In this document: piece after piece, positions 1 to 56,181 of the stretch
How the letters are laid out: each line of letters starts with the position of its first letter
Position numbering within the stretch: the stretch's first letter is position 1
The notes under the pieces: model-generated
Seen by the model: only the letters and a program-made list of their open reading frames with translations
What the model was told of the DNA's origin: nothing
Database searches by the model: none
Program-made: the position numbers and the translations under genes
IMG/VR virus record: IMGVR_UViG_2565956618_000007
Origin: a virus
Lineage: Duplodnaviria; Heunggongvirae; Uroviricota; Caudoviricetes
Length of the DNA: 56,181 nucleotides
Strand: one strand, 5' to 3'

Positions 1-187
1 TACCAATAACGGCGAGTAAGTAGTACGCATCTTACCTCTTTTTTAGAGATAACCATTATGACAATAGAAAAACACGAAAGAAGTACTAAGGATTTGGTGA
101 AAGCAGCAGTATCGGGATGGTTGGGCACTGCGCTTGAATTTATGGATTTCAAGAGTCATGCGTGTTAACTATTTGATAAATATTAAA

Positions 188-1483
188 TTAATTTTTCATT
201 GCTTCGTTATGGGGCATGGTTGGGGCAAACTCGCTTAACTGTGTATTTAACAAAGCTACCTGTGCATTATTGTTTTCAGACATCCATTTTCCGTATACCT
301 GAAATACCATTTGCGCATCTGCATGGCCCATCTGGTTTGCTATAAATGCCGGGTTAGCACCAGCTGTCAGCGACCAGCAGGCATAAGTATGTCTCGACTG
401 ATATGATTTTCGATGGCGGAGTCCGGCACGTTTTATCGCTACGTCCCACATCTGCCTTATTGAGTCAACGGTAAAATGGTCACCATAATTTTTTACTCTC
501 GCTGACACTTCAGGTTGAAAAACAAAGGTGCATTTTTGTTTTTCTGTTCTGCCATACTCTCTGAGGTGAACATCAATGATATGCTCTTTGCTCAGTCTCG
601 TTAATGTCATCTGACTCCGGAGAGCGTCGATTGCTGGCTTAATAAGATGAATGACCCGATTGGTTCCCGCCTGTGTTTTTGGTACCGTGAAACGGTCTTT
701 TGCTAAATTTCTCCTGATCATCATTGTTCCATTTTTCAGATCTATGTCCTCCCATCCAAGTGCACACAGCTCACCAGGGCGAACGCCAGTATAAACAGAA
801 ACACACCATAAATTTTTTGCTTGCTGATTTCTGCACGCATCGATAAGACGGATAAATTCTTCCCGCGAAAGAGGATCCGGAATGGTTCTTGATTCCTTTA
901 ATGGCGAGATCCCCTTAAACGGATTATCTGCCAGGTAACCGTTATCAACACCAAACTGGAACACGGCGTTAAGATTTGTCATGTAATTATTTACAGTTAC
1001 AGCCGATCTCCCTGGTTGTGTAACAATATAGTTACTTTTGGGGATCTGGTATCCAGTCAGTAACTCTTTACGAACCTCCAGTAATTTTTCTTTATTAATC
1101 GATGAGGCAAGATTTTTTTCACCGATTATGCTCAGGATATTTTTGATGACGGCACGGTATGTGTTGAGTGATGTTTTGGCGACTTCAGTTTCTTTCAGTG
1201 CCAGAAATTTTTCAGCCAGTTCTTTTATGGTTAAATCTTGTCGGGCCTCACCAAATTTTTCCAGATTGCGTGAGGAGGGAAACTGTTTTGCATAGTCGAA
1301 AACACCAGTTTTTATTGCGTAACAAACAGAGGAGCGTAGTTCACCTGCAACGCGCCTGTTTTTTGCTGTGTCAGGAACCCCCAGATTTTCCCTGACTCTT
1401 ACGCCTTTATAAACAAACCAGATACGTAATTTCCCTCCATGGTTTTCCACGCCTGTCGGATATTTCATTTCAACTTCTCTCAT
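188..1483 (-). CDS. int: Tyrosine recombinase / phage integrase (Rac IntR-like)
   Basis: 431-aa ORF; C-terminal catalytic region (…LRHRKSYQSRHTYACW…GHADAQMVFQVYGKW) fits the R..H-x-x-R..Y integrase signature; N-terminus resembles IntR-type integrases from memory. Alternative start at 1468 (MKYPTG). Confidence 0.9.
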   Translation of the reverse strand: MREVEMKYPTGVENHGGKLRIWFVYKGVRVRENLGVPDTAKNRRVAGELRSSVCYAIKTGVFDYAKQFPSSRNLEKFGEARQDLTIKELAEKFLALKETEVAKTSLNTYRAVIKNILSIIGEKNLASSINKEKLLEVRKELLTGYQIPKSNYIVTQPGRSAVTVNNYMTNLNAVFQFGVDNGYLADNPFKGISPLKESRTIPDPLSREEFIRLIDACRNQQAKNLWCVSVYTGVRPGELCALGWEDIDLKNGTMMIRRNLAKDRFTVPKTQAGTNRVIHLIKPAIDALRSQMTLTRLSKEHIIDVHLREYGRTEKQKCTFVFQPEVSARVKNYGDHFTVDSIRQMWDVAIKRAGLRHRKSYQSRHTYACWSLTAGANPAFIANQMGHADAQMVFQVYGKWMSENNNAQVALLNTQLSEFAPTMPHNEAMKN

Positions 1484-1502
1484 TAGTTAGTGTGGCTTTT
1501 AG

Positions 1503-1754
1503 TCAAGTAAGATGACGTCTTGGTCTCGCTGATGCCTGGCGCTCAATCCAGCGATCAATTTCTTCCAGGTTGTAAAAGCATGGACTGTTATCCCATGGCA
1601 TACCGTCATGAGCGACATGCTTATATTCCCTTCCTTCCATAAACGATTTTTCCCGGGCCTTTTTTAACGTACCTTTTTTTATTCCTTTCAGCGCAATTAA
1701 CTGCTCTTCGGATACCCATTTGCCGGGAGAGACAATCATGATTACTTCGCTCAT
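1503..1754 (-). CDS. xis: Excisionase-like small protein
   Basis: 83-aa basic ORF immediately upstream of and co-directional with int, 19-bp spacing; position and size typical of Xis. No sequence-level identification. Confidence 0.6.
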   Translation of the reverse strand: MSEVIMIVSPGKWVSEEQLIALKGIKKGTLKKAREKSFMEGREYKHVAHDGMPWDNSPCFYNLEEIDRWIERQASARPRRHLT

Positions 1755-1826
1755 CGATTTCTTTATCTCTTACATCAGACGAGCGCCGGTTGCAGAATAC
1801 CAGTCACAACCGGCGACAGTTGAACA

Positions 1827-4334
1827 TTAAGAATCAGCCTGACTCGGGATCAGTTTTTGCCAGATAACTGAAACGTATTTTGCCTGGTAACGGGCGTCAT
1901 CAAGTGCATTATGGCGCTCACCTTCGAATGGAATAGCCGTTCTGGCATCGAAGTCTATGGCTTTCCCCAGCTCAACGATTGTGCGTACATCGCGATCGTT
2001 GTAGTAACGCCACGGGCAGGGGATCCCCTGCCGTTCGTATGAACGGCGCAAAATCGTGTTGTCGAAGTTGGCTCCATTTCCCCAAACCTGAACAAAAAAT
2101 TCACCGGAGTTTTCGTCGATAAATTCCCGCAATTGTAACAGTGCATCATCTAACGGGATTTCATCGGTCATAATGGCAGATTGCGCTTCGCGTGATTGCT
2201 TAAGCCACCATTTAATGGTGTCCCGATCAATGACTCCGCCAGCAGTTTCCAGATCGATAGTCTTACTAAATTCCGGTCCCATATCTCCGGTTTGCGGATC
2301 GAAAAATATTGCACCTATTGAGATGATCGGGGCATCAGGATTTTTTCCCATGGTTTCAAGGTCGATCATTAGATGGTCACACGCCCTGCTGGTGGATGTG
2401 ATTTCGTGATGACCGTTCACCTTAATTGGGTGATCTGCCGTCTCGCCAGTTTCATTATCGCTATTGTGATGCTGATTGCCGCCAGTGTTCTCCTTGTGTG
2501 GATGTTCAGCGCCTTGCATTTCCTCCGGATCATCTTCCTGAACTTCAACCTGATACTCTTCATCGAATGTTTCCTGGTATGTTGCGTCGCCCATCACCGC
2601 GCCACAATCAGGGCAGTTGCCGCCGCCGGTCTGACCGCAGGCGGTGCAGACTTTTTCCACTTCCTGTTGCGCTACTGGTTCAGGCTGTTTCGTTACTGGC
2701 TCGTTTTGTAACGCATTTGGACTGTTTTGTTCCGCTTTTTGGTAGTTCCGTTCCGATTCATGCTGGTTCTGGTTCACAGAATCGCGGGTCTGGATCCCCT
2801 TAACCCATTTCGGATCATTCGGGTCACTAATCCCTTCAACAAATTCACCACGTGATGCAGCAAGCAACTTATCAGCGTCAGGCTGGCTGATATTGGCTGC
2901 CTGCATAATTTTGTTTACTTCGTCAGCGGTAACTTTTATCGGCTCTGGTTGTTCTGAATCTTCAGCGGTATCTACATTTTGCGGTAAGCCCGTGTATGTG
3001 CCATTTTTTCGGGCAAAATATTCTTCTTTTGTGATTTCAGTGGCGCCAGCAGCCAGTGCCTTATCCAGACCAGAAAGTTTGTTTGCGCGACCGTATTTTT
3101 CTCCGTCCTTATCTGCGAAGAGGAAATAGAACGGCCCCTCACGCTCTACAGATGGTTCAGCTTCCGGCGCGGTTTCATTTTTTGGGATATCAGATACCTC
3201 AGTTTCCACTGCATCAGTTTGTGTTTCTGATGACTGGAGAACATCAACAGTGCCCAGGTCTGTTTCTTCATTCTCAAACACGCCCTTTGTCGTCAGGTAT
3301 TCGCAGATATATTTGTTCAGTGCTACGGGATCTTTGTGAATGTCGATCGGACGCTCACGGACAAGGCCAAAAATAGTCTGGCGGTCGTAGCGAAGGGCAT
3401 CAGGCTGTTTGCGCATTGATGCCGAGATACGCTTCCAGTCTTCGCGGTCGTTGTCGATAACTTCTTTTTTTGCCCAGCGATGGATGCTGCCGTCAATGTT
3501 TCCGGCATCCACATCACCAGGCCAGAGAGCGTAGGCCAGTTCGTCATCCAGTGTTTTCCATGTCTGCTTGTATTCGCGATGAATGGCAGCAATGACCGGG
3601 CTGATTTTTCCTGTTGAATTTTCAGTGTACTGTTGATTGGCTCTGGCGCGGGCGAGATCAACAACAGACGTGTATTTTCCGGTTTCCTTGCGTTCACCTT
3701 CGCGACGTTTTTTCCAGATGCGCATCTCTGCCTGAATTTCGGGCCATTTAGCACCAGGAATACATTTATGCTTAACCCACCCAATGGCGTGCAACTTAAG
3801 CTCCGGATACATGGCGTTAACTTCTGGCATTTTCATCAACGCTTCAACGATATGTCCGTCGAATGTTGCCATGTCTTCCTGCAACAATTCCTGTGCGCTA
3901 ATAACCATATCAACGGTGATGTTTTCACATGTGTCGAACTTAACCATGACAGCGTTCTGTACTTCAGGGGCCAGCTTGTCAAAAGTGACGTTCATCGGAT
4001 CGGATTCAGTCTCAACCGGGACAAAAGAAGCAGACTCCTCATCCCAGCGGTTTTCCTGCATATATTCAGCATCCCATGAATCGAGGGCAGGGCGGGGTAT
4101 GCCAGGTTTATCCTCGCAGACAATAAATTTATAAGCGCAGTCCTGAGCAGCCGGATAATGTTCCAGGAATTGCCAGTGAAATTTTGCTCGAGCACGGCGT
4201 TCGTCGCCAGCTTCAATGGCTGTGGCTACAGCCACAGCGCCTTCTTCCCTTGTTGCCAGTTCGTCAGGAATAGCGGCGCAAATAAAGACTTTACTCATTT
4301 GTTTTAACCTCATGACAGATTTAAGGATGAACAA
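1827..4334 (-). CDS. RecE-like (exonuclease VIII family) protein with C-terminal DnaQ/DEDDh-type 3'-5' exonuclease domain
   Basis: 835-aa ORF; internal segment KLLAASRGEFVEGISDPNDPKWVKGIQTRD matches remembered RecE sequence; C-terminus carries D-x-E (MIDLETMG), FD and H-x4-D (HNALDDA) motifs typical of DEDDh exonucleases. No recT-like gene adjacent. Confidence 0.8.
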   Translation of the reverse strand: MFILKSVMRLKQMSKVFICAAIPDELATREEGAVAVATAIEAGDERRARAKFHWQFLEHYPAAQDCAYKFIVCEDKPGIPRPALDSWDAEYMQENRWDEESASFVPVETESDPMNVTFDKLAPEVQNAVMVKFDTCENITVDMVISAQELLQEDMATFDGHIVEALMKMPEVNAMYPELKLHAIGWVKHKCIPGAKWPEIQAEMRIWKKRREGERKETGKYTSVVDLARARANQQYTENSTGKISPVIAAIHREYKQTWKTLDDELAYALWPGDVDAGNIDGSIHRWAKKEVIDNDREDWKRISASMRKQPDALRYDRQTIFGLVRERPIDIHKDPVALNKYICEYLTTKGVFENEETDLGTVDVLQSSETQTDAVETEVSDIPKNETAPEAEPSVEREGPFYFLFADKDGEKYGRANKLSGLDKALAAGATEITKEEYFARKNGTYTGLPQNVDTAEDSEQPEPIKVTADEVNKIMQAANISQPDADKLLAASRGEFVEGISDPNDPKWVKGIQTRDSVNQNQHESERNYQKAEQNSPNALQNEPVTKQPEPVAQQEVEKVCTACGQTGGGNCPDCGAVMGDATYQETFDEEYQVEVQEDDPEEMQGAEHPHKENTGGNQHHNSDNETGETADHPIKVNGHHEITSTSRACDHLMIDLETMGKNPDAPIISIGAIFFDPQTGDMGPEFSKTIDLETAGGVIDRDTIKWWLKQSREAQSAIMTDEIPLDDALLQLREFIDENSGEFFVQVWGNGANFDNTILRRSYERQGIPCPWRYYNDRDVRTIVELGKAIDFDARTAIPFEGERHNALDDARYQAKYVSVIWQKLIPSQADS

Positions 4335-4390
4335 ATCCCTGCCATTGCTGGCATATAAGAATGAAACCGGATATTTATTACGGAACTGTT

Positions 4391-4582
4391 TTAAAGACCT
4401 GCCGGGATTTCGATATTATCCTGGTGAATAACTTTATCGACCGGGTAACAGTTACCGGGAATTTTCTGTTCGGTTGCTGCAGTCATACACTCCTGCATTG
4501 TCCTGTGAACACTGACTGCAATATCAACTGGCTCTCCGGAAACAAGAAAAACTGTCAGAACAAGCACAAATGCTGAATTCAT
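4391..4582 (-). CDS. ydfD: YdfD-like small lysis protein with N-terminal hydrophobic helix
   Basis: 63-aa product from internal Met (MNSAFVLVLTVFLVSGEP…); start overlaps stop of upstream gene (ATGA coupling); size and position after dicB match Qin ydfD. Confidence 0.55.
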   Translation of the reverse strand: MNSAFVLVLTVFLVSGEPVDIAVSVHRTMQECMTAATEQKIPGNCYPVDKVIHQDNIEIPAGL

Positions 4583-4767
4583 TGTGCACATCCTTTTGGC
4601 ATCAGACGTAAACGAGCCAGCATTGAAACAATGCATATTTTATTTAATAGCTCCCGTTCTTGTTTTCTCTTGTTAATGGCATCTTCAGTAAATACTGGGT
4701 TACTGATAGTGACACCAATTTCAAAACAACCTTCAGACGTATTAACGTTTGGTAATAACGTTTTCAT
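4579..4767 (-). CDS. dicB: DicB-like cell-division inhibitor
   Basis: 62-aa product from internal Met (MKTLLPNVNTSEGCFEIG…); lies immediately downstream of the DicF sRNA, as in the dicB operon. Confidence 0.6.
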   Translation of the reverse strand: MKTLLPNVNTSEGCFEIGVTISNPVFTEDAINKRKQERELLNKICIVSMLARLRLMPKGCAQ

Positions 4768-4935
4768 TATCGCGTCCTCAACAATGAATTTTGTGATGCA
4801 GTGCCTGGTGCCTCCAGGTGACGTTAACCAGTTAACAATTAACGCCGGATACAGAGAATCCACCCATAACACTGTTTTTGGTTTTAACTGTTCCGCGTGC
4901 GCTCAGCCGCATTCACCACATCACAAAATTCACTT

Positions 4936-4994
4936 TAAAAAGGGCGGCAGAGCAGTCACGGAGTAAAACTGATACCGCCAAACGTCACCAGAAA
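4936..4994 (-). ncRNA. dicF: DicF small RNA with intrinsic terminator
   Basis: Reverse complement reads TTTCTGGTGACGTTTGGCGGTATCAGTTTTACTCCGTGACTGCTCTGCCGCCCTTTTT, which matches DicF as remembered, including the GC stem and U-run; sits between the upstream ORF and dicB. Confidence 0.75.
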
Positions 4995-5253
4995 ATTGAT
5001 AACAGAGGGCGTTGCAGCGGGGTTGTCACTTAAGCGTATGGTCAACCTGACAACCCGGTGTCCTCAACGGGGAAGGAATAACCCCGCCATACTTACCGCC
5101 GCGCCATTTTGCGGGTTGCCACAACCGGAAGCGCACGGTCGAATTAAATTTAACGACACCGTACAGTGAGACGAACTTCGCCGTGCGCTTTCGTGTTGTG
5201 TGCCTGCTTTTAACCACGTCAGGCGAGGTGGTATCCTTAAAATCACCACAGTT

Positions 5254-5829
5254 TTAAGGATTCATTAAGCAATGTCGCAACCACCAATAAATCCGCTTAA
5301 GAACATGAAAATTGATTACTGGTATAAAGCGCTTACAGTTGTTGGCGCTGCGTTGTTTGTCTTTAATGGAACGTCTTTTTTTGACAGATATCCCGTTGTT
5401 CCATTGGGTTTTTTGTCCTCCGGCATCTTTTTTATTGGTTTGGGGGAGTGGATTAATCACCCTCTCAAAGTGAGATTTATTGGCCCTGGAGTTTGGACTC
5501 GTGGATATAATCGTTTTTCGTGCGCACTCGGTATCATCTTCGACATACTTGGTTGTTTCCTGATTGTTACAGGAGTCGTCAAGTTCTTCTGATGTAAAAC
5601 CGCAAATGGGGCACGTAACGGGAATTTTGAAAAGCGTTTCTCCGGGTTCCAGAACAAAATTTTCTGCGGTCTGATTTTGCTTCTCATATTTGTGCTCCGC
5701 GTCATTGTGAGAGCACATTCTTATTCTGAGTGCCTGTTTAAACTCACTGAAGCTGAGAGCTTCTTCGCCTTCGGCAAGGCCTTCGAAGTATTCTTCGTAA
5801 GCCTTTTCCATGATTGTGTCGAAATCCAT
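5254..5829 (-). CDS. Hypothetical dicB-operon protein (ydfABC position); acidic N-terminal domain with Cys-x2-Cys motif
   Basis: Start at MDFDTIMEK with RBS AGGTGAG about 7 nt upstream; N-terminal ~90 aa look protein-like (…KIPVTCPICGF…); C-terminal basic tail is less convincing but no stop occurs before 5254. Confidence 0.5.
   Translation of the reverse strand: MDFDTIMEKAYEEYFEGLAEGEEALSFSEFKQALRIRMCSHNDAEHKYEKQNQTAENFVLEPGETLFKIPVTCPICGFTSEELDDSCNNQETTKYVEDDTECARKTIISTSPNSRANKSHFERVINPLPQTNKKDAGGQKTQWNNGISVKKRRSIKDKQRSANNCKRFIPVINFHVLKRIYWWLRHCLMNP
5272..5592 (+). CDS. Possible small membrane protein encoded antisense within 5254..5829; may be a shadow ORF
   Basis: 106-aa ORF with three hydrophobic stretches; fully embedded antisense in the Lys/Asn-rich tail of the opposite ORF, which could create the hydrophobicity artefactually. 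Confidence 0.25.
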   Translation: MSQPPINPLKNMKIDYWYKALTVVGAALFVFNGTSFFDRYPVVPLGFLSSGIFFIGLGEWINHPLKVRFIGPGVWTRGYNRFSCALGIIFDILGCFLIVTGVVKFF

Positions 5830-6099
5830 ATCACTCACCTGAGTTTCTTTCCAGCCAGCGACGGGCACCATTTTCGGTTTTAAACGTTTTGCTTTTGGTA
5901 TACGTCATCGCGGTGAACGTGCCGTCCTGGTTGGGGAACACGCCACATACCAGAGATTCGCTGTTGCCAAGATCGATAGTATCCATGCTGACCTCATTTC
6001 CCCTTAACGCCGGGGTAGCGGAACTGTTTGCTGAGAACACCGTGCGGTGTCTTGATGGAAAGTAATTTAGAATAACCTAACATGAGAGGCAAGTGTTTT

Positions 6100-6119
6100 T
6101 TGTTAGATTAGTCTAACAA
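6100..6119. promoter_or_regulatory. Operator-like perfect palindrome TTGTTAGA-N4-TCTAACAA downstream of the repressor gene (OL-like)
   Basis: 20-bp perfect inverted repeat read directly; sits at the head of the leftward dicB-type operon and shares its half-site with the palindrome at 6612-6629. Confidence 0.5.
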
Positions 6120-6154
6120 AAAGAGTGGGCGCAACTAATCACTTGAAAAGAATG

Positions 6155-6562
6155 TTATTTTATTGATTTATTTTTACGCGCTTTAAGCATTTCTTCGAAG
6201 AGTTTGTTGAAGTTTTCTACTCTTGCGCGCATTTCAGACAGCAAGGCTTCCTGCTCGGAAGATGGAAGAGCATCGAATAATTCGATCAATTCTTTGTGGT
6301 TGGGAGTTAGCTCTGTTTCCACATGAAGTTCTTGTGCAGGCACTGGTGCCTTGTCTTCGTCACCAAACATTAGCCATGTAGGTGAGCACTTCAGAGCATC
6401 CGCTAAAGCAAACAATCGTTTTCCGACTGGCTGGGTTTCGTCTCTTTCCCATTGTGAAATTGTGACGTGAGCAACTCCAGCGAGGCGCGCAGCTTCTCGT
6501 TGTGTTAAGCGTAATTCTTTTCGTCGCGCCAGAACTCGCTGGCCTAGGGTTCTTGTATCCAT
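6155..6562 (-). CDS. dicA: CI-type HTH repressor, DicA-like
   Basis: 135-aa ORF; HTH region (LTQREAARLAGVAHVTISQWE) and C-terminal …CSPTWLMFGDEDK…ELIELFDALPSSEQ…EMRARVENFNKLFEEMLKAR match remembered DicA; divergent from Cro-like gene. Confidence 0.85.
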   Translation of the reverse strand: MDTRTLGQRVLARRKELRLTQREAARLAGVAHVTISQWERDETQPVGKRLFALADALKCSPTWLMFGDEDKAPVPAQELHVETELTPNHKELIELFDALPSSEQEALLSEMRARVENFNKLFEEMLKARKNKSIK

Positions 6563-6584
6563 AGTTAGGTAATTCTAATTTTTC

Positions 6585-6629
6585 TTGACTTAGATATCCC
6601 GCGCACAATAATGTTAGAAAAGTCTAACA
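6585..6629 (+). promoter_or_regulatory. Rightward promoter (TTGACT-17 bp-ATAATG) overlapping operator palindrome TGTTAGA-N4-TCTAACA
   Basis: Near-consensus sigma70 -35/-10 with 17-bp spacer read directly; the palindrome overlaps the -10 and predicted start; located in the dicA-dicC intergenic region. Confidence 0.5.
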
Positions 6630-6642
6630 AGAGGGGGCTTTG

Positions 6643-6870
6643 ATGCTTAAAGTTGACGCAATTACTTTTTTTGGCAGCAAAACAAAGCTTGCCAATGCCG
6701 CAGGAGTGAGACTGGCAAGTGTTGCTGCTTGGGGGATACTGGTTCCTGAAGGTCGCGCGATGCGTCTACAGGAGGCATCTGGCGGGGAGCTTCTGTATGA
6801 TCCCAAGGTTTATGACGAATATCGTAAGACGAAGCGGGCGGGGCGGTTGAACAATGAAAATCACTCCTGA
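6643..6870 (+). CDS. dicC: Cro-like HTH protein, DicC-like
   Basis: ATG at 6643 preceded by RBS GAGGGGG; 75-aa product with …FGSKTKLANAAGVRLASVAAWG…PEGRAMRLQ… Cro/DicC-type signature; divergent from repressor. Confidence 0.8.
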   Translation: MLKVDAITFFGSKTKLANAAGVRLASVAAWGILVPEGRAMRLQEASGGELLYDPKVYDEYRKTKRAGRLNNENHS

Positions 6871-7375
6871 ACAGGCTCGTGAGGCTCTGGATGCCTGGAT
6901 ATGTCGACCAGGAATGACACAGGAGCAGGCGACGATATTAATCACTGAAGCATTCTGGGCTTTGAAAGAGCGCCCGAACATCGATGTTCAGCGTGTCACA
7001 GATGAAGGTGGCGCGGTTGATCAGCGAGCGCTTGGCGTTAATCGAGTGAAGATATTCGAACGCTGGAAGGCTATCGACACCAGGGATAAGCGTGAAAAGT
7101 TCACGGCGCTAGTGCCTGCAATTATGGAGGCTATCCGGATTAATGATTTCAGGTTGTATCGTGAAATTAGTGACGGAAAAAGCATCACGTACATGATCGC
7201 CGGGTTAAACAAAGAATATGGCGATGTGGTGGAGTCCGGACTGCTTTTTGCTGATCCTGCCGTAGTGGATCGTGAAACTGACGAACTTATAGAAAAAGCA
7301 ATTGCTTTCAAACTTGCGTATCGACAGCAATACCAACAAAAAGCTGGATGGAATTATGAGCCTTCTTTTTGCTGA
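6854..7375 (+). CDS. YdaT-like early-operon protein
   Basis: 173-aa ORF overlapping the end of the Cro-like gene; position matches ydaT-type genes after cro in Rac/Qin-like prophages; sequence assignment tentative. Confidence 0.55.
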   Translation: MKITPEQAREALDAWICRPGMTQEQATILITEAFWALKERPNIDVQRVTDEGGAVDQRALGVNRVKIFERWKAIDTRDKREKFTALVPAIMEAIRINDFRLYREISDGKSITYMIAGLNKEYGDVVESGLLFADPAVVDRETDELIEKAIAFKLAYRQQYQQKAGWNYEPSFC

Positions 7376-8321
7376 ACGCCCACTGGTTATAAACACACAG
7401 CTTGCGATGAAGATTGGCTTAAATGAAGCCATTGTGTTGCAGCAGTTGCATTACTGGTTGAGAGATACCAATTCCGGCATGGAATGTGATGGTGTTCGCT
7501 GGATTTACAACACAACGGAACAATGGCTGGAACAGTTCCCATTCTGGTCAGAGTCAACGTTAAAGCGCGCGTTTGCAAGTCTGAAAACGCTGGGGCTTTT
7601 GCGTTGTGAAAAGCTCAATAAATCAAAGCGCGATATGACCAATTTCTACACGATTAACTATGGGAGCGAGCTTTTAGATGATGGCAAATTGAGCGAATCC
7701 ATCGGTTCAAAATGCGCCGCTCCATCAGGTCAAAATGACACGATGGAAGAGGTCAAAATGAAACGCTCCATTGGTTCAAAACGACCCAATGTCATCGGGT
7801 CAAAATGGCCCGATGATCCTACAGAGAATACAACAGAGATTACTACAGAGAATAAAAACACTTTTCGTCCGGAAGCTTCGCAACCGGACCCGCAGACGGC
7901 TGAACAGGATTTTTTAATCCGGCACCCTGGCGCAGTTGTGTTTAGTGCGAAAAAACGCCAGTGGGGTAGCCAGGAGGATCTGGCGTGTGCGCAGTGGATA
8001 TGGGGGCGGATCGTGGGTCTCTACGAACAGGCCGCCAGTGATGATGGCGAGATCATGCGACCAAAAGAGCCTAACTGGACTGTCTGGGCCAATGATGTGC
8101 GCACAATGCGGATGCTGGATGGCAGAAGCCACAGACAAATTTGTGAAATGTTTGGTCGGGTACAGCGGGATCCATTCTGGGTAAAAAACATCATGAGCCC
8201 GTCAAAGCTCCGCGAAAAATGGGACGAACTGGTCATCCGCCTGGGGCGTTCACCTGTACAGCGTTGTGTTAATCATATTTCTGAACCGGATACAGAAATT
8301 CCGCCTGGTTTCAGAGGATAA
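7356..8321 (+). CDS. Phage replication initiation protein (O-like, iteron-containing; C-terminal DnaT-like region)
   Basis: ATG at 7356 (the 7302 start in the ORF track is TTG inside the upstream gene); N-terminal wHTH-like segment; internal repeated SIGSK/IGSK peptide motifs encoded by DNA iterons; position after cro-like genes. Confidence 0.7.
   Translation: MSLLFAERPLVINTQLAMKIGLNEAIVLQQLHYWLRDTNSGMECDGVRWIYNTTEQWLEQFPFWSESTLKRAFASLKTLGLLRCEKLNKSKRDMTNFYTINYGSELLDDGKLSESIGSKCAAPSGQNDTMEEVKMKRSIGSKRPNVIGSKWPDDPTENTTEITTENKNTFRPEASQPDPQTAEQDFLIRHPGAVVFSAKKRQWGSQEDLACAQWIWGRIVGLYEQAASDDGEIMRPKEPNWTVWANDVRTMRMLDGRSHRQICEMFGRVQRDPFWVKNIMSPSKLREKWDELVIRLGRSPVQRCVNHISEPDTEIPPGFRG
7704..7809 (+). 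repeat. Five iterons GGT(T/C)CAAAA(T/C)G at 22-26 bp spacing inside the replication gene, followed by AT-rich ACAGAGAATA direct repeats: candidate ori
   Basis: Copies start at about 7704, 7728, 7751, 7773 and 7799; arrangement mirrors lambda ori inside gene O (iterons followed by an AT-rich segment). Confidence 0.6.
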
Positions 8322-8361
8322 GTTTTGATTTCAGGTCATGAGGTAATTTTAAGGGGGACTT

Positions 8362-8763
8362 GTGGCAAAAGTTTTTACACAAGAAGAGCGGGAAAAAATT
8401 AAAGGGCAGGTGGTGGAACTCGTGCGCCAGAGCGGTCGTGAGACGTTACGGCAACTGGAAGCTAAAACAGGTGCGACTAGATATCTGATGAGCGTTCTTG
8501 CCAGAGAGCTGGTAGCCAGTGGCGATGTATACAACTCCGGCTACGGGTTATTCCCGTCTGAACAGGCGCGTAAGGACTGGCAAAACGCCCGCAAAAAACT
8601 CTCGAGGGCAAAGGTGAAGAAAACAGCTGTGGTTGATCCGGACCTTATCTGGTCGTTACCTGATGGAGAAATACGTCGCTACGACAGTCGCCTAAACATA
8701 ATCTGTCGCGAGTGCCGGATGAGTGAAGTTATGCAGCGCATACTGGCATTTTATCAGGGATAA
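8362..8763 (+). CDS. Hypothetical protein (GTG start)
   Basis: 133-aa ORF with RBS AAGGGGG 5 nt upstream of GTG; basic, possibly DNA-binding; no family recognised. Confidence 0.55.
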   Translation: MAKVFTQEEREKIKGQVVELVRQSGRETLRQLEAKTGATRYLMSVLARELVASGDVYNSGYGLFPSEQARKDWQNARKKLSRAKVKKTAVVDPDLIWSLPDGEIRRYDSRLNIICRECRMSEVMQRILAFYQG

Positions 8764-8981
8764 TGTTAGGTATTTTAGACGTTACTAGATTAAAAAGCAT
8801 TAGTTCAGGAGTGAATTGACATTCTCATTTTTCATGGCACAGGGTAGATCTGGCGTGGTTGTCCGCTTTGTGCCAAAAGCGGACATCGAATAATTTCAGC
8901 AGCACTCAACCTTATTAACCAAATCGCCTCAACTCATATGGACATGCATCCGGAAGTGCCAACTTCGTAAACTTATTCACT

Positions 8982-10769
8982 TTAAGTCTGAGCCTCACTC
9001 TCTTGGCCATAAGTGGCTTGCCAGTATCTCGCCGTAGGGTTCATTAGAATGTGCAATACAAGCCACCATGCAAAAATGCAGGGAGGTTGATTGTAGTAAC
9101 CGGCAGGCACATATCCGTGAGCTAGTTGATTTCGTAAATCACCATAGATTTTATCTACCAGTAAGGCCTGAAGATTGCCAATTATGTCTACGCCGAAAGC
9201 TTCAATAATCAGTGGATTATCTAGTAATCCCTTGAGTCCATTTCGCTCTTGCGAACCGTCCCCGTGAAGCTGCGATGGTTCCTCACCTTTAATTTTAGCC
9301 ACATATCTCAGACTATTTTCGATCTGGGGAATCAACACGTGGCATGCCGTCATAAAATCTCCATTGAAACCGCAAACCATACCCTTGATGAAAAACTCTT
9401 CATGCCCAAACGGGATGAAGGGATGATTGATGAACATATCGCGAAAAAACGCCTCCGAGATTGGATATTTCATTGTGATCTCATCTGTAGCAGGAATAAT
9501 TTGCCCAGCTACTGCCAACTCATGGTCGATACGCATTCTCGTCATCATTATGGGCCAAATAACTGCCCCATTTGCATCATCAATCCCCAATCCTGCGGGT
9601 ATGCGAGCAAGTGTCATTCCCTCATGATCAATATGTGTTGATCCAAACATCCAAGCTATGCTGTTGGCCTTTTGTTCTATTGCTTGAGCCTTAAGTCTCT
9701 CAATGCTGGTTGGCCGACAGACCAGCATCGCAAGTCTGAAAACCATATCAAACAAATCTCTTCCGACTACCCGACTCTTGGCTTGATGGACAATCTCACT
9801 AATATCTTGAGGGGGAGACTGAAGGATAGACATCTGGTGACGGGATTCGATTTGGTAATCACGCATTTCTTCATACAGCGCAAGACGTTCTATTCGGGTT
9901 CCTGGAATATTAGCCAGTGCTTCAATAGCATTCTGCATGCAGGCTGCCGAAATCATACCGCCATCTTGGAATTTTGACTCTTCCAGATGTGTATCGGCAA
10001 GAAGCCGCCAGAATTCAAACTGTGTATCTCTGTCACAGCACCTATTCGCAATCGGGATTGCGGTTTTACAGGCATCGACGGCAAATGAAAATAATTTTTG
10101 AGCCAGATAGTTTTTTGTCAGAAACAGGAGTTCCTGGGCAATAAAAGATGGCTCACTCACTTTACAGTCGATATCGAGTTGCAGGAGTCGCAGCGGATAA
10201 GGTGAATCGCCTTGTTCTCTGGTACGTTCATACTCTGCTAGTAGATGTGCCGAAAGCTGATCAAATTCATCCCTGAAATCAGTATGCTTTCGAAAAAAAC
10301 AACACAGCCTAAGCGCACGCTCTAGGCGTTCTAAAGCACTAACCCACGTCCCTTGCGATGTCATAATAGCTATACTGGACGCATAATAAGCACGGACTGC
10401 CAGCAAAGGAAAACGGATTCCACCAATTTTACGAACCCAAAGTGTATCAGCAATACGAGCTTGAAGTTCGGGTAGCTCTATCGTCGGGCAAAATTGAGAA
10501 AGTACCTCCAGCGACAACCCGTTAATGTCATCCGGAATTGCAGATCTACCTTGGCTGCTTTGAAAGCACGGACCAAATGGTACCTGTGGATTTTCGGGAC
10601 GAAAGTGAAAACCGCAAATATGGGTTAGCAGTCTTATCTCCGCTCTTCCATCACCTAGGCTAGAAAGATACTTTGTGATATCAAAGCAGGTAACTGGCAG
10701 CTTACTCTGGATTAAGGGGGATAAATCAATAGTGTTAAGTTCGTCGAGGCTGATATTAATATCGTCCAT
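8982..10769 (-). CDS. Large hypothetical protein with C-terminal HEPN-like R-x4-H motif; candidate defence / abortive-infection moron
   Basis: 595-aa ORF on the strand opposite to flanking phage genes, in a visibly AT-richer segment flanked by long intergenic regions; C-terminal …DKIYGDLRNQLAHGY… fits the HEPN R-x4-6-H signature. Confidence 0.8.
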   Translation of the reverse strand: MDDINISLDELNTIDLSPLIQSKLPVTCFDITKYLSSLGDGRAEIRLLTHICGFHFRPENPQVPFGPCFQSSQGRSAIPDDINGLSLEVLSQFCPTIELPELQARIADTLWVRKIGGIRFPLLAVRAYYASSIAIMTSQGTWVSALERLERALRLCCFFRKHTDFRDEFDQLSAHLLAEYERTREQGDSPYPLRLLQLDIDCKVSEPSFIAQELLFLTKNYLAQKLFSFAVDACKTAIPIANRCCDRDTQFEFWRLLADTHLEESKFQDGGMISAACMQNAIEALANIPGTRIERLALYEEMRDYQIESRHQMSILQSPPQDISEIVHQAKSRVVGRDLFDMVFRLAMLVCRPTSIERLKAQAIEQKANSIAWMFGSTHIDHEGMTLARIPAGLGIDDANGAVIWPIMMTRMRIDHELAVAGQIIPATDEITMKYPISEAFFRDMFINHPFIPFGHEEFFIKGMVCGFNGDFMTACHVLIPQIENSLRYVAKIKGEEPSQLHGDGSQERNGLKGLLDNPLIIEAFGVDIIGNLQALLVDKIYGDLRNQLAHGYVPAGYYNQPPCIFAWWLVLHILMNPTARYWQATYGQESEAQT

Positions 10770-11279
10770 GTCGTCACCTTGATGATTTGTTAATGCGGGG
10801 GCAACATTAATAAATGTACTTGAGACCGCAATTTGTCGATGGAGCCAACATTTATAACTATGTGCTTCTACCCTCTGAATTTTTACATGTGAATTGCTAG
10901 CTTGAATAGCTCTATCATTATATACGTGGCACTAAATTATGGCTGTTTTTCGCTCAAAGCGGACTAGAAGGTTAGCTTGTGTCGGACTTTGCGTATTAAA
11001 AGAAGTGCTGGTGGTGACTAGTGGTTGTGCCCCATTTCCACAGAAAAAATCAGAGAAACTATACCCAATAGTTGTATTGAATCACTGACGAGACAGCCTC
11101 ATATTCATCAGGACTGGTCTACGTCCAATACAGGAGGTTGTGGTGCTGGTTCTCAAATGTGCGCTGGCTATTACGGCTGTAATGGCGATTTATTGTCTTG
11201 CTATTGTTCTTATGGATCGCCTTTCTGACTGATTTCACATTGGCGAGGTAACGGTAGTTAAGTAGAATGGCTGCGGGTG

Positions 11280-11400
11280 CTTGAGGCTATCTGCCTCGGG
11301 CATGAACACCAACGGCAGATAGAGAAAAGCCCCAGTTAACATTACGCGTCCTGCAAGACGCTTAACATTAATCTGAGGCCAATTTCATGCTAGACATATG
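11280..11400 (-). ncRNA. Expected location of a Sok-type antisense RNA for the hok locus (not demonstrated)
   Basis: By analogy with hok/sok loci the antisense RNA overlaps the leader/upstream in-frame extension of hok; no promoter or terminator confidently identified. Confidence 0.2.
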
Positions 11401-11443
11401 TAGGTTAGCCTCTTACGTGCCGAAAGGCAAGGAGAAGCAGGCT

Positions 11444-11599
11444 ATGAAGCAGCAAAAGGCGATGTTAATCGCCCTGATCGTCATCTGTTTAACCGTCATA
11501 GTGACGGCACTGGTAACGAGGAAAGACCTCTGCGAGGTACGAATCCGAACCGGCCAGACGGAGGTCGCTGTCTTCACAGCTTACGAACCTGAGGAGTAA
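11444..11599 (+). CDS. hokD: Hok/Gef-family type I toxin
   Basis: 51-aa peptide MKQQKAMLIALIVICLTVIVTALVTRKDLCEVRIRTGQTEVAVFTAYEPEE matches remembered HokD/RelF; ORF track shows an in-frame upstream extension from 11387 (mok-like). Confidence 0.85.
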   Translation: MKQQKAMLIALIVICLTVIVTALVTRKDLCEVRIRTGQTEVAVFTAYEPEE

Positions 11600-11667
11600 G
11601 AAACCCGGCGAGGGAGAAATCCCTCGCCACCTCTGATGTGGCAGGCATCCTCAACGCACCCGCACTT

Positions 11668-11698
11668 AACCCGCTTCGGCGGGTTTTTGTTTTTATTT
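11668..11698 (+). terminator. Intrinsic terminator downstream of hok
   Basis: GC stem CCCGC-TTCG-GCGGG followed by TTTTTGTTTTT. Confidence 0.6.
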
Positions 11699-11815
11699 TC
11701 AACGCGTTTGAAGTTCTGGACGGTGCCGGAATAGAATCAAAAATACTTAAGTAGCGCGCAGGGATAAGAGGGATGGTCCCTTAAAGGGGAGAGCTAATTA
11801 TCCGGAAGGATTCTG

Positions 11816-12067
11816 ATGATGAACATCGAAGAACTGCGTAAAATTTTTTGTGAAGATGGCCTCTATGCTGTGTGCGTTGAAAATGGAAATCTTGTTAGTC
11901 ATTACCGCATTATGTGTTTGCGAAAGAATGGGGCTGCGTTAATTAATTTTGTGGATGGTCGAGTGACAGACGGATTTATCTTGCGCGAAGGTGAGTTTGT
12001 CACTTCATTACAGGCACTGAAAGAGATCGGAATAAAAGCAGGCTTTTCAGCTTTTGCAGAAGAATAA
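11816..12067 (+). CDS. Small hypothetical protein (Rem-like position and size)
   Basis: 83-aa ORF with RBS AAGGA; position between hok and the DUF968-like gene matches Qin rem; no sequence-level recognition. Confidence 0.5.
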   Translation: MMNIEELRKIFCEDGLYAVCVENGNLVSHYRIMCLRKNGAALINFVDGRVTDGFILREGEFVTSLQALKEIGIKAGFSAFAEE

Positions 12068-12133
12068 ACTCATCTACAATCTTGCGCGGGGCTGAACTCC
12101 CGCTGAGTAACACCGTGCCACCGGAGAAAACCG

Positions 12134-12412
12134 ATGGCACGCAACGTAAAATATTACAATTCTGATAATTCGCCCGTTCTTGTCTGCACGCACGAGCGGT
12201 ATTCTCACGCATTCAAGTCTGAATGGTTCCAACACCCTCCATGCACTGAAGAGCAGGCTGAATGGATAATTCAGTGTTACCGCAGGCGCGGATACGAGGT
12301 TAAGAAAGCCCTTAGCCTCGACTACCGTCACTGGATAATCTCAGTCAGATTGCCTTACTCCGAACGCCCACCACGTGCGTCCCGCACTTTCCAGCAACGG
12401 ATCTGGAGGTAA
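12134..12412 (+). CDS. Hypothetical protein, translationally coupled to the downstream DUF968-like gene
   Basis: 92-aa ORF; its stop TAA overlaps the RBS GGAGG of the downstream GTG start at 12414. Confidence 0.5.
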   Translation: MARNVKYYNSDNSPVLVCTHERYSHAFKSEWFQHPPCTEEQAEWIIQCYRRRGYEVKKALSLDYRHWIISVRLPYSERPPRASRTFQQRIWR

Positions 12413-12413
12413 C

Positions 12414-13463
12414 GTGCGGGTATTACTTAGACCTGTTCTGGTGCCTGAGCTTGGGCTGGTGGTCCTTAAGCCGGGCCGTGAATCCATACAGATATTTCAT
12501 AATCCTCGAGTGCTGGTGGAACCGGAACCAAAAAGCATGCGTAATCTGCCATCCGGAGTCGTTCCTGCCGTTCGCCAGTCGCTGGCGGAAGACAAAACAT
12601 TGCTGCCGTTTTTTAGTAACGAACGGGTGATTCGTGCTGCTGGCGGTGTTGGCGCATTGTCTGACTGGCTATTACGTCATGTTACATCCTGCCAGTGGCC
12701 TAATGGCGATTACCATCACTCTGAAACAGTCATTCACCGTTATGGTACCGGCGCAATGGTGTTGTGTTGGCACTGCGACAACCAACTGCGTGACCAGACA
12801 TCGGAATCACTGGAGCTGCTTGCTCAACAAAATCTGACAGCATGGGTGATTGACGTCATCCGTCACGCAATAAGCGGTACGCAGGAGCGGGAATTATCTT
12901 TGGCTGAATTATCCTGGTGGGCGGTCTGCAATCAGGTGGTGGATGCACTACCTGAGGCTGTATCGCGTCGTTCGCTGGGATTACCAGCGGAAAAAATCTG
13001 CTCGGTGTACCGCGAAAGCGACATCGTACCGGGAGAGCAGACCGCCACCAGCATATTGAAACAACGCACAAAAAATCTTGCACCGTTGCCTTACGCCCAC
13101 CAGCAACAAAAAACACCACAGGAAAAGACGGTGGTAAGCATCACCGTTGATCCAGAGTCTCCGGAATCTTTCATGAAGCTGCCTAAACGTCGCCGCTGGG
13201 TTAAGGAGAAATACACACGTTGGGTTAAGACACAGCCGTGTGCTTGCTGCGGTATGCCAGCCGACGATCCGCATCATCTGATTGGTCACGGGCAGGGCGG
13301 AATGGGAACAAAAGCACATGATCTCTTTGTGTTGCCTTTGTGCAGAAAGCATCACAACGAGCTGCATACGGATACAGTGGCATTTGAAGAGAAGTATGGC
13401 TCCCAACTGGAGCTGATATTTCGTTTTATCGATCGCGCGCTGGCAATTGGCGTACTGGCGTAA
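12414..13463 (+). CDS. ydfU: DUF968-family phage protein (YdfU-like) with C-terminal Cys/His-rich HNH-like motif
   Basis: GTG start after RBS GGAGG; 349-aa product; C-terminus CACCGMPADDPHHLIGHG…CRKHHNELH; position upstream of Q as in Qin. Confidence 0.7.
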   Translation: MRVLLRPVLVPELGLVVLKPGRESIQIFHNPRVLVEPEPKSMRNLPSGVVPAVRQSLAEDKTLLPFFSNERVIRAAGGVGALSDWLLRHVTSCQWPNGDYHHSETVIHRYGTGAMVLCWHCDNQLRDQTSESLELLAQQNLTAWVIDVIRHAISGTQERELSLAELSWWAVCNQVVDALPEAVSRRSLGLPAEKICSVYRESDIVPGEQTATSILKQRTKNLAPLPYAHQQQKTPQEKTVVSITVDPESPESFMKLPKRRRWVKEKYTRWVKTQPCACCGMPADDPHHLIGHGQGGMGTKAHDLFVLPLCRKHHNELHTDTVAFEEKYGSQLELIFRFIDRALAIGVLA

Positions 13464-13476
13464 GTGGAGAACGAGC

Positions 13477-14229
13477 ATGAACCTTGAAGCCTTACCAAAA
13501 TATTACTCCCCAAAATCTCCAAAATTGAGCGATGACGCTCCAGCGACAGGCACCGGTTGTTTAACAATTACGGATGTAATGGCAGCGCAGGGGATGGTGC
13601 AGTCGAAAGCACCACTTGGGTTGGCCTTATTTCTGGCAAAAGTTGGTGTTCAGGACGCTCAGTTTGCGATTGAAGGCCTGCTAAATTACGCGATGGCACT
13701 GGATAACCCGACATTGAACAAATTGAGTGAAGAAATCCGGTTACAGATTATTCCTTACCTCGTGAATTTTGCCTTTGCTGATTACTCCAGGTCTGCGGCA
13801 AGTAAGGCTCGCTGTGAGCATTGTTCAGGTACGGGATTTTATAATGTATTGCGCGAAGTGGTGAAACACTACAGACGCGGGGAATCTGTAATCAAGGAAG
13901 AATGGGTGAAGGAACTATGTCAGCATTGCCATGGTAAGGGCGAAGTCAGCACAGCGTGCAGAGGGTGTAAGGGTAAAGGGATTGTTCTGGATGAAAAAAG
14001 AACCCGGTTTCATGGCGTACCGGTATATAAGATTTGTGGGCGTTGTAATGGAAACCGGTTTAGTCGTTTACCGACCACGCTGGCACGACGTCATGTCCAG
14101 AAGCTGGTACCAGACCTGACCGATTATCAGTGGTATAAGGGGTATGCGGACGTCATTGGTAAACTGGTAACAAAGTGCTGGCAGGAAGAAGCATACGCGG
14201 AAGCGCAATTGAGGAAGGTGACGAGATAA
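13477..14229 (+). CDS. quuQ: Late-gene antiterminator Q
   Basis: 250-aa product from MNLEALPK; paired Cys-x2-Cys motifs (CEHCSGTG…CQHCHGKG…CRGCKGKG…CGRCNG) typical of Q-family zinc fingers; followed by a short-transcript terminator. Confidence 0.8.
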
Positions 14230-14335
14230 ATGATTTTTGCTGAAGATGGCGACATGATGTTTGCATTTTTCAAAAAACATGGATAAGATTTTCTCAACGA
14301 TGGGCTTTGTGTATCCGACGTTTAGAAAAAAGTAG

Positions 14336-14362
14336 AAAACCCGCTTATAAGCGGGTTTTTGT
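14336..14362 (+). terminator. tR'-like intrinsic terminator downstream of Q (Q-antitermination target)
   Basis: Hairpin CCCGCTTATAAGCGGG followed by TTTTT about 110 bp after Q; matches lambdoid pR'-tR' architecture. Confidence 0.6.
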
Positions 14363-14904
14363 GCTTTAAATGGGGCAATAGAGATATTGAATCTCATCCC
14401 GGGATAAACATTGGCAGTTGAAGGTCCACGCGAACCATTTATCCAGCAAAATTCCACGCGTAATCCTGTGGTAATTTCTTCTGCATCTCGAAGATTGAGA
14501 GCTGAAACGTGAAGCTGGGCATCGATACGCCATCGGATGGGAATATAAGACCTTTGCTGCTTTTGTAGTCAAAGTTTTTGACAATTCCTGTCATTTTAGG
14601 GGACAGAAAAACTCCTTAATACTGATAACCTGGTGCACCATACACACGTTCCTGGAGAAAACTACTTTTTTGATAGGATTGAAGGTGGCTGGATGTCTAA
14701 AATAAACATTGCTTCATATGTTCAACTATGAGTTAATGACTGCGTCGGTTTGAAGAACAGACGATATACGAAGTAGTTTACTAAAGCAGTTCTCATTTCA
14801 GGTGTTATTCACTTATTCCTTCTTTGAGTCTCTCCAATTAAGTACGAAGTCGTTTCTGTTATGCAAACCATTTATGCCGAAAGGCTCAAGTTAAGGAATG
14901 TAGA

Positions 14905-15120
14905 ATGTCAAATAAAATGACTGGTTTAGTAAAATGGTTTAACGCTGATAAAGGTTTCGGCTTTATTTCTCCTGTTGATGGTAGTAAAGATGTGTTTGTG
15001 CATTTTTCTGCGATTCAGAATGATAATTATCGAACCTTATTTGAAGGTCAAAAGGTTACCTTCTCTATAGAGAGTGGTGCTAAAGGTCCTGCAGCAGCAA
15101 ATGTCATCATTACTGATTAA
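14905..15120 (+). CDS. cspB: Cold-shock protein CspB-like
   Basis: 71-aa product [21 protein letters not shown]… with RNP motifs; long upstream leader typical of csp genes. Confidence 0.9.
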
Positions 15121-15401
15121 AATTCATCGCTCGTCTGTATACGATAACGAAGAAGGCTGATGCCTGAGTAGAGATACGGACAGAGTAGTGAATATTGGAT
15201 CTCTTTAATAAAAAGTAAGGAGGTCCAATACATGAAACAATGGCTAGTATATTTGGCAAAATCTTAATCAGGAAAAGTATGCTAACCATTGTGGTGAAGT
15301 GCAGGTTTGCTGCATGAATAGTTTCACAGCAGAAGCTAACTGCTGGCATCGCAAAACAAAGTGCGTAAGTGGATGACTCCCACAAAAAGCACCACAATCT
15401 C

Positions 15402-15426
15402 AAACCCGCTCAGGCGGGTTTTTTAT
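15402..15426 (+). terminator. Intrinsic terminator
   Basis: Hairpin CCCGCTCAGGCGGG followed by TTTTTTATT. Confidence 0.55.
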
Positions 15427-15483
15427 TATCTGCTTTAAATATATTATTAAAATATAAAAAATACTTGTTACTAATAAAATCAA

Positions 15484-15657
15484 TCAGGCTACAGCTTTAA
15501 GATTTGTCTGGAATACTTTGTTGCAATGAGGGCAGATCAAAAGGGCACCTTTTTGTACTCTTGAAAAACTGTGTTCTGACTCTTGGGTGCAGTTTGGGCA
15601 GGAACATTTGACGAGATAATTACGGCGTGATTTTGAGTCTTTACGTTCTGACATAGG
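15484..15657 (-). CDS. Small zinc-ribbon protein (two Cys-x2-Cys pairs)
   Basis: 57-aa product from internal Met (MSERKDSKSRRNYLVKCSCPNC…CPHCNK…) with RBS AGGAAAAG; the ORF-track start at 15705 lacks an RBS. Confidence 0.5.
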   Translation of the reverse strand, partial: PMSERKDSKSRRNYLVKCSCPNCTQESEHSFSRVQKGALLICPHCNKVFQTNLKAVA

Positions 15658-15874
15658 CTTTTCCTGTATAAATGGCCGTATACAGTACACTAAATATGAA
15701 AACATTTCTCGTATTATTATTTTATATATGACTTTCTTTCAAAATAATTACTCACATTTTTAATGTGTATGTTTCTTTAGCGCCGTTGAGAACAACGTGT
15801 GCTGTCAAAACTACCCCGTAGACTCCGATCTTTTTCAAACATATTGCACCATCCGTGTACATCGGGGTGAGGAT

Positions 15875-16090
15875 ATGAAATCAATGGATAAGTTAACAAC
15901 AGGTGTTGCCTATGGCACATCGGCGGGTAATGCTGGTTTCTGGGCATTACAGTTACTCGATAAAGTAACTCCGTCACAGTGGGCTGCAATCGGTGTGCTG
16001 GGTAGCCTGGTTTTTGGCCTGCTGACGTATCTGACAAATCTTTATTTCAAGATTAAAGAAGACAGGCGTAAGGCTGCGAGAGGAGAGTAA
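15875..16090 (+). CDS. essQ: Pinholin, S21-family (EssQ-like) with dual-start motif MKSM
   Basis: 71-aa product [18 protein letters not shown]…[11 protein letters not shown] closely resembles remembered phage 21 S pinholin; RBS GGGGTGAGGA; two Mets three codons apart. Confidence 0.85.
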
Positions 16091-16094
16091 TCCA

Positions 16095-16402
16095 ATGACT
16101 CAAGACTATGAACTGGTTGTGAAAGGAGTCCGTAATTTTGAGAATAAAGTTACGGTAACTGTAGCCTTACAGGACAAGGAACGCTTTGACGGTGAAATTT
16201 TTGACCTGGATGTCGCCATGGACCGTGTTGAAGGAGCTGCGCTGGAGTTTTATGAGGCAGCAGCCAGAAGGAGCGTCCGGCAAGTCTTCCTGGAAGTAGC
16301 AGAAAAATTGTCAGAAAAAGTTGAGTCTTATCTGCAGCATCAGTACTCCTTTAAGATTGAAAATCCTGCCAATAAGCACGAGCGTCCTCATCATAAATAT
16401 AT

Positions 16403-16406
<4 letters not shown>
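16095..16406 (+). CDS. ydfR: YdfR-like acidic protein between holin and endolysin
   Basis: 103-aa ORF 4 bp after the holin stop, overlapping the endolysin start; same size and position as Qin ydfR. Confidence 0.6.
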
Positions 16407-17430
<1,024 letters not shown>

Positions 17431-17792
17431 GGTAATATTAAATCGGAACATTTACATCGCGGAATGTAAAATTTAAATAAAAAGGACTCTTCCATGAGCC
17501 AAAATTCCTGAAATCTTAAGGGTAAGATAAAAGGTCTTAATCAGAATGACACGTTTTATTAATAAATAAAGCTATTCTTTCATTGCTGTGTTTTTCTTTA
17601 CAAAAGTAATCCTTGCTATGGGTGGTTAATCATGCGTTAATGGTGTTCTGGTTTGTTACAAATTTATCTGAAGCAGTCATTGTTATAATTTTATTATTTG
17701 TACCTCTTGAGATTTCCTTGTTGGTTTTTCTCTCTGATATTTTTTTTCGGACCATTCTGCCCAAGGGCTAATTTCTTCAAAAGGTAATAATT

Positions 17793-18005
17793 ATGTCTAA
17801 CAAAATGACTGGTTTAGTGAAATGGTTTAACCCTGAAAAAGGTTTTGGTTTCATCACGCCGAAAGATGGCAGCAAAGATGTGTTTGTCCATTTCTCAGCA
17901 ATTCAGAGCAACGATTTCAAAACATTAACTGAGAATCAGGAAGTTGAATTTGGTATTGAGAACGGACCTAAAGGTCCTGCCGCTGTTCATGTAGTGGCGC
18001 TTTGA
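17793..18005 (+). CDS. cspI: Cold-shock protein CspI-like
   Basis: 70-aa product [34 protein letters not shown]…; RBS AAGG upstream. Confidence 0.9.
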
Positions 18006-18208
18006 GGTAGACAATATTACAAACCATATTCACTTTAGATGCCCGTGTTGTCATGGTTCCCAGTATAGAACATCATCTTTTGATGTTTCTGACATGAATC
18101 CTTTCGGGGCAAAATGTATCTTTTGTAAATCAATGATGATTACATTTGATAATATTTCACAATACTTAAATGCCAGCCGTCTGTCGTTGGATTTAAAAAA
18201 GTGAAAAT

Positions 18209-18234
18209 GAAGGCTCCTTCGGGAGCTTTTTTGC
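18209..18234 (+). terminator. Intrinsic terminator downstream of cspI region
   Basis: Hairpin GCTCC-TTCG-GGAGC followed by TTTTTTG. Confidence 0.55.
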
Positions 18235-18276
18235 TTGGTATCTATTCGATGGATACTCACATACTACGGTAACATC

Positions 18277-18507
18277 ATGAAAAAAATCATAGTTTTTTTT
18301 AACTCTGAACCAGCAGTGGTAGTGCCAGCGATGACTGGAGTTAACACCATCATGCGTGAATATCCAAATGGCGAAAAAACACACCTTACTGTAATGGCCG
18401 CAGGGTTTCCATCTCTGACCGGAGATCATAAAGTCATTTATGTAGCCGCGGATCGACATGTTACTTCAGAAGAAATTCTGGAAGCAGCAATAAGGCTCTT
18501 GAGTTGA
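18277..18507 (+). CDS. Small hypothetical protein (YnfN-like position)
   Basis: 76-aa product from internal Met MKKIIVFF…; no family recognised. Confidence 0.5.
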   Translation: MKKIIVFFNSEPAVVVPAMTGVNTIMREYPNGEKTHLTVMAAGFPSLTGDHKVIYVAADRHVTSEEILEAAIRLLS

Positions 18508-18678
18508 TTTGATGCTATTGTATTGATAATTCAGGAAAATTCTCTTTGTCTGTTTGTGTAAAATTTAGACTATCGTATGTTGATTATTGCGATGTTTCAT
18601 CTTATCTTTTACACGTTTGCACCATATAATCGACTTACTGTGTAACTGGAAAGTCATAACAGACTAAAAGAGGAAATG

Positions 18679-18852
18679 ATGAATATTGAAAACTTAAAAA
18701 CAAAAGCAGAAGCAGATATTTCTGAATATATAACAAAAAAAATTATTGAACTTAAGAAAAAGACCGGGAAAGAAGTTACCAGTATTCAGTTTACCGCACG
18801 GGAAAAAATGACGGGTCTTGAAAGCTATGATGTCAAGATTAATTTAATCTGA
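18679..18852 (+). CDS. gnsB: GnsB-like small protein
   Basis: 57-aa ORF (below ORF-track cutoff) MNIENLKTKAEADISEYI…FTAREKMTGLESYDVKINLI with RBS AGAGGAA; C-terminal REKMTGLESYDVKI matches remembered GnsA/GnsB. Confidence 0.7.
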   Translation: MNIENLKTKAEADISEYITKKIIELKKKTGKEVTSIQFTAREKMTGLESYDVKINLI

Positions 18853-19003
18853 TGTATTCAATAATAAAATTTATCCATAAACCTCGTTTTTACGGGGTTT
18901 TGTTATATTTGAATGGTTCCGAATATCTAAATCACAATTGTTGATGGTTTTTATTAAACCAATGCAGTCCGGCTCAGGAGTGAGAGAAGCCGGACGTTAT
19001 GGT

Positions 19004-19414
19004 TTAGCGTGGTAAGATCTGTGTAGTTTTCTGGATGCTTTCAGTAAATAGTAATGAGTTATCAAAGGCATAGTAATATCTTTGGTGTTCCTGGATATTT
19101 GTAACCCATCGGAAAACTCCTGCTTTAGCAAGATTTTCCCTGTATTGTTGAAATGTGATTTCTTTTGATTTCAACTTATTATAGGAGGTCTCTATAAGAT
19201 GTTTGTTTCTGGAGAATTTAACATTTACAACCTTTTTGAGTCCTTTTACTAACACTATGTTGTCGTTTTCTAACACAATGTGAATATTATCTGTGGCTAA
19301 ATAGTAAATATAAAGTGAGACATTGTGACGTTTTAGCTCAGAATAAAATAATTCACAGTTTAAATCTTTACGCACTTGATCGAATATTTCTTTAAAAATG
19401 GCAGCCTGAGCCAT
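19004..19414 (-). CDS. ydfO: YdfO-like DUF1398 protein
   Basis: 136-aa product from [18 protein letters not shown]…; resembles remembered Qin YdfO; ORF track offers an upstream start at 19429. Confidence 0.7.
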
Positions 19415-19714
19415 TGGTAAACCTTCCATGTGATACGATGGCGCGTAGTTAGCATTATCGTGTTTATTGTTTCAATCTGGTCTGACCTCTTTGTGTTTTG
19501 TTGATGATTTATGTCAAATATTAAGCCTGTTTTTGATGAATAGTGTTGATTGCGTAACAAAATTGAGCCTTGCTGGCATCCAGGAGGGATATGCAACCGA
19601 CAGATGTATGTAAGGTCGATGTACTCAAACTTTCATACTTTTCCTCTTTTATGCAGTAAGATTTGAAGTAATATTTTAACCGCTAGATGACGAGCAAACG
19701 CATGGAGCGACAAA

Positions 19715-19921
19715 ATGAATAAAGAACAATCTGCTGATGAACTCTCGTTGGATCTGATTCGTGTAAAAAATATGCTTAATAGCACCATTTCTATGAGTTA
19801 CCCGGATGTTGTAATTGCATGTATAGAACATCAGGTGTCTCTGGAAGCATTCAGGGCAATTGAGGCAGCGTTGGTGAAGCACGATAAGAATTCGAAGGAT
19901 TATTCCCTGGTGGTTGACTGA
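19715..19921 (+). CDS. Small hypothetical protein (YnfO-like position)
   Basis: 68-aa ORF upstream of the cos-like region. Confidence 0.5.
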
Positions 19922-20249
19922 GCACCATAACTGCTAATCATTCAAACTATTTCACCTGTGACAGAGTCAATATCGCATTCTGTCACTGTCAGGCTAATAC
20001 AGAGCTGCAATTCAACTACTGCAATGTCCTCGTAATTAGGTGAATTTACAATATCGTCCTGTTCGGATGCCTGTTGCATTGCTGAAGATGAGGCATTTAT
20101 GGTTCGCATATTTTCCCCTCATGCTCGTCAGTCCTGTGCGTAGGAAGAAACAGGACACTCACACTAATTTGTGTGGGCATGCTGTGATGTCCTTCTGAAT
20201 TATTCCTATGCCATTATGTAAAGCGCTGTATCAGATGCTCATCACGGCT

Positions 20250-20305
20250 GTCAGGCTGTCAGGCTGTCGGGTCCTCCCGGTGGGGGCCCCTGCCACGGGG
20301 CGGGA
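20250..20305. other. Candidate cos region: three tandem octamers GTCAGGCT/GTCAGGCT/GTCGGGTC followed by a GC-rich element with central GGGGCCCC palindrome and TCCCG…CGGGA inverted arms
   Basis: Read directly; lies about 180-230 bp upstream of the Nu1-like small terminase gene, where lambdoid cos sites sit; no match to lambda cosN recalled. Confidence 0.3.
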
Positions 20306-20480
20306 GCGTCGCGGAAAAAGACTAGTTTTTGCATTTCCATGGCGGCGGCAGCATGTTTGGTAATTTATTGATAATTAAAAGTTATTTCTCTTTTCACCTG
20401 TACAATATTTTTTCTCCCTGTCATTAGACCAGTTTGCAATTAATTGAAATATATAAATAAACCTGATTTTCACCTGCCAG

Positions 20481-21020
20481 ATGGAGTTGCTTATGTCAAA
20501 TGTGAGCGGGATCGGTGATGCTTATTACTGGAGTGTTTTTAAAATCGCCGAGGCCTTTGGGCTTCACCGGGACACAGTAAAAAAACGGCTCCTCGCGGCC
20601 AACACTCCTGTGGCTGCGACTGTCAGGGGGAACCCCGTTTACGCCCTGCAGCATGTCGGGCCCGCCCTGTTTAGTGTGAAGCATGAGGCAGCAGACTCTG
20701 TTCATGATCCATCCCGTATGGAGCCGAAAGAGAGAAAAGACTGGTACCAGTCTGAAAATGAAAGGATCAAGCTGGAAAAGGAGCAGCGAAAACTCATCCC
20801 AGTTGATGAAGTAGTCATCGTCTATTCGTCCATGAGAAAGGCTGTCGTCCAGGTTCTGGAGACAATTCCGGATGTTCTTGAACGCGATTGCGCCCTGACT
20901 CCTCAGGCCGTCGGCGTTGTACAGCAGGCCATTGATGACCTGCGATACACTCTTCAGGAAAAATCCTACGAGGCTTGTGCTGCTGAATTAATTCCTGATG
21001 AGGAAGGAGAGAGTCTCTAG
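20481..21020 (+). CDS. nohA: Terminase small subunit (Nu1/NohA-like)
   Basis: 179-aa product with N-terminal HTH-like segment and acidic C-terminus; immediately upstream of a large-terminase N-terminal fragment. Confidence 0.75.
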   Translation: MELLMSNVSGIGDAYYWSVFKIAEAFGLHRDTVKKRLLAANTPVAATVRGNPVYALQHVGPALFSVKHEAADSVHDPSRMEPKERKDWYQSENERIKLEKEQRKLIPVDEVVIVYSSMRKAVVQVLETIPDVLERDCALTPQAVGVVQQAIDDLRYTLQEKSYEACAAELIPDEEGESL

Positions 21021-21028
21021 GAGGAATA

Positions 21029-21352
21029 ATGGGTTTTTCATCAGCCCGAAATTTGGGAAGGGACATATCGGCAGGATTTTCCCCACCACGTCGCATGCCG
21101 ATTTCGGAGGCTGTTAAAAAATTCATGCGTGTTCCCAAGGGGGCTGGTAACTCGGTGCCATGGGATCCTGAACTGACACCCTACATCATTGAGCCCATGA
21201 ACTGCCTGGCATCGCGTGAATACGATGCGGTGATTTTTGTTGGTCCTGCGCGAACAGGGAAGACCATTGGTCTGATCGATGGATGGATTGTCTATACCAT
21301 CGTTTGCGATCCTTCGGACATGCTCGTTGTGCAGATGACCGAAGATAAGTGA
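21029..21352 (+). pseudogene. Terminase large subunit (GpA-like), N-terminal 107-codon fragment; truncated
   Basis: RBS AGGAGGAATA then ATG; the product ends after …VQMTEDK at the point where Mu-like prophage DNA appears to begin; intact GpA-type terminases exceed 600 aa. Confidence 0.65.
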
Positions 21353-21359
21353 TCAGACA

Positions 21360-21392
21360 TGAGATAAATGAAGGGGGATCCGTGAGATAAAT
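21360..21392. repeat. Direct 10-bp repeats TGAGATAAAT x2 (23-bp spacing) at the prophage end: candidate transposase-binding end repeats
   Basis: Read directly just after the terminase truncation; Mu-type ends carry repeated transposase-binding sites a few bp from the terminus; identity unverified. Confidence 0.3.
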
Positions 21393-21545
21393 AACGAATT
21401 GGAGTGGGTTAACATGGGTTCTGGTGAACAGAACTGAAATTCTTTTCCGCTATACGATAGATAAGTCGGGCATTGAAATCATCCTTCCTGGCAACTTAGA
21501 ATCGAGTTTGCTGAAACATGACCCGCAACAAAAAGGATGATTCCA

Positions 21546-21707
21546 ATGACTACTCAAAACAATAAGCATGATAGCCTGGATTACTCAGAAAAGCCCAAAA
21601 GCAAGCACATCGTGACGTTCGAGCGCGATTCCGGTAGAAAAGGAGAATCGTCTTCCTCTGCCAATAAAACCACTATGCCGGCAGCCCCTGCCCCAGGGAA
21701 AAAATAA
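21546..21707 (+). CDS. Small hydrophilic hypothetical protein
   Basis: 53-aa ORF (below ORF-track cutoff) with RBS AAAAGGA 8 nt upstream; convergent with the membrane-protein gene. Confidence 0.3.
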   Translation: MTTQNNKHDSLDYSEKPKSKHIVTFERDSGRKGESSSSANKTTMPAAPAPGKK

Positions 21708-21710
21708 ACA

Positions 21711-22343
21711 TCATTCATCGTTCGTTGCACGAACGCGCCTGATCTCCACTCTGGCAATCTGATCTGCTGGAATATAGGTTGCCAGAGCTCCCCAGTACTT
21801 ATCAACCACGCCTTTATACTCTTCCCATTCGTTACTGCCTGAAGGGCTGCTGTGCGTGACGTAAAGAACCATATCGCCTTTATTCCCCAGGGTAAACGGA
21901 CCGTTAGGCCACTCTTCAAAGTTCCCTGGCAGCCGTGACATCATACCGGAACCATCGCGAAGAATCACTCTGACCTCGGTAACGCTGAAGCCTGTTTGAT
22001 CAAACATTGCCTGCCATGCTGAGCTGGTATCGTCAGACCATGAAACATCATTATTCCACAGTAATCTGTACATCCATTTGCGACCGTACCTGCGCCACCA
22101 CGCACCGCATGTAACGGCACACAGAAGTGCTGGTGGTGTTGCCAGCCAGGCATTCAGACCTGCCCACATAACAGCCTGGTAAGCCATCATTGCTGTCAGG
22201 CCAAAAATCAGCGAAGAAAAAGTCACCTCAATGGGCTTGTGGTGATCCTTCAGTCCCACATTCGCAATAAAATACCCAATATAGCCACTGGTCAGGGTCA
22301 CCAGTGTTGCCCATGGCAGATTTAACAACGAAACGTCAAACAT
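21711..22343 (-). CDS. Membrane protein with three N-terminal TM helices and a soluble C-terminal domain; candidate moron (superinfection exclusion?)
   Basis: 210-aa product from MFDVSLLNLPWATLVTLTSGYIGYF… with RBS AGGGAGA; separated from Mor by an intrinsic terminator; last gene before the prophage end. Confidence 0.7.
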   Translation of the reverse strand: MFDVSLLNLPWATLVTLTSGYIGYFIANVGLKDHHKPIEVTFSSLIFGLTAMMAYQAVMWAGLNAWLATPPALLCAVTCGAWWRRYGRKWMYRLLWNNDVSWSDDTSSAWQAMFDQTGFSVTEVRVILRDGSGMMSRLPGNFEEWPNGPFTLGNKGDMVLYVTHSSPSGSNEWEEYKGVVDKYWGALATYIPADQIARVEIRRVRATNDE

Positions 22344-22381
22344 ATTTTCTCCCTGCATCCTGAATACTAAAGAGAGAGCAT

Positions 22382-22411
22382 AAAAAAAGCACGGTAAGGG
22401 GTCTACCGTGC
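22382..22411 (-). terminator. Intrinsic terminator downstream of mor (minus strand)
   Basis: Stem GCACGGTA/TACCGTGC with 7-nt loop, followed on the minus strand by a run of seven U. Confidence 0.6.
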
Positions 22412-22457
22412 TTTTATACAATAAGGAGATTTTTGAAAGGACTTTAACAAGCAGGAA

Positions 22458-22856
22458 TTATCTGGATTTGTTAACGTCTTTCGTCTCCTCTGGCAGATCT
22501 TCATCAAACAACCTGCCCTGCATCCGATCCAGTTCTTCTTTTCTGACCCGCTTAACCACGCTGTAGACCCACTGAAGCGAAACACCAAACTTGCGGGCCA
22601 GTTCGTGGTGGTTGCGTCCGTTAAACTCCCTGAAGATTTCCCGGTCGCGCTGACTGACCTTCCATACCATGCCCATCGGGAAATAAACGTTTTGCCCGCC
22701 CCAGACCTGCATCATTCGGTTCGCGACGGCCTGACCAATCTGGTCGGCAATTGCGGGCTCAATATCAATAATCTCGCGAACGGTCTCAGAGGTATGCTGT
22801 GCCAGCTCCACCAGGAGTTCCGGCCCTTTACTTCGAAACTGATTCAGGTCGCTCAT
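22458..22856 (-). CDS. mor: Mor-family middle transcription activator
   Basis: 132-aa product; C-terminal …WGGQNVYFPMGMVWKVSQRDREIFREFNGRNHHELARKFGVSLQWVYSVVKRVR aligns with remembered Mu Mor. Confidence 0.85.
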   Translation of the reverse strand: MSDLNQFRSKGPELLVELAQHTSETVREIIDIEPAIADQIGQAVANRMMQVWGGQNVYFPMGMVWKVSQRDREIFREFNGRNHHELARKFGVSLQWVYSVVKRVRKEELDRMQGRLFDEDLPEETKDVNKSR

Positions 22857-23277
22857 GTTTTACTCCCGCAGCTCTGTGCTGCCACTTCTTCAGTTTCTCA
22901 ATAACACTGCTTGCCTGTTCAGTATTGAGCCAGCGCAGGGCGCTGATGCCCGTTTCCCGCTTGATCCACCGCGCTAATGCATTTTCTGAACGGTCACGAA
23001 CAATGCCGGCAGCAGCCATTTCAAGCCATAGCGCACGAATTTTCCTGGACTGCGGATGGTTATCCAGCGGTAAACCGGAGCTGGCTTTTCTGGCTGGTTT
23101 AACGCGAAAGCCTTTCTTTTTCATGGATTCCAGCACGCAGTTTAGTTGTGTGGTATCCATTCCTTTGGTTGAGGCTTTACCGGTCAGCCCCTGTAACATC
23201 TGGCGGTAGGTGTCTTCATCCATACCCAGTTCATTACGGGCAATATGGATAAGCTGTATCAGGCGTTTTTTCTGCAT
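22828..23277 (-). CDS. GemA-like (Mu gp16 family) protein
   Basis: 149-aa ORF overlapping mor by 29 nt; position and size as Mu gemA; assignment tentative. Confidence 0.55.
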   Translation of the reverse strand: MQKKRLIQLIHIARNELGMDEDTYRQMLQGLTGKASTKGMDTTQLNCVLESMKKKGFRVKPARKASSGLPLDNHPQSRKIRALWLEMAAAGIVRDRSENALARWIKRETGISALRWLNTEQASSVIEKLKKWQHRAAGVKHERPESVSK

Positions 23278-23278
23278 A

Positions 23279-23485
23279 TCATCTCCTTTTTTTCAGTCTG
23301 TCGGCAACAATGTCGGTTGCAGCTGGCAGGGTGACTGGCCAGAACAACATGACGGCGGTCATGTACAGGATGTAATGCGCGGTGTCGTAGTGCCTGCCAT
23401 AGCCCAGGGAACGATGAAGTCTTGCGCTGCATGATCCTGCGTACATATACCAGAAAAGAAAACAGACAATGGTTTCAGTAGTCAT
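23279..23485 (-). CDS. Small membrane protein
   Basis: 68-aa product from internal Met (MTTETIVCFLFWYMYAGS…) with two hydrophobic segments. Confidence 0.45.
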   Translation of the reverse strand: MTTETIVCFLFWYMYAGSCSARLHRSLGYGRHYDTAHYILYMTAVMLFWPVTLPAATDIVADRLKKRR

Positions 23486-23705
23486 TCTGAATACCTCCCC
23501 ATTCGATATGAATATTACGGGCAGCAATGACAGGGTCGTTATTCCACCATGCACCTGACATGTATTTTTCAACCTGTTCGCGTCCGGCAATAACACCAAT
23601 TGTGATCCCCGGCCTGACGTTCTTAAAAAAGGCGCGGGCAAAAAGGTATCTGGCAGATATTCGGCAGGCTTTTAATTTCCGGCTGTTACCTGATAGCGTA
23701 ATCAT
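23475..23705 (-). CDS. Hypothetical early protein
   Basis: 76-aa ORF; start overlaps the upstream stop (ATGA coupling). Confidence 0.45.
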   Translation of the reverse strand: MITLSGNSRKLKACRISARYLFARAFFKNVRPGITIGVIAGREQVEKYMSGAWWNNDPVIAARNIHIEWGGIQNDY

Positions 23706-24385
23706 CTGGCCTCCAGTTTCTGTTGTTCCTGCCCACTGACCGGGCGGTGCAGTCTGACGTTCTGCCCTTCACGAAACCCCGCATAGCGCGAGGCGTCGCC
23801 ATTGCGGCTTCTTCCCGGTTTACGCGCCCTGGTGGTTTGCGTCTGCGGGTATTTATGTTCCAGCCACTGTTGCATCAGTTCACGCTCATCATCGGTCAGG
23901 GCAAAGGACTGTATTTCACTGATAACGGCCAGTACCCAGCCTTCAGCAAACTGGTCTCCACGGCTGGTACGGGTGGCGTTTTTTATTCTTTTGTTCTGTG
24001 CGCTGATATACTGCTGACGCGCCTTTTTCAGCTGGCGGACCAGCACTTCCCAGGTGTACGCAGCCAGTGCCGCTCGTTCCCGGTTACCGTAGAACCCCAC
24101 AGACGGATGCGTGCCGGGGTGAATGATGGAGTTAACACCAAATGCCTCGCGGATGATGTTCATCAGGCCCAGCATGTAGCGCGGTGGACGGAGACTGCCT
24201 GTCGGCCAGTAATGACTGATGGTTTCATCAATATCACTCATAGCAATGTCGGAATGTGTGATGCCGTGAACATCCATCAGTTTACGGGCTCGGCGCAGTG
24301 CCAGAGCGGCCTCGTGCGGGTTGCCGGATGCGGCCAGCGCCAGCAACTTTTTCAGTTTCTCAATGTGTTTATTCTGGTCTGTCAT
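23702..24385 (-). CDS. Hypothetical early protein (DUF2786-like N-terminus)
   Basis: 227-aa product from MTDQNKHIEKLKKLLALAASGNPHEAALAL…; ATGA overlap with upstream gene. Confidence 0.6.
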   Translation of the reverse strand: MTDQNKHIEKLKKLLALAASGNPHEAALALRRARKLMDVHGITHSDIAMSDIDETISHYWPTGSLRPPRYMLGLMNIIREAFGVNSIIHPGTHPSVGFYGNRERAALAAYTWEVLVRQLKKARQQYISAQNKRIKNATRTSRGDQFAEGWVLAVISEIQSFALTDDERELMQQWLEHKYPQTQTTRARKPGRSRNGDASRYAGFREGQNVRLHRPVSGQEQQKLEAR

Positions 24386-24597
24386 TGTTCTGTATCTCCG
24401 GTATTTTTCTGCCGTTTCCATGCCCGGACAGCGTCGGACAGCTCTTTCAGGCTGTATGCTGCTTTAAGCTTTTCCCATAACCACTGTGTTGTTATGTGCA
24501 TCAGCAGGGCAGCCAGGGCTGCCCCCGCACTGAGGCATGTCGCCAGGCCAGTAAGAATCAGTGTCCATGCGGTGATTTCCCTGAGTATGTCAGCCAT
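24382..24597 (-). CDS. Small membrane protein
   Basis: 71-aa ORF with one central hydrophobic helix. Confidence 0.5.
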   Translation of the reverse strand: MADILREITAWTLILTGLATCLSAGAALAALLMHITTQWLWEKLKAAYSLKELSDAVRAWKRQKNTGDTEQ

Positions 24598-24611
24598 TGA
24601 ATGCCTCCCGG

Positions 24612-24908
24612 TTACTCGTTCGTGTAAATCACGCCCAGTCGTGCAGCCAGACGTTCCAGTTTTTTCTGTTTGTGGAAGTCAATCAGCCGGTCCATCCCCT
24701 GAAGGCGCAGTTGCTCTGTCATGATTTCCACGTCTGCCAGCTCTGCCGCGAGGTCACTTTCGCTGCCCTGTCCGTTCAGATTGCGGGCAGCACTGGCCGC
24801 CAGTTCAGCGGCCTCTTCTGTCAGTTTCAGGGCCTGTGCGTCCGGCCCGAAACGCTGCAGGGCCAGACGGTAGAGGGCGGTGCGGGTGAGTTCGGTGTTT
24901 CGTGTCAT
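24612..24908 (-). CDS. MazG-like nucleotide pyrophosphohydrolase domain protein
   Basis: 98-aa all-alpha product with EEAAEL…E…DL..ELADV acidic motifs typical of small MazG/HisE-type NTP-PPases. Confidence 0.6.
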   Translation of the reverse strand: MTRNTELTRTALYRLALQRFGPDAQALKLTEEAAELAASAARNLNGQGSESDLAAELADVEIMTEQLRLQGMDRLIDFHKQKKLERLAARLGVIYTNE

Positions 24909-24917
24909 GCCGCGCCC

Positions 24918-25190
24918 TCAGTGCTTCCGGCTGACGGTGATGTGCAGGCCGCCTTCTGCAGTGGTTTCCATCCGGTACGGCACCTCATGCTCTGCCGTGT
25001 GGGTGAGTGTGTTCATCAGTACCTGCAGGGCAGCCTCCTTTCCGTTGGTCGCCACAATGGCCTGTGTGGCCATGCTGATTAGCGCCGTCAGGACGTGCTT
25101 CACATCGGTGAGGTCGCGGCATTCACACTCGTTGACATAGTGTTCAACAAGAGTTCGGGTGCGCTGTCGTGCTTCCTGTGGGGTAATCAT
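24918..25190 (-). CDS. Hypothetical early protein
   Basis: 90-aa ORF in the early operon. Confidence 0.5.
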   Translation of the reverse strand: MITPQEARQRTRTLVEHYVNECECRDLTDVKHVLTALISMATQAIVATNGKEAALQVLMNTLTHTAEHEVPYRMETTAEGGLHITVSRKH

Positions 25191-25381
25191 TGCGCGTCCT
25201 CCCTGTCAGGGCGGGAGAATTCTATGACGGGCACGTCCGCCGAAAAATGCTGGCTGCAGTACGGGCAGACCAGGGTGACACGTACTGCAGGTATGTGATA
25301 CTTACCGGACATCACGGCGATGGCGCTGTGAAAACGCAGGGCTGTTATATCCCTCTCGCACTGAATACATTTAAATATCAT
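25187..25381 (-). CDS. Small zinc-ribbon protein
   Basis: 64-aa ORF with CxxC…CPYC motifs. Confidence 0.5.
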   Translation of the reverse strand: MIFKCIQCERDITALRFHSAIAVMSGKYHIPAVRVTLVCPYCSQHFSADVPVIEFSRPDREDAQ

Positions 25382-25478
25382 AATTTAATTCTCCTCTGTT
25401 TCCGGCGTGCAGAAGCCCGCGGCGCTGACGCCGGAATAAAAAAGAAAATGTTTTTATTAAATAATTAACGTGGTGTGT

Positions 25479-26009
25479 TTACTGCACATCCTGCTCAAAA
25501 GGAATTATTGAAAAATCCTCAATATCACTTTTTATGGTAATACCGGGAATATTTTTCACAGCCTCTTTTTCATTCAGAATGGCATCTTTATTTATTTCCT
25601 CCTTTACACGAATAAAGCGCTCAAGCCCCAGACGTCTCAGTAATTCAATAACATTATCCGCCCCGCGAATGCTGACTGACGGCGGACGGTTTCGCCACTG
25701 CACCTCGCCGGTGGTGAGGTTAGCGAACTTCACCTTCCCGTTGCCGGTCAGTTCATCACGGTGCGCCTCACACCATGTCTGGATACCGGACTGCAGTTCG
25801 GCCATGCGTTTTTTCAGGCTCTCGGTGAGCGGGGCATAACGTGCAGTGATGTCGCCAATGGTGTCATTCATTTCTGTTTCAGCCCTGACCAGTTCACGTT
25901 GCGCGTCACCAAGCAGTCTGATTCCCTCAATGACCTCTTCGCGTGTCCCCGGCACCCAGAGTGCTGCTGCGGCTTTGATACGTTTTGCCCCTTTTGTACT
26001 TTTTGCCAT
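25479..26009 (-). CDS. gam: Gam-like host-nuclease inhibitor (Mu Gam family)
   Basis: 176-aa product; …ETEMNDTIGDIT…WCEAHRDELT…PPSVSIRG…GITIKSDIEDFSIIPFEQ closely matches remembered Mu Gam. Confidence 0.9.
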   Translation of the reverse strand: MAKSTKGAKRIKAAAALWVPGTREEVIEGIRLLGDAQRELVRAETEMNDTIGDITARYAPLTESLKKRMAELQSGIQTWCEAHRDELTGNGKVKFANLTTGEVQWRNRPPSVSIRGADNVIELLRRLGLERFIRVKEEINKDAILNEKEAVKNIPGITIKSDIEDFSIIPFEQDVQ

Positions 26010-26036
26010 ATTTTATGACTCCTCCTGTTGTGCTGA

Positions 26037-26306
26037 TTACCACAAAGATTCCGGCCACACGACGCGACAGCCGTGCAGTTCGAAAACGCCCTGACGGAAA
26101 TGTCCCCTGTGGTCATGACCGGTATACAGATAACAGGCCTTTCCCTGCTCAAGCATGCGCATGCAATGCGCACTCCGGGAAACGCGGATGACAGGTTTGT
26201 TACCCCTGATGGTGATGCTTTGTACATCCGTGTTCGTCGCCTTAAGCGCCATAATGGCTGACTGCACTTTGCTGATTTGCTGGTTGATACCTGTGGTGGA
26301 TTTCAT
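26037..26306 (-). CDS. Hypothetical early protein (kil-region position)
   Basis: 89-aa ORF between B and gam. Confidence 0.5.
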   Translation of the reverse strand: MKSTTGINQQISKVQSAIMALKATNTDVQSITIRGNKPVIRVSRSAHCMRMLEQGKACYLYTGHDHRGHFRQGVFELHGCRVVWPESLW

Positions 26307-26308
26307 TA

Positions 26309-27475
26309 TTAAACCCCTTTGACAACGTCAGCGTTGACCTGTGGAACCCCGATTTCAGCGGCCAGATTCATGGCGGCTATTACCAGGTTACTGACGGCCA
26401 GCGGATACAGCAGGCTGACCATATTTTTACGATGACTTCCCGGATTGCTCAGGCGGGCACGTATGGCATCCACTGCGCTGGCGTCCATAATGTCCGTCAG
26501 TTGTTTACCGGCCCGTTGCAGTTTGAACGTCAGAAACTCTTCAAGGTTATTGTCCAGAGGCAGAAGTTCGACCACCTCACAGCGCTGAACGACTTCACGG
26601 ACTTCCATATTGCGTTCAGACAGTTTTGTCGCCAGTTCCGGCTGGCCAATCAGCACGATGGACAGCAGTTTTTTGAAACCGGACTCCAGCTCAAAAAAGC
26701 GTTTGAGGTGTTTCAGTGTCGGAATGGGCAGACTGTGGGCCTCCTCAATCACCAGAACGTGGCTGAACCCCGCCTGGCTGCTGTCTTTCAGGACGCGATG
26801 CAACTGGCGAAAGCGGGCGTCCTGACTGCGTCTGATGCTTTCCAGTGGTGCGATGGTACTGATAATGGCTTCGGCAATCGCTGCTGCCTTCAGGGTTTTC
26901 CCTTTCACATCGTTGTCTTCCATAGCGATGATGTATGGCTCGATAACAATTACCGGCGCATTCTCGCGGTTGATACGTTCAGTCAGGTCGCGGCGCAGCG
27001 TGGATTTACCCGCACCGGACTCACCGATGACGGCCATAAACCCACCATGACGGGCTGTCTGGTACAACGCCTCACGCACGTAGCGAATATCCGGGGTGGT
27101 GAACACATCATCAGAACCCTGCATGGCTTCGTCGGCGAACGGGTCACGGAAAAGACCAAACGCTTTTTTGGTTGCTGGAAATAACACCTGTTTTTTGAGT
27201 AACATATTCTCTTCCTCACTGAGGCTCGTTTTATCTGTGGTACCCGCTGTACGGGGCGTGGCCGCGCCCTGTACAGCATCAAAACTCTTCGTTGTATCAA
27301 TCCCCTGACTTTCCAGCCAGGACGCAAGACGCCGGCGCACTTCTCCGGGGCTGGTGCGGGGCCACGCGTTATGATTCACAATCTGGGCCAGCGTGGCCTC
27401 AGAAACATCGACAGCTCTCGCCACCACCGCCTGTGGAATACGGGCCTCTTTCAGTTGCTGCTTCAGTACCAGCAT
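26309..27475 (-). CDS. Mu B-like transposition ATPase (AAA+)
   Basis: Start at MLVLKQQLK with RBS GAGGAGGG; N-terminal HTH, Walker A VIGESGAGKST, Walker B-like VLVIEEAH; directly downstream of the transposase. Confidence 0.85.
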   Translation of the reverse strand: MLVLKQQLKEARIPQAVVARAVDVSEATLAQIVNHNAWPRTSPGEVRRRLASWLESQGIDTTKSFDAVQGAATPRTAGTTDKTSLSEEENMLLKKQVLFPATKKAFGLFRDPFADEAMQGSDDVFTTPDIRYVREALYQTARHGGFMAVIGESGAGKSTLRRDLTERINRENAPVIVIEPYIIAMEDNDVKGKTLKAAAIAEAIISTIAPLESIRRSQDARFRQLHRVLKDSSQAGFSHVLVIEEAHSLPIPTLKHLKRFFELESGFKKLLSIVLIGQPELATKLSERNMEVREVVQRCEVVELLPLDNNLEEFLTFKLQRAGKQLTDIMDASAVDAIRARLSNPGSHRKNMVSLLYPLAVSNLVIAAMNLAAEIGVPQVNADVVKGV

Positions 27476-27485
27476 GTTTCCCTCC

Positions 27486-29255
27486 TCAGTTGCCGTTAAC
27501 AATGCTGATAACACTGCTGCTGGCCGGTGTGGTCAGCGTGGCCATGACTTCATCCAGTGCGGCTTCCGGTACGCCGTCCGGGTACTGTGCCGTTAACTGG
27601 CGGTAATGTTCCGGCGTCCAGGTAAGGCCGTCGGCGCTGAACTTATCGCGCAGGGCTTTCGCGGCCTCCACATGAGTCATGGGACGTTGTTCAGTGCGCG
27701 GCCCGCGTACGTCAGAGGCCTGACCACGCTTCGGCATATAGGCCGGAAGTGTGGTGTCGTCGATATGTTTATACGGGTCAAGCCGCCCGCCGAACGGCAG
27801 CGCCTTCGCCTTGCGTGCGGCGGCTGCATCTGCGGCGTTGTCTGTACCGGTAACCAGCGCTTCAGTTTCTTTTGCCGCCATCTGTGCCGGGGTTTCCGGC
27901 AGGGCTTTGTAACTTTCGCCAAATACCGCCGCGCCTTCAGCAAAGCCAAACTCGTTCTTTCTGACCTCTTCGACCAGGAAGAACGTCTCGTGGCCGTCCT
28001 CACCGGTCAGAACCACCTGTGCCACATCGCTGCGCCATGGGTTACGGGTAATCATCAGTTTTTCACCAACCAGTACGCCCGGTACCGTTGATACGTCAAA
28101 TTCAGTGCCCCGGAACGAGACACGAAGTTTTGGCGTGACTTTGCGGAGTTCTGGTGCCGCCACAGCCAGTTCACGACATACCTCAACGGAAGGCGCTTTT
28201 TTCAGCTGCTCAGCAGTAATCTTCAGCCAGATATCCGTGCGGGTTTTACCGTGGCGGCTGTGAACAGCCGTGGCGTTAAAGTGGCTGCGCCATTTCGCGG
28301 CCAGCGCGTTGAGTTCTTCCAGACTGTGAACCGGCCGGAACTTCAGACCCGGCTCCAGCTTGCGTTCGATAATGTCCCGCGCCTTTTCCACCTGTCCGGT
28401 GGCGCGGGCGTTATGCGGCTTGTGCGCTATCAGGTCAATGCCCAGTGAGCGGCACATGTTTTTCGTCATACCCGCGGTGTTTGCCGAGCCGGGGTCGAGA
28501 TAGAGTATTTTTGGCACGCCGTGCAGCACGTCTGCGCCGCCACGCTCCTGCATGGCGTTGATAAGCACAGAACACAGGTTCTCACCGGATTCCGCACCCG
28601 TCACATACTCAACGTAAATCCAGCCGCTGGCATGGTCGGTAATCTCATAACTCCACACGCGGTCACTGGCGATACGGGCAAGGTTAGCGGGCTTGTTCTT
28701 GTAGAATTTCGCGCTGTCCATCACCTGCAGCCCTTTGTGTCCATTGCTCAGGTAGTAAAGCGTGCAGAGCGAGGCATCAATCTGCCAGACGTGATTGGGA
28801 TGCAGACTGGCCACTTCGGTATGCGGCGCAGGGGCATCCAGTTGTTCCGGGTGCAGGCCATAGTTACGCAGGGCACGGCTGATGGCATCTTCGGACAACG
28901 GGAAAAACTCACCGGTGGTTTCATCTGTTCTGCCTGCGGAGATAAAGCCGTTAGCCCGCAGGGTTTCCACTGCATCTGCGATGGAATAGAGACGCTTACC
29001 GTTCTTGCGGGTGGCCTCACGCAGTGTGGCAGATATCAGCGCGGCTTCGTCGCGGGTCAGGGCGCTGCGCCCGGCATCGGCGCGTTTTTTGCGTTTATCA
29101 GTCACAGAGACCTCCTTCAGCCTGCGCAGCAGAGTGGCGCGGGACATGCCAAGTTCAGCACAGGCAGCGTCGTATATTGCACCGCGTTTACCATGCCCCG
29201 CGTCACGTGCCGCGCGGGCGACATAAACCAGTCGTTCAGTCAGGGCAGCATTCAT
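27486..29255 (-). CDS. Mu A-like DDE transposase
   Basis: 589-aa product with N-terminal DNA-binding region and rve-type core (…HVWQIDAS…LYLDPGSAN… and a downstream E). Confidence 0.9.
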   Translation of the reverse strand: MNAALTERLVYVARAARDAGHGKRGAIYDAACAELGMSRATLLRRLKEVSVTDKRKKRADAGRSALTRDEAALISATLREATRKNGKRLYSIADAVETLRANGFISAGRTDETTGEFFPLSEDAISRALRNYGLHPEQLDAPAPHTEVASLHPNHVWQIDASLCTLYYLSNGHKGLQVMDSAKFYKNKPANLARIASDRVWSYEITDHASGWIYVEYVTGAESGENLCSVLINAMQERGGADVLHGVPKILYLDPGSANTAGMTKNMCRSLGIDLIAHKPHNARATGQVEKARDIIERKLEPGLKFRPVHSLEELNALAAKWRSHFNATAVHSRHGKTRTDIWLKITAEQLKKAPSVEVCRELAVAAPELRKVTPKLRVSFRGTEFDVSTVPGVLVGEKLMITRNPWRSDVAQVVLTGEDGHETFFLVEEVRKNEFGFAEGAAVFGESYKALPETPAQMAAKETEALVTGTDNAADAAAARKAKALPFGGRLDPYKHIDDTTLPAYMPKRGQASDVRGPRTEQRPMTHVEAAKALRDKFSADGLTWTPEHYRQLTAQYPDGVPEAALDEVMATLTTPASSSVISIVNGN

Positions 29256-29258
29256 TGG

Positions 29259-30170
29259 TTATGCCTCCAGCCCGTTAATCTGTGGCGTCGGCTCAGTCAG
29301 CCATGAAGGCGCGACATCGCCTGTTGGCTCGTCCGGCAGGTCAAATGTGGAGCGCAGGCTACGCGCTGTGCTTTCCAGTTGACAGACCAGGCCTGCCATG
29401 AAGTCTCTGGGGGTATCAATCATGTTTTCAGCACAATATGCGCACAGTGTCTCAAAAGCGCTGGACAGTCGAACGGCGATGGCAGATTCCGCCTCAACCG
29501 CTAATGCTGTCACTTCCGCCCGCAGCTTCTTAACCTCCTCATCAGGCTCAGGCAGCTGAATACGGGATTTCTTTTCCAGTCTGGTAGAGAGAGAATCAAT
29601 TTTTTCATTTTTATCGGCGAGTACGCGCTGTTGTGCTGCGTTGGTTTCGCGCGCTTCGCGCAGGGCCTGGCGAAGTTCGCGTACTGACATGCGATCAACG
29701 TCGTCAAGCGTCAGGCCGGCAACTGTGCCGCCGTCGGCCAGTTCGGCAAGCTCTTCGTCGTCTTCTGTCATTAATTCGAAAAGTTTGGCTTTTCCCAAAT
29801 GTGCCAACGTTGGCACATTTGGTTTCAGCGCCGGGGATAAGTATTTTGTCGATGCTTGCATCATTCTCACAGATGTCCGGTATGCCAGCCCCAACTCACT
29901 TTCAAGAATCTTTATAAACTCCCCGTGTGGTTCATTTTCCTTAAGGATTATCAGCCGCTTACCTGCCTCCAGCATGGCCTCAGCGCTCTGTGCCATATAA
30001 AAGCGTGCCTCATGGACAACACGATCGCGCTCATAAGGCAGACCATCGCCGAACTGTTGCATGATTTCCATGCGATGCTGTGTCATGGCGTTTAGACTGA
30101 CATTGAGATCATCCGACAGCGGTACCTCGACGTTCAGTTCAGTGCTAACCGGTGATTTGGTGCGTCCCAT
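29259..30170 (-). CDS. Hypothetical early protein (DUF3102-like)
   Basis: 303-aa ORF between ner-proximal regulators and the transposase. Confidence 0.55.
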   Translation of the reverse strand: MGRTKSPVSTELNVEVPLSDDLNVSLNAMTQHRMEIMQQFGDGLPYERDRVVHEARFYMAQSAEAMLEAGKRLIILKENEPHGEFIKILESELGLAYRTSVRMMQASTKYLSPALKPNVPTLAHLGKAKLFELMTEDDEELAELADGGTVAGLTLDDVDRMSVRELRQALREARETNAAQQRVLADKNEKIDSLSTRLEKKSRIQLPEPDEEVKKLRAEVTALAVEAESAIAVRLSSAFETLCAYCAENMIDTPRDFMAGLVCQLESTARSLRSTFDLPDEPTGDVAPSWLTEPTPQINGLEA

Positions 30171-30180
30171 TGATTACTCC

Positions 30181-30489
30181 TTACAAACGACTACCTGAAA
30201 TAACACGTTGGTTGATTTCGTTAATGCGATCCTGTGCACGTGCCATCTCGTTACTGTGGGCCATGGCGATCTGCAGCAACTGGATGCCTGGTGCGAAACG
30301 CCCGTTTTCTAGTTTCAGAGCCAACCCTTCTTCAATGAGCGTGTTAAGTGCCCGGTTGATGTTTGCCGGTGATTCGTGCAGTGCAACCGCTAGTTCCCCG
30401 TTAGAAACACCGTTCAAAGCGTGGCCACGTAAGGCCTTAAGAACGCGCAAAATACGGATACCTGAGCTTGATGTATTTGGTTTATTCAT
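30181..30489 (-). CDS. Winged-helix DNA-binding protein
   Basis: 102-aa ORF; GVSNGELAVALHESPANINRALNTLIEEGLA resembles IclR/MarR-type wHTH. Confidence 0.55.
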   Translation of the reverse strand: MNKPNTSSSGIRILRVLKALRGHALNGVSNGELAVALHESPANINRALNTLIEEGLALKLENGRFAPGIQLLQIAMAHSNEMARAQDRINEINQRVISGSRL

Positions 30490-30716
30490 GACGCCTCCTT
30501 AAGGATACCGGGGGTAACTTCTTTACCTATTGCAACCGATAGATCTCGCAAAATCCGATAAGTCAAACGACCGCGAGGTAGTTCACTTTTACCAGCCCAG
30601 CGACTGACTGCCTGGGTGACTGTTCGTGGTTCATAGCCCGCGTTAAGCGCGAACTGGCGCAAGCTACTGCCTCGTTCAACCAGCCGTGCCCGAACTTGTT
30701 GTTTGTTCATATGCAC
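30486..30716 (-). CDS. ner: Ner-like DNA-binding protein (Ner/Nlp family)
   Basis: 76-aa product, first gene of the leftward operon, divergent from the repressor; …SLRQFALNAGYEPRTVTQAVSRW… follows the Ner HTH pattern. Confidence 0.65.
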   Translation of the reverse strand: MHMNKQQVRARLVERGSSLRQFALNAGYEPRTVTQAVSRWAGKSELPRGRLTYRILRDLSVAIGKEVTPGILKEAS

Positions 30717-30798
30717 CGTGTTCCTGTTAGGTTATGATGTACTCTATTGGGTCTATTGTACACACCCAAATGAGTGTGTCAAATTGAGATATGTTCAA
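30717..30798. promoter_or_regulatory. Divergent promoter/operator region between ner and repressor; near-palindrome CACACCC-N4-GAGTGTG
   Basis: 82-bp intergenic region between divergent regulator genes; imperfect inverted repeat at about 30763-30780; promoters not mapped. Confidence 0.45.
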
Positions 30799-31206
30799 AT
30801 GAGTACAAAAGAGAGATTGCGTGAAGTGATGGATGCTAATGGCATGACAATAAAGGCATTATCTGACTTATCAAAAATTCCATATCGCTCACTTCAAAAC
30901 TATTTGCGTGGAGAGAGAGAACCAAACGCAGAGGCTCTTGTTGCGCTAAGTACCCATTTGGGTGTATCAATCGATTGGCTACTTACCGGTAAAGAACATA
31001 TTCCATCTAAAGAAATTGTTGCTGTACCAACACAACATCAATTCAGCCCGTCAGACCTTAAAATGCTTGAACTTCTAAACCAGTTAGATCCTGAGGTTCG
31101 GCGAGATCTCATGCGAGGCGCTGAAGAAAAACAGCGTGTGATTGAGATGGAAAAACAACTGAAGGAATTATCCGCAACGATTGAGCGGTTAAAAAATGTG
31201 GGTTAA
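30799..31206 (+). CDS. XRE-family HTH repressor of the Mu-like prophage (c-repressor analogue)
   Basis: 135-aa product from MSTKERLREVMDANGMTIKALSDLSKIPYRSLQNYLRG…; HTH_XRE N-terminus, coiled-coil C-terminus; divergent from ner. Confidence 0.75.
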   Translation: MSTKERLREVMDANGMTIKALSDLSKIPYRSLQNYLRGEREPNAEALVALSTHLGVSIDWLLTGKEHIPSKEIVAVPTQHQFSPSDLKMLELLNQLDPEVRRDLMRGAEEKQRVIEMEKQLKELSATIERLKNVG

Positions 31207-31276
31207 TGTGTTCCTAACGAGAACATATAGCAGAAATTATTTGCCATTAAGCAATAAAAAATAAGGTGGATAGCCA

Positions 31277-32284
31277 ATGTCTGAGCAGACCATTGAAGTT
31301 AAACACGTTGTAGTTCACATTTTAGACAAACAACAAAATGGAGACGCTTCTGAGAGATTGAGTCCTGAAGAAGGTCTAGTTACTGAAGCCTCTCAGCGCC
31401 TTATAAACGATATTTGTGCAAAATATGCAGGACGCACAGGTAAAGGTTATGGCTATTTTGAAGGCGATACGGATAACTATCCTATGGAACGAATGGCTGG
31501 GGACTTTCTCGAAGGTGTTGATGATTTCTACCAAAGTTCCTGCCGAATGATGCATCACCTGACGGAACGTTCTCAGCGAGAAAACATGGCTACTGGTGGT
31601 TATGTTCTTTTTGCAAATATCGTGATAGGACACAATGAACACCTGTTGATAGCTATTGTAAGCGCTACCATTGGGTCCACTGTCACAGATGATTTTAACA
31701 TCCAAGATAGTACCTATCTTGATATTGCTAAGCTGCGTATGGCTGGGCGCATTGACTTAACCGCGTGGGAAAGTGGCGCAGAGCGCTATATCAGTTTTCT
31801 TAAGGGGCAAGGTAATGTTTCAAACTATTTTAAACAGTTCCTAGGCTGTAATGATGTCTTAATCGCCAAACGAGAGTCTGAAAAGTTACGTGACGTTTTA
31901 AAAGCATTTGCGGCAGAGAAAGGACTTGACGGCGCTGAAAAAGATGCATTTCTTAAGAGTGCGTTTGAACACTTACATGCACTAAGTAAGGCTGGTGAAC
32001 CACTTAGTCTTGAAACCCTTGTTAATGCCATTTGGCCCCAGGCTCCCGAGGAGTTATCTGGTAAACTTGCTGCTGAAGAGTTGGAGTTATCGGATGGCTT
32101 CGTTCCTGATGGTCGAGTCATTCGGGCTCTGGTATCTTTTAAAGGCAAGTCTAAATATTGGGAACTTAAGTTTGACCGGGAAGGGAAAACTGAAGGCTAT
32201 ATTGATTATGATCCGGAAACAAATATTATCACCCTACGTAATGTACCTGAAGAATTTAGGGAAATGTGGATGACTGAGGTTTAA
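31277..32284 (+). CDS. NdpA/YejK-family nucleoid-associated-protein homologue; first gene of repressor-linked accessory module
   Basis: 335-aa product; GGYVLFANIVIGHNEHLLIAIV and RIDLTAWESGAERYISFLKGQGNVSNYFKQFLGCNDVL align with remembered E. coli YejK; AT-richer than flanks. Confidence 0.85.
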   Translation: MSEQTIEVKHVVVHILDKQQNGDASERLSPEEGLVTEASQRLINDICAKYAGRTGKGYGYFEGDTDNYPMERMAGDFLEGVDDFYQSSCRMMHHLTERSQRENMATGGYVLFANIVIGHNEHLLIAIVSATIGSTVTDDFNIQDSTYLDIAKLRMAGRIDLTAWESGAERYISFLKGQGNVSNYFKQFLGCNDVLIAKRESEKLRDVLKAFAAEKGLDGAEKDAFLKSAFEHLHALSKAGEPLSLETLVNAIWPQAPEELSGKLAAEELELSDGFVPDGRVIRALVSFKGKSKYWELKFDREGKTEGYIDYDPETNIITLRNVPEEFREMWMTEV

Positions 32285-32286
32285 TC

Positions 32287-33492
32287 GTGGCGATTTCATT
32301 TGAGATGCTGACAGCTCTGTATCGTCGTATGGAATTCCAAGAGGGGTTTCGTGTCGGTTCGCTGTTGCTCTTAGATCAGTCCGATTGTGATCTGGTTGAT
32401 ACTTTGCTTGATGATCCTCGTGAATATGGTCTTTCTATTGATACAGGCACTATCGCTCCAGGTAACACGATCATCCTACGTGTGACGTCACCACGGAGTG
32501 GACTGGGACTTGTGTTTTCCACCCATGAAAAATTGCTAAATGCTCCAAAGCATCAGTGCCTTGAGCCAGCTAATTACTTCATCCTAGAAACAAAATTTCG
32601 TAATGATGATGAAGATATCCCCGTTTTCATCAGCAACTACCGGAAGATTCTCGAGTTCGTTAACCTGCTAAAAGAGGCCGCGGCCTACTTTGATAACTCA
32701 ACTTGTCAGTTAGTTTTTCTGAAAAAAGAAGTTATCAAGCTATTACCGCACTTCGCTGCAGAAAATGTACAAAATTTGCAAAGGGAGTATCTTGATAACC
32801 TTATAGCTTGTTTCAATGATGATACCCATAAGGATCAGAAGCTAGATATTCTGATTGAAAGTATTCAAGCAGTTAGTGATGGAATTGATTCACCTCTAGT
32901 ATTCGCTTATTTACTGGACAATATTCAGCGTCTGCATGAAAAGTTTCTGAAAGGGTATCGTATCTACTCTTCTGGATTCTCTTATGACAAAGTAATGGAT
33001 CAACTGCGTGCTGCAAAAGTCGAAGAAATGGGTAAAATCCACAAAGCGTTTTCAGATATCCAGAACCATATACTTGGCATTCCTGTTGCCTCTGTTATCG
33101 TAGCTACCCAATTCAAAGTGGCTACGAAATGGTCAGGCCAAGGGATAACAAACACAATAATTCTTCTGGGATGCATTTTTGCTGCAACGTTAATCTGGCT
33201 GGCACTTTCGAACCAGATGCAATCTATAAAGGCCTTAGGCGAAGAAATTGAATACAAAGAAAAACAGATTAATAAGGAATATTCCTTCATTAAAGATGAC
33301 GTGGCTGGTGTATTTAGCAGTATTTCTGCGCGACTAGACACGCAGAAACGTACGTTCTGGATTATACGTGGTGTTCTAGTTATGGGAATTATTACCGCTA
33401 TCACTGTTTATTTTTGGTACACAAAACCAGCCCTTGACTTCATGCAGTACTTGATTCACTGCATGAAGTCTTACTATTCGGTCAAAAGTTGA
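32287..33492 (+). CDS. Protein with soluble N-terminal domain and two C-terminal TM helices; second gene of accessory module (candidate membrane effector)
   Basis: GTG start 2 nt after the upstream stop (alternative ATG at 32305); hydrophobic segments ITNTIILLGCIFAATLIWLALS and TFWIIRGVLVMGIITAITVYFWY; no family recognised. Confidence 0.8.
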   Translation: MAISFEMLTALYRRMEFQEGFRVGSLLLLDQSDCDLVDTLLDDPREYGLSIDTGTIAPGNTIILRVTSPRSGLGLVFSTHEKLLNAPKHQCLEPANYFILETKFRNDDEDIPVFISNYRKILEFVNLLKEAAAYFDNSTCQLVFLKKEVIKLLPHFAAENVQNLQREYLDNLIACFNDDTHKDQKLDILIESIQAVSDGIDSPLVFAYLLDNIQRLHEKFLKGYRIYSSGFSYDKVMDQLRAAKVEEMGKIHKAFSDIQNHILGIPVASVIVATQFKVATKWSGQGITNTIILLGCIFAATLIWLALSNQMQSIKALGEEIEYKEKQINKEYSFIKDDVAGVFSSISARLDTQKRTFWIIRGVLVMGIITAITVYFWYTKPALDFMQYLIHCMKSYYSVKS

Positions 33493-34252
33493 GGATAATG
33501 AGTTCCTTCTTGCGACTGGATTTGCCAGTGATCTTGAGGTTGTAGCTGATATCAACCGACTGAATATTTAGACCGTTGAATGCCTGCCGCATTTCCGGGA
33601 TATCGTTCACCGATATAATCATCTTCCCTTTGATCCTGCGTGCTAAATCTGCCATATGATCATAATTTTCTAGTCCGAACTCCACACCATAACCTTCCGT
33701 TCCCCAGTATGGAGGGTCACAGTAGAACAACGTATGCGGGCGATCATATCGTTCTATGCACTGTTGCCAGTCCATGTGTTCTATGACCGTTCTGGAAAGC
33801 CGCAGGTGTGCCGCTGACAGTTCTTCTTCAATACGCAGCAGGTTGAAGCGTGGCGGGGATATGGTGGAGGTACCAAAGCTGTGCTCCGCCACCTTGCCCC
33901 CAAACGCCTGCTTCTGAAGGTAGTAGAACCGTGCTGCACGCTGGATATCCGTCAGTGTTTCTTCCGGGGTGATCTGCAGCCATTTGTAGATCTGCCGGCT
34001 GACCAGCGCCCATTTGAACTGGCGTACAAATTCTTCCAGATGATGTTTTACCACCCGATACAGGTTCACCAGCTCACCGTTGATATCATTAATGACTTCG
34101 ATCTTGCCGGGTACCTTAAGAAAATAGAGCGCTGCTGCCCCACAAAACGGCTCCACATAACATTCATGCGCCGGAAACAGCGGCAGGATGTGTTTTGCAA
34201 GGCGGCGTTTGCCACCAATCCATGGAACGATGGGTAATGTCTGCATTTTCAT
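33482..34252 (-). CDS. dam: DNA N6-adenine methyltransferase (Dam-like)
   Basis: 256-aa product with FCGAAALYF (SAM-binding motif I) and DPPY catalytic motif; convergent with the accessory module, overlapping by 11 nt. Confidence 0.85.
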   Translation of the reverse strand: MKMQTLPIVPWIGGKRRLAKHILPLFPAHECYVEPFCGAAALYFLKVPGKIEVINDINGELVNLYRVVKHHLEEFVRQFKWALVSRQIYKWLQITPEETLTDIQRAARFYYLQKQAFGGKVAEHSFGTSTISPPRFNLLRIEEELSAAHLRLSRTVIEHMDWQQCIERYDRPHTLFYCDPPYWGTEGYGVEFGLENYDHMADLARRIKGKMIISVNDIPEMRQAFNGLNIQSVDISYNLKITGKSSRKKELIILNF

Positions 34253-34499
34253 AATCTGTAAGCCTTTTACAATTATAAAAAATATGGCAGGCTAGTCTGG
34301 TCTCGCGAGACTGACTGAACCTTGGTCGGCTCACAGCGCATTCCTGTGGGGCGATGGCCAGCCCGGTGTTCGGGTACCGGGCTGGTCGTTCTTTCAAAGC
34401 CATCATGCAGTGCACGTTTACATCTTCACTATTAACGCTGTTTAAAATCCGTATCCCGCCACATTTGTGATGCTGTCTCCACCAAACGAGGAGACACAC

Positions 34500-34850
34500 A
34501 TGAAAAACCTGAAAAAATTCATTCCCCCTGTTAAAAAACCTCGCCTCAGCGGCTGGCTGCTGACCTCAGTGCTGTTGCTGGGCATCATCGCTCTGGTCTC
34601 GCCACAGCAGTTGCCTGTTGTGATCTACAAGCTGGCACTCATCACGCTGGCAGCAGTGCTGGGGTACTGGCTTGACCGTTCGCTCTTCCCCAAAGCCCGT
34701 CCCGGTCAGTACCTGAAACATGAAGACAGGCTGATGGCTGAAGGGCGTTTCCCTGTGCAGACCGGCCTTCACCTTGTATTTTCTGCTGCGTTAATCCGCC
34801 GTGCACTGATTGTTGCAGCTGTCTGTCTGGCTGTTGCGATGGGGCTTTAA
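34500..34850 (+). CDS. Holin-like membrane protein (three TM segments), first gene of lysis cassette
   Basis: 116-aa product from MKNLKKFIPP with RBS GAGGAG; three hydrophobic helices; immediately upstream of the transglycosylase. Confidence 0.6.
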   Translation: MKNLKKFIPPVKKPRLSGWLLTSVLLLGIIALVSPQQLPVVIYKLALITLAAVLGYWLDRSLFPKARPGQYLKHEDRLMAEGRFPVQTGLHLVFSAALIRRALIVAAVCLAVAMGL

Positions 34851-34852
34851 TC

Positions 34853-35593
34853 ATGAACTGGCCGCAGATCACCTGGATTGTATGCATGTCCCTGAAACTG
34901 GCTTTCGAAGCCTTTCGGGTCTTCATCAGAACCGAACGCCTGTCAGTCCGCGCCGGGACCTTTCTGGTTCATATGGCATGGGTATTCTTTGTCGCAATGT
35001 TGCTCTGGTGTGGCGGCTTTTTCAGCCAGGCATGCGCAGCGCAGCCTCCGCAGGTTGCGCTGCAGTATCGCGATGATGTGATCCGTAATGCCCGGCTTGA
35101 ATGGGGACTGTCTGCGCCGGTGGCCGACTTCGCCGCGCAGCTGCATCAGGAAAGCGGCTGGCGACCTGATGCGGTCTCGCCGGCTGGCGCTCAGGGACTG
35201 GCGCAGTTTATGCCCACCACCGCTGACTGGATAAGTCAGCTGATGCCGGGGCTTAACAGCCGTGAACCGTTTAATCCGGCGTGGGCCATCCGGGCGCTGG
35301 TCAGCTATGACCGCTGGCTGTGGCAACGCGTCAGCGCCGCCAGTGACTGCGAGCGTATGGCCATGACGCTGTCAGGCTATAACGGTGGTCTGGGCTGGGT
35401 ACAGCGGGACAAACGGCTGGCCTCGCAGCAGGGGCTGGACAGCACCCGCTGGTTCGGACATGTCGCCACGGTGAATGCCGGACGCAATGCGGCCAGCTGG
35501 CGGGAGAACCGCCATTATCCGCAGCGCATCCTGCGCGAACTGGCACCGCGATATCTCACATGGGGAGGCAGCAGTTGTGTGGCATCTGGTTAA
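34853..35593 (+). CDS. Endolysin, lytic transglycosylase (SLT domain); possible N-terminal signal/SAR segment
   Basis: SLT motif …ESGWRPDAVSPAGAQGLAQFMP…; internal Met MAWVFFVAMLLWCGGFFSQACA↓AQ resembles a signal peptide, so the true start may be 34973. Confidence 0.8.
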   Translation: MNWPQITWIVCMSLKLAFEAFRVFIRTERLSVRAGTFLVHMAWVFFVAMLLWCGGFFSQACAAQPPQVALQYRDDVIRNARLEWGLSAPVADFAAQLHQESGWRPDAVSPAGAQGLAQFMPTTADWISQLMPGLNSREPFNPAWAIRALVSYDRWLWQRVSAASDCERMAMTLSGYNGGLGWVQRDKRLASQQGLDSTRWFGHVATVNAGRNAASWRENRHYPQRILRELAPRYLTWGGSSCVASG

Positions 35594-36227
35594 AAAGCTG
35601 CCGTGGCGCGGCATTCTGCTGGCCATTCTTATCAATGCCTTTCTGGTCGGCCTGTATGCCATGGGATACAGAAGTGGTCATGACTCTGCAAAGCGTGACG
35701 GTGATACCGCGCTCAGTCAGTTGCAGTCAGCGTTCGACACGTACAAAACGGAGCAGGCAACGCTTGAGAATGCTGCGCTGCGGGCCTGGGCCAGACGGTA
35801 TCAGGAGCAGGTGGCCGCCGGGCAGCGGGCTGAAGCCGGTTATCTTGAGCAGATTGCTCAACTGGAGAGCCGGAATAAACAACTACAGGGGCAAATTAAC
35901 GATGTCACACAGCGCTGGATTGATGAAAAAGGTAAGAGCCATCCCATTGAGTGCGTGTTTACTCGCGGTTTCGTGCGCCAGTACAACGCCGCACTCGGAT
36001 ATGACAACGCATCCGTCGACACCGGTCATTCAGACTCAGTTGCCGCCGCTGGCACCCGCTCTGGCACAGCGACCGGGCAACCTGAAACCACTGACACCCG
36101 GTTACGCGATTCGGGTGTCTCCCAGCGTGACGTTCTCGCCAACATCATCGACAACGCAGGACAATGTCGTCGCTGGCGGAACCAGATAAACGCGTTACTG
36201 GATGAACGGGAAGGATTACAGAAATGA
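35577..36227 (+). CDS. i-spanin (Rz-like), GTG start
   Basis: RBS GGGGAGG then GTG; N-terminal TM helix ILLAILINAFLVGLYAM, coiled-coil-like periplasmic region; contains the embedded o-spanin. Confidence 0.65.
   Translation: MWHLVKKLPWRGILLAILINAFLVGLYAMGYRSGHDSAKRDGDTALSQLQSAFDTYKTEQATLENAALRAWARRYQEQVAAGQRAEAGYLEQIAQLESRNKQLQGQINDVTQRWIDEKGKSHPIECVFTRGFVRQYNAALGYDNASVDTGHSDSVAAAGTRSGTATGQPETTDTRLRDSGVSQRDVLANIIDNAGQCRRWRNQINALLDEREGLQK
35923..36189 (+). CDS. o-spanin (Rz1-like lipoprotein) embedded in the i-spanin gene
   Basis: 88-aa product MKKVRAIPLSACLLAVSCASTTP… with lipobox LAVSC and Pro/Thr/Ser-rich mature region, in a different frame from the i-spanin. Confidence 0.65.
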   Translation: MKKVRAIPLSACLLAVSCASTTPHSDMTTHPSTPVIQTQLPPLAPALAQRPGNLKPLTPGYAIRVSPSVTFSPTSSTTQDNVVAGGTR

Positions 36228-36550
36228 CACTGCAGGTTGAATTCTGGACGGTGGTGAGTTTTCTGCTCACCTTCATGGGGTTTGTGGGAGGGCTCGCCAA
36301 ATGGTTGTTCAGTAAAACAGAAGAACGCCAGGCGGCACGATTCGCCTCCCTTGAACAGGCCCTGCAACAATCCGCCTCCAACTGGGGCGAGCTGGAAAAA
36401 GAATTTATGCGATTTAAAGCGGATTTACCGCTGAATTATGTCCGTCGAGAGGATTATATCCGTGGCCAGACAGTCATTGAGGCCAAACTGGACGCGCTTT
36501 ATAACAAACTGGAAGTGGTACAGCAGTACCGCAATACCGGAGGTCAATAA
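36224..36550 (+). CDS. Membrane-anchored hypothetical protein (N-terminal TM)
   Basis: 108-aa ORF overlapping the spanin stop; one N-terminal hydrophobic helix. Confidence 0.55.
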   Translation: MTLQVEFWTVVSFLLTFMGFVGGLAKWLFSKTEERQAARFASLEQALQQSASNWGELEKEFMRFKADLPLNYVRREDYIRGQTVIEAKLDALYNKLEVVQQYRNTGGQ

Positions 36551-36861
36551 TGGTCGATATTACCCGGGTACGCCGCGAATCCCTGCGCTGGAGTCTGCTG
36601 GTTGCCCTGAACAAAACCCGCCCTTACACCGCCAGCGAGACGTTGCTGCTGGACGTGTCCCGTGCCATCTACCCGGACACCACGCAACTGGAGCTGCGCC
36701 GGGAGCTTGATTATCTGGCAGATCGCAAAATGGTGGAGCTGGAGAAGAGACCGTCCGGTGACTGGTTTGCCGATCTGAGTCGCCTTGGTGTGGATATTGT
36801 GGAATACACCGTGGAATGCGGCCCGGGTATTGCCCGCCCGGAAAAATACTGGAGTGAGTGA
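36550..36861 (+). CDS. Hypothetical protein upstream of the terminase module
   Basis: 103-aa ORF tightly packed in the late operon. Confidence 0.55.
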   Translation: MVDITRVRRESLRWSLLVALNKTRPYTASETLLLDVSRAIYPDTTQLELRRELDYLADRKMVELEKRPSGDWFADLSRLGVDIVEYTVECGPGIARPEKYWSE

Positions 36862-37412
36862 TTATGGGACGTCGCAGCAGCATTGATTCTCTGCCGACGG
36901 AGGTCCGCCGCTGGCTGGAGCGGGCACTGACGGAGAATAACTTCAGTGGATATGCCCGGCTGGAAGCCCTGCTGAAGGAGAAGGGATACGTCATCACCCG
37001 CTCTTCCCTGCAGCGGTTTGGCTACAAAATGGAGCGACAACTGGCCCGCATCCGCGCCGCCACCGAGGCCGCGCGTCTGATGGCACAGGAAGCCGGTGAC
37101 GAGGCGGACGATCGTTCTGCCGGGATGATGGCACTTATTCAGACCGAGATGCTGGATGTTCTGATGCGTCTGCAGGAAATCGGGGAAAATGATGACCCTG
37201 CAAAACGCGCAAAACTGCTGGCCACTGCTTCGGAAAGTATAGCCACACTGGTACGTGCTTCGGTGACCCACAAGCGATTCCGGGCCGAGGTGCTGGCAAA
37301 AATTGAGGCGCGGATGAATGCTCTGGAAAAACAGGCGAAGTCCGGCGACACCCGCCTGAGTCTGGAAACCCTGAAGATGGTGCGGGAACAGATTTACGGG
37401 GTGATCTCATGA
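36858..37412 (+). CDS. Mu gp27-like protein (DUF3486; terminase small-subunit-like)
   Basis: 184-aa product immediately upstream of the terminase large subunit; N-terminal pattern as remembered for Mu gp27. Confidence 0.65.
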   Translation: MIMGRRSSIDSLPTEVRRWLERALTENNFSGYARLEALLKEKGYVITRSSLQRFGYKMERQLARIRAATEAARLMAQEAGDEADDRSAGMMALIQTEMLDVLMRLQEIGENDDPAKRAKLLATASESIATLVRASVTHKRFRAEVLAKIEARMNALEKQAKSGDTRLSLETLKMVREQIYGVIS

Positions 37413-38725
37413 CAGCAGCCATTCAGCTGTATCCCTACCAGCAGGCGTGGTTTCTGGATCGTGCCCGTTTCAAGATTGGCATGTTTGCCCGCCAGACGGG
37501 CAAGACGTTCACCACCACGCTGGAACTGGTTGATGACTGTTTTGAAACAGAGGCATCAGGGGGACGCACTCGCTGGGTGATCCTATCGCGTGGGGAGCGT
37601 CAGGCAAAAGAAGCCATGGTGGAGGGGGTGAAAAAACACTGCAGCGCCTACCGGATGGCGGCCCGTGAGGTGGAAAGTTATTACCGTGCTGAAAGCGGCG
37701 AACGCTACACCATGCTTGAGGTGGAGTTACCCGGTGGCTCCCGTATCACGGCCCTGCCGGCAAATCCCGACACGGCACGTGGGTTTGCGGCTAACGTCTT
37801 TCTGGATGAGTTCGCCTTCCATGCCGACAGTCGCAAAATCTGGACCGCCCTGTTTCCGGTCATTTCCAACGGCTACAGACTGCGTGTGACATCGACGCCG
37901 AACGGCAAGGGAAACAAGTTTTATGAACTGATGACCAGCAACGCCCTTGAAAATGTCTGGTCACGTCACATCGTGGATATTTACCGTGCCGTGCGCGACG
38001 GCCTTCCGCGTGACATTGCACAGATGCGACAGGCGCTCAACGATGATGACGCCTGGGCACAGGAGTTTGAACTGAAGTGGCTGGATGAGGCATCGGCCTG
38101 GCTGACGTTTGAACTGATTGACGGCGTGGAGCACGATGCTGCCGGACTGCCGGTGCACTATACGGGTGGCCCCTGCTTTGTGGGGGTGGATATTGCTGTC
38201 CGTAATGACCTGTTTGTGATCTGGGTGCTTGAACAGGTGGGGGATGTCTACTGGACCCGGGAAATCATCACCCGTAAACGGGCCACCTTTGCTGAGCAGG
38301 ATGCTTTGCTGGATGACGTATTTTTCCGTTATCGCGTGCTGCGCTGCTGTATGGATCAGACAGGAATGGGGGAAAAGCCTGTGGAAGATGCTCAGGAGCG
38401 CCACGGCAGGAGTCGTGTGGAGGGGGTGATATTTAACAGCCCGAACAAGCTCACCCTCGCGACCCGTGGCAGGGAGATGTTTGAGGACCGCCGCCTGCGT
38501 ATTCCGGCGGGAGATGTGGTACTGCGCAGTGATCTGCATAAACTCCGTAAGATCACCGGACCTACCGGAGCGCCTCGCTTTGTGGCGGAAAGTGATGCAG
38601 CAGGTCACGCCGACCGTACATGGGCCTGTTTTCTGGCTATTAACGCCACTGACGGACCGTCAGGGCCGGTGGTGGCGCGTTCGCGCCGCCGCCGTGAAGC
38701 CGCCCGCATGCTGGAGGGATTCTGA
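37409..38725 (+). CDS. Terminase large subunit (Mu gp28-like)
   Basis: 438-aa product with Walker A-like FARQTGKT and acidic nuclease-type C-terminus; precedes the portal gene. Confidence 0.8.
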   Translation: MTAAIQLYPYQQAWFLDRARFKIGMFARQTGKTFTTTLELVDDCFETEASGGRTRWVILSRGERQAKEAMVEGVKKHCSAYRMAAREVESYYRAESGERYTMLEVELPGGSRITALPANPDTARGFAANVFLDEFAFHADSRKIWTALFPVISNGYRLRVTSTPNGKGNKFYELMTSNALENVWSRHIVDIYRAVRDGLPRDIAQMRQALNDDDAWAQEFELKWLDEASAWLTFELIDGVEHDAAGLPVHYTGGPCFVGVDIAVRNDLFVIWVLEQVGDVYWTREIITRKRATFAEQDALLDDVFFRYRVLRCCMDQTGMGEKPVEDAQERHGRSRVEGVIFNSPNKLTLATRGREMFEDRRLRIPAGDVVLRSDLHKLRKITGPTGAPRFVAESDAAGHADRTWACFLAINATDGPSGPVVARSRRRREAARMLEGF

Positions 38726-40221
38726 TGGCAAAAGGTATCTGGGTTTCACCCGATGAGTTCGTGGCGTTCACCGAACCCAAAAAATCACTGACCGCGCAGA
38801 TTGCCTCGCGCAGTCGCGCCATCGACTTTTACGCTCTGGGAATGTACCTGCCCAACCCTGATCCCATTCTCAAGGCTCAGGGACGGGATATCCGTATCTA
38901 CCGCGAACTGCGCACCGACCCGCTGGTCGGGGGCTGTATCCGCAGACGTAAAGCAGCGCTCAAATCACTGGAGCGTGGACTGGAGCGCGGTCACGCTTCT
39001 GCCCGGGTCTTCCGTTTCATCCGCGACATGCTCGACGATCTGGATCTGTCCCGCATCATCGGTGAGATGAGCGATGCCGTGCTCTACGGGTATCAGCCCT
39101 GTGAAATCATGTGGGGCCGTTCGGTCAGGGCGTGGGCGGTGACGGATATTGTCGGCAAACCGCCTGAGTGGTTTCAGTTTGATACGGACAACTGCCTGCG
39201 CTTCCGGGCGCGTGATGCGGGTGTGGAGGGTGAGCTGCTGTCACCGTCAAAATTCGTGGTGCCGGCACAGGATGCCTCGTATGACAATCCTTACGGTTTC
39301 CCTGACCTGTCCATGTGCTTCTGGCCGGTCGCCTTCAAGAAAGGCGGGATGAAATTCTGGCTCCGCTTTGCCGAAAAGTTTGGCTCCCCATGGGTGATCG
39401 GTAAGCACCCGAGGGGTGCAAATGATGCAGAGATTGAAAAACTGCTGGACTCCATGGAGCAGATGGTGGAGGACGCGGTGGCCGCCATCCCCGATGACAG
39501 CAGCATCGAACTCAAAGCCGCGGATGGCAAGGCGGACAGCAGCGAGGTATTCCGCGAGCTGATCACGCTGTCACGCAGTGAGATCTCCATTGCATTACTC
39601 GGTCAGAATCAGACCACGGAAGCGAACAGTAACAAGGCCTCTGCACAGGCCGGGCTGGAGGTAACGGCTGATATCCGCGATGCGGATGCGGACATCATTC
39701 AGGCGGCAGTGAATCAGGTCATCAGAACGGTGGTCACCCTGAACTTCGGCGATGTGCCGTGTCCGGTCTGGGCCATGTGGGAACAGGAGGCCATTGATGA
39801 CACCCGTGCCACCCGCGACGAAAAACTCACCCGGGCGGGTCTGCGTCTGACCCCGCAATACTTCAAGCGTGAGTACCAGCTGCAGGACGGCGATATTGAC
39901 GAGACACCACCGTCAGAACGCGAGAAGAACATGCTGCCGCTGTCATTTGCCGAGGCGATTGATGCCGATATTCAGGCTCAGCAGCAGCTTGACGACGCGC
40001 TGGACATTCTGATGAACGGAGGTGTGTTAAATGGCACGCTGGAACCCGTCCTGGCACCTCTGTTTAAGCGGGTCGAAAACGGGGTTAACCCGTCTGAGCT
40101 GCTGGGCGAACTGGCGGAGCTCTACCCTCAGATGAACACGGACGATCTGCAGGAACGGCTGGCCCGCATTCTCTTTGTGGCAAATATCTGGGGGCGTCTG
40201 CATGAGCGTGACAACGGCTGA
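38725..40221 (+). CDS. Portal protein (Mu gp29-like, DUF935)
   Basis: 498-aa ORF between terminase and F-like gene. Confidence 0.8.
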   Translation: MAKGIWVSPDEFVAFTEPKKSLTAQIASRSRAIDFYALGMYLPNPDPILKAQGRDIRIYRELRTDPLVGGCIRRRKAALKSLERGLERGHASARVFRFIRDMLDDLDLSRIIGEMSDAVLYGYQPCEIMWGRSVRAWAVTDIVGKPPEWFQFDTDNCLRFRARDAGVEGELLSPSKFVVPAQDASYDNPYGFPDLSMCFWPVAFKKGGMKFWLRFAEKFGSPWVIGKHPRGANDAEIEKLLDSMEQMVEDAVAAIPDDSSIELKAADGKADSSEVFRELITLSRSEISIALLGQNQTTEANSNKASAQAGLEVTADIRDADADIIQAAVNQVIRTVVTLNFGDVPCPVWAMWEQEAIDDTRATRDEKLTRAGLRLTPQYFKREYQLQDGDIDETPPSEREKNMLPLSFAEAIDADIQAQQQLDDALDILMNGGVLNGTLEPVLAPLFKRVENGVNPSELLGELAELYPQMNTDDLQERLARILFVANIWGRLHERDNG

Positions 40222-41023
40222 ACTGGCGTACTGCATGACGCTTCCCCCGAAGCGGGCAGTCAGTTACCTGAAGTCCAAAGGGTATCAGATTACCTGGGAC
40301 TGGGAAGAAATGTGGCAGGAAGCCCATGCCCGCGCCTTTACCGTCGCTAAAGTGACCCGCCTGGATATTCTGGAAGATATTCGCGGGGCACTGCAGCAGG
40401 CTGTCGATGAAGGAAAAACCGATCGCTGGTTCCGGCAGGAGCTGGAGCCGGTGCTGAAGCGTAAGGGATGGTGGGGACCACGTGACACGACTGACCCGGT
40501 AACGGGTGAGCCGGTCACCATTCAGCAGGGCAGTCCGTGGCGGCTCGATACCATCTTTCGCACCAATATGTCCGTACTCTACAGCGCCGGTCGTTGGGCG
40601 GAACAGATGGAAAACGTCGACGACAGGCCGTACTGGATGTATACCGGCATCAACGACAGCCATACCCGCAGGAGCCATCTGGCGCTGCATGGTCTGGTGC
40701 TGCGCTGGGATGACCCGTTCTGGCAGGCATTTTACCCGCCGAACGGCTGGCGCTGCCGCTGTAGTGTGATTGCCCTGAGTGCGGCGGATGTACGTGCCCG
40801 TGGCCTGAAGGTTATCAGCTCCGGCTCTGCCATGGGCCAGGAACTGAAACTGGTCTCAGAGAAAACCGGCGAAATGCGGAACGTGGCCACCTTTAATACC
40901 GGCACTACGAAGGTGACCACCGACGTCGGCTGGTCTTATGCACCGGGGGCAGCATACCGTCCCGACCTGGCCCGCTATCAGGGTACGCTTCAGCCACTGG
41001 CACAACAGGAACTGAGAGGATAA
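40202..41023 (+). CDS. Head morphogenesis protein (Mu F-like)
   Basis: ATG at 40202 overlapping the portal stop; about 273-aa product with C-terminal …GWRCRCSVIA… region typical of Mu F/SPP1 gp7 family. Confidence 0.75.
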   Translation: MSVTTAELAYCMTLPPKRAVSYLKSKGYQITWDWEEMWQEAHARAFTVAKVTRLDILEDIRGALQQAVDEGKTDRWFRQELEPVLKRKGWWGPRDTTDPVTGEPVTIQQGSPWRLDTIFRTNMSVLYSAGRWAEQMENVDDRPYWMYTGINDSHTRRSHLALHGLVLRWDDPFWQAFYPPNGWRCRCSVIALSAADVRARGLKVISSGSAMGQELKLVSEKTGEMRNVATFNTGTTKVTTDVGWSYAPGAAYRPDLARYQGTLQPLAQQELRG

Positions 41024-41025
41024 CA

Positions 41026-41484
41026 ATGGCTTCCGATAACCTGGTCAGTATCACCATTAACGATAAATCCCTGCGCCGGAGCCTCCGTGCGCTGGATCTG
41101 GCTGCCACAGACCTGGAGCCCGCGATGCGCAAAATCGCCGGAACCCTGCTGGCGGAAACACAGTTTAACTTTCTTGATGAGGGGCGTCCGGGGTGGATGC
41201 CCTCGCTGGCAGCGGAAGAACGTGACGGGCAGACACTGCAGGATACCGGGCGTCTGATGGGGTCAGTATCAACCGACCATGACGACCGGCAGGCTGTTGT
41301 GGGGACCAACGTTGTTTACGGTACCATTCACCAGTTCGGGGGTAAAACGGGGCGTAATGAGTCTGTTGAACTTCCGGCCCGCCCGTTCCTGCCGGTGACG
41401 GGGGATGGAGAACTACAGCCTGAAGTGGTAATCCCCATCCTCGATACCATTGTCCGCCATCTTGAATCAGCGGCCCGTCGCTGA
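41026..41484 (+). CDS. Virion morphogenesis protein (Mu G-like)
   Basis: 152-aa ORF after the F-like gene. Confidence 0.7.
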   Translation: MASDNLVSITINDKSLRRSLRALDLAATDLEPAMRKIAGTLLAETQFNFLDEGRPGWMPSLAAEERDGQTLQDTGRLMGSVSTDHDDRQAVVGTNVVYGTIHQFGGKTGRNESVELPARPFLPVTGDGELQPEVVIPILDTIVRHLESAARR

Positions 41485-41530
41485 GTTTTCTCTCTTCAGG
41501 CGGGTGATTTATCATTGCCAGCGAATGAGG

Positions 41531-41562
41531 GGCTGTATTACCTTTATAAAGGCTTTACAGCC
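41531..41562 (+). promoter_or_regulatory. Inverted repeat GGCTGTA-N18-TACAGCC in the intergenic region upstream of the I-like gene (candidate late-promoter element or weak terminator)
   Basis: 7-bp arms read directly; lies in the only sizeable gap (about 214 bp) within the head operon, where Mu carries its P_I late promoter. Confidence 0.3.
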
Positions 41563-41698
41563 TCTGTTTTATAACCGCTTCCGGTTCACCGCATTGCTTT
41601 CCCTGTCCTTCTCCCCTGATGTTTTCTAAAGCAGATTAAAATCGCCGGGCCTGCATTTCTCACAAACTGTCTCCGACAACATAACGCGGGACAGCAAA

Positions 41699-42814
41699 AT
41701 GTCAGCCATTCACATTTTTAAAGCCGGTACTCATACCGATATGCACGGCAAAAAACTGCCGTTCACGCCAGACGATCTTGCCGCCTGCGTGAAAGCCTAT
41801 GACCCGTCCGTCCATGAAGCACCACTCGTGATTGGTCATCCCAGAACGGAAGACCCGGCGTGGGGCTGGGTGAAAGCCCTGTCGCTCAGCGGCGTCGATC
41901 TGATGGCAGAGCCTGCCCAGCTGGACCCGCAGTTTGCTGAGATGGTCACCAACGGACGATTCAAAAAAGTGTCCGCCTCTTTCTACCTCCCGGATTCACC
42001 GTCCAATCCGAAGCCCGGCGTGCTCTACCTGCGCCATGTGGGCTTTCTCGGGGCACAGCCACCTTCCGTCAAGGGGCTGAAACAGGTGTCCTTCAGTGAG
42101 CAGGAAGAAGGTGTGGTGGAGTTCGCCGACTGGCAGGCCATCACGAATGCCTCCCTGTGGGGAAAGCTGCGCGATTTTCTGATCGCCCGCTTCAGTCTGG
42201 ACGAAGCAGAAAAAGTCCTGCCGGAATGGCAGCTCAACAATCTGCGCGAAGAGGCGTACCGCGACGCACCGTCGCAGGATGCAGCAGGTGCACAATTCAG
42301 TGAGACAGGCCAGGTGCCGTCTTCCGCAAGTAACGAGGAATCATCGATGACAAAAGAAGAGATTGAAGCCCTTCAGGAGGAGAACCGCCGCCTGAAGCAG
42401 CAGGCTGCTGATCGCGATGCGCGTGATGCACAGGCCAGACAGGAGCAACTGCATAAGGACAATGTGGCCTTTGCAGAAAAACTGGTCGCAGAGGGGCGTC
42501 TGGCTCCCCGCGCCTCCTCCGTGGTGGTTGCCCTGCTGGATGCCGTCGCCGGTGGCGACAAGCCGGTGGAGTTTGCTGAGGGGGAAAGCCGCACGCCGCT
42601 GGCCACCGCCTTCCGTTCATTGCTCTCCGACGGGGAGCCGGTGATGAATTTCGCCGAACAGGCCACAAAGGAGCGTGTCGGCGACACGGTGAAGGTGGAT
42701 GTGGCGGAGTTTGCGGAAGCCGATCCTGAGCGTCTGGCCCTGCATCAGAAAGCAGTGGCCCTGTCCAAAAAAGAAGGCATCAGCTATGAGGCTGCTGTCG
42801 CACGCTGCCTGTAA
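41699..42814 (+). CDS. Head maturation protease / scaffold (Mu I-like)
   Basis: 371-aa product with N-terminal protease-like domain and charged, coiled-coil-rich C-terminal scaffold region; precedes the major capsid gene. Confidence 0.75.
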   Translation: MSAIHIFKAGTHTDMHGKKLPFTPDDLAACVKAYDPSVHEAPLVIGHPRTEDPAWGWVKALSLSGVDLMAEPAQLDPQFAEMVTNGRFKKVSASFYLPDSPSNPKPGVLYLRHVGFLGAQPPSVKGLKQVSFSEQEEGVVEFADWQAITNASLWGKLRDFLIARFSLDEAEKVLPEWQLNNLREEAYRDAPSQDAAGAQFSETGQVPSSASNEESSMTKEEIEALQEENRRLKQQAADRDARDAQARQEQLHKDNVAFAEKLVAEGRLAPRASSVVVALLDAVAGGDKPVEFAEGESRTPLATAFRSLLSDGEPVMNFAEQATKERVGDTVKVDVAEFAEADPERLALHQKAVALSKKEGISYEAAVARCL

Positions 42815-42828
42815 TTTAAGGAGAAATC

Positions 42829-43782
42829 ATGTCTGATTACTTAAAAGGTAAACGTGTCGTTGATCCGGTACTGACCAGTATCGCCCGAGGCTATAAAAAT
42901 GCCGCATTCATTGGCGAACGTATTTTCCCCGTCGTGCTGACGGACAAGGAAGGCGTGCGTGTGCCGACCTTCGGGAAAACCGCCTTTGTGGAATATGACA
43001 CTGAGCGTGCCGTCGGGGCGGACAGCAATGTTCTGGTCCGTGAGAAAACCGGCACACTGGATCTGGTGCTGGGTGAACACGATCTGGCAGCACCGGTGGA
43101 TTACCGCGAACAGGCGGAGTCCATGTTTAACGAAGAGAGCAAGGCCATCCGTCGCGCCACGAATGGCGTGAACCTGCGCCGTGAACTTATCGCCGCCCGT
43201 CTGGCTCAGGATCAAAAGGTCTACCGTACCGGGCACGTTAAAAAACTGACAGCCAGTGATCGCTGGGCCGGTGGTAAGGGGGACCCCATCGGGGTGATTG
43301 AAGCCGGTATGGAAGCGGTCCGTACGGCCACGGGGCTGCGTCCTAACCTGATGACCATGGGTGCCGGCGTGATGGCGCTGCTGAAGTTCCATCCGGCACT
43401 TCAGGCTGCCATCGGAGCCAACGAACGCAAGCGCATCACCACAGAAATCCTGCAGGACCTCTTTCAGATCGAAGAGATCGTCATCGGTGCGCCTGTCTCC
43501 CTGCCGTCCATGAAAGCGGCAATGGATAAGGACAGCGTGCCGGCGGATATCTGGGGAGACAACCTGATGCTGCACTATGTCGGCAAACCGCAGCCCGGGG
43601 CGGACAGCGCGGACGAGAACGAGCCGTCCTTCGGCTACACCCTGCGTCGTAAGGGGATGCCTGTTGCTGACAAATACGACGGAGCCGGTGGCAAGGTGAA
43701 GTACTGCCGTTATACCGATATCTACAAAGTCGCCGTGGTTGGTGGCGATGCCGGGTATCTCATCACCGGTATCAGTAAATAA
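42829..43782 (+). CDS. Major capsid protein (Mu T-like)
   Basis: 317-aa ORF with RBS AAGGAGA, directly after the protease/scaffold. Confidence 0.8.
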   Translation: MSDYLKGKRVVDPVLTSIARGYKNAAFIGERIFPVVLTDKEGVRVPTFGKTAFVEYDTERAVGADSNVLVREKTGTLDLVLGEHDLAAPVDYREQAESMFNEESKAIRRATNGVNLRRELIAARLAQDQKVYRTGHVKKLTASDRWAGGKGDPIGVIEAGMEAVRTATGLRPNLMTMGAGVMALLKFHPALQAAIGANERKRITTEILQDLFQIEEIVIGAPVSLPSMKAAMDKDSVPADIWGDNLMLHYVGKPQPGADSADENEPSFGYTLRRKGMPVADKYDGAGGKVKYCRYTDIYKVAVVGGDAGYLITGISK

Positions 43783-43791
43783 GGAGGCGTT

Positions 43792-44130
43792 ATGGGAACC
43801 ACTCAGCAGGTCATTCTGATCACAACCGTAACGGCAGGGGCCGCACTGACACAGCAGCGTTTTGTCGGGGCAGATAATACCCCCTGTAAAGCCGGTGCCG
43901 CAGCGCTCGGGGTTGCCGAAGTGGATGCTGTTACCGGCGACAGCACGCCGGTGAGCGTTCTGGGCATTATTGCTGTCGAGGCCGGGGCCGCTGTCAGCCG
44001 TGGTGTGGCTGTTCAGTCAGATGCTCAGGCCAGAGCCGTGCCGCAGTCCGGCGACGGTAAATCCTGTGGTATTGCACTTGATGAAGCCGGGGGTGAAGGC
44101 GACGTCATTCGTATCCTGCGCGGGGTGTGA
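43792..44130 (+). CDS. Small head-associated hypothetical protein
   Basis: 112-aa Gly/Ala/Val-rich ORF with RBS AAGGAGG. Confidence 0.55.
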   Translation: MGTTQQVILITTVTAGAALTQQRFVGADNTPCKAGAAALGVAEVDAVTGDSTPVSVLGIIAVEAGAAVSRGVAVQSDAQARAVPQSGDGKSCGIALDEAGGEGDVIRILRGV

Positions 44131-44131
44131 C

Positions 44132-44578
44132 ATGTACTGCACCCTGGAGGATTTGCTTGCGCAGGTGCCGGAGCGGACGCTTATCGAACTCACCAGTGAA
44201 GAGATGGACTTCGACTCGCCTGCAACAGTGAATACCCGTGTGGTGGACAGCTGTATCCGCTATGCCGACGAGCTGATTGATGCCCATCTGCGCGGACGCT
44301 ATATCCTGCCACTGGCAGAGATACCGACTGTTCTGCGGGACATTGCCATCACGCTGGTCCGTTACCGGCTCTACGCCCGCCGCCCGGAAGGTGACCTCCC
44401 GGATACGGTGAAGGATGACCACAAAGAAGCGCTGCGGCAACTCAGGGAGTTACGTGATAACAGGCTCACGCTGGGGCTGCCGTCCACTCAGAAAGATGTG
44501 CCTGAGCCTGGCGAGTTTCGTGTACGCAGTCGCCCGGCCACTTTCGGCGGTCGTGACGGTTTACTGGAGAAATACTGA
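44132..44578 (+). CDS. Mu gp36-like protein (DUF1320)
   Basis: 148-aa product from ATG at 44132, just after the upstream stop. Confidence 0.6.
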   Translation: MYCTLEDLLAQVPERTLIELTSEEMDFDSPATVNTRVVDSCIRYADELIDAHLRGRYILPLAEIPTVLRDIAITLVRYRLYARRPEGDLPDTVKDDHKEALRQLRELRDNRLTLGLPSTQKDVPEPGEFRVRSRPATFGGRDGLLEKY

Positions 44579-45042
44579 TGAACGTTCTGCCCGTCCTTGA
44601 TGCGGTACTGGCCCGGTTACGCGAGAAGCTGCCGCAACTGCAGGTGGAGTACTTCCCGGAGAAACCGGCTGAATATCGCCTGAACCATCCGGTTGGCGCG
44701 TTGCTGTTGAGCTATGCCGGTTCGCGCTTTGACAGGCCGGATGATACCGGTGCGGTGATCCAGTCTCAGACTATCCAGCTCTGCGTCACGGTGGTCTTCC
44801 GCCAGCTCAACGGTAAAAAAGGGGCGATTAATGTCCTGGATGCTGTCCGCCGCATTCTCGGTGGCCACACCCCGCCCGGCTGCCGCCGCCGTATCTGGCT
44901 GACCCGCGAGGTGTTTATCGGTGAAGTCAGGGGGCTGTGGCAGTACGCCCTCGACTTCGCGACTGAAAGCGTCTTTATCGAAGACAGCGATTTACCGTCC
45001 GGCCCGCTGTTAACCGAAGTGAACTATGAGGAAAGCGAGTGA
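44578..45042 (+). CDS. Mu gp37-like protein (DUF1834)
   Basis: 154-aa ORF with overlapping stop/start. Confidence 0.6.
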   Translation: MNVLPVLDAVLARLREKLPQLQVEYFPEKPAEYRLNHPVGALLLSYAGSRFDRPDDTGAVIQSQTIQLCVTVVFRQLNGKKGAINVLDAVRRILGGHTPPGCRRRIWLTREVFIGEVRGLWQYALDFATESVFIEDSDLPSGPLLTEVNYEESE

Positions 45043-45293
45043 TGAAAGAATACCGCTATTCCGGCCCGGCCAGCGGCGTCACGCTGTCGGACGGAACCGA
45101 AATCCTGCTCTGGCCGGGGAAGACGGTTTCCCTGCCGGAGGAGCATGACTACGTGAAGGTACTGGTGGCGCTGAAACATCTGACGCCGGTACCTGAAGAG
45201 ACTAAACCCGCCGGCACACCGGCTGTGCAGTCACCAAAGCGCAGAAGCAGCAGTGACAGCGAAGTGAAAACGGAGGACACCCATGGCAGCTAA
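45039..45293 (+). CDS. Small hypothetical protein (Mu gp38 position)
   Basis: 84-aa ORF between gp37-like and the sheath gene. Confidence 0.55.
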   Translation: MMKEYRYSGPASGVTLSDGTEILLWPGKTVSLPEEHDYVKVLVALKHLTPVPEETKPAGTPAVQSPKRRSSSDSEVKTEDTHGS

Positions 45294-46710
45294 CTATCTG
45301 CATGGTCCCGAAACCATTGAGGTGGAAAACGGTGCCCGCCCGGTTAAAACGGTGAAATCTGCCGTTATTGGCCTGATTGGTACCGCCCCGATGGGGGATG
45401 TCAATACGCTGGTACAGTGCCTGTCTGAGAAAGACGCAGCGGCATTTGGCAGCCAGTTCACCGGCTTTACCATTCCGCAGGCGCTGGATGCGATTTATGA
45501 CCATGGTGCAGGCACCGTTCTGGTCATTAACGTCCTCGACCCGGCGAAACATAAAACGGCGATCGAGGATGAGGTGGTTACCTTTGACAAATCGACAGGG
45601 CAGGCCAGACTGGCGCATCCGGTTGTCGCTAATGTGGTGGTGAAAAACAGTGAAGGCAGCACCACCCACACGGCGAACACGGACTACCGTGTTGATGCGC
45701 AGGCGGGTGTGCTCACGAACCTGGGCAAGGCTATTGAGGCCGGTGGCAGCGTGAAGGTGAGCTATGAGTACGCGGACCCGTCGAAGGTGACTGCGGCGGA
45801 CATCATCGGCGGGGTGAACAGCGCCGGAAACCGAACCGGCATGAAGCTGCTTAACGACAGCTTCAACCTGTACGGCTATTTCGCCAAAATTCTGATTGCG
45901 CCGGTGTTCTGCACCCAGAAGAGTGTCGCAGTTGAGCTTATCGCCATGGCAGAGAAGCTGGGCGCGGTAACCTACATTGATGCGCCTGTCGGTACCACCT
46001 TTGCACAGGCTCTGGCAGGTCGTGGCCCGGAAGGCACCATCAACTTCAATACCAGCTCCGACCGCGTCCGTCTGTGCTATCCGCATGTGAAGGTATATGA
46101 CCCGGTGACAAACACAGAGCGTCTGGAGCCGCTCAGCCAGCGTGCAGCAGGTCTGCGTGCCAGAGTCGATCTGGACAAGGGCTACTGGTGGTCATCCTCC
46201 AATCAGGAGATTCTGGGGATCACCGGCGTGGAGCGCCAGCTGTCCGCGATGATTGATGACCCGCAGAGTGAGGTGAACCTGCTTAACGAACAGGGGATCA
46301 CCACGGTATTCAGCAGTTACGGCAGCGGCCTTCGTCTGTGGGGTAACCGGACGGCAGCATGGCCAACGGTCACCCATATGCGTAACTTTGAGAACGTTCG
46401 CCGCACCGGTGATGTGATCAACGAGTCCATTCGTTATTTCAGCCAGCAGTACATCGACATGCCGATTACTCAGGCGCTGATTGATGCACTGACGGAGTCG
46501 GTCAACGCCTACGGTCGCAAAATGACTGGTGATGGTGCGGTACTGGGCTTCCGTTGCTGGTTTGATCCGGCCCGCAATCCGGAGACGGAGCTGGCCGCCG
46601 GGCACCTGTTGCTGAGCTACAAATATACGCCACCACCGCCGCTGGAGCGACTGACGTTTGAGACTGAGATCACCTCGGAATACCTGTTAACCCTGAAAGG
46701 GGGCAACTGA
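45283..46710 (+). CDS. Contractile tail sheath protein (Mu L-like)
   Basis: 475-aa ORF followed by the tube gene. Confidence 0.8.
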   Translation: MAANYLHGPETIEVENGARPVKTVKSAVIGLIGTAPMGDVNTLVQCLSEKDAAAFGSQFTGFTIPQALDAIYDHGAGTVLVINVLDPAKHKTAIEDEVVTFDKSTGQARLAHPVVANVVVKNSEGSTTHTANTDYRVDAQAGVLTNLGKAIEAGGSVKVSYEYADPSKVTAADIIGGVNSAGNRTGMKLLNDSFNLYGYFAKILIAPVFCTQKSVAVELIAMAEKLGAVTYIDAPVGTTFAQALAGRGPEGTINFNTSSDRVRLCYPHVKVYDPVTNTERLEPLSQRAAGLRARVDLDKGYWWSSSNQEILGITGVERQLSAMIDDPQSEVNLLNEQGITTVFSSYGSGLRLWGNRTAAWPTVTHMRNFENVRRTGDVINESIRYFSQQYIDMPITQALIDALTESVNAYGRKMTGDGAVLGFRCWFDPARNPETELAAGHLLLSYKYTPPPPLERLTFETEITSEYLLTLKGGN

Positions 46711-47231
46711 TGTCAAAGATTGAGATAAACCGCATCACGAATGCCAACATCTATCTGGATGGTACTAACCTGCTGGGACGGGCTGAGGAAGTTAAACTCC
46801 CCGATGTCTCCATGATTATGCAGGAACACAAGGCGCTGGGGATGGTGGGTAAGGTGGAACTCCCGGCTGGTTTTGACAAACTGGAAGGCGAAATCAAATG
46901 GAACAGCTTTTACCGCGATGCGATGCTGTCTGCCGCGAACCCGTACAGGTCGCTGGCACTGCAGTGTCGTTCCAGCGTCCAGCGCTACAGCTCGCAGGGG
47001 CTGATTGACGAAATCCCGCTGGTCACCTTCCTGACGATTATGTTCAAGAAGAACCCGCTGGGGACGTTCAAACAGCACGAGAACGCCGAGTTCTCCAGTA
47101 GCTTCACCTGCACGTATATCAGACAGGTACTGGATGGTGAAGAGCTGCTGCAACTGGACTATCTGGCCAACATCTTCCGGGTCGGCGGTGTTGATCAACT
47201 GACTGACTACCGTATCAATATCGGGGGCTGA
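46710..47231 (+). CDS. Tail tube protein (Mu M / P2 FII-like)
   Basis: 173-aa ORF directly after the sheath. Confidence 0.8.
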   Translation: MSKIEINRITNANIYLDGTNLLGRAEEVKLPDVSMIMQEHKALGMVGKVELPAGFDKLEGEIKWNSFYRDAMLSAANPYRSLALQCRSSVQRYSSQGLIDEIPLVTFLTIMFKKNPLGTFKQHENAEFSSSFTCTYIRQVLDGEELLQLDYLANIFRVGGVDQLTDYRINIGG

Positions 47232-47281
47232 CGGTGAGTGTTGAACTGACGGATAAAGGAGGACGATGTGCGGCACTGGGC

Positions 47282-47515
47282 ATGTCAAATGGTACGTGGT
47301 TTACCCTCCTTGATATTCCGGGGGTGGAAACCCTTTTTAATACCCGTAAAACCAATGACCCGATTGACTGCACACGTTCAAAGGCCCGCAAACTGGCGGA
47401 TTTGATTGAAGCATGGGAGCCTCCCGACCACTGGTTCTCCGGCATCGGCAAATCTGAGGGAAAGACGCTTCTCATCGCTTTCCTGCGTAACTGCAAGGGG
47501 TTTCGCACTTGCTGA
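47282..47515 (+). CDS. Small hypothetical protein
   Basis: 77-aa product from internal Met with RBS AAAGGAGGA upstream. Confidence 0.45.
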   Translation: MSNGTWFTLLDIPGVETLFNTRKTNDPIDCTRSKARKLADLIEAWEPPDHWFSGIGKSEGKTLLIAFLRNCKGFRTC

Positions 47516-47612
47516 CATCACAGGGGCTCCGGCCCCTTCTTCTTAATCTCCTTTAATATCCGTCACGCGCTTCTCCCGACATACTGCCCTGAACTTACAC
47601 AGGAGCACAATC

Positions 47613-47948
47613 ATGTCACAGACCCCATCCGATACTTTTAAATTGTCTTATCCCTTCACCACTGCTGCAGGTACCAGAATTGAGCTGGTTGAACTGAAAC
47701 GCCTGACGGTAAAAGACCTGAAGCAGGTGCGCAAAATCAGCAAAAACCCGGCAGACTGGGACGAACCGCTGATTGCCCGCAGTACTGGTCTTCTCCCGGA
47801 AGATCTCGACAATATGGATCTGGCTGATTACCTGCAGTTACAGAAACGATTTCAGCTCATCACGGGGATGGGTGAGAGCAACCAGGGCGCTGACGCAGGC
47901 GCAGGGGCTGCTGGCGAGATGGTTCCGGTTTCAGCCGGGGGAGATTGA
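47613..47948 (+). CDS. Tail assembly chaperone (zero-frame product)
   Basis: 111-aa acidic ORF with RBS CAGGAG, between tube and tape measure. Confidence 0.65.
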   Translation: MSQTPSDTFKLSYPFTTAAGTRIELVELKRLTVKDLKQVRKISKNPADWDEPLIARSTGLLPEDLDNMDLADYLQLQKRFQLITGMGESNQGADAGAGAAGEMVPVSAGGD

Positions 47949-48030
47949 TGCCCTCGATACTGACGATCTGGAGATGTGGCTGGAGCAGGCTGAAGAGCAA
48001 ATAAAAAGCGAGTACGGCGACAAATCATAG
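47613..48030 (+). other. Putative frameshift-extended tail assembly chaperone (+1 frame continuation ending at 48030)
   Basis: A second ORF overlaps the chaperone 3' end in the +1 frame and encodes an acidic tail (…QPGEIDALDTDDLEMWLEQAEEQIKSEYGDKS); overlap includes a G-run (CCGGGGGAG). Confidence 0.35.
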
Positions 48031-48105
48031 TACAGACAGCCGCCAGTAGCGGCTGTTCTGCGTTATCCCCTCACGTCTTTTCACCTTCCCCGGAGGTTAA
48101 CCACT

Positions 48106-51057
48106 ATGTCGGGACAGTTTTCAGTCGGCGTTGTTATCGGCGGGATGATTGGCAGCACATTCCGTTCTGCAATGAGCGGTACCCGCCGTGCGCTTGATTC
48201 CCTGAGCGATACCTCACGCCGCCTGCAGGAACGTCAGAACGCTTTAACCCGTGCAACAGAACGTTATGGTCAACTGGGTTCTTCCCGGATGCAGCATCTC
48301 AACAGCGAGCTGCTGCGGGTAAGCCGCACCATGGAGCAAATTGAGCGCCAGCAGCGCCGTCTGTCAGCGGCATCCGCTACCAGTGATGCGCTGAAAGCTA
48401 ACCGCATGGCGCTGTATGGTCAGGGGATTGAAGCGTATGGCATGGCACAGACTGTTTATCATACGGTTTCCCCTGCCGTTCAGCAGTCCATGTCTTTTCA
48501 GGACAAAATGATTGATATGTCGATCACCGCAAAATATGACAATAAAACGCGGGATGCACTTGCCGGACAGATAAAAGGCTGGGCGCTTAAATACAATCAG
48601 TATCAGGATGAGCTGCAGGAGGCGGTGGGTTCACTCATCAGCGACAATATTGATAATGTGTCAGATATCGGTTTTCTGATGCCGGATATTGCCCGCGCGG
48701 CAACGGCAACACGCACGTCTGCTCAGGACTGGGCAAAAGTGGCCGCAGTCTGGCAAAACTCCCTGAAAGGTGCGGCCAGAGATTTTGGTGCCGTTCAGAA
48801 TATTATGGCTTATGCCGGTGACCAGGGGTCATTTGAAATCCCGGATCAGGTCAAGTGGATGCAGTCCCTGGCCCCAATGATGGCGGGTATTGCCAGTGGA
48901 AAAGAGGCTGTTGCTGAAATCGGGGCCAGTCTCCAGATAGCAAAAATCGGTGCAGGTTCCACCGACGAAGCAGCCAATAATTTTAAAAACTTTCTTACCA
49001 AAATTTTTGCCCGCGATACTCAGAAACAGTTTGCTGATCTGGGTATTGATTTGCAGGGATCTATTGCGAGTTATAAAGCTGCGGGGATCTCTCCGATTGA
49101 AGGGATGTTGAGTGTTATAGAACGTTACCTCAATGCCAAAAGCCCCGAAGCGCTGGCCGGCTTCAAATCAGCCATGAAAATAAAGAATGATACGGCAAGA
49201 GATGAGGCACTTCAGGCTCTGGCGAAAAACTTTGGTCTGGGCGATATGTTCGCGGATATGCAGGTCATGGCATTTATCCGCCCGATGCTGGCCAACATGG
49301 ACAGATATCGAGAGATCCGTGCCGGTGCTCTCAGGGCTGCGGATAACGATTTGCTTGCCAGTGCTTATGATCAGCGGCTGAAATCTCCCCTTGAAGCCAC
49401 TAAAACACTTATGGTCAGCAGTCGCGATCTGGCAATTACGCTGGGCGATCAATTAGCTCCATCTTTTATTTCTTTGACTCAGGAACTGCTTCCACTCATT
49501 CAGGGGGCAAAACACTGGGTAGCGACTCACCCGCAATTTGTCAGTGGGGCTTTTAAGCTCATCAGTGCGCTCCTTGCGATTAAGATAGCGACTGTTGGTC
49601 TCAAACTGGGGCTGAATCTCCTTATTTCCCCCTTTGTAAGTGTCTGGAAAAATGCTGTTTTACTTCGGGCCAACTGGCTTCGTCTGTCGCTCGCACTGGG
49701 GCAAGGCGGTAAGCTCCGCTGGCTGGTGACCGGATTTAGCGCCGTCGCCAGAGGAGCCAGAACACTGAGTGGCGTGCTCTCCGGGGGGCTGGTTCGCGGA
49801 ATTATGCTCGCCGGACGTGCTGTTCTCTGGATTGGACGTGCGCTGATGATGAATCCCATCGGTCTCGTTATCACCGCTGTCGCGGCAGCAGCTTACCTTA
49901 TCTACCGCAACTGGGGGGCAGTCAGTGGCTGGTTTAAACAGCGCTGGGCAGACATTCAGGAAGCCTTTAACGGCGGCATTGTGGGAATTGGTAAGTTACT
50001 GATTAACTGGTCGCCGGCAGGCCTGCTCTATAAAGCCTTTGCGGCTGCGCTGAAATATTTCGGCGTTGCTCTGCCGGCAAAGTTCACCGACTTCGGTGGC
50101 CATCTTATCGACGGTCTGATTAACGGTATCAAAAACAAATGGGGGTCGCTCAAATCCAGTGTAACCGGAATGGGTGACAGCATCAGTAGCTGGTTTAAAC
50201 AGTGCTGGGCTGACATTCAGGAAGCCTTTAACGGCGGTATCGCGGGAACTGGTAAGCTGCTGATTAACTGGTCGCCGGCAGGTCTGCTCTATAAAGCCTT
50301 TGCAGCTGCGCTGAAATATCTTGGTGTTGATCTGCCGGCAAAGTTCACCGACTTCGGTGGCCATCTTATCGACGGTCTGATTAACGGTATCAAAAACAAA
50401 TGGGGGTCGCTCAAATCCAGTGTAACCGGAATGGGTGACAGCATCAGTGGCTGGTTCAGTGAAAAGCTGGGTATTCATTCGCCGAGCCGCGTGTTTATGG
50501 GCTTTGGTGACAATATCGCGCAGGGGGCCGCCATTGGCCTGCAGCGGACCACTCCGCTTGCAGCTCTGGCCGGGCAGCGAATGGCCAGTGAACTGCTCCC
50601 CAGAATGCCCGTGAGCATTCAGGGGCCAGAAATACGGGATAACACTTCAGGTGTTCGCTTCAGTATGCCGTTGCCCGATATCAACGGGTTTATGTCGTCT
50701 GCTAAAAATGCGATCGGAGCCGTAATCAATAGTTTGTCTTCCATGCCCGCTATCCCGCTCTCCACCCGGACATCGATTTTACCAGGGCAACGTCTGGCAA
50801 ATGAGATGACACCGGATGTTCCCCGTATCCCCTCGCCTGAAATCATGGCTGCCGGATATTCAGGCCGTGGTGCAGCTGCAACCGGCGGTGGAACGTCTGG
50901 TGGTATCCAGGTCAGCTTTAATCCTCAGTTTTTCCTCAATGGCAGGGAAACCACAGCGCCTGCAGGACTGACTGGTGCTCTGAATATGAGTCTGCATGAG
51001 CTGGAAAAAATGCTGGAGCGTCTGCTGGCTCAGAAACAACGTAAGGAGTACCGCTGA
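48106..51057 (+). CDS. Tail tape measure protein
   Basis: 983-aa product with RBS GGAGG, alpha-helical N-terminus, hydrophobic central segments; contains a tandem 87-codon duplication. Confidence 0.85.
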   Translation: MSGQFSVGVVIGGMIGSTFRSAMSGTRRALDSLSDTSRRLQERQNALTRATERYGQLGSSRMQHLNSELLRVSRTMEQIERQQRRLSAASATSDALKANRMALYGQGIEAYGMAQTVYHTVSPAVQQSMSFQDKMIDMSITAKYDNKTRDALAGQIKGWALKYNQYQDELQEAVGSLISDNIDNVSDIGFLMPDIARAATATRTSAQDWAKVAAVWQNSLKGAARDFGAVQNIMAYAGDQGSFEIPDQVKWMQSLAPMMAGIASGKEAVAEIGASLQIAKIGAGSTDEAANNFKNFLTKIFARDTQKQFADLGIDLQGSIASYKAAGISPIEGMLSVIERYLNAKSPEALAGFKSAMKIKNDTARDEALQALAKNFGLGDMFADMQVMAFIRPMLANMDRYREIRAGALRAADNDLLASAYDQRLKSPLEATKTLMVSSRDLAITLGDQLAPSFISLTQELLPLIQGAKHWVATHPQFVSGAFKLISALLAIKIATVGLKLGLNLLISPFVSVWKNAVLLRANWLRLSLALGQGGKLRWLVTGFSAVARGARTLSGVLSGGLVRGIMLAGRAVLWIGRALMMNPIGLVITAVAAAAYLIYRNWGAVSGWFKQRWADIQEAFNGGIVGIGKLLINWSPAGLLYKAFAAALKYFGVALPAKFTDFGGHLIDGLINGIKNKWGSLKSSVTGMGDSISSWFKQCWADIQEAFNGGIAGTGKLLINWSPAGLLYKAFAAALKYLGVDLPAKFTDFGGHLIDGLINGIKNKWGSLKSSVTGMGDSISGWFSEKLGIHSPSRVFMGFGDNIAQGAAIGLQRTTPLAALAGQRMASELLPRMPVSIQGPEIRDNTSGVRFSMPLPDINGFMSSAKNAIGAVINSLSSMPAIPLSTRTSILPGQRLANEMTPDVPRIPSPEIMAAGYSGRGAAATGGGTSGGIQVSFNPQFFLNGRETTAPAGLTGALNMSLHELEKMLERLLAQKQRKEYR
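49930..50451 (+). repeat. Tandem in-frame duplication, 2 x 261 bp (87 codons), inside the tape measure gene
   Basis: Protein residues 609-695 and 696-782 are near-identical (WFKQRWADIQEAFNGGIVGIGKLLINWSPAGLLYKAF… vs WFKQCWADIQEAFNGGIAGTGKLLINWSPAGLLYKAF…). Confidence 0.9.
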
Positions 51058-51941
51058 TGTTTGCCGTACTGGGTGATATTGAGTTTGAGCTGATTACCTA
51101 CTGGGACGGCTTCGAGGCCACGTTCGGCGTCGATTATGCGGAGCATGCCCGCATCGGGGGTAAGCCTGGCCTGCAGTTCGTCGGCGACAGGCTGGACGAA
51201 ATCCAGATAACTCTGGTTTTCCATCAGCATTATTGTGTACCCGATGTGGAGCTGGCGAGACTGCGAACAGCCATGAAAGCCCATCAGGCACTGGCGCTGG
51301 TCTTCGGCAACGGTGACTATCGCGGCTGGTTCGTGATTACCGATGTGACTGCAACCAGCGAGCAGACTGACAGTACCGGCAACGTGCTGGCTGTCAGTGC
51401 CACCGTGTCTCTCTGGGAATACACCGGTGACCCGAAAAATACTCTGCAACCACCGGCAATACGCACGAAGCTCCCGGGTGTCGGGGCGGTCTCCGGTGCC
51501 ATACCTTCACCTTCAGGGGTGGCGCAGTTCATCCGCAACGGCGTCAACTATGCGAAACAGGCGCAGTCTGTACTCCAGACCACTATCAGCGCCGTTCGGG
51601 TGACACAGAAAATGAAGGATAACCCCGTTGTCGCACTGACCCGTGTGCCGGGGCTGATGAGCGGACTGGGTAATATCTCCGGGGCTCTGGGGAAAAGTGT
51701 TCCGGCGTTTAACGCACTCTCTGAATCCATGCCCGATGCCATCAGTCTGGCCAGAACAGCCAGCGAAGCAGTCACGTATGTACAGCAGGCACAGTCTGCG
51801 CTGAGTGGTGTGGACAAAAGAAATATTGCAGGTGCTCTGGATACCGTTTCCGGGCAGCTTAACGCCGCCGGCACAGCATTCAACCGCATGTCTCCGGGAT
51901 TAAGTGCAATGGCCGCCAGAATACTGACGAGGAGTGTGTGA
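51057..51941 (+). CDS. Tail protein (Mu P/gp43-like, DNA-circularisation-protein family)
   Basis: 294-aa ORF directly after the tape measure. Confidence 0.6.
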   Translation: MFAVLGDIEFELITYWDGFEATFGVDYAEHARIGGKPGLQFVGDRLDEIQITLVFHQHYCVPDVELARLRTAMKAHQALALVFGNGDYRGWFVITDVTATSEQTDSTGNVLAVSATVSLWEYTGDPKNTLQPPAIRTKLPGVGAVSGAIPSPSGVAQFIRNGVNYAKQAQSVLQTTISAVRVTQKMKDNPVVALTRVPGLMSGLGNISGALGKSVPAFNALSESMPDAISLARTASEAVTYVQQAQSALSGVDKRNIAGALDTVSGQLNAAGTAFNRMSPGLSAMAARILTRSV

Positions 51942-52153
51942 TGTTTCTTGAACATGTTACCCGTGACGGAGAGCGCTGGGATTCGCTGGCATGGCAGTAC
52001 TACGGCGACCCGCTGGGCTATCCCCGGATTATTGCCGCCAATCCGCACGTGGCCATCACGCCGGTGCTGCCCTCCGGGCTGTTGTTACTGATCCCGGTGA
52101 TTGAGGCTGAAGAAGCCCGTACAGAAGAGGATATTGCCCCATGGCTGAGATAA
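51938..52153 (+). CDS. Tail protein X-like (LysM-like)
   Basis: 71-aa ORF overlapping neighbours; size and position as P2 gpX. Confidence 0.6.
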   Translation: MMFLEHVTRDGERWDSLAWQYYGDPLGYPRIIAANPHVAITPVLPSGLLLLIPVIEAEEARTEEDIAPWLR

Positions 52154-53313
52154 ACAGCACTGCGCAAGTCACATCAGCGTTAACCGGCGTCAGCGATGTG
52201 CTGACACCGGTGTTCACTTTGTGGTATCTGCAGAAAAACATCACCTCTGATATCGCGCCTTATGTCACCCGTGTGACCTGGAGCGATAACATCAAAAATG
52301 AGTCCGATACCATTGAGGTGGAGCTGGACGACACCGATGGCCGCTGGCTGGATAAATGGTATCCGGGCAAGGGTGACACGCTGACGCTGAAAATGGGCTA
52401 TCAGGGCGAGAAGCTGCTGTCCTGCGGTACGTTCTCTATAGACGAGATCGAAGTGAGTTCGCCCGCTTCCGTTGTTTCTATCCGTGGGGTGGCCACCTCG
52501 GTTAACAGTGCCCTGCGGACTAAAACCAGTCGTGGTTTTGAGAACACCACGCTGGCAGCTGTTGCGGGGCGGATTGCCAGAAAGCACCGACTGAAACTGG
52601 TGGGCAGCATTGAGTCCATCAGAATCGACCGGGTGACCCAGTATGCTGAAACCGACGTGGGTTTTCTGCGCCGGCTGGCCAGCGAGTATGGTTATGCAGT
52701 GAAAGTGGTCAGTGACCAGCTGATTTTTTCTCATCTGGCCACACTGCGCAGTCAGGAGCCGGTCAGGCAGTTAAAACCGCAGGATGTGGCCCGCTTTTCC
52801 CTGCGTGACACCATCAACCGGGTCTATAAATCTGCAAAGGTAAAACACCAGAAAAGCAGCAGTAAAAAACTGATCGTCTACGAAGCTGATGGTGGTACCC
52901 GTGAAAGCGACAAAAAGCTCAAAGGTGGTAAGGTTACCAGCGCTGACTCACTTAAAGTTAACAGCCGCGTCAGCGACCCGGACAGTGCCCGGATTAAAGC
53001 GGATTCAGCACTGGCCAGACATAACGAATACCAGCAGAACGGCTCCCTGACGCTGACGGGAACACCTCAACTGACAGCAGGCAACAAAATTGAACTGGTG
53101 GGTTTTGGGCAGTTATCCGGGCCATGGCTCATAACCACTGCCCTCCATGCGTTTGAGCGTAACAGCGGCTACACCACAGAGCTGGAAGTGGCACGGGGGC
53201 CGGTCACACAGGGCAAGGCGAAGAAAGGTAAAAAAACCGGCAAAACCCGGACGCTGACCATCTATAAACCGGACGGCAGCACGTCCACAGTAATAAGAGA
53301 GAAGAAAAAATGA
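52141..53313 (+). CDS. Baseplate hub / late control D-like tail protein
   Basis: 390-aa ORF preceding the V-like spike gene. Confidence 0.7.
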   Translation: MAEINSTAQVTSALTGVSDVLTPVFTLWYLQKNITSDIAPYVTRVTWSDNIKNESDTIEVELDDTDGRWLDKWYPGKGDTLTLKMGYQGEKLLSCGTFSIDEIEVSSPASVVSIRGVATSVNSALRTKTSRGFENTTLAAVAGRIARKHRLKLVGSIESIRIDRVTQYAETDVGFLRRLASEYGYAVKVVSDQLIFSHLATLRSQEPVRQLKPQDVARFSLRDTINRVYKSAKVKHQKSSSKKLIVYEADGGTRESDKKLKGGKVTSADSLKVNSRVSDPDSARIKADSALARHNEYQQNGSLTLTGTPQLTAGNKIELVGFGQLSGPWLITTALHAFERNSGYTTELEVARGPVTQGKAKKGKKTGKTRTLTIYKPDGSTSTVIREKKK

Positions 53314-53837
53314 CTGGTGTCACTCGTCAGGTCGGTACGGTCAGTGCCGTTGATGCCGACAGGGTTCAGGCCCGCGTTCGTCTGCCTGAATGCGATAACC
53401 TGCGCACAAACTGGCTTAACGTGCTGCAGCGCAATACCCAGGATAACAAAGATTACTGGCTCCCTGACGTGGGGGAGCAGGTTGAGGTGCTGCTCGATGC
53501 CAACGGCGAGGATGGTGTTATTCTGGGCGCGGTGTATTCAGACGTCGATAAACCACCGTTCAGTGATAAAAACGTCCGGGGCACGAAGTACGCTGATGGC
53601 GCGGAGTTCAGTTATAACCGCGCGACCCATACGCTGACGGTCAGAGGAGGTATTGAGCGTATCGTGGTGGAGGTTGCCGCCGATATCTCACTGGAAGGGA
53701 AAAGCATTGACCTCACGGGAGTTACCACAATCAACGGCAACGCGACACTCAACGGTGATCTGGAAATCAACGGAAGCGCCCATGCAACGGGTGACATATT
53801 TGCCGATGGTCAGAACTCTAATCACCATTCCCATTGA
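53310..53837 (+). CDS. Baseplate spike protein (gpV-like)
   Basis: 175-aa product with N-terminal OB-fold-like region and C-terminal repeats (…TINGNATLNGDLEINGSAHATGD…). Confidence 0.75.
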   Translation: MTGVTRQVGTVSAVDADRVQARVRLPECDNLRTNWLNVLQRNTQDNKDYWLPDVGEQVEVLLDANGEDGVILGAVYSDVDKPPFSDKNVRGTKYADGAEFSYNRATHTLTVRGGIERIVVEVAADISLEGKSIDLTGVTTINGNATLNGDLEINGSAHATGDIFADGQNSNHHSH

Positions 53838-53893
53838 ACCTTCTTAAACGCCTTTAATATCGGCGCTTACTTCCCGGGGGCAATACTGCCTCC

Positions 53894-54241
53894 ATGAAAA
53901 CGACCTCAGTATTCTGGCAACCAGCTCTGCAGGCTTCCGGCGAAATCGTCAGGGGGCTGGATGATATCCGGCAGTCCATCCAAATCATCCTGCGGACTCC
54001 CCGCGGCAGCGACCCGCATCGCCCGGAGTTCGGCAGCAATCTGCACCTTTATATCGACTGGCCTGTCGACCGGGCCATTCCGCATGTGGTTCGCGAATCC
54101 GTCGATGCCATCCGGCGCTGGGAGCCCCGCTGCCAGCTTATGTCAGTTAAACCCGCCGTCGACGGCGAACATCTTACGCTCCGGGTGAGCTGGAAAGGCT
54201 CAGACGGACAGACCCGGACTCAGGAGCTGCTATGGCGCTGA
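53894..54241 (+). CDS. Baseplate wedge protein (gpW / gp25-like)
   Basis: 115-aa ORF immediately upstream of the J-like gene. Confidence 0.75.
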   Translation: MKTTSVFWQPALQASGEIVRGLDDIRQSIQIILRTPRGSDPHRPEFGSNLHLYIDWPVDRAIPHVVRESVDAIRRWEPRCQLMSVKPAVDGEHLTLRVSWKGSDGQTRTQELLWR

Positions 54242-55335
54242 CAGAACCCGATTTTATTGAACGCGATGCCGACAAAATCACGGCAGAAATGATTGCGAAG
54301 TATGAAGCGGATACCGGCAAAACGCTGTACCCGGCACAGGCAGAGCGTCTGCTGATTGATCTGTGGGCCTATCGCGAAATGCTGGTCAGGGTTGCGGTAC
54401 AGGAGGCAGCAAAGCAGAATCTGGTCGCCTTTGCCCGTGAGCCGATGATTGATTACCTCGGTGAACTGGTCGGTGTATACCGTCTTGCCGCGCAGCCTGC
54501 CACTACCACGCTCCAGTTCTCCGTAGATGAGGCACTGGCCATTGATGTGCTGATCCCGGCAGGCACCCGCGTCAGCGCTTCCGACAGCGTTATTTTTGCC
54601 ACCGATACAGATGTGGTACTGAAGGCCGGATTGCTGCTGGTCAATGTCACGTCCACCTGTACCGAACCCGGTACCGCTGGTAACGGCTGGCAACCTGCGC
54701 AGGTCAGTCAGTTACTCGATGAGATTGATAACGTCGACCTGCTGGTGAGCAATCTGACGGCCAGTTCCGGCGGTTCAGAACAGGAAGACGATGACAGGCT
54801 CCGGGAGCGTATCAGGCTGGCCCCGGAGTCATTCACCAATGCCGGAAGCCGTGGCGCATACCGCTTTCATGCCATGCAGGCCCATCCCAACATTGTCGAT
54901 GTTGCTGTGCTTTCCCCGGTTCCCGGGACCGTAGATCTGTATCCGCTGCTCAGTACCGGTCTGCCGGACGGCGGTGTTCTCACGCTGGTAGAGAGTTTCT
55001 GCTCTGATGAGAAAGTCAGGCCACTCACTGATACAGTGCGGGCTAAAACACCAGTGAAGGTGGATTACACCATTGAAGCCAGGATTACGATCTATCGTGA
55101 TCAGGATGCCAGGTCTGTAAAAGATGCCGCTAACAGCGCCATACAGAACTGGGTGGCATCACGTGCCGCCACGCTGGGGCGTGATATTGTCCCCAGCCAG
55201 ATTATCAGTGCATTGTCCGTTTCCGGGGTGTACCAGGTTGAACTGGTGACACCGGCACTGAGGGTGGTGGCAGAAAACGAATGGGCAAACTGTACGGCGA
55301 TCACACTTAACATGAGTGGAGTGTCTGATGACTGA
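54232..55335 (+). CDS. Baseplate protein J-like
   Basis: 367-aa ORF between W-like and I-like genes. Confidence 0.75.
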   Translation: MALTEPDFIERDADKITAEMIAKYEADTGKTLYPAQAERLLIDLWAYREMLVRVAVQEAAKQNLVAFAREPMIDYLGELVGVYRLAAQPATTTLQFSVDEALAIDVLIPAGTRVSASDSVIFATDTDVVLKAGLLLVNVTSTCTEPGTAGNGWQPAQVSQLLDEIDNVDLLVSNLTASSGGSEQEDDDRLRERIRLAPESFTNAGSRGAYRFHAMQAHPNIVDVAVLSPVPGTVDLYPLLSTGLPDGGVLTLVESFCSDEKVRPLTDTVRAKTPVKVDYTIEARITIYRDQDARSVKDAANSAIQNWVASRAATLGRDIVPSQIISALSVSGVYQVELVTPALRVVAENEWANCTAITLNMSGVSDD

Positions 55336-55906
55336 GCCATTACAACTCCCGCCACCGCTTGAGGGTGATATCAGTCTCAGGACGCTGGGAAGACTGGCAG
55401 GACGGCTGGATAACATCGACCTGAGCGTACTGATGGTCTTTCTCGTCGATATCGTCGACAGTTCCGCGCTGCCATGGCTGGGCGAGCAGTTCTCACTGTC
55501 TGGCGATGGCTGGGAGCTGGCGGAATCGGACGATGTTCGCCGCATGCTTATAAAAGCAGCCATCGAACTGCACCGGTATAAAGGGACGCCGTGGTCAATC
55601 CGGGAAGTTATCCGCCGTTTTGGCTTTGGTGAAGTGGATCTGATTGAAGGCACAGGTCGTCTCAGTTACGACGGCAATCGCAGCTATAACGGACTGTTTG
55701 TTCATGGAGATGCAGCCGCCTGGGCAGTTTATCGCGTTATTCTGAAACAGCCCATTACTAACGATCAGGCCGCGATGCTGCGTCAGACGCTGGCTGCATT
55801 TGCACCGGCCCGCTGCCATCTGGCCAGCCTGGAGTATCAGTCTGTGGCCATTCGCTATAACAATACCGCCATCCATGATGGCAGTTATAACCACGGGAGC
55901 AGTTGA
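55328..55906 (+). CDS. Tail protein I-like
   Basis: 192-aa product from MTEPLQLPP overlapping the J-like stop. Confidence 0.7.
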   Translation: MTEPLQLPPPLEGDISLRTLGRLAGRLDNIDLSVLMVFLVDIVDSSALPWLGEQFSLSGDGWELAESDDVRRMLIKAAIELHRYKGTPWSIREVIRRFGFGEVDLIEGTGRLSYDGNRSYNGLFVHGDAAAWAVYRVILKQPITNDQAAMLRQTLAAFAPARCHLASLEYQSVAIRYNNTAIHDGSYNHGSS

Positions 55907-55908
55907 TT

Positions 55909-56181
55909 ATGGGAAACCTGAATGAAACAGAAAAGTGGGAAGAAAATATCTATCAACTGGAGACATCAGATCCGGTTCTGGGTGGTGCAGACGGGATATC
56001 AAATCGAGCCCCCCGGCAACTGGCAAACAGGACGAAATGGCTGAAGAAGAAAACGGAGGAAGCCGCACAGTCACTGGCTGAACACGTACGTTCCCGTAAC
56101 CACCCGGACGCGACACTGACAGCTAAGGGGTTCACCCAACTGAGCAGTGCCACCAACAGCACCTCTGAAACGCTGGCCGCC
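55909..56181 (+). CDS. Tail fibre protein (P2 H-like), N-terminal 91 codons only; truncated by window end
   Basis: ATG at 55909 two nt after the I-like stop; N-terminus MGNLNETEKWEENIYQLETSDPVLGG… is a conserved tail-fibre attachment motif; the ORF runs off the window. Confidence 0.75.
   Translation, partial: MGNLNETEKWEENIYQLETSDPVLGGADGISNRAPRQLANRTKWLKKKTEEAAQSLAEHVRSRNHPDATLTAKGFTQLSSATNSTSETLAA

What the first reader, a model, noticed from the sequence alone, without database searches (positions are those of the whole stretch)
1827..4334. RecE-like protein carrying a DEDDh 3'-5' exonuclease domain and lacking a RecT partner
The central region matches remembered RecE, but the C-terminus carries DnaQ-like motifs (DxE, FD, H-x4-D) rather than the RecE 5'-3' nuclease fold. 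No recT-like annealase gene lies between it and xis, where RecT sits in Rac. Function (recombination or anti-defence nuclease) is therefore unclear.
Basis: partly seen in the sequence, partly recalled or inferred. Interest (0 to 1): 0.4.

Follow-up and report, generated by a model that had tools for sequence, protein, structure and literature searches.

The report
RecE-scaffold prophage exonuclease with DexA-type nuclease
This is the intact form of the E. coli K-12 pseudogene ydfE, a very common prophage gene that keeps the middle of the RecE recombination nuclease but ends in a T4 DexA-type 3'-5' exonuclease and has no annealing partner; it is annotated in databases, and I found no experimental test of it.

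Summary
The gene (window 1827-4298, minus strand, 823 aa; the real start is the ATG at 4298, not the TTG at 4334) lies in an intact Qin-like prophage of E. coli ATCC 25922. It is the full-length allele of the K-12 pseudogene ydfE.

Residues 474-622, which include a CxxC...CxxC zinc ribbon, are 68% identical to Rac RecE. Residues 262-336 are distantly related to RecE. Neither RecE's N-terminal domain nor its PD-(D/E)XK nuclease is present. The C-terminus (aa 642-813) is an Rv2179c-like/DexA-type DEDDh exonuclease with all five catalytic residues. No annealase is encoded anywhere in the window.

Across 72 related loci the link is absolute. All 37 genes ending in DEDDh lack recT and are followed by xis-int. 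All 35 genes ending in PD-(D/E)XK are followed directly by recT. Both N-terminal types occur with both nucleases, so the scaffold is a shared module with exchangeable ends.

The most likely function is a stand-alone 3'-5' DNA exonuclease made from the DicA-repressed early operon. It is not a two-component recombinase. The biological role is inferred, not shown.

The gene occurs in about 65% of complete E. coli genomes and is already annotated, so interest is moderate.

The parts
1827..4298 (-). Complete CDS, 823 aa. It is the intact allele of the K-12 pseudogene ydfE (b1577). PGAP names it 'exonuclease' or '3'-5' exonuclease'.
   Evidence: The window is 100% identical to E. coli ATCC 25922. 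Residues 1-256 are 100% identical to K-12 YdfE up to the IS2E insertion. It matches phrog_2082 end to end. Whole-gene dN/dS is 0.25-0.30.
3594..4298 (-). N-terminal YdfE-type region (aa 1-235), made of two folded domains (aa 1-96 alpha/beta, aa 102-207 helical). Function unknown.
3279..3566 (-). Core helical module of about 95 aa (aa 245-340). It is shared by all members of the scaffold family, including Rac RecE aa ~255-350.
   Evidence: Alignment A1 covers 15 diverse proteins. AF2 pLDDT is about 90. BLASTP to RecE gives 25% identity, E 2e-5. dN/dS is 0.13-0.18.
3147..3272 (-). Acidic, disordered linker (aa 343-384).
   Evidence: AF2 pLDDT is below 50. dN/dS is 0.4-0.8.
3003..3137 (-). Small beta-hairpin/helix domain (aa 388-432) with the motif GPFYF...GRANK...EIxxEEYxARKNG. 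It is the most strongly constrained part of the protein and is absent from Rac RecE.
   Evidence: The columns are nearly invariant in alignment A4. AF2 pLDDT is 82-91. dN/dS is 0.055-0.07.
2433..2879 (-). RecE-like segment (aa 474-622): the DKLLAASRGEF...KWVKGIQTRD motif, a CxxC-x7-CxxC zinc ribbon (C551, C554, C562, C565; nt 2604-2648), and an acidic tail. It ends at the same junction where the nuclease domain of RecE begins.
   Evidence: It is 68% identical to RecE 454-588, E 2e-67. A 123-nt stretch is 92% identical to recE at the DNA level (H112).
1860..2375 (-). DEDDh 3'-5' exonuclease domain (aa 642-813) of the Rv2179c-like/T4 DexA family. Catalytic residues are D646, E648, D746, H796 and D801.
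   Evidence: Pfam PF16473 E 2.5e-67. The closest solved protein is T4 DexA (8KEL), E 1.5e-6. It is 39% identical to the EcD-like protein.
1503..1754 (-). Excisionase gene, immediately downstream. The 72-bp gap leaves no room for an annealase.
   Evidence: PGAP 'excisionase family protein'; sequence of the gap.
188..1468 (-). Tyrosine integrase, the last gene of the leftward operon, next to host rspB.
   Evidence: PGAP annotation.
4391..4767 (-). ydfD (lysis protein, 4391-4582) and dicB (division inhibitor, 4579-4767), directly upstream in the same operon.
   Evidence: PGAP annotation. The gene order is the same in K-12 Qin, mEp460 and vB_EcoS-640R1.
4942..4993 (-). DicF small RNA, which marks this as the dicBF operon.
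   Evidence: Rfam RF00039, 76.7 bits, E 1.1e-15.
6155..6562 (-). DicA-type repressor at the head of the early region. It is the expected controller of the leftward operon that contains the exonuclease.
   Evidence: PGAP HTH protein in the position of K-12 dicA. Control of the operon is inferred from knowledge of Qin, not tested here.

Best explanation
The gene encodes a mosaic early-operon protein. A RecE/YdfE-type scaffold (N-terminal YdfE domains, a ~95-aa core module, a small conserved beta/alpha domain, and a zinc ribbon with an acidic tail) carries at its C-terminus a Mg2+-dependent DEDDh 3'-5' exonuclease of the T4 DexA/Rv2179c family. That exonuclease stands where RecE has its 5'-3' PD-(D/E)XK nuclease.

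The nuclease and the annealase behave as one exchangeable cassette. Where the PD-(D/E)XK domain is present, recT follows. Where the DEDDh domain is present, recT is gone and xis-int follow directly.

I therefore read this protein as a stand-alone nuclease and not as half of a two-component (exonuclease plus annealase) recombinase. On prophage induction, relief of DicA repression would express it together with dicF, dicB and ydfD. The scaffold would bring the nuclease to its substrate, and the nuclease would trim or degrade DNA from free 3' ends, as DexA does in T4.

Shown here: the architecture, the intact catalytic residues, purifying selection, the absence of any annealase, and the covariation with recT.

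Inferred: DNA rather than RNA as the substrate, what the scaffold does, the timing of expression, and the biological pay-off. The pay-off could be breakdown of host or competitor DNA, or end processing that feeds host recombination.
For: The catalytic residues D646, E648, D746, H796 and D801 align with those of T4 DexA, and DexA is the closest solved protein.

No annealase, lambda Exo or Gam is present in the window.

In the survey of 87 loci, 37 genes ending in DEDDh with at least 1 kb downstream had no RecT, and 35 genes ending in PDDEXK all had RecT immediately downstream. Both N-terminal types behave the same way. The pattern holds after clustering at 80% identity: 6 DEDDh clusters against 7 PDDEXK clusters. 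Individual contexts agree. Downstream of DEDDh genes there are only xis-like genes, six different integrase families, and then host genes.

All four combinations of N-terminus and nuclease exist.

The folded parts are under purifying selection, with dN/dS 0.055-0.33.

The gene is present in isolated, viable phages: HannyBb, Tritos, mEp460 and Evi. It is present in 3537 of 5426 complete E. coli genomes.

Against: No activity, substrate or phenotype has been measured for this protein. The Pfam family is named after an RNase (Rv2179c), so an RNA substrate is not excluded.

The scaffold has no recognisable fold relative, so its proposed targeting role is a guess.

The same scaffold is attached to recombination enzymes in its relatives, and DexA itself takes part in double-strand-break repair during intron homing. 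A recombination-related role with host proteins therefore remains possible.

The surveyed loci are related prophages of Enterobacteriaceae, so the counts are not independent events.

Expression from the DicA-controlled operon is taken from knowledge of K-12 Qin and was not tested. The consensus scan found no convincing internal promoter or terminator.
Confidence: 0.55

Rival explanations
1. It is an HREX-type exclusion nuclease. Like the E. coli DexA homologue EcD, the DEDDh domain would selectively degrade 5-hydroxymethylcytosine DNA of T-even phages, protecting the lysogen or the induced cell from superinfection.
For: PMC12153337 reports that plasmid-borne EcD protects E. coli from T4 and degrades T4 DNA but not unmodified dsDNA. 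I rebuilt EcD from the paper's primers. It is a 189-aa stand-alone PF16473 protein that is 39% identical (E 2e-38) to this C-terminal domain, and it is itself prophage-encoded. The neighbouring gene dicB is known for phage exclusion (my own knowledge).
Against: The gene sits in the repressed lytic operon, so it is not expected to be made in a lysogen. The residues that paper ties to 5hmC recognition are not clearly kept: DexA W152 aligns with Tyr and D169 with A780. DexA D90, whose absence the paper uses to define the defence type, aligns with D718 here (the alignment in these loops is uncertain). PADLOC gives only a generic DEDDh match at E 1.7e-5. The 640-aa scaffold has no counterpart in EcD.
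Confidence: 0.15
2. It is a recombination or repair nuclease that works with host functions (RecA, RecFOR, SSB) or with an annealase supplied by another prophage. It would trim 3' ends or flaps during recombination-dependent replication or double-strand-break repair, and the RecE-type scaffold would serve the same role as in RecE.
For: It occupies the slot before xis-int that recE-recT and exo-bet occupy in Rac and lambda. It shares the core and zinc-ribbon segments with RecE. Relatives of the scaffold carry PDDEXK plus RecT. Other relatives carry a C-terminal domain with a weak Rad52-like motif, and at least one of them (P0151, the only one whose context I looked up) is followed by Sipho_Gp157. 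DexA contributes to intron homing in T4 (PMC12153337 abstract). [quoted passage not shown]
Against: A 3'-5' exonuclease destroys the 3' single strands that annealases and RecA use. No DEDDh-type locus retains any annealase. The Rad52-like assignment is unconfirmed.
Confidence: 0.15
3. It is a 3'-5' exoribonuclease. Like Rv2179c/RNase AS, or the ISG20-like TONDO defence nucleases, it would trim RNA 3' ends. Possible targets are host or phage transcripts, sRNAs such as DicF, or RNA-phage genomes.
For: The Pfam family is defined on the M. tuberculosis exoribonuclease Rv2179c. RefSeq often names the protein '3'-5' exoribonuclease'. DEDDh nucleases with auxiliary domains on mobile elements defend against RNA phages (PMC13344964). 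A weak RNase_T match is present at E 4e-4.
Against: The only solved relative found by sequence is the DNA exonuclease DexA. The EcD homologue acts on DNA. The scaffold is otherwise attached to DNA enzymes. The TONDO authors state that their genes are distinct from other defence DEDDh domains, and nothing links them to PF16473.
Confidence: 0.12
4. It is a decaying, functionless remnant of a recET module in defective prophages.
For: K-12 carries it as an IS2-disrupted pseudogene. Many truncated fragments exist in the databases.
Against: The reading frame is intact and all catalytic residues are present. dN/dS is well below 1 in every folded domain. The gene is present in plaque-forming or induced phages. 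Full-length copies occur in 65% of complete E. coli genomes.
Confidence: 0.03

Closest known systems
Rac prophage RecE (exonuclease VIII) with RecT
   Same: Both sit in the same place in the leftward early operon before xis-int. They share the ~95-aa core module (25% identity) and the zinc-ribbon/acidic segment (68% identity). The domain boundary lies at the same point, where the RecE nuclease domain starts.
   Different: RecE has the PF06630 N-domain and a PD-(D/E)XK 5'-3' nuclease and is followed by recT. This protein has YdfE_N/C domains and a DEDDh 3'-5' nuclease and has no annealase. It scores 277 bits against the NCBIfam equivalog cut-off of 1269.
Bacteriophage T4 DexA (exonuclease A; PDB 8KEL/8KEN)
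   Same: DexA matches the same C-terminal domain (phmmer E 1.5e-6), and all five catalytic residues align. It is the closest solved protein. I did not scan DexA itself against Pfam. DexA is a phage 3'-5' DNA exonuclease.
   Different: DexA is a 227-aa stand-alone protein of a lytic phage with extra loops. Identity is only about 24-28%. DexA W152 and D169 are not clearly conserved. DexA has no scaffold.
EcD / HREX (E. coli DexA homologue, PMC12153337)
   Same: It belongs to PF16473 and is 39% identical to this C-terminal domain. It is also prophage-borne.
   Different: EcD is a 189-aa stand-alone protein in a P2-like early operon next to a Dam methylase. Its claimed 5hmC specificity has not been tested for this protein. 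It has no scaffold.
Stand-alone PF16473 exonucleases of temperate phages (e.g. Escherichia phage SKA5, Yersinia phage YeP1)
   Same: They are 55-59% identical to the C-terminal domain. They lie upstream of the integrase, one to several genes away, with no annealase annotated in the regions examined.
   Different: They are about 190 aa long with no N-terminal scaffold.
Lambda Red (Exo-Bet-Gam) and other two-component SynExo recombinases
   Same: They occupy the same operon position and belong to the same general class of phage DNA-end enzymes.
   Different: They need an exonuclease of 5'-3' polarity paired with an annealase. Neither feature is present here.
M. tuberculosis Rv2179c (RNase AS)
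   Same: It is the founding member of the Pfam family that the C-terminal domain matches.
   Different: It is a bacterial housekeeping exoribonuclease. No direct sequence hit to it was obtained in the PDB searches. Its substrate is RNA.

Membership tests
RecE / exodeoxyribonuclease VIII (NCBIfam NF007259 equivalog) | The full-length match reaches the curated equivalog cut-off. | tested here: not met
   276.9 bits against a cut-off of 1269. Only profile positions 271-600 of 877 are matched.
RecE / exodeoxyribonuclease VIII | C-terminal PD-(D/E)XK 5'-3' nuclease domain (PF12684/DUF3799). | tested here: not met
   Present in K-12 RecE at aa 615-850. Absent here. No similarity of aa 628-823 to RecE.
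RecE / exodeoxyribonuclease VIII | N-terminal Exonuc_VIII domain (PF06630). | tested here: not met
   No PF06630 hit. Residues 1-235 have no similarity to RecE.
RecE / exodeoxyribonuclease VIII | Shared central region (core module and zinc-ribbon segment). | tested here: met
   BLASTP E 1e-60. Residues 474-622 are 68% identical, and the core is 25% identical.
Two-component SynExo recombinase (exonuclease + annealase) | An annealase gene (RecT, Red-beta, Erf or Rad52-like) adjacent or elsewhere in the phage. | tested here: not met
   The gap to xis is 72 bp. tblastn with RecT and Bet is negative on the whole window. PGAP and PHROGs show none. None of 37 related DEDDh loci has one.
Two-component SynExo recombinase (exonuclease + annealase) | Exonuclease of 5'-3' polarity that leaves 3' single-stranded tails. 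| tested here: not met
   The only nuclease domain belongs to the DEDDh superfamily, whose characterised members are 3'-5' exonucleases. The polarity itself was not measured.
DEDDh (DnaQ-like) exonucleases, Rv2179c-like/DexA family (Pfam PF16473) | The Pfam gathering score is reached over the full model. | tested here: met
   226.4 bits against 27; model positions 2-177 of 177.
DEDDh (DnaQ-like) exonucleases, Rv2179c-like/DexA family (Pfam PF16473) | Catalytic residues D-E-D-D plus the His of the h subtype. | tested here: met
   D646, E648, D746, D801 and H796 align with DexA D7, E9, D119, D191 and H186. They lie in columns that are invariant or nearly invariant across the 29 sequences.
DEDDh (DnaQ-like) exonucleases, Rv2179c-like/DexA family (Pfam PF16473) | Metal-dependent 3'-5' exonuclease activity. 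| not testable with these tools
   This needs an enzyme assay.
HREX / EcD modified-DNA defence nuclease (PMC12153337) | Conservation of the DexA W152 and D169 equivalents that are proposed to read 5hmC. | tested here: inconclusive
   W152 aligns with Tyr, with a Trp two residues earlier. D169 aligns with A780, with Asp residues nearby. The loop alignment is unreliable at 24-28% identity.
HREX / EcD modified-DNA defence nuclease (PMC12153337) | Loss of the tetramer-forming Asp (DexA D90). | tested here: not met
   DexA D90 aligns with D718 here, and S87 aligns with P715. The same caveat about the alignment applies.
HREX / EcD modified-DNA defence nuclease (PMC12153337) | Protection against T4 and selective cleavage of 5hmC DNA. 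| not testable with these tools
   This needs plaque assays and nuclease assays.
YdfE family (Pfam PF27430 YdfE_N, PF27432 YdfE_C) | The N-terminal region belongs to the YdfE families. | tested here: met
   Residues 1-256 are 100% identical to K-12 YdfE. Homologues at 88-94% identity carry both families in the precomputed Pfam data (names). The local Pfam copy lacks these models.

The most novel reading that the evidence does not exclude
The RecE/YdfE scaffold could be a general delivery platform of lambdoid prophages. It would bring interchangeable DNA-processing heads to one common target: a 5'-3' nuclease with RecT, a 3'-5' DEDDh nuclease, a third domain with a Rad52-like motif, or a fourth unknown domain. 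On this reading the DEDDh version, present in about two thirds of E. coli genomes, would perform an annealase-independent function that has not yet been described. Examples would be conversion or destruction of DNA ends to evade RecBCD, or to eliminate competing DNA. It would not be a crippled recombinase.
Probability: 0.3. Interest if true: 0.55.

Novelty: new variant of a known kind. Interest (0 to 1): 0.38.

Why it matters
RecE has been used for decades in recombineering, yet its first ~560-600 residues are still described as a domain of unknown function (PMC11611040).

This gene shows that part of that region is a separately evolving module. The module is kept under purifying selection while the catalytic end is swapped for a nuclease of opposite polarity, and recT comes and goes with the nuclease. 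That gives a clean natural experiment for asking what the scaffold does.

It also flags a 3'-5' exonuclease found in most E. coli strains, including Stx-phage-carrying lineages, for which I found no experimental study in the searches I ran. RefSeq names it inconsistently ('exonuclease', '3'-5' exonuclease', '3'-5' exoribonuclease'), and several phage records call it 'exodeoxyribonuclease VIII' or 'exonuclease VIII'. Those last two names are wrong for this protein.

Finally, the analysis shows that the published 'bacterial' defence nuclease EcD is itself a prophage gene of the same domain family.

Tried and rejected
1. A canonical RecE nuclease or a hidden recT. I searched with Pfam, NCBIfam, PHROGs and tblastn. 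Neither was found.

3. The idea that relatives P0136, P0151 and P0152 carry a Rad52-like annealase domain. Pfam Rad52_Rad22 gave only E 0.004, below the cut-off. A PDB profile search was negative. The AF2 model had low confidence (pLDDT 62), and Foldseek found nothing. I keep this as an unconfirmed lead.

4. A known defence-system assignment. PADLOC gave only a generic CRISPR-associated DEDDh model at E 1.7e-5.

5. Literature. Searches for Rv2179c with phage, for ydfE, and for PF16473 found no functional study of this protein. One search was wasted because 'RecE' matched 'receptor'.

6. One broad alignment (A1) was too divergent for the locus finder. The genome-contig scan with A2 returned only 7 loci. 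Most survey loci therefore come from the viral-contig scan with the Exonuc_VIII-type core, which biases the sample towards Enterobacteriaceae prophages.

7. The first homologue search returned only near-identical E. coli proteins. Diversity came from the representatives search.
Full report
**Where the window comes from.** The first 9 kb are 100% identical to the chromosome of E. coli ATCC 25922. RefSeq annotation of that region shows a complete lambdoid prophage inserted between rspB and ydfJ, the site of the cryptic prophage Qin in K-12. The leftward early operon reads: DicA-type repressor, ydfA, a ydfB-derived ORF, DicF sRNA (Rfam 76.7 bits), dicB, ydfD, the gene in question, xis, int.

**The observation.** The ORF runs from 1827 to 4334 on the minus strand. 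PGAP starts it at the ATG at 4298, which has a GAGG ribosome-binding site upstream, giving 823 aa. I use the 823-aa numbering throughout.
- Pfam finds one strong domain, PF16473 (Rv2179c-like 3'-5' exoribonuclease), at aa 642-813 with E 2.5e-67.
They align with the catalytic residues of T4 DexA, which is the closest protein with a solved structure (8KEL, E 1.5e-6).
- NCBIfam's RecE equivalog matches only its middle (profile positions 271-600 of 877), at 277 bits against a cut-off of 1269.
- Direct comparison with K-12 RecE gives E 1e-60. Residues 474-622 are 68% identical to RecE 454-588 and contain a CxxC-x7-CxxC zinc ribbon. Residues 262-336 are 25% identical. Residues 1-235 and 628-823 have no similarity.
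- RecE's own PF06630 N-domain and PF12684 PD-(D/E)XK nuclease are absent here.
- The first 256 residues are 100% identical to K-12 YdfE, which is cut off by IS2E. This is therefore the intact ydfE gene.

**No annealase.** Only 72 bp separate the stop codon from xis. tblastn with RecT, Red-beta, lambda Exo and Gam finds nothing in the 56-kb window apart from the RecE-like centre. Every prophage CDS has a PGAP name, and none is an annealase. I also scanned ten unassigned proteins and ORFs, mostly from the early region, with PHROGs. They came out as a replication initiator, a Ren-like protein, a CII-like protein, an HNH endonuclease, a head protein, a small terminase subunit and proteins of unknown function.

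**How common it is.** A copy covering at least 80% of the gene is present in 3537 of 5426 complete E. coli genomes, with up to ten places per genome. It is also in isolated phages: HannyBb, PhiR42_1, Tritos, mEp460, Evi, and the PPompW phages of Stx2a-carrying strains. PHROGs has a family for the whole protein (phrog_2082). Newer Pfam releases have YdfE_N and YdfE_C families for its N-terminus. RefSeq calls it 'exonuclease', '3'-5' exonuclease' or '3'-5' exoribonuclease', and several phage records call it 'exodeoxyribonuclease VIII'. So the gene and its architecture are already in databases. What I could not find is any experimental study.

**A modular family.** A search of 1.8 billion representative proteins, followed by Pfam scans and context look-ups, shows a mosaic family.
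- The N-terminus is either YdfE-type or Exonuc_VIII-type.
- A ~95-aa helical core module is common to all members, including RecE (alignment A1).
- A small domain with the motif GPFYF...GRANK...EEYxARKNG, and the zinc-ribbon segment, are each present in some members and absent in others.
- The C-terminus takes one of four forms: the DEDDh nuclease; the PD-(D/E)XK nuclease; a third domain with a weak Rad52-like motif (P0136, P0151, P0152); or a fourth unknown domain (P0130).
- All four combinations of the two N-termini with the two nucleases exist. P0123 has the RecE N-domain with DEDDh. P0139 has YdfE_N with PD-(D/E)XK.

**The nuclease and recT travel together.** I fetched 87 loci with the core module and classified them by tblastn.
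- Of 37 genes ending in DEDDh with at least 1 kb of downstream sequence, none has a RecT-family gene in the locus.
- Of 35 genes ending in PD-(D/E)XK, all have one immediately downstream.
- After clustering at 80% identity the split is 6 clusters against 7, with the same result.
- The hand-checked contexts agree. Rac has recE-recT. P0139 is followed by a RecT-family protein at Pfam E 2e-36. The DEDDh-type genes in mEp460, vB_EcoS-640R1, L010, L016, L017 and L018 are each followed by xis-int.
- Downstream of DEDDh-type genes there are only xis-like genes, six different integrase families, and then host genes.

The loci are related prophages, so these are not independent counts. Even so, the pattern crosses both N-terminal types and several integrase families.

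**Is it functional?** Against the alleles of mEp460 and two E. albertii prophages, dN/dS is as follows:
- 0.09-0.27 in the N-terminal domains
- 0.13-0.18 in the core
- 0.055-0.07 in the small aa 385-440 domain
- 0.23-0.33 in the DEDDh domain (ignoring one comparison with almost no substitutions)
- 0.4-0.8 in the disordered linker

**What it most likely does.** The enzyme class is secure: a DEDDh 3'-5' exonuclease. The closest characterised relatives act on DNA. T4 DexA is one. EcD is the other, and I reconstructed it from the primers in PMC12153337 as a 189-aa stand-alone PF16473 protein. It lies in a P2-like prophage early operon and is 39% identical to this domain. Stand-alone versions that are 55-59% identical lie upstream of the integrase, one to several genes away, in other temperate phages, and no annealase is annotated in those regions either.

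Three facts point the same way: recT is lost whenever this nuclease is present, a 3'-5' enzyme removes the 3' tails that annealases need, and the gene is kept under selection. I therefore read it as a stand-alone DNA exonuclease of the induced prophage, not as half of a recombinase. Expression with dicB and ydfD under DicA control is inferred from K-12 Qin. The role of the scaffold and the biological pay-off are also inferred.

**Rivals.**
- The HREX exclusion model rests on a homologue and on one paper. The residues that paper links to 5hmC reading are not clearly conserved here, and the Asp whose loss defines the 'defence type' appears to be retained.
- A recombination role with host proteins is suggested by the company the scaffold keeps, but it is opposed by the polarity of the nuclease and by the absence of any annealase.
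- An RNA substrate is suggested by the Pfam name and by the recent TONDO work on ISG20-like nucleases. It has no specific support.
- A dead remnant is contradicted by selection, by the intact catalytic residues, and by presence in viable phages.

**Verdict.** The finding is correct as an observation and fair in its interpretation. The object is very common and already annotated, which keeps the score moderate. What this analysis adds, and what I did not find in the papers I searched, is that the PD-(D/E)XK nuclease and recT behave as one unit that the DEDDh nuclease replaces on a shared scaffold under purifying selection. That turns the long-standing question of what the non-nuclease part of RecE does into something that can be tested by comparison.

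Noticed in passing
window 8982-10769 (-): A 595-aa DUF4209 protein lies on the opposite strand between the replication genes and hokD. It matches the PADLOC candidate defence model PDC-S39 at E 2e-102, so it looks like a moron-type defence gene.
   Followed up: partly
window 5254-5871 (-): A 205-aa ORF has its first ~48 residues from YdfB (phrog_2061). The rest is an extra CxxC-containing region. The whole ORF matches phrog_35040 end to end, E 1e-148. PGAP annotates only a truncated ydfB pseudogene here, and ydfC is missing relative to K-12.
   Followed up: partly
proteins P0136, P0151, P0152; loci L015 and L037: These relatives of the scaffold carry no nuclease. Their C-terminal domain has the motif KKSLTDALKKALSLLGFSADVWLG, with a Pfam Rad52_Rad22 hit at E 0.004, below the cut-off. 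P0151 is followed by a Sipho_Gp157 gene. PHROGs labels this family (phrog_2489) 'exonuclease', probably by association. The fold search was inconclusive.
   Followed up: partly
protein P0130; loci L012-L014: This 702-aa relative has YdfE_N/C, the core and the GPFYF domain. Its C-terminal ~250 aa match no Pfam family and only phrog_26058 of unknown function. It also lies directly before xis-int.
   Followed up: no
L127 5679-6269 (-) and neighbours: The published 'bacterial' anti-T4 nuclease EcD (HREX paper) corresponds to a 189-aa PF16473 protein. It is encoded in a P2-like prophage early operon, with a Cox-like gene upstream and a ParE-like gene and a D12 Dam methylase downstream. It is therefore phage-borne rather than a chromosomal host gene.
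   Followed up: yes
window 1785-1814 (-): In the 72-bp gap between the exonuclease stop codon and xis there is an 8-bp GC-rich inverted repeat (GCCGGTTG ... CAACCGGC) with a 14-nt loop and no T-run. It could be an RNA processing or attenuation site.
   Followed up: no
gene-internal, window 1827-4298: Synonymous divergence between alleles varies about 80-fold along the gene. dS is 0.008 in the DEDDh domain and 0.66 in aa 385-440 for the same pair of alleles. This shows recent recombination breakpoints inside the gene.
   Followed up: partly
window 11275-11449, 14744-15136, 17647-18032 (+): The prophage carries a sok antitoxin RNA next to hokD. It also carries two cspA-type thermoregulator leaders in front of its cold-shock genes.
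   Followed up: no

Follow-up and report, generated by a model that had tools for sequence, protein, structure and literature searches.

Organization of the locus

The window, i.e. the whole stretch of viral DNA of 56,181 nt that was analysed here, carries a gene for an O-like replication initiator. As in lambda, the gene lies after cro- and cII-like genes and before a ren-like gene, which is followed by a DUF4209 gene on the reverse strand (Table 1). The initiator-gene region was 100% identical in E. coli ATCC 25922 and in numerous further strains. The ATCC 25922 copy sits in a Qin-like lambdoid prophage adjoining rspB, and the same CDS is labelled there as a hypothetical protein by RefSeq. 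Of 5426 complete E. coli genomes, 3908 contain DNA similar to the region and 1746 have most of it, and the locus belongs to a very common E. coli prophage family. Furthermore, the same module is present at ~97% identity in the Escherichia phages HannyBb, mEp460_ev081 and PhiR42_1. These are viable phages, which is counted in favour of a replication origin at this locus. Such an origin would give the gene a function and would place the origin of a common E. coli prophage family. No helicase loader or helicase gene (P-, DnaC- or DnaB-like) was found in the replication module or in the annotated ATCC 25922 prophage region, from integrase through lysis genes.

Table 1. Genes, protein domains and repeats at the initiator locus (positions in the window).
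Feature	Position	Strand	Sequence or pattern	Basis or remark
cI-like repressor (HTH_3)	6155-6562	-
pR-like sigma-70 promoter, upstream of cro-like gene	6585-6612	+	TTGACT-16-AATAAT	consensus scan, 10/12 matches
P22-Cro-like gene	6640-6870
CII/YdaT-like gene	6854-7375
Replication initiator gene, O-like, 321 aa, 966 nt	7356-8321	+		ORF; phrog_391 match 3e-92
N-terminal putative origin-binding domain, aa 1-108 (predicted winged helix-turn-helix)	7356-7679	+
Iteron 0, degenerate, in register	7677-7699	+	GATGATGGCAAATTGAGCGAATC	repeat search
Interdomain linker coding, aa 109-178, predicted disordered, houses the putative origin	7680-7889	+		pLDDT ~25
Iteron 1	7700-7722	+	CATCGGTTCAAAATGCGCCGCTC	repeat search and core pattern
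Iteron 2	7723-7745	+	CATCAGGTCAAAATGACACGATG	repeat search and core pattern
Iteron 3	7746-7768	+	GAAGAGGTCAAAATGAAACGCTC	repeat search and core pattern
Iteron 4	7769-7791	+	CATTGGTTCAAAACGACCCAATG	repeat search and core pattern
Iteron 5, best palindrome	7793-7815	+	CATCGGGTCAAAATGGCCCGATG	inverted repeat and core pattern
Three 12-bp repeats	7819-7857	+	(T)ACAGAGA(A/T)TAC	repeat search, TRF
C-terminal domain, lambda O C-terminal homologue (predicted helical)	7890-8258	+
C-terminal tail, resembles host DnaT C-terminus	8259-8318	+	QRCVNHISEPDTEIPPGFRG
DUF977/Ren-like gene, directly after initiator gene	8362-8763

Iterons within the initiator gene

The initial annotation had proposed five copies of GGT(T/C)CAAAA(T/C)G, spaced 22-26 bp apart and followed by an AT-rich repeat segment, all inside the coding sequence. 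Repeats, whose absence would have spoken against this claim, were present on close inspection: the repeat search returned five 23-nt units (7700-7815) with start-to-start distances of 23, 23, 23 and 24 bp, and TRF gave a period of 23 for the array. The number of copies thus stood, and the open reading frame contains both the iterons and the 12-bp repeats behind them. The written consensus did not hold, being exact in only two copies, and the measured spacing was 23-24 bp. With one mismatch allowed, GGTYCAAAAYG gave 4 matches vs 4.95 expected; it was therefore not above chance and was replaced by GKTCAAAAYG. This better core, G(G/T)TCAAAA(T/C)G, had exactly five matches in the window, all on the + strand (7705, 7728, 7751, 7774 and 7798), when 0.69 were expected by shuffling and none of 100 shuffles reached five.

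The iteron unit is an imperfect 23-bp palindrome around an A-tract, close to CATCGGGTCA-AAA-TGACCCGATG. Upstream of the five good units there is a degenerate one (iteron 0), at a position where relatives have a good iteron; the six units and the 12-mers together span 7677-7857. In some E. coli alleles (P0018 type, 290 aa) exactly 31 codons are missing. The 93 bp lost equal four units, which is what recombination between iterons would be expected to remove. DnaA boxes were at chance level in the window (four), with none in the putative origin and no cluster near the gene; the missing cluster is a point against the origin reading. A search of 7000-8800 against Rfam gave no RNA family, and a reading of the repeats as an RNA element was dropped on this ground. 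Literature searches for motif strings such as ACAGAGATTAC and GTCAAAATGAC returned only unrelated primer or sequence matches.

The 12-mer element downstream of the iterons

Directly downstream of the repeats lies a strand-asymmetric A+T-rich segment, as a lambda-type origin requires, with a GC content of 0.30 and an AT skew of +0.57 over 7820-7859. The AT-rich segment of the initial annotation was thus found, with three 12-bp repeats in it, and proved to be more than merely AT-rich: it is a specific, deeply conserved 12-mer element. The segment is the least stable 40-mer of the initiator gene (-44.6 kcal/mol vs a mean of -54.8, SD 3.6), and its instability ranks at the 98.8th percentile of the whole window. 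On the other side, it is only moderately AT-rich (69% A+T), which counts against reading the locus as an origin. Among the relatives described below, 42 of 51 loci had their first CAGAGA motif 18-21 nt past the core of the last iteron. The 12-mers were nearly identical as DNA across the lineages compared, from Enterobacterales to Clostridia, and one allele had a fourth 12-mer. We propose that the 12-mers are an element for unwinding and helicase loading, a role that we infer from their position, stability and conservation.

Conservation as DNA or as peptide

Since the repeats lie in a coding sequence, they could be a by-product of a repetitive low-complexity linker (SIGSK..., TENTTEITTEN) with no function as DNA. 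Three of the iterons and all three 12-mers do share one frame, and the visible peptide repeats fall within a linker that is predicted to be disordered. However, iterons 1-5 fall in frames 2, 1, 0, 2 and 2. With a 23-bp period the units are spread over all three frames, so that (S/V)IGSK is encoded by only three copies (7700, 7769 and 7793); the matching peptide repeats that had been noted at the outset are therefore real in three of the five iterons and missing from the other two, which are read in other frames.

Diversity pointed in the same direction. Among 55 distinct close alleles, third-codon-position diversity was 0.083 and 0.133 in the N- and C-terminal domains, respectively, whereas the iterons had only 0.013 and the 12-mers 0.002, so that synonymous-site diversity was 6 to 50 times below that of the flanking domains. 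Codon choice was compared in 62 related genes that ranged from 0.31 to 0.62 in GC content, and in the 12-mer zone it was frozen over this whole range: GAG made up 99% of Glu codons vs 44% elsewhere, and ACA/ACT 98% of Thr codons vs 44% elsewhere. In the same genes, 13 copies of the CAGAGA motif were read in a different frame, and 12-mer spacings of 11 or 13 bp shifted the frame within one gene. Moreover, the palindromic arms of the iterons covary symmetrically (see below), which the peptide explanation would not account for. Frames, diversity and codon choice all point to DNA: the repeats are kept as DNA and not as peptide, and the linker protein tolerates whatever the DNA element dictates. 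A peptide by-product is already strongly disfavoured, and we give it hardly any weight.

The initiator protein

The initiator matched phrog_391 ('replication initiation O-like') and is a chimera of a predicted RepA_N-like winged helix at the N-terminus, a lambda-O C-terminal domain and a DnaT-like tail. Searches of Pfam and NCBIfam gave no family match to the protein except for 20 residues of the DnaT end, and a sequence search of the PDB returned nothing meaningful. The N-terminal domain had no Pfam match even at E<=10, RepA_N (PF06970) included; in the same run lambda O was matched by PF04492 at 5.7e-36. Aligned with hhalign to the N-terminus of lambda O, the domain showed no profile similarity (probability 0.1), in what was a weak test with a shallow profile. 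Its family is large, with 10,315 clusters at 50% identity (E<=1e-3). In the predicted structure the domain had a DnaD/RepA_N-like winged-helix fold, the closest being that of a plasmid RepA_N initiator. The AlphaFold2 model, built with 12 closely related sequences, had a mean pLDDT of 53, and with a model this weak overall both the fold match and the assignment of a 'recognition helix' are provisional.

For the C-terminal domain, BLASTP aligned residues 147-294 with residues 135-270 of lambda O (34% identity over 148 aa, E 3e-27); the first aligned residues are those that the last iteron encodes. The tail agreed with the C-terminal 20 residues of E. coli DnaT at 14 of 20 positions, reading SEPDTEIPPGFRG here, and it matched positions 160-179 of the NCBIfam DnaT model. 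Most relatives in Enterobacterales had tails of the IPxGFRG type, irrespective of which C-terminal domain they carried, and other tails were found in Firmicutes. The tail suggests how phages that have no helicase loader tap the replication-restart proteins of the host. The papers on DnaT structure that were consulted assign no partner to the extreme C-terminal tail, and for DnaT residues 154-179 they describe only a modest effect on the cooperativity of ssDNA binding.

Relatives, modularity and covariation

A scan with the N-terminal domain of contigs from one genome per species gave 248 confirmed loci. In most of the best 80 of these 248, which were the ones examined, a periodicity of 22-24 bp starts ~310-340 nt past the start codon. 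At least 53 of 85 examined loci had three or more units of 22-24 bp with a CAAAATG-like centre. These 53 came from Enterobacterales, Pseudomonas, Acinetobacter, Comamonas, Caedibacter, Lactobacillales and Clostridia, with some contigs taken from metagenome bins and taxon labels that may be unreliable. In about one third of the distant relatives a simple detector gave no clear array, which counts against the origin reading. This origin design recurs in thousands of phage initiators from many bacterial phyla. As a practical matter, origins could be annotated from 23-bp CAAAATG-centred palindromes with CAGAGAnTAC 12-mers behind them, in the thousands of phages, prophages and phage-plasmids for whose initiators Pfam has no model.

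By comparison of both DNA and protein, the N-terminal domain is exchanged together with the iterons and 12-mers as a single unit, whose breakpoint directly follows the 12-mers. Beyond this breakpoint the C-terminal domain is swapped, being either of the lambda-O type or Phg_2220_C.

The arms of the iterons are palindromic and lineage-specific (GGT..ACC, GGG..CCC, GTG..CAC, GGA..TCC and TAT..ATA). The bases at -1 and +1 of the core were complementary in 48 of 53 locus consensuses (34 T/A, 13 G/C). Of all columns in the N-terminal domain alignment, residue 67 had the highest mutual information with this flanking base (1.22 of 1.28 bits, statistics that ignore kinship). It was Asp in all 13 G-type loci and in no T-type locus, where it was mostly Ser. 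By the predicted fold, a model of moderate quality, residue 67 lies at the beginning of helix 2 in the winged helix-turn-helix (H66-78). Such covariation would be the expected signature of a dimeric protein that reads symmetric half-sites, and it offers a testable recognition code for these initiators.

Two plasmid records with the N-terminal domain were phage-like circular records without replicon typing.

Comparison with known origins

That the origin lies inside the initiator gene is a well-known, textbook arrangement, and the textbook picture of iteron origins is unchanged by our results. For example, the repeats of P22 and L are inside gene 18, as those of lambda are inside O (PMC8022706). 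The four annotated iterons of ori-lambda, of the form ATCCCTCAAAACGAGGGA, are spaced by 20, 24 and 23 bp in the middle of gene O, with an A-rich stretch next to them. The present locus likewise has its putative origin in the middle of the initiator gene, with an A-rich segment of low stability after the repeats. Both have four to six dyad-symmetric repeats of ~20-23 bp with a TCAAAA(C/T)G-type A-tract centre, and in both the N-terminal/ori module is exchanged by recombination independently of the C-terminal one. However, the N-terminal domain is not PF04492, the units are of 23 bp vs 18-19 bp, 12-mers in an ordered set make up the A-rich segment, and there is neither a P gene nor a helicase gene such as gene 12 of P22. 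The DnaT-like tail is also absent from lambda O. The lambda O/ori arrangement named in the initial annotation is thus borne out by layout, C-terminal domain and gene order, and fails for the N-terminal family and the P gene.

The second system to compare is that of the RepA_N initiators, such as RepA of pSK41 and pTZ2162 and RepA of the V. cholerae PLE. In pSK41 the ori is central in the rep gene and encodes a dispensable linker; the iterons of this group are semi-palindromic and converge on a poly-A tract, and the C-terminal domain is host-specific (PMC5703833, PMC7145576). We found the same here: semi-palindromic A-tract iterons central in the gene and encoding a linker, and a C-terminal region that varies with the host. 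The differences are that this is a phage and not a plasmid, and that the C-terminal domain is of the lambda-O type. In the literature covered, we found no description of a conserved 12-mer element for RepA_N origins. The locus combines features of lambda and RepA_N, and by sequence it is a member of neither N-terminal family.

The 12-mers also resemble the 13-mers of oriC and the corresponding repeats of RK2 and F, in that three short direct repeats make up a strand-asymmetric segment of low stability adjoining the initiator array. They differ in that their sequence is unrelated and that they lie inside a coding sequence. In the oriC, RK2 and F systems the initiator also binds one strand of the unwinding repeats (PMC4081077, PMC10602881).

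A candidate replication origin and how it may work

Taken together, 7677-7857 is very probably the vegetative replication origin of the Qin-like lambdoid prophage, placed centrally in its own initiator gene, where the linker is encoded. An origin inside the initiator gene, as first proposed from the letters of this DNA, is supported computationally by the O-like match, the ori-lambda layout, the selection at DNA level and the covariation of the iterons with the N-terminal domain; the last two support an origin that is bound by the initiator.

Alternatively, the iterons might bind the initiator and yet serve in control, with the true origin elsewhere in the prophage. Plasmid iterons also act in copy control and handcuffing, and cloned copies of ori-lambda interfere with phage growth (PMC5397158 and PMC4488673, respectively). 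However, the array here is at a fixed distance from a conserved element of low stability, its position and architecture equal those of the annotated ori-lambda and of the pSK41 ori (PMC5703833), the iteron core occurs nowhere else in the window, and no cluster of DnaA boxes is near the gene. We therefore regard a purely regulatory role as improbable.

In the origin that we favour, dimers of the N-terminal winged helix would bind the five or six 23-bp palindromic A-tract iterons, and the helix from residue 66 would read the bases adjoining the CAAAATG core. Binding may build a bent nucleoprotein complex, in the manner of the lambda O-some, and this complex would then destabilise the adjoining CAGAGAnTAC 12-mers as the site of unwinding and helicase entry. 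Binding, unwinding and firing of the origin are what we infer from these sequence comparisons. By analogy with lambda pR, the pR-like promoter would drive rightward transcription through the origin, and this probably helps the opening. In lambda, transcription helps to open the origin.

Since the phage has no gene for P, DnaC or DnaB, we propose that recruitment of the host DnaB-DnaC/primosome is direct, through the DnaT-like tail and the C-terminal domain of lambda-O type. With no gene for a helicase loader, the route of loading is conjecture: it could be direct recruitment of DnaB-DnaC or entry through PriA-PriB-DnaT. The second route leads to an origin that does not work in the manner of lambda. 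There the initiator would open or remodel the 12-mers, giving a D-loop, R-loop or fork-like structure, on which the PriA-PriB-DnaT restart primosome acts. The DnaT-like tail would then plug the initiator into the pathway in place of DnaT, with no direct delivery of DnaB-DnaC. The 14 of 20 identical residues at the end of the protein, the missing loader gene and the IPxGFRG tails that are kept in most Enterobacterales relatives and replaced in Firmicutes speak for this route. So does the RepA_N/DnaD-like fold, which would tie the protein to primosome proteins (PMC5703833). Against it, the function of DnaT residues 154-179 is undefined in the literature covered beyond the modest effect on ssDNA binding, and the C-terminal domain is lambda-O-like. 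In lambda, the C-terminal domain of O works through P. On balance, we consider the restart route rather unlikely, though a serious candidate, and keep to direct recruitment by the C-terminal domain and tail as our working proposal.

What was less expected in our results is the depth of 12-mer conservation, the simple covariation of residue and base, and a DnaT-like tail in an initiator without a loader. No description of these three was found in the searchable literature, a body in which key older reviews are not covered. A broader picture may also be drawn, of which, as a whole, we are less than half convinced. The window would be one example of an origin design that crosses phyla and is undescribed as far as we could find, built on an un-modelled RepA_N/DnaD-like winged-helix family of ~10,000 clusters at 50% identity. 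It would join 23-bp A-tract palindromic iterons to phased CAGAGAnTAC 12-mers 18-21 nt downstream. The 12-mers would be a sequence-specific element for unwinding and helicase entry, and members from Enterobacterales would be 'initiator-solo' replicons, gaining access to the host restart primosome by mimicry of the DnaT tail. The A-rich region of ori-lambda would in turn be a degenerate version of the 12-mers. In a loose alignment, the lambda A-rich region could be set against the 12-mer zone (ACAAAAGACACTATTACA against ACAACAGAGATTACTACA), a weak hint that the two may be related.

Repeats of the probable origin and alleles lacking iterons

The 12-mers (CAGAGAnTAC repeats) were found inside the initiator genes of relatives as well. 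In the loci L001-L085, they occurred in 2-5 copies, mostly with a period of 12, at about +440 to +530 nt of the gene, and their DNA was nearly identical from Enterobacterales to Lactobacillales and Clostridia. The distance from the last iteron core to the 12-mers was 18-21 nt in 42 of 51 loci, and one relative (L007, gene of 978 nt) had one 12-mer more. Our literature search found no paper listing the CAGAGAnTAC motif.

Initiators P0018-P0023 from E. coli (290-308 aa) lacked exactly 31 codons relative to window 7700-7792; the missing 93 bp corresponded to four iteron units (23+23+23+24), and one good iteron was retained. Judged from these sequences, they are probably ori-deletion variants generated by iteron-iteron recombination, and the prophages carrying such alleles are possibly replication-dead.

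The A-rich segment of ori-lambda (L005 1120-1185) aligned loosely with the 12-mer zone (window 7816-7870), ACAAAAGACACTATTACA against ACAACAGAGATTACTACA, followed by TTCGTC. Furthermore, the inverted repeat on the right side of ori-lambda included CAGAGAAT and a near-complement of it. These features hint that the two origins have an ancestry in common past the C-terminal domain.

Initiator domains and neighbouring genes

Features of the initiator and its surroundings
Feature	Window position	Strand	Remark
N-terminal domain	7356-7685	+	large family without Pfam model
DnaT-like tail QRCVNHISEPDTEIPPGFRG	8259-8318 (aa 302-321)	+	likeness to DnaT C-terminus
DUF4209 gene, 595 aa	8982-10769	-	between replication module and hokD/rem region of prophage

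The family of the N-terminal domain, for which Pfam has no model, comprised 10,315 clusters (50% identity) at E<=1e-3 and 4,535 at E<=1e-10. Some members (400-880 aa) had two tandem copies, and the domain was also present on phage-like circular 'plasmid' records of Bacillus, Lactobacillaceae and Clostridium.

At the other end of the protein, the tail and the final 20 residues of E. coli DnaT had the same amino acid at 14 of 20 positions. Most Enterobacterales relatives ended in an IPxGFRG-type tail, including those with another C-terminal domain, whereas Firmicutes relatives had acidic/aromatic tails in its place (for example, EEDFRFDDET). This division of tail types suggests, at the sequence level, that the tail may be a host-specific docking peptide.

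The DUF4209 gene was inserted there in reverse orientation. Since phage HannyBb had no such gene at the corresponding position, the insert appears to be a moron or a candidate for defence cargo. Upstream, the end of the CII/YdaT-like gene overlapped the initiator start by 20 nt in a different frame (window 7356-7375). In the database entries P0002-P0004 (448 aa, with PF06254) these two ORFs were fused, presumably via frameshifts or alternative gene calls.

Follow-up and report, generated by a model that had tools for sequence, protein, structure and literature searches.

What is a lone gene, read against the direction of all its neighbours, doing beside the hok locus of a lambdoid prophage? 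The window, a stretch of 56,181 nucleotides of viral DNA (IMGVR_UViG_2565956618_000007), carries a prophage of the Qin type, of which E. coli ATCC 25922 has an identical copy. An earlier note, made from the letters alone, had described a 595-aa ORF opposite to the surrounding phage genes in an AT-richer segment, and had read it as cargo encoding an Abi-type HEPN RNase. The ORF, which starts with ATG (10767-10769), is indeed on the minus strand (Table 1), whereas the phage genes around it are all on the plus strand: a YdaT-like gene, an O-like replication gene and a DUF977 gene before it and hokD, rem, ydfU and ydfT past it. The AT enrichment is real though modest, with a GC content of 0.44 to 0.46 across the ORF and 0.40 to 0.41 in the region upstream of it, compared with 0.49 to 0.52 in the flanks. 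The intergenic gaps of about 220 and 617 bp were also found (218 bp, 8764-8981, and 617 bp, 10770-11386), but the last ~110 bp of the longer one (from 11275) are the hok/sok regulatory RNA region, and the adjoining hok toxin gene is part of an intact hok/sok locus.

Table 1. Features of the 595-aa gene, its cassette and its neighbours (positions are those of the window)
Feature	Position	Strand	Details
DUF977 / "Ren-like exclusion protein" gene	8362..8763	+	Left neighbour; Pfam DUF977 E 6e-27; phrog_142 E 1.9e-44
10-bp inverted repeat, GTCCGCTTTG/CAAAGCGGAC-type hairpin	8861..8886	.	Exactly at left junction of cassette; seen in RNA fold
Cargo cassette, ~2.06 kb	about 8887..10946	.	595-aa gene with its own flanking DNA; fixed slot in prophage backbone
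595-aa ORF	8982..10769	minus	Identical to WP_000340969.1 (RefSeq, ATCC 25922, "DUF4209 domain-containing protein")
C-terminal HEPN domain (~aa 457-595)	8985..9401	minus	Pfam DUF4209 match inside, aa 484-573
R-x4-H motif RNQLAH (R546...H551)	9117..9134	minus	Within GDLRNQLAHGY; coordinates verified
Second motif QIENSLR	9306..9326	minus	Q482, E484, S486 and R488 invariant in 64 homologues
Central TPR-like helical-repeat solenoid (~aa 167-375)	9645..10271	minus	Boundaries approximate
N-terminal DUF7380 domain (aa 4-166)	10272..10760	minus	Pfam PF24098 E 3.4e-34, above gathering cut-off
Shine-Dalgarno sequence AAGGTGA	10774-10780	minus	4-nt spacer to ATG; read directly from sequence
Perfect TATAAT hexamer	10917..10922	minus	Within cassette; read directly from sequence
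Promoter-like TTGGCG-17-TAGAAT	11240-11268		Near hok/sok/mok locus; promoter scan
Intact hok/sok/mok locus	11275..11599	+	Right neighbour; prophage backbone, outside cassette
sok	11275-11449		Rfam 112.7 bits, E 5.6e-26
mok-like ORF	from 11387		Part of hok/sok/mok locus
hokD CDS	11444-11599		RefSeq annotation

Since the product has Pfam matches and 3331 homologous cluster representatives (at 50% identity), and since dN/dS between the E. coli gene and a copy on a Klebsiella plasmid is 0.11, the ORF is a real gene and not a chance frame. A decaying, non-functional passenger could be argued from a few E. coli copies that are truncated or interrupted by an IS3 insertion. However, the low dN/dS, the coverage of at least 80% of the ORF in 147 of 152 E. 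coli copies and the full-length architecture of ~600 aa, kept across thousands of representatives, make decay very unlikely.

The C-terminal R-x4-6-H signature on which the HEPN assignment had been based is borne out by HMM search and structure prediction, both proposed in the earlier note as checks. DUF4209 (PF13910) matched with 33.9 bits (cut-off, 22.3; E = 3.3e-8) over profile positions 2 to 88 of 89, and DUF7380 was above its cut-off as well. DUF4209 has been classed as HEPN since 2013, as the C6orf70 HEPN family, which is "fused to TPR" and "occurs in R-M related operons" (Anantharaman et al., PMC3710099). The AlphaFold model of the full-length protein (pLDDT 91.1) has a helical-bundle HEPN fold at the C terminus, in which R546-x4-H551 lies at the start of a helix (545-551), and QIENSLR lies on the long helix (472-493) that precedes it. 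Among 64 homologues, down to ~25% identity, R546, H551 and G552 are invariant. R546 and H551 are predicted to be the catalytic dyad of a HEPN RNase, and their invariance, together with that of the four further polar residues of the second motif, argues for catalysis. RNase activity in the HEPN superfamily is metal independent, and the active site is generally a composite one built across a dimer.

[quoted passage not shown] "Abi-type" holds as an analogy only, because no PADLOC Abi model matches; the sequence models of the lactococcal-type Abi HEPN proteins (AbiD/F, AbiJ, AbiU2 and AbiV) do not include the protein. The non-catalytic HEPN proteins MtlR and sacsin are structural neighbours too, as would suit a different reading in which the protein processes or regulates RNA outside immunity, with a catalytic or ligand-binding HEPN domain, as a neutral or host-beneficial passenger that acts on specific host transcripts in the way suggested for ERMARD. 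The invariant dyad and polar residues speak for catalysis and, to that extent, against it.

The remaining ~500 residues, in which the earlier note recognised nothing, turned out to have a recognisable make-up: ~470 residues comprise the DUF7380 domain and the TPR-like solenoid, whose repeat helices perhaps begin at ~aa 84 already. In an entropy profile of the family, conservation is highest in the HEPN block, and the N terminus and solenoid vary the most, above all in the first ~100 residues of DUF7380. The region N-terminal to the nuclease domain evolves faster than that domain. We propose that the solenoid is a sensor or regulatory region. A PDB search with the 595-aa sequence alone gave nothing meaningful and one with the family profile gave weak TPR matches only; neither found a solved structure of any relative. 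The NCBIfam search gave no match, and the viral fold library BFVD gave none at E ≤ 0.001, only TPR/SNAP repeats of giant viruses. No phage structural or replication family, a match to which would have refuted the earlier note, was hit; the PHROG search returned just two families, both of unknown function.

Is the protein known as a defence protein? The PADLOC models of PDC-S39 matched over its full length (PDLC05012, E = 2.1e-102, aa 43-581; PDLC05011, E = 7.3e-102), and PDC-S39 is a single-gene system without an obligatory partner, as found here. By its sequence, the protein is a member of PDC-S39, and its role in defence had already been predicted, so the prediction is not new. DefensePredictor also lists E. 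coli DUF4209 proteins, a 595-aa one included, as "Predicted novel defense gene"; the log-odds for the 595-aa protein is a modest 4.3, the gene is absent from that paper's tables of cloned units, and its HHblits step gave a weak similarity to the AbiJ C terminus for E. coli DUF4209 proteins (probability, 66 to 67%). In the searchable literature, we found predictions but no experimental test of the DUF4209/DUF7380/PDC-S39 family, and PDC-S39 appeared only as counts within genome surveys. In one study of candidate systems (seven PDC and one HEC), just four of the eight tested gave protection.

A comparison with three prophages that carry other cargo delimits the gene's cassette: the backbone that they share with the window breaks off at 8884-8886 and resumes at 10943-10950. 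The cassette contains the 595-aa ORF and no other ORF with a domain match. The inverted repeat at its left junction is also present in a copy on a Klebsiella IncF plasmid, which is 96.6% identical over window positions 8861-10962 and lies in a region where sopA and parB, both partition genes, are also found. Elsewhere among E. coli prophages, the slot is occupied by NACHT (a name taken from the RefSeq annotation only), FRG, NUDIX plus HAD, alpha/beta-hydrolase, QueH or relBE cargo; with the present one, ten distinct slot states were counted. The FRG protein matches PDC-S15 (E = 7e-99) and the NUDIX protein matches PDC-S07. With fixed junctions and varied cargo that includes recognised defence genes, the site is a prophage hotspot for defence and other cargo. 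The slot between ren and hok in Qin/Rac-type prophages is apparently rich and easily mined.

The hotspot had originally been suggested by comparison with E. coli K-12 Qin, in which relB-relE indeed lies directly upstream of hokD. As an allelic swap, however, relBE is not clean: homology to K-12 Qin stops at window position 7133 and restarts at 11430, and because the replication genes, the DUF977 gene and the sok/mok leader are deleted there as well, K-12 relBE is not a clean allele of the slot. Alleles with other cargo between both junctions (~8886 and ~10947) support the hotspot idea better than relBE does. BLR(DE3) was rejected as an empty site, since its deletion joins position 8658 to 11120, so that the DUF977 gene loses its end. 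A functional coupling of the 595-aa gene to hok/sok was also rejected, since hok/sok belongs to the conserved backbone whatever cargo is present.

If the gene stabilised its replicon, the protein would be a self-inhibited HEPN toxin that penalises loss of the prophage or plasmid and senses no phage. The place of relBE in K-12, the adjoining hok/sok locus, the closeness to the HepT toxins of HEPN-MNT pairs and the carriage on IncF plasmids, in the region of sopA and parB, are all in line with this. But post-segregational killing requires a labile antidote, which a single stable polypeptide does not give, and the cassette holds no MNT or other antitoxin gene. No nucleotidyltransferase gene was found beside the gene or the examined homologues, which sets it apart from HEPN-MNT systems, and the neighbours differ in the five contexts examined (Vibrio, Pseudomonas, cyanobacterial, Enterobacter and P2-like phage), with no conserved partner among them. 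Moreover, the cassette junctions make hok/sok independent of the cargo. We regard an addiction function as improbable.

The gene was found in 152 of 5426 E. coli genomes (2.8%), always with at least 99% identity, and the family extends over Proteobacteria, Cyanobacteria and other phyla, on plasmids and in temperate phages. An Enterobacter prophage has a PDC-S39 member between the antiterminator gene Q and the holin gene, and in a P2-like phage, a divergent member that also matches PDC-S39 is flanked by genes A and Q. Carriage by lambdoid and P2-like phages would also suit an offensive or counter-defence factor of the lytic cycle, such as an RNase directed at host mRNA or at immune RNAs of the host (crRNAs or retron ncRNA, for instance); host takeover by phage RNases is known. 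However, the gene is antisense to the early-right operon and hence outside the lytic transcription programme, and family members are also common on chromosomes and plasmids without surrounding phage. The position between A and Q is that of the P2 tin/old locus, where the cargo that has been characterised guards the lysogen. A lytic role is thus decidedly improbable.

Other surroundings bear on the non-immune, RNA-processing reading. The V. cholerae homologue sits in a small chromosomal islet between tauE and carB, Pseudomonas homologues likewise lie amid housekeeping genes, and some homologues are in islets amid core genes without evident mobile or defence neighbours. The eukaryotic relatives, C6orf70/ERMARD, for which a role in ER-associated RNA degradation is predicted (PMC3710099), are traced to LECA and are not known as immune proteins, and part of the cargo in the same slot looks metabolic (QueH, NUDIX/HAD and the hydrolase). 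On the other hand, the patchy distribution of near-identical copies in E. coli, the recurrence of the gene in three phage cargo slots and on conjugative plasmids, and the flagging by two independent defence predictors, PADLOC and DefensePredictor, count against such a role, which we consider unlikely.

The reading that we favour, with moderate confidence, is that the protein is a single-polypeptide HEPN-type RNase, expressed in the lysogen as cargo of a temperate phage (a "moron") that excludes competing phages. In the lysogen, it would be made from its own promoter and held inactive by its N-terminal region. In the scan for promoters and terminators, no candidate promoter of the gene qualified. 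The TATAAT hexamer upstream of it is a possible -10 element, which was missed by the consensus scan because its -35 region is weak (the best candidate, CAGCCA, has three of six consensus matches). Downstream of the gene, a hairpin without a T-run was found, and the predicted folding of the 3' region is unremarkable (z = -0.7). During infection, the TPR-like/DUF7380 region would bind a cue, most likely a phage protein, upon which the HEPN domains would be freed or dimerised. The active enzyme would then cut cellular and/or phage RNA (tRNA, rRNA or mRNA), so that translation would stop and the infection be aborted. The antisense orientation to the pR-type early operon may lower the amount of the protein upon induction of its own prophage.

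If the protein restricts phages, PDC-S39 would advance from a candidate to a validated single-gene system; a TPR-gated HEPN RNase would join the immune architectures that need no NTPase, and the eukaryotic ERMARD family, so far uncharacterised, would become open to functional study. Testing is practical, since the 2.06-kb cassette is self-contained and present in ATCC 25922, a standard strain for quality control. A broader and more doubtful proposal is that PDC-S39 proteins are widespread, NTPase-independent immune RNases with direct pattern recognition, in which the fast-evolving DUF7380/TPR surface would bind a phage protein and unleash the DUF4209 HEPN domain, and that they are ancestral to ERMARD; the human ER protein linked to brain malformation would then derive from a bacterial antiviral RNase.

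How does the protein compare with known systems? From PADLOC PDC-S39 (DUF7380 plus DUF4209 in a single gene of ~600 aa) it does not differ, and PDC-S39 is a candidate family only. With the C6orf70/ERMARD HEPN family (DUF4209 = EMARD_N) it has the Pfam match and R-x4-H in common. The eukaryotic proteins have a transmembrane segment, are ER associated and in some cases are fused to WD40 (PMC3710099), whereas the 595-aa protein, compared here with the published description of ERMARD, is bacterial and soluble and carries DUF7380 at its N terminus. HepT of the HEPN-MNT (type VII) toxin-antitoxin systems, such as SO_3166 (5yep) and 7ae2, is a stand-alone protein of ~130 aa that is neutralised by the adjacent MNT, whereas here HEPN forms the C-terminal end of a 595-residue polypeptide and no MNT gene is present. 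relBE at hokD of K-12 Qin takes the same place relative to hokD, rem, ydfU and ydfT and is also RNA-targeting toxin cargo, but its proteins are unrelated, and it consists of two genes, toxin and antitoxin, which are read in the direction of hokD, whereas the 595-aa gene is alone and on the opposite strand. The same one-polypeptide logic, a HEPN nuclease joined to a non-catalytic domain, is found in HEC-08 (DUF3644 HEPN plus zinc fingers), DS-11 (CBS plus HEPN), AbiJ, AbiV, AbiD/F and ApeA, and in HEC-08 and DS-11 mutation of the HEPN motif abolishes defence. None of the PADLOC models of these six matched the 595-aa protein at E ≤ 1, and its regulatory module of DUF7380 and a TPR-like solenoid is unlike theirs. 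Unlike Csm6/Csx1 (CARF-HEPN) and RNase L/Ire1 (KEN), finally, it lacks CARF, kinase and ankyrin domains and is not linked to a cyclic-oligonucleotide synthase; its sensor would instead be a TPR-like surface that binds a protein or peptide.

The 595-aa protein encoded beside hok had been described in an earlier note as having a HEPN-like R-x4-H motif that fits the signature of Abi-type RNases. Indeed, an ORF starting with ATG is present at 8982 to 10769 on the minus strand, opposite to the surrounding phage genes and separated from them by gaps of 218 and 617 bp, with a Shine-Dalgarno sequence (AAGGTGA) ending 4 nt 5′ of the start codon and the motif RNQLAH encoded at 9117 to 9134. The neighboring gene is hok (Pfam HOK_GEF, E 2.9e-23), accompanied by an intact sok/mok leader (Rfam sok, 11275 to 11449, E 5.6e-26). 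The segment is AT-richer, as had been seen, but the drop in GC content is modest (0.44 to 0.46 in the ORF and ~0.40 upstream, with flanks at ~0.50). The region is 100% identical to the Qin-type prophage of Escherichia coli ATCC 25922, integrated beside ynfA and rspAB, and of related strains; RefSeq names the protein in ATCC 25922 "DUF4209 domain-containing protein" (WP_000340969.1), and the identical protein is known from 866 contigs. The O-like replication initiator of the prophage matches phrog_391 (E 3.5e-92); K-12 Qin has no O-like gene, and thus the prophage of ATCC 25922 seems to be much more complete than what remains in K-12.

Pfam matches above the curated cutoffs were obtained for DUF7380 (aa 4 to 166, E 3.4e-34) and DUF4209 (aa 484 to 573, E 3.3e-8). 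The rest of the protein, in which nothing had been recognized before, is in fact a DUF7380 domain followed by a TPR-like solenoid. DUF4209 is the C6orf70-type family of the HEPN superfamily, which has TPR-repeat fusions and is found in restriction-modification related operons (Anantharaman et al. 2013, PMC3710099). In an alignment of 64 homologues spanning identities down to ~25%, 10 residues were invariant (Q306, G384, L479, Q482, E484, S486, R488, R546, H551, and G552), covering the R-x4-H dyad, which is of catalytic type, as well as a second motif (Q-I-E-N-S-L-R) located in the long helix that precedes it. [quoted passage not shown] The DUF4209 assignment, the invariant motifs, and these neighbors thus support the HEPN interpretation, and the C-terminal domain is very probably a HEPN domain. 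"Abi-type" is apt as an analogy but not as family membership. PDB sequence and profile searches gave no solved structure with the whole architecture.

An exhaustive search yielded 3331 cluster representatives at E ≤ 1e-3 (846 at E ≤ 1e-30), nearly all of them ~600 aa long, and therefore the family has conserved its three-part architecture. Gammaproteobacteria and Cyanobacteria supply the named members; relatives carried on plasmids were seen in Alphaproteobacteria, Deinococcus, Bacillus, Chloroflexota, and one haloarchaeon. Conservation peaks in the HEPN block (aa 461 to 500), and variability is highest in the N-terminal ~100 residues and in the solenoid. Judged by sequence comparison, the fused TPR-like/DUF7380 region evolves faster than the nuclease, a pattern that fits a conserved effector carrying a recognition surface that diversifies.

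An anti-phage role is probable, and we lean slightly toward the combined statement of HEPN and anti-phage. In the lysogen, expression would be driven by the gene's own promoter, for which the sole candidate, seen by eye, is a perfect TATAAT at 10917 to 10922 with a weak −35; the promoter scan made no call at this site. The N-terminal region would hold the nuclease off until an infection cue is bound, whereupon the HEPN domains would pair and cleave RNA, so that translation would stop and the infection would be aborted. The protein matches the models of PDC-S39, a PADLOC phage-defense candidate family, over its full length (E 2e-102), and a nonimmune role in RNA processing or ligand binding is unlikely. 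No conserved partner gene was found in the contexts examined (V. cholerae, Pseudomonas, the cyanobacterium Trichocoleus, and Enterobacter kobei), and we consider an addiction toxin quite unlikely. The gene is antisense to the early operon; that it encodes an offensive factor of the lytic cycle is very doubtful. The HEPN and PIN genes of Trichocoleus could be a two-nuclease arrangement, which is absent from the other contexts examined.

The backbone common to three E. coli prophages with other cargo extends up to 8884 to 8886 and resumes at 10943 to 10950, so that the gene and its flanks form a 2.06-kb cassette (~8887 to 10946). The slot is bordered by the DUF977 gene ("Ren-like exclusion protein" in PHROGs) on one side and hok/sok on the other. 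In Qin/Rac-type E. coli prophages, this slot has fixed junctions and acts as a cargo hotspot; ten contents were observed, the present cassette included (see the table). For several of the cargo proteins there is no match in PADLOC, and these might represent new candidates. A replacement of relBE had been proposed earlier; relBE does sit there in K-12, but the comparison is not clean, and the swap is one of many states of the hotspot. Homology to K-12 ends at 7133 and restarts at 11430, and thus the replication genes, the DUF977 gene, and the entire sok/mok leader are missing from K-12. In K-12 Qin, homology does not start until 14 bp ahead of the hokD start codon, with relE directly adjoining hokD (K-12 locus L002, 5276 to 5346, versus window 11275 to 11449), so that hokD of K-12 no longer has a leader or an antisense RNA of its own. 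In the ATCC 25922 prophage, the sok/mok/hok regulatory region is complete, with a match to Rfam sok over the full length. BLR(DE3) was rejected as an empty slot; it is a deletion joining 8658 to 11120.

Features of the window, alternative slot contents, and contexts of homologues
Feature	Location	Strand	Detail
YdaT-family "toxin" protein	6854-7375		early-right region of prophage
O-like replication initiator	7302-8321		early-right region of prophage
Slot borders	8764-8886 and 10947-11274		loci L002-L006, L017-L021
Shine-Dalgarno sequence of 29-codon ORF	11132-11137		AGGAGG
29-codon ORF	11143-11232	+	unannotated; backbone; hydrophobic peptide VLVLKCALAITAVMAIYCLAIVLMDRLSD
Slot cargo			relB-relE, ydfV, flxA (K-12 Qin)
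Slot cargo			NUDIX and HAD; NUDIX protein matches PDC-S07 (PADLOC candidate)
Slot cargo			340-aa hypothetical protein and IS4-family element
Slot cargo		reverse	hypothetical protein, 269 aa
Slot cargo			FRG-domain protein, matches PDC-S15 (PADLOC candidate), E 7e-99
Slot cargo			hypothetical protein and integrase fragment
Slot cargo			NACHT-domain protein, 752 aa
Slot cargo			alpha/beta-hydrolase
Slot cargo			QueH
Klebsiella pneumoniae plasmid copy	L016 6809-8909		NZ_CP031801.1; 2.1 kb
V. cholerae homologue			small islet between tauE and carB
Pseudomonas homologue			beside hypothetical genes and HigA-like gene
Enterobacter kobei homologue			another prophage, between antiterminator Q and holin genes
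PIN-domain gene following Trichocoleus homologue	L011 9926-10348		4-bp overlap with the homologue
vB_EcoM-569R9 relative	L014 4041-5972		643 aa; PDC-S39, E 8.5e-85
P2-EC46 relative	L015 220-2058		ORF612

The gene travels as a mobile cassette in defense-rich slots. In a copy on Klebsiella IncFIB/IncFII conjugative plasmids, homology covers window positions 8861 to 10962 with 96.6% DNA identity (97.5% protein identity), indicating recent prophage-plasmid transfer; this copy adjoins an IS110 transposase, a group II intron, and an antirestriction gene. It includes a 10-bp perfect inverted repeat (hairpin, 8861 to 8886) located exactly at the left cassette junction, which might serve as a shared terminator or, as a recombination hotspot, mediate the exchange of cargo. 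The E. coli and Klebsiella copies differ by 38 synonymous and 16 nonsynonymous changes (dN/dS = 0.11). The gene is under purifying selection, and we give almost no credence to a decaying passenger; a few E. coli copies are truncated or interrupted by an IS element. The ORF occurs in 152 of 5426 complete E. coli genomes, and all copies are chromosomal, at least 99% identical, and essentially always in the DUF977-hok slot.

Immediately 5′ of the hok promoter, the conserved backbone carries the 29-codon ORF. It is intact, with conservative substitutions only, in 7 other alleles (86 to 100% nucleotide identity). The peptide had no match in the PHROG search and may be a small membrane protein or the product of a type I toxin-like gene.

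Relatives were also found in P2-like phages. The vB_EcoM-569R9 protein, which retains the LIPQxE...R and LRxxLAHG motifs, is encoded between replication gene A and portal gene Q, which is the position of the tin/old variable locus. This P2-type member of PDC-S39 is divergent (24% identity over the C-terminal half), and a related ORF has been deposited from P2-EC46. In the passages searched, the P2-hotspot paper of Rousset et al. has no test of the PDC-S39 family.

As a prediction, the present reading is not new: the HEPN assignment was made in 2013, and PADLOC and DefensePredictor are the sources of the defense candidacy. In the searchable literature, we found no experimental test of PDC-S39, which has only been counted in genomes (e.g., O157:H7 ECRC98 and P. 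aeruginosa PAO1). E. coli DUF4209 proteins carry the label "Predicted novel defense gene" in the supplementary tables of DefensePredictor, among them WP_021514655.1 (595 aa, ECOR assembly, mean log-odds 4.34), whose length and name suggest a close relative of the protein studied here, and a 602-aa form (log-odds 7.4). HHblits gave only weak similarity of these two to the C-terminal domain of AbiJ, and the cloned units tabulated in that paper include neither gene. The 595-aa gene would be easy to test in ATCC 25922. In a study of eight other candidate systems, four were validated, and in the single-protein HEPN systems HEC-08 and DS-11, mutation of the HEPN motif abolished defense.

Follow-up and report, generated by a model that had tools for sequence, protein, structure and literature searches.

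In Escherichia coli 907391, a BcepMu-like phage of about 38 kb has almost certainly inserted by transposition into a lambdoid prophage already resident there, interrupting its large-terminase gene. The stretch of DNA that was analysed (56,181 nucleotides, hereafter the window) is identical to sequence of scaffold KI531039.1 from the draft assembly of this strain (GCA_000488315.1), and its features are collected in Table 1. An initial annotation, made from the letters of the window, had proposed an insertion by transposition into this gene. The proposal is upheld by an intact allele, a break that falls to the base on the terminal TG of the element, ends that mirror one another, and a reciprocal fusion at the far side. 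The phage family and the disruption of genes by transposable phages are well known, many near-identical copies of the element are already annotated, and a close relative has been isolated. What is new here is the insertion site alone, and no new biology is implied by it.

The lambdoid part of the window has an uninterrupted counterpart, as had been envisaged in the initial annotation, in the prophage of E. coli ATCC 25922. Window positions 1–21349, which start right after rspB, differ from that prophage by 2 mismatches in 21,349 bp and zero indels. By megablast, positions 20300–21349 are 100% identical to many genomes that carry the gene, named "phage terminase large subunit", at full length. 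The terminase of ATCC 25922 has 699 codons and matches the Pfam families GpA_ATPase at residues 40–303 (4.9e-81) and GpA_nuclease at residues 325–643 (1.8e-86). The ORF list of the window gives a terminase ORF of 107 codons followed by a stop (21029–21352, plus strand), so the GpA-like ORF does end at 21352 as first annotated. It matches GpA_ATPase at profile positions 2–68 of 247 (E = 1e-19), which is about the N-terminal quarter of the profile, and the C-terminal GpA_nuclease domain is absent. Judged by this domain content, the 107-codon ORF is a gene fragment, or stump, and not a functional member of the gpA family. In the public annotation of 907391, the stump appears as ESC92355.1, 85 amino acids long from Met23, on a scaffold of 112,342 bp. 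The first 107 codons include what we read as a Walker A-like motif, GPARTGKT, and the DUF1441 gene just before them occupies the slot where the small terminase subunit would be expected. Downstream of the terminase, portal, protease/capsid, tail, and tail-fibre genes follow in the ATCC 25922 prophage, which looks complete. Elsewhere in the lambdoid part of the window, positions 8982–10769 (minus strand) encode a 595-residue DUF7380/DUF4209 protein with a match (2e-102) to PDC-S39, a candidate defence family of PADLOC.

At the left junction, the identity of the flank to the uninterrupted allele is 100% up to the last base preceding the element. The window there reads ...GAA GAT AAG / TGA TCA GAC (the slash marks the boundary), whereas ATCC 25922 reads ...GAA GAT AAG / GCC CGC GAG..., that is, GATAAG followed by GCCCGCGAG. 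The element starts with TGATCAGACA at all other sites examined, and the GC content rises after the junction from about 0.35–0.48 to 0.50–0.58. A megablast search of the junction in 5,426 complete E. coli genomes resolved the query into two independent halves, and no genome of this set spans the left junction. An exact search with 39 nt across the junction likewise gave no match in GTDB species-representative genomes, IMG/VR, or JGI metagenomes. The junction is known from one draft assembly, in two records of the same contig.

Table 1. Coordinates of features in the window (a point in the strand column denotes no strand assignment)
Feature	Position	Strand	Basis or remark
Lambdoid prophage, left part, from the rspB-side attachment site and integrase to terminase codon 107	1..21349	+	Colinear with ATCC 25922 (L017 3785-25133)
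DUF1441 gene	20481..21020	+	Pfam DUF1441 E = 1.7e-44; directly precedes the terminase in ATCC 25922
gpA-family large terminase, N-terminal 107 codons	21029..21349	+	Identical to codons 1-107 of the 699-codon ATCC 25922 gene
Target hexamer GATAAG, left copy of the 6-bp duplication	21344..21349	.	6-bp duplications at three other copies; duplicated Asp-Lys in ESC89464.1
TGA stop of the shortened terminase, the first three bases of the element (terminal TG)	21350..21352	+	GCC in the uninterrupted allele
Left 34,832 bp of a BcepMu-like transposable prophage (total about 38,007 bp)	21350..56181	.	Gapless match to KE50 copy positions 1-34832
Terminal repeat L1, TGAGATAAAT	21360..21369	+	Positions 11-20 from the tip; putative transposase-binding site
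Terminal repeat L2, TGAGATAAAT	21383..21392	+	Positions 34-43 from the tip; 23 bp after L1
Mor-family late-gene activator, distal end of early operon	22458..22856	-	Pfam Mor E = 1.1e-43
GemA homologue	22828..23277	-	Pfam GemA E = 9.8e-41
Mu Gam-like host-nuclease inhibitor	25479..26009	-	Pfam Phage_Mu_Gam E = 1.1e-40
AAA+ transposition ATPase, counterpart of TnpB/MuB and BcepMu gp08	26309..27514	-	Pfam AAA_22 E = 3.8e-20
Transposase (589 aa), rve catalytic core	27486..29255	-	Pfam rve E = 1e-8; Tn552/IS1604-type in the BcepMu annotation
Small helix-turn-helix regulator, head of early operon	30181..30489	-	Pfam HTH_IclR E = 2.5e-5; BcepMu gp12 counterpart
CI-type repressor, divergent from early operon	30703..31206	+	Pfam HTH_3 5.9e-12, Phage_CI_repr 2.5e-6; BcepMu gp17 counterpart

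Past the break, the initial annotation had seen a Mu-like early operon. Genes for Mor, GemA, Gam, an AAA_22 ATPase, and an rve transposase are indeed present there on the minus strand; the operon is, however, that of a BcepMu-like phage rather than of Mu proper. As in transposable phages generally, both Mor and GemA are encoded (Pfam), and the transposase and ATPase genes adjoin on the same strand, the ATPase holding the position of BcepMu gp08 ("DNA transposition protein"). Genes on the minus strand begin at 21711, and the late genes occupy the plus strand between about 34.4 kb and the window end. The ORFs of the window and the annotations of KE50 and BcepMu agree on these divergent clusters, in which the early genes occupy the bottom strand next to the left end and Mor is closest to it. 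In the BcepMu-like family the direction of reading of the early operon is toward that end, which is why the Mor end of the operon abuts the junction.

The extent of the element was obtained by comparison with a complete copy of 38,007 bp in KE50, to which positions 21350–56181 are 99.66% identical. As this alignment is without gaps and covers the first 34,832 positions of that copy, the element should run on for about 3.2 kb beyond the window before its right end is reached. The left 1.1-kb end (21350–22450), queried alone and counted as present at a coverage of at least 80%, was found in 118 of the 5,426 complete genomes. The element is mobile: its flanks vary among genomes (fliC, rstB, gspL, kefF, yfiB, xylR, irp1, clbG, mdfA, and others), while alignments of the element to other genomes start at window base 21350. 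Some genomes have two or three places that match the element end.

Three complete copies of 37.7–38.6 kb were extracted, from KE50, ABU 83972, and elppa9. The first interrupts fliC, the second rstB, and the third (L015, reverse complement of 2398–41039) has independently split the small-terminase gene of another prophage, next to trkG. All three start with TGATCAGACATGAGATAAATG... and end with ...CATTTATCGCGCGGCGCATCA, which in short form gives the termini TGATCAGACA...GGCGCATCA (TGAT...ATCA), and each is flanked by a target duplication, TCTGAG in KE50, ACAAAT in ABU 83972, and GGACTG in elppa9. The duplication had been anticipated to be 5 bp long; it is 6 bp in all three complete copies, and in 907391 the duplicated Asp-Lys described below points to the hexamer GATAAG.

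Two direct repeats within 40 bp of the break had been noted initially as possible end-binding sites. The decamer TGAGATAAAT does occur exactly twice in the 56-kb window, the two copies starting 8 nt and 31 nt beyond the terminase stop. By our estimate, about one to two ten-base direct repeats within 40 bp are expected by chance in a window of this size, so a 10-bp repeat is by itself weak evidence. The same register was therefore compared at the other ends. At the right end of the element, positions 11–20 and 34–43 hold CGCGATAAAT and TGCGATAAAT, respectively; in BcepMu, they hold TGAGATATTT and CGCGATATTT at the left end and CGCGATATTT and CGCGATAAAT at the right end. The matching repeats that had been foreseen at the other terminus are thus present: both ends of the element carry GNGATAAAT at positions 12–20 and 35–43, with TGAT at positions 1–4. 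At all four ends (two of the element, two of BcepMu), the best self-match period is 23 bp. Because motif and register are common to both ends and to the distant BcepMu, the TGAGATAAAT repeats are read as functional end sites, and by analogy the transposase would bind these paired repeats.

The left end also occurs as a solo relic of 145 bp (corresponding to window 21359–21503, 89.7% identity) that retains both TGAGATAAAT sites and has the tip TGCATCAATGAGATAAATG; about 150 E. coli records contain it. Of all places matching the left-end query, 105 are on plasmids, and the relic matches listed are mostly on large plasmids of about 160–380 kb. In the one example inspected, on plasmid pSA186_2 (L018 3994–4144), the relic gives way to unrelated DNA and remnants of IS3 and IS1. 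Judging from these matches, the relic appears to derive from an old insertion by a related phage, a remnant of which has been widely inherited.

We then turned to the right end of the element. Scaffold KI531039.1 (112 kb) ends 581 bp past the end of the window, inside the tail-fibre region; as this is before the right end, the right junction must be on another contig. A predicted junction was assembled from the right end of the element, GATAAG, and the ATCC 25922 terminase from codon 108, giving ...GCGCGGCGCATCA GATAAG GCCCGCGAG (in longer form, ...CATTTATCGCGCGGCGCATCA followed by GATAAG and GCCCGCGAGCATTC). The longest ORF over this junction encodes 610 amino acids, begins with an ATG located 48 nt within the element, and reads MPFIAQDRVHLSRGAS-DK-AREHSKK.... 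This predicted fusion is exactly ESC89464.1, annotated as "phage terminase large subunit [Escherichia coli 907391]" and encoded on one contig of 13,348 bp. The protein consists of 16 residues from the right end of the element, the duplicated Asp-Lys, and the remaining terminase. Both halves of the terminase are hence present in 907391, each abutting one end of the element, and Asp-Lys codons are found at both junctions, as a 6-bp duplication of GATAAG predicts. The continuation of the terminase past the right end, which the initial annotation had made a point to check, is accordingly seen at the protein level, the level at which the right junction is supported in this draft genome with the two halves on separate contigs.

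Start codons that read outward are present at both ends of the element (left, window 21350–21360; L003 44269–44286), with the result that what remains of an interrupted gene on the distal side is annotated as a fusion ORF. In KE50, such an ORF for the remnant of fliC begins 18 nt inside the left end, and in 907391 the terminase remnant begins inside the right end in the same manner. Beyond the tail-fibre region, the complete copies have alternative tail-fibre genes, encoded on opposite strands, together with a recombinase gene. We read this arrangement as a probable Gin-like invertible segment; such a segment would probably account for the break of the scaffold at this place.

Other accounts of the junction were weighed against insertion. 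The initial annotation had named one of them, in which the terminase of the lambdoid prophage was already cut short or deleted and the transposable prophage merely adjoins the end-point of the deletion. An exact look-up of the 107-residue product did return 21 contigs in other samples, but among the nine of these that were listed, eight end 0–2 nt after codon 107, and any further bases, G or GC, agree with the intact allele. As a pre-existing short allele these contigs were rejected, since they are mostly contig-end truncations picked by the exact length of the look-up, and a 107-codon fragment in strains without the element, which had been raised as a sign against insertion, is not what the eight represent. 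The break, moreover, coincides to the base with the terminal TG of the element, and the remaining gene in the same strain is fused to the right end, from the duplicated Asp-Lys and then the next codon. With a base-exact terminus and a reciprocal junction, an earlier deletion is effectively excluded. Nor does an assembly chimera fare any better as an explanation: the junction is carried by only one assembly, as would be expected of a chimera in a draft genome, but a chimera would not fall exactly on the terminal base of the element or give a reciprocal junction with a 6-bp target duplication on another contig, and we regard it as exceedingly improbable.

It is also conceivable, though very unlikely, that the insertion occurred as described and the locus was later rearranged, by homologous recombination between two copies of the element or with another prophage, in which case the two halves may not flank one continuous element. 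The two terminase junctions are on different contigs of the draft assembly, the scaffold stopping in the tail-fibre region, which makes a later rearrangement possible while leaving the origin of the break unaffected; matches to the element end at two or three places in some genomes point the same way. Yet an invertible tail-fibre segment with its recombinase would be a routine cause of a contig break, both junctions carry the matching duplicated target, and there is no sign of a second copy of the element in 907391.

The ninth contig mentioned above (L006 8525–8553; Logan SRR36003123) is an exception among those listed and comes from a different lambdoid prophage. In it, the same terminase runs as far as ...GAAGATAAG and then gives way directly to 28 nt of unrelated sequence, TAAGCGACTCGTCAGAACCGTATTGATA, at which the contig ends, and the contig likewise yields a 107-residue product. 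This 28-nt junction is absent from complete E. coli genomes and had no match among the loci retrieved.

The preferred reading is DDE transposition of a BcepMu-like temperate phage into a resident lambdoid prophage at terminase codon 107/108, and its steps can be proposed by analogy with Mu, B3, and Tn552. A transposase of the Tn552/B3 family with an rve core would bind two sites per end, spaced by 23 bp and with the consensus YGMGATAWWT (positions 11–20 and 34–43), and would cleave at the terminal TG...CA. Together with the adjacent AAA+ ATPase, it would join the ends to the target with a 6-bp stagger, and repair would then duplicate GATAAG. The Tn552 transposase binds two 23-bp direct repeats per end, which would fit the 23-bp spacing in the element. 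The TGA of the element now closes the terminase frame after 107 residues; the remaining 592 codons, in frame with 16 codons read out of the element, would lie about 38 kb away past the right end. Because the split falls within the ATPase domain, directly behind the Walker A-like motif, neither fragment should function, and the lambdoid prophage of 907391 should consequently fail to package DNA.

For annotation, the short "terminase" ORF is to be treated as the stump of a split gene and not as a gene in its own right, and the lambdoid prophage of 907391 is to be scored as packaging-defective although it is otherwise complete-looking. The exact ends of the E. coli BcepMu-like prophage (TGATCAGACA...GGCGCATCA, two 10-bp sites per end, 23-bp spacing, 6-bp duplication) can be used by prophage-boundary callers. 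Packaging genes were hit in two independent cases, the large terminase here and the small terminase in elppa9, a count subject to ascertainment bias and drawn from only about 20 insertion sites with an identifiable flank. It seems very unlikely that these hits are other than neutral accidents and that the phage family preferentially targets, or is preferentially retained in, the terminase genes of rival prophages as a form of competition between prophages.

The transposase of the element is 98.6% identical to that of Escherichia phage PhiKM, 93.5% to that of Klebsiella phage KP12, 68.5–69.4% to those of BcepMu and phiE255, and about 57% to those of a group of Pseudomonas phages; the match to BcepMu gp09 has 68.5% amino-acid identity over 98% coverage (tblastn). 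No Pfam family besides rve was matched by the transposase, and a PDB sequence search with it returned nothing useful. A megablast search with the 10-kb early region returned PhiKM, KP12, and Phi06_2974 B along with 100-bp Pseudomonas matches. BcepMu was not found in this search and, as there is no similarity to it at the nucleotide level, membership of the same genus is not claimed. PhiKM (PQ738613.1, uropathogenic E. coli; early region 95.8% identical in DNA), KP12, and the prophages of ABU 83972, KE50, and elppa9 are essentially the same phage as the element. This group differs only in insertion site and in the variable cargo region between the repressor and lysis genes. A literature search on "PhiKM" returned only unrelated papers on phiKMV and phiKZ.

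The element has the same gene order as the transposable myoviruses BcepMu (Bcepmuvirus) and phiE255. On the bottom strand, the left end is followed by Mor, GemA, small genes, the AAA+ ATPase, the transposase, a DUF3102-like gene, and the HTH regulator, and on the top strand repressor, lysis, head, and P2-like tail genes follow one another. PMC2771037 places BcepMu genes 1–13 on the bottom strand and 17–52 on the top strand, and assigns the transposase to the Tn552/IS1604 family rather than to MuA. BcepMu and the element are also alike in their TG...CA termini, which PMC2628397 gives as characteristic of BcepMu relatives, and in having two end sites at positions 11–20 and 34–43. The 6-bp duplication, in turn, is presented as the footprint of B3/Tn552-family transposases in PMC8705779. 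Judged from the transposase, the divergent gene clusters, and the 6-bp duplication, the element shares the organisation of BcepMu and would work in the same way. The two differ in host, which is enterobacterial for the element and Burkholderia for BcepMu, and in the about 1.1 kb with two extra small genes that the element has between its left end and Mor. At its right end, the E. coli element adds the recombinase gene next to the alternative tail-fibre genes. The cargo differs as well, being an NA37-family gene, a 401-residue gene, and a Dam-like methylase gene in the element and an acyltransferase in BcepMu.

With phage Mu, the element has in common its lifestyle and logic, with random transposition, homologues of Mor, GemA, and Gam, a pair of transposase and ATPase, TG...CA ends, and a short target duplication. 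Unlike in Mu, the transposase matches only rve in Pfam, the early operon is inverted with respect to the late genes, the target duplication has 6 bp instead of 5, and the tail genes are P2-like according to the BcepMu annotation. By these features, with a transposase that is not of the MuA type and gene clusters that are not co-oriented, the element is not Mu proper (Muvirus). The 6-bp duplication is shared with Tn552 and phage B3; Tn552 is a small staphylococcal resistance transposon and not a phage, and is likened to the element by family annotation.

The cargo between the repressor and lysis genes of the transposable prophage is low in GC (about 41%) and comprises two genes on the plus strand (31277–33492). 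The first encodes a protein of the NA37 nucleoid-associated family (1e-80), and the second a protein of 401 amino acids with no Pfam match and a weak PADLOC match, in the C-terminal part only, to KwaA of the Kiwa defence system (8e-5). Next after this pair, on the opposite strand, is a gene for a Dam-like D12 methyltransferase (33482–34252, minus strand). The NA37/401-residue pair is kept in the KE50 copy, while the ABU 83972 and elppa9 copies have other genes in its place.

Follow-up and report, generated by a model that had tools for sequence, protein, structure and literature searches.

Temperate phages carry optional genes known as morons, among them gp15 of HK97, rexAB and sieB of lambda and old, tin and fun of P2, and these often serve exclusion or defence. 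Prophages also harbour type I toxin-antitoxin loci in which two genes converge and overlap at their 3' ends, as in txpA/RatA and bsrG/SR4 of B. subtilis. The locus described here resembles both kinds of system in part. It lies at the left end of a prophage in a stretch of 56,181 nucleotides (IMG/VR record IMGVR_UViG_2565956618_000007), referred to in full as the window, and we place the probability that positions 21470-22457 form an optional two-gene accessory cassette of about 1 kb, that is, a moron with the anatomy given below, at roughly 0.9. An earlier note had singled out one of the two genes, coding for a 210-aa membrane protein, and likened its suspected regulation to that of lysogen-expressed morons such as superinfection-exclusion proteins.

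The prophage end and its optional cassette

PHROG scans and comparison of gene layouts identify a BcepMu-type transposable prophage with a leftward-reading early arm; the phage records nearest to it are assigned to Bcepmuvirus. The assignment to a Mu-like early arm made in the earlier note is thus borne out by the BcepMu layout and its leftward early genes. The features concerned are:

21350-21392, no strand given: prophage left end, opening with TGATCAGAC followed by two direct repeats
21473-21502, plus strand: predicted sigma-70 promoter of the small ORF, TTGAAA-18 nt-TAGAAT, matching 10/12 consensus positions
21546-21707, plus strand: small ORF of 53 aa (PHROG 15726, E 1.2e-41, residues 1-53 of 53)
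22343 to 21711, minus strand: gene of the 210-aa inner-membrane protein, ATG start, Shine-Dalgarno GGGAG at 22349-22353
22382-22415, minus strand: intrinsic terminator at the boundary of mor and the cassette, AAAAGCACGGTA-GACCCC-TTACCGTGCTTTT, then TTT
22458-22856, minus strand: mor, late transcription activator (Pfam Mor, E 1.1e-43)
Minus strand: Gam, GemA and a Ner-like regulator (PHROG scan)
26309-27514, minus strand: transposition ATPase (PHROG scan)
27486-29255, minus strand: transposase (PHROG scan)
Plus strand: repressor and terminase (PHROG scan)
34467-34850, plus strand: holin (PHROG scan)
34853-35593, plus strand: endolysin (PHROG scan)

The conserved part of the early arm ends with mor, a gene that provides context and stands outside the cassette; in BcepMu, Mor is gene 1 and lies at the extreme left end. 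The 210-aa gene had been taken for the last gene before the prophage end, but the conserved convergent 53-aa ORF and its promoter (21473-21707, plus strand) lie in between.

Homology to a lambdoid terminase large subunit ends at 21349 and the prophage begins at 21350. The two direct repeats, of the form (A/G)TGAGATAAAT, are found at 21359-21369 and 21382-21392 and are probably transposase-binding sites. More than 100 complete E. coli genomes contain the segment from 21345/21351 to 22500 at 99.7-100% identity beside differing host genes, which include yecR, tnaB, rstB, fadM, mdfA, irp1, flgA and clbG. Since the identical end sits at varied sites of the E. coli chromosome, the prophage end is real and the phage transposes. 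The end sequence and its repeats are kept in 10 diverged prophages and also in strain C7, whose prophage has no cassette.

The cassette is present in some of these prophages and absent from most. Of 5426 complete E. coli genomes, 640 have the gemA-mor segment (22458-23277), in most cases with 95-99% identity, and 133 have the cassette (21460-22450), 118 of these at a coverage of at least 80%; among closely related prophages of E. coli, about 80% are without it. In strain C7, mor is followed by approximately 150 nt and the end TGATTAGAC...GAGATAAAT, and homology to the window is interrupted from 21389 until 22498, where it sets in again. Phage PhiKM has a short end like that of C7, with about 150 nt from mor to the end repeats, and the CDS annotated beyond lies outside the phage. 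BcepMu likewise ends with mor and has no cassette. The locus thus displays the presence and absence at one position among close relatives that characterizes a moron, and because most related prophages are without it, the cassette is dispensable for transposition, morphogenesis and lysis. Its GC content (0.47-0.51, compared to 0.48-0.58 in the early arm) does not set it apart in base composition. The proposal of a moron therefore stands as far as accessory status by presence and absence is concerned, but neither protein resembles known superinfection-exclusion or defence proteins.

Relatives of the 210-aa protein were found in several genomic settings. At all enterobacterial loci, which belong to Escherichia, Klebsiella, Citrobacter, Serratia, Salmonella and Proteus, the homologue is encoded 98-750 nt downstream of a Mor homologue that is 32-100% identical to the Mor of the window. 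Distant copies with 37-59% identity occupy other accessory positions: in a P2-like element after ogr and before Ead/gpA genes (L056), between head-tail connector and tail genes (L060), near a capsid gene and a gpA-type terminase (L061), immediately before a tail-tip gene (L063, L064) and after a Mu-F-like head gene (L065). On two alpha-proteobacterial chromosomes (L017, L021) the pair lies beside IS-type or Mu-type transposases, and in Afipia (L016) it resides on an island with a serine resolvase, Abi_alpha and, beside the pair, the PADLOC candidates PDC-S47 and PDC-S67. The record of Synechococcus phage Ssp-JY41 has a homologue of 29% identity as its terminal gene. This distribution is that expected of mobile cargo, and the comparison of loci indicates that the pair moves as a unit between accessory slots of several unrelated temperate phage types and mobile islands. 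An association of the cassette with defence islands is suggested by one or two loci.

The membrane protein and its convergent partner

The 210-aa ORF is a real gene, beginning with an ATG at 22343 on the minus strand and ending at 21711. A longer ORF with a TTG start reaching to 22421 was rejected as an artefact, as the extension crosses the terminator. Kyte-Doolittle hydropathy reveals hydrophobic segments at approximately residues 8-30, 40-63 and 65-83, the third of which is followed by RRYGRK; by the positive-inside rule this places the C-terminal half in the cytoplasm. The predicted topology has the N-terminus outside and three conserved transmembrane helices. An AlphaFold2 model built from 24 homologues (mean pLDDT 79.5) has helices at residues 11-28, 37-60 and 65-97 and a further, short one at 104-113, ahead of a C-terminal domain (119-205) rich in beta structure. 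Hydropathy and model hence agree on the architecture of three N-terminal transmembrane helices and a C-terminal domain that had been proposed from the letters alone.

Structural superposition fits the C-terminal domain onto Sm proteins, consistent with an Sm/LSm (SH3-like barrel) fold. In a Foldseek search of the PDB an LSm protein ranked at the top, below significance (E 0.34), which lends weak support to the Sm fold. We therefore describe the C-terminal domain as a predicted cytoplasmic Sm/SH3-like beta-barrel; Sm-like folds typically form rings. Among viral models Foldseek returned one uncharacterised protein of 197 aa (E 1.3e-4). A holin or lysis role of the 210-aa protein was considered and rejected, as the prophage encodes a holin and an endolysin on its other arm (34467-35593) and the Foldseek resemblance to holins is weak and confined to the transmembrane part (E 0.02-0.5).

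By sequence, the protein matches PHROG 12870 over residues 1-210 of 210 (E 7.6e-134), a family annotated "unknown function". Pfam contains no match for it even at E <= 1 and none for the 53-aa protein, neither cassette protein matches any defence family of PADLOC-DB v2 at E <= 1, NCBIfam gave nothing meaningful, and a sequence search of PDB chains returned noise only (E > 0.6). A profile search collected 523 cluster representatives (50% identity) of the family at E <= 1e-3, with lengths of approximately 200-215 aa among the matches listed. The homologues carry no known role in Mu-like morphogenesis or lysis, which would have spoken against the interpretation of the earlier note, and their only labels are PHROG 12870 and a borderline DUF6338. 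The literature yielded nothing on DUF6338/PF19865 or on the 210-aa family and no reported function for the cassette; searches for Sm-like domains with transmembrane segments in abortive infection, and for Bcepmuvirus in E. coli, found nothing relevant either.

Invariant residues of the family fall into four clusters: NLPW at the periplasmic N-terminus, GY..Y in the first transmembrane helix, H35 in the first cytoplasmic loop together with the linker SWSD..SAW, and the barrel, where GD...YVTH, G185 and R202 are invariant. As invariant residues also cluster in the membrane and loop regions, the transmembrane part is more than an anchor.

The small ORF runs towards the 210-aa gene, leaving 3 nt between the two stop codons. 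It has an alternative ATG at 21537 and a Shine-Dalgarno sequence, AAGGA, at 21533-21537, and its promoter points inward from the prophage end. The product, MTTQNNKHDSLDYSEKPKSK...PAAPAPGKK, is hydrophilic and probably disordered. PHROG 15726, to which it belongs, is annotated "unknown function", and a homology search with the 53-aa protein retrieved close relatives only, every one named "hypothetical protein".

For every retrievable homologue of the 210-aa protein, the region 3' of the gene was inspected for a convergent ORF. An equivalent hydrophilic ORF of about 45-60 aa abuts the homologue's stop codon in approximately 23 distinct loci, at a gap of -20 to +7 nt in most of them. These loci come from Escherichia, Klebsiella, Citrobacter, Serratia, Salmonella, Proteus, Bradyrhizobium, Afipia, Sphingomonas/Sphingomonadaceae and several IMG/VR viral contigs. 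The encoded proteins (GRAVY -1.0 to -2.0) can be aligned and have in common an N-terminal M(T/S)x(Q/K/N)N, a motif [DE][YF][ST]E.PK[SG] that takes the form NYxPxT in alpha-proteobacteria, and a proline-rich, basic C-terminus reading PPAPLxxK, PPPSPKKK or APAPGKK; PxxPx0-3[K/R] occurs within the final 12 residues in 16 of the 23. Across the conserved motif segment of 12 enterobacterial variants, substitutions at codon positions 1, 2 and 3 number 315, 222 and 536, and an AAGGA-type Shine-Dalgarno sequence is kept in nearly all 12. The promoter, cATTGAAAcCATCCTTC...ACTAGAATC, is kept approximately 36 nt 5' of the ATG in nine of ten diverged enterobacterial variants. Because its substitutions are of the coding type and both its Shine-Dalgarno sequence and its promoter are conserved, the small ORF is, judged by sequence comparison, a translated gene with its own predicted promoter, and the functional unit is the convergent gene pair. 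The partner is not strictly required, as it is missing from the P2-like copy (L056) and truncated in a common E. coli variant of 87% identity (L025).

Transcription and regulation of the cassette

A strong terminator parts the 210-aa gene from mor. Its core stem, GCACGGTA/TACCGTGC, is lengthened by A-U pairs and followed by seven T, and for this GC-containing core the earlier description, an 8-bp stem and seven U, is correct. Folded as RNA, the element reaches -19.1 kcal/mol (z -6.46), which none of 200 shuffled sequences equals. Across variants, at least four unrelated stems (GCACGGTA, GCGCAATGG, CACAGTGG and GGGCAGA) occupy the position 35-57 nt 5' of the ATG. The element thus has the marks of a Rho-independent terminator, namely a GC-containing hairpin, a U-tract and a structure conserved despite differing stems. 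In two loci (L022, L025) the terminator comes after an extra 80-aa gene, which indicates that it travels with the cassette and not with mor. An Rfam scan of 21300-22900 gave no match.

We also considered the hairpin as the Mor-binding dyad of a middle promoter similar to Pm of Mu. This was rejected, since variants with 96%-identical Mor proteins bear unrelated stems (GCACGGTA and GCGCAATGG), which argues for an RNA structure and against a protein-binding site in DNA. The centre of the putative dyad would fall about 43 nt 5' of the putative start site.

The earlier note had deduced from the terminator that the gene is insulated from the early transcript and regulated on its own. Insulation holds for the copy in the window and for at least four hairpin variants, but not for others: L051, L052 and L054 lack a terminator, and their 210-aa homologue starts at an ATG that overlaps the stop codon of the upstream ORF. 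The hairpin is weaker and mismatched in L012, L015 and L043. Promoter prediction gave no convincing promoter for the 210-aa gene: on the minus strand, nothing in 20900-23400, including the interval from terminator to ATG, matches the sigma-70 consensus at 9/12 or better. A promoter-like arrangement matching 8/12 positions (T(A/G)GA(C/T)N, 17-nt spacer, TAT(T/G)CT) lies in the loop of the hairpin and the last part of the T-tract. It is seen in three stem families, but it is within chance, since 41% of shuffles also score 8/12. The predicted promoter of the small ORF is strong as well as conserved. On the plus strand, there is no terminator between 21707 and the hairpin at 22385-22415, and so none between the convergent genes; the transcript of the small ORF should hence run antisense through the 210-aa gene.

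With these elements in hand, we tentatively read the cassette as a module of conflict between phages, or of defence, with effector-regulator logic and a control resembling that of toxin-antitoxin systems, at somewhat less than even odds. The membrane protein would be the effector, oligomerizing through its Sm-like domain and perturbing the inner membrane or a step of injection or entry. Constitutive transcription of the small gene would, in the lysogen, restrain this effector through an antisense transcript running across the 210-aa gene. A second check may come from the small protein, should its PxxPxK tail bind the SH3-like barrel; such docking, like the formation of an oligomeric pore, is pure inference. 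If the restraint were lost, or the terminator were read through in lytic growth, the effector would be released, with superinfection exclusion or abortive infection as the outcome.

Expression in the lytic cycle is accommodated by the same arrangement. The 210-aa gene is co-oriented with the neighbouring lytic operon in every phage context, and given this orientation and the coupling seen in some variants, it fits lytic-cycle expression as well as expression in the lysogen. The cassette could accordingly serve an accessory function of the lytic cycle, with the 210-aa protein made by read-through of the terminator acting as an attenuator or by translational coupling. It would then, for example, exclude superinfecting phage during replication, condition the membrane or adjust the timing of lysis, while the small gene would mainly silence the 210-aa gene in the lysogen by antisense transcription. 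Co-orientation, the copies with overlapping ATG and stop codon, the lack of a 9/12 promoter before the 210-aa gene and the antisense-directed promoter with no plus-strand terminator before 22385 all agree with this account. On the other side, some 80% of related E. coli prophages do without the cassette, a terminator as strong as -19.1 kcal/mol is maintained before the gene in many variants, copies also reside in mobile islands that are not phages, and conservation of the small ORF extends to its protein, beyond what antisense RNA would call for. We consider a lytic-cycle function the main rival reading and rather unlikely.

Alternative roles and relation to known systems

A further possibility is that the pair is an addiction module of the toxin-antitoxin type, in which a membrane toxin is held in check by a small protein or antisense RNA antidote and whose sole role is stabilization of the element, with no part in phage defence. 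The convergence of the genes, whose 3' ends abut or overlap, recalls the 3'-overlapping type I loci, the small and probably disordered partner has a constitutive promoter, and the cassette rides diverse mobile elements. Yet once integrated in the chromosome, a transposable prophage has little need of stabilization, the putative toxin is far larger than type I toxins and unlike them, and the partner is absent or truncated in apparently intact copies, which a lethal toxin would not tolerate, so that an addiction module is improbable. The single-gene version of the earlier note, a transcriptionally autonomous, lysogen-expressed superinfection-exclusion moron with no partner, draws on the upstream terminator, the membrane topology, the optional presence and the recurrence of the 8/12 promoter in three stem families, but is very improbable given that the partner ORF is conserved across phyla, that this promoter is no better than chance, that insulation is not universal and that similarity to known exclusion proteins is missing.

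Carried further, the conflict reading would make the cassette a representative of an undescribed cross-phylum conflict family, in which an Sm-ring membrane pore or entry blocker is checked by a disordered mini-protein, whose PxxPxK tail would plug the SH3-like barrel, together with an antisense mRNA and which hops between accessory slots of Mu-like, P2-like and siphovirus-like phages. We regard the existence of such a family as doubtful. That it would combine the antitoxin logic of type I with that of type II is likewise a speculative proposal, to be given no greater credence.

With 118-133 carriers among the 5426 complete E. coli genomes, or about 2%, the exact cassette is found in commensal, probiotic and ExPEC strains, and diverged copies extend across Enterobacterales and alpha-proteobacteria in at least four temperate-phage architectures. 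Natural lysogens with the cassette include E. coli M-17, at 100% identity, and ABU 83972, at 99.8%. Should the cassette act as a module of exclusion or abortive infection, it would bring to prophage defence a new effector architecture, three transmembrane helices followed by an Sm-like barrel, and a new regulatory layout with a convergent, protein-coding antisense partner. If true, this would also bear on which phages to select for therapy directed at such lysogens. The natural presence and absence of the cassette among 98%-identical prophages offers ready-made isogenic comparisons.

Compared to the established morons, the cassette is alike in its presence and absence among near-identical prophages, its place at an operon boundary at the genome end, the terminator ahead of it, its membrane protein and the occurrence of homologues in accessory positions of P2-like and siphovirus-like prophages. 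It is unlike them in that there is no sequence or profile similarity, that it is a convergent unit of two genes with a clear promoter for the small gene only, and that its base composition is not distinct.

The integral membrane proteins of unknown function in DUF6338 (PF19865) resemble the 210-aa protein in their length of approximately 205 aa and their N-terminal transmembrane region. Homologues with 54-57% identity score 22.5-28.5 bits against this profile (cut-off 26.5), aligning with its positions ~54-144, so the alignment in relatives is partial, whereas the window protein has no match at E <= 1 and falls short of the gathering threshold. Membership would in any case explain nothing, as there is no literature on the function of DUF6338.

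The likeness to the type I toxin-antitoxin loci lies in two genes that converge with their 3' ends abutting or overlapping, carriage by a prophage, one membrane product and a partner with a constitutive promoter and an antisense transcript. In contrast, the membrane protein of the cassette has 210 aa and a folded domain where type I toxins are peptides of less than 60 aa, and its partner codes for a protein under purifying selection where theirs is a non-coding RNA. As to class membership, the convergent, 3'-abutting geometry alone is shared, and the cassette does not belong to the 3'-overlap class of type I systems. In overall build, the membrane protein recalls defence effectors such as CBASS Cap15 and the Sm-like beta domain of membrane channels (MscS), in which N-terminal transmembrane helices are likewise followed by a small cytoplasmic beta-barrel. 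Set against all of these, the locus represents an uncharacterised prophage moron or accessory conflict cassette, and its unusual part is the conserved convergent partner gene.

Insertion site of the Mu-like prophage

The Mu-like (BcepMu-type) prophage was found to interrupt a resident lambdoid prophage within its terminase large-subunit gene, and the 5' part of that gene abuts the left end of the Mu-like element:

21029-21349, plus strand, 5' part of the lambdoid terminase large-subunit gene (junction with the Mu-like prophage at 21349/21350)

Phages cdtI, Tritos and HannyBb are 100% identical to this gene as far as 21349, where it is truncated after about 107 codons. The Mu-like element within the lambdoid one is thus a prophage within a prophage, and the insertion in its terminase gene should have inactivated the lambdoid prophage.

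Transcription across the left end

No minus-strand terminator was found between the 210-aa membrane-protein gene and the prophage end (21350-21711), so that transcripts of this gene, and likewise read-through from the early operon, should leave the prophage and enter the flanking DNA. On the opposite strand, about 70 nt inward from the prophage end, the following element is present:

21417-21445, plus strand, hairpin GGTTCTGGTGAACAGAACT, then GAAATTCTTTT

This hairpin, which is kept in several diverged BcepMu-like prophages, could act as a stop for transcription reading in from host DNA or form part of an inner transposase-binding site.

Relatives in other phages and in alpha-proteobacteria

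Two other phage records and the alpha-proteobacterial loci contribute the following features (own coordinates of each record):

3430-3774, phage PhiKM (PQ738613.1), CDS annotated 'Fe2+ ABC transporter permease protein 2'
1-744, Synechococcus phage Ssp-JY41 (PP438431.1), homologue of the 210-aa protein
5263-9338, Afipia MAG (L016), locus with a third ORF
8802-9272, Bradyrhizobium (L004/L020), locus with a third ORF

The PhiKM CDS lies outside the phage end TGATTAGAC and is most likely not a phage gene but the product of an assembly junction or of host DNA that was packaged. The Ssp-JY41 protein shares 29% identity with the 210-aa protein over 94% of the latter's length. Its gene lies at one end of the 20-kb cyanophage record, which stops there, before any position that the convergent 53-aa partner ORF could occupy. 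In the alpha-proteobacteria, a third conserved ORF (156-174 aa, C-terminal end ...FD(P/L)IF(T/S)FP...) precedes the small ORF in the same orientation. The Afipia module is flanked by a serine resolvase and, on the other side, by Abi_alpha, PDC-S47 and PDC-S67 candidates, surroundings that look like a defence island.

The region upstream of the membrane-protein gene

In some enterobacterial variants (L022/L025, 4663-4905), mor and the two-gene cassette are separated by one more gene, which encodes about 80 aa. In three other variants (L051, L052 and L054, upstream of 6001), the membrane-protein gene has no terminator in front of it: its ATG overlaps the stop codon of an ORF upstream, an arrangement that implies translational coupling of the two. 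Within the window, GC-rich hairpins that run into T-rich tracts were also found upstream of late transcription units:

34358-34385, plus strand, upstream of the holin gene
47522-47537, plus strand, upstream of the gene at 47613
48036-48056, plus strand, upstream of the gene at 48106

They are situated 55-130 nt 5' of the respective starts, and these late units share the terminator-then-gene layout seen in front of the 210-aa gene.
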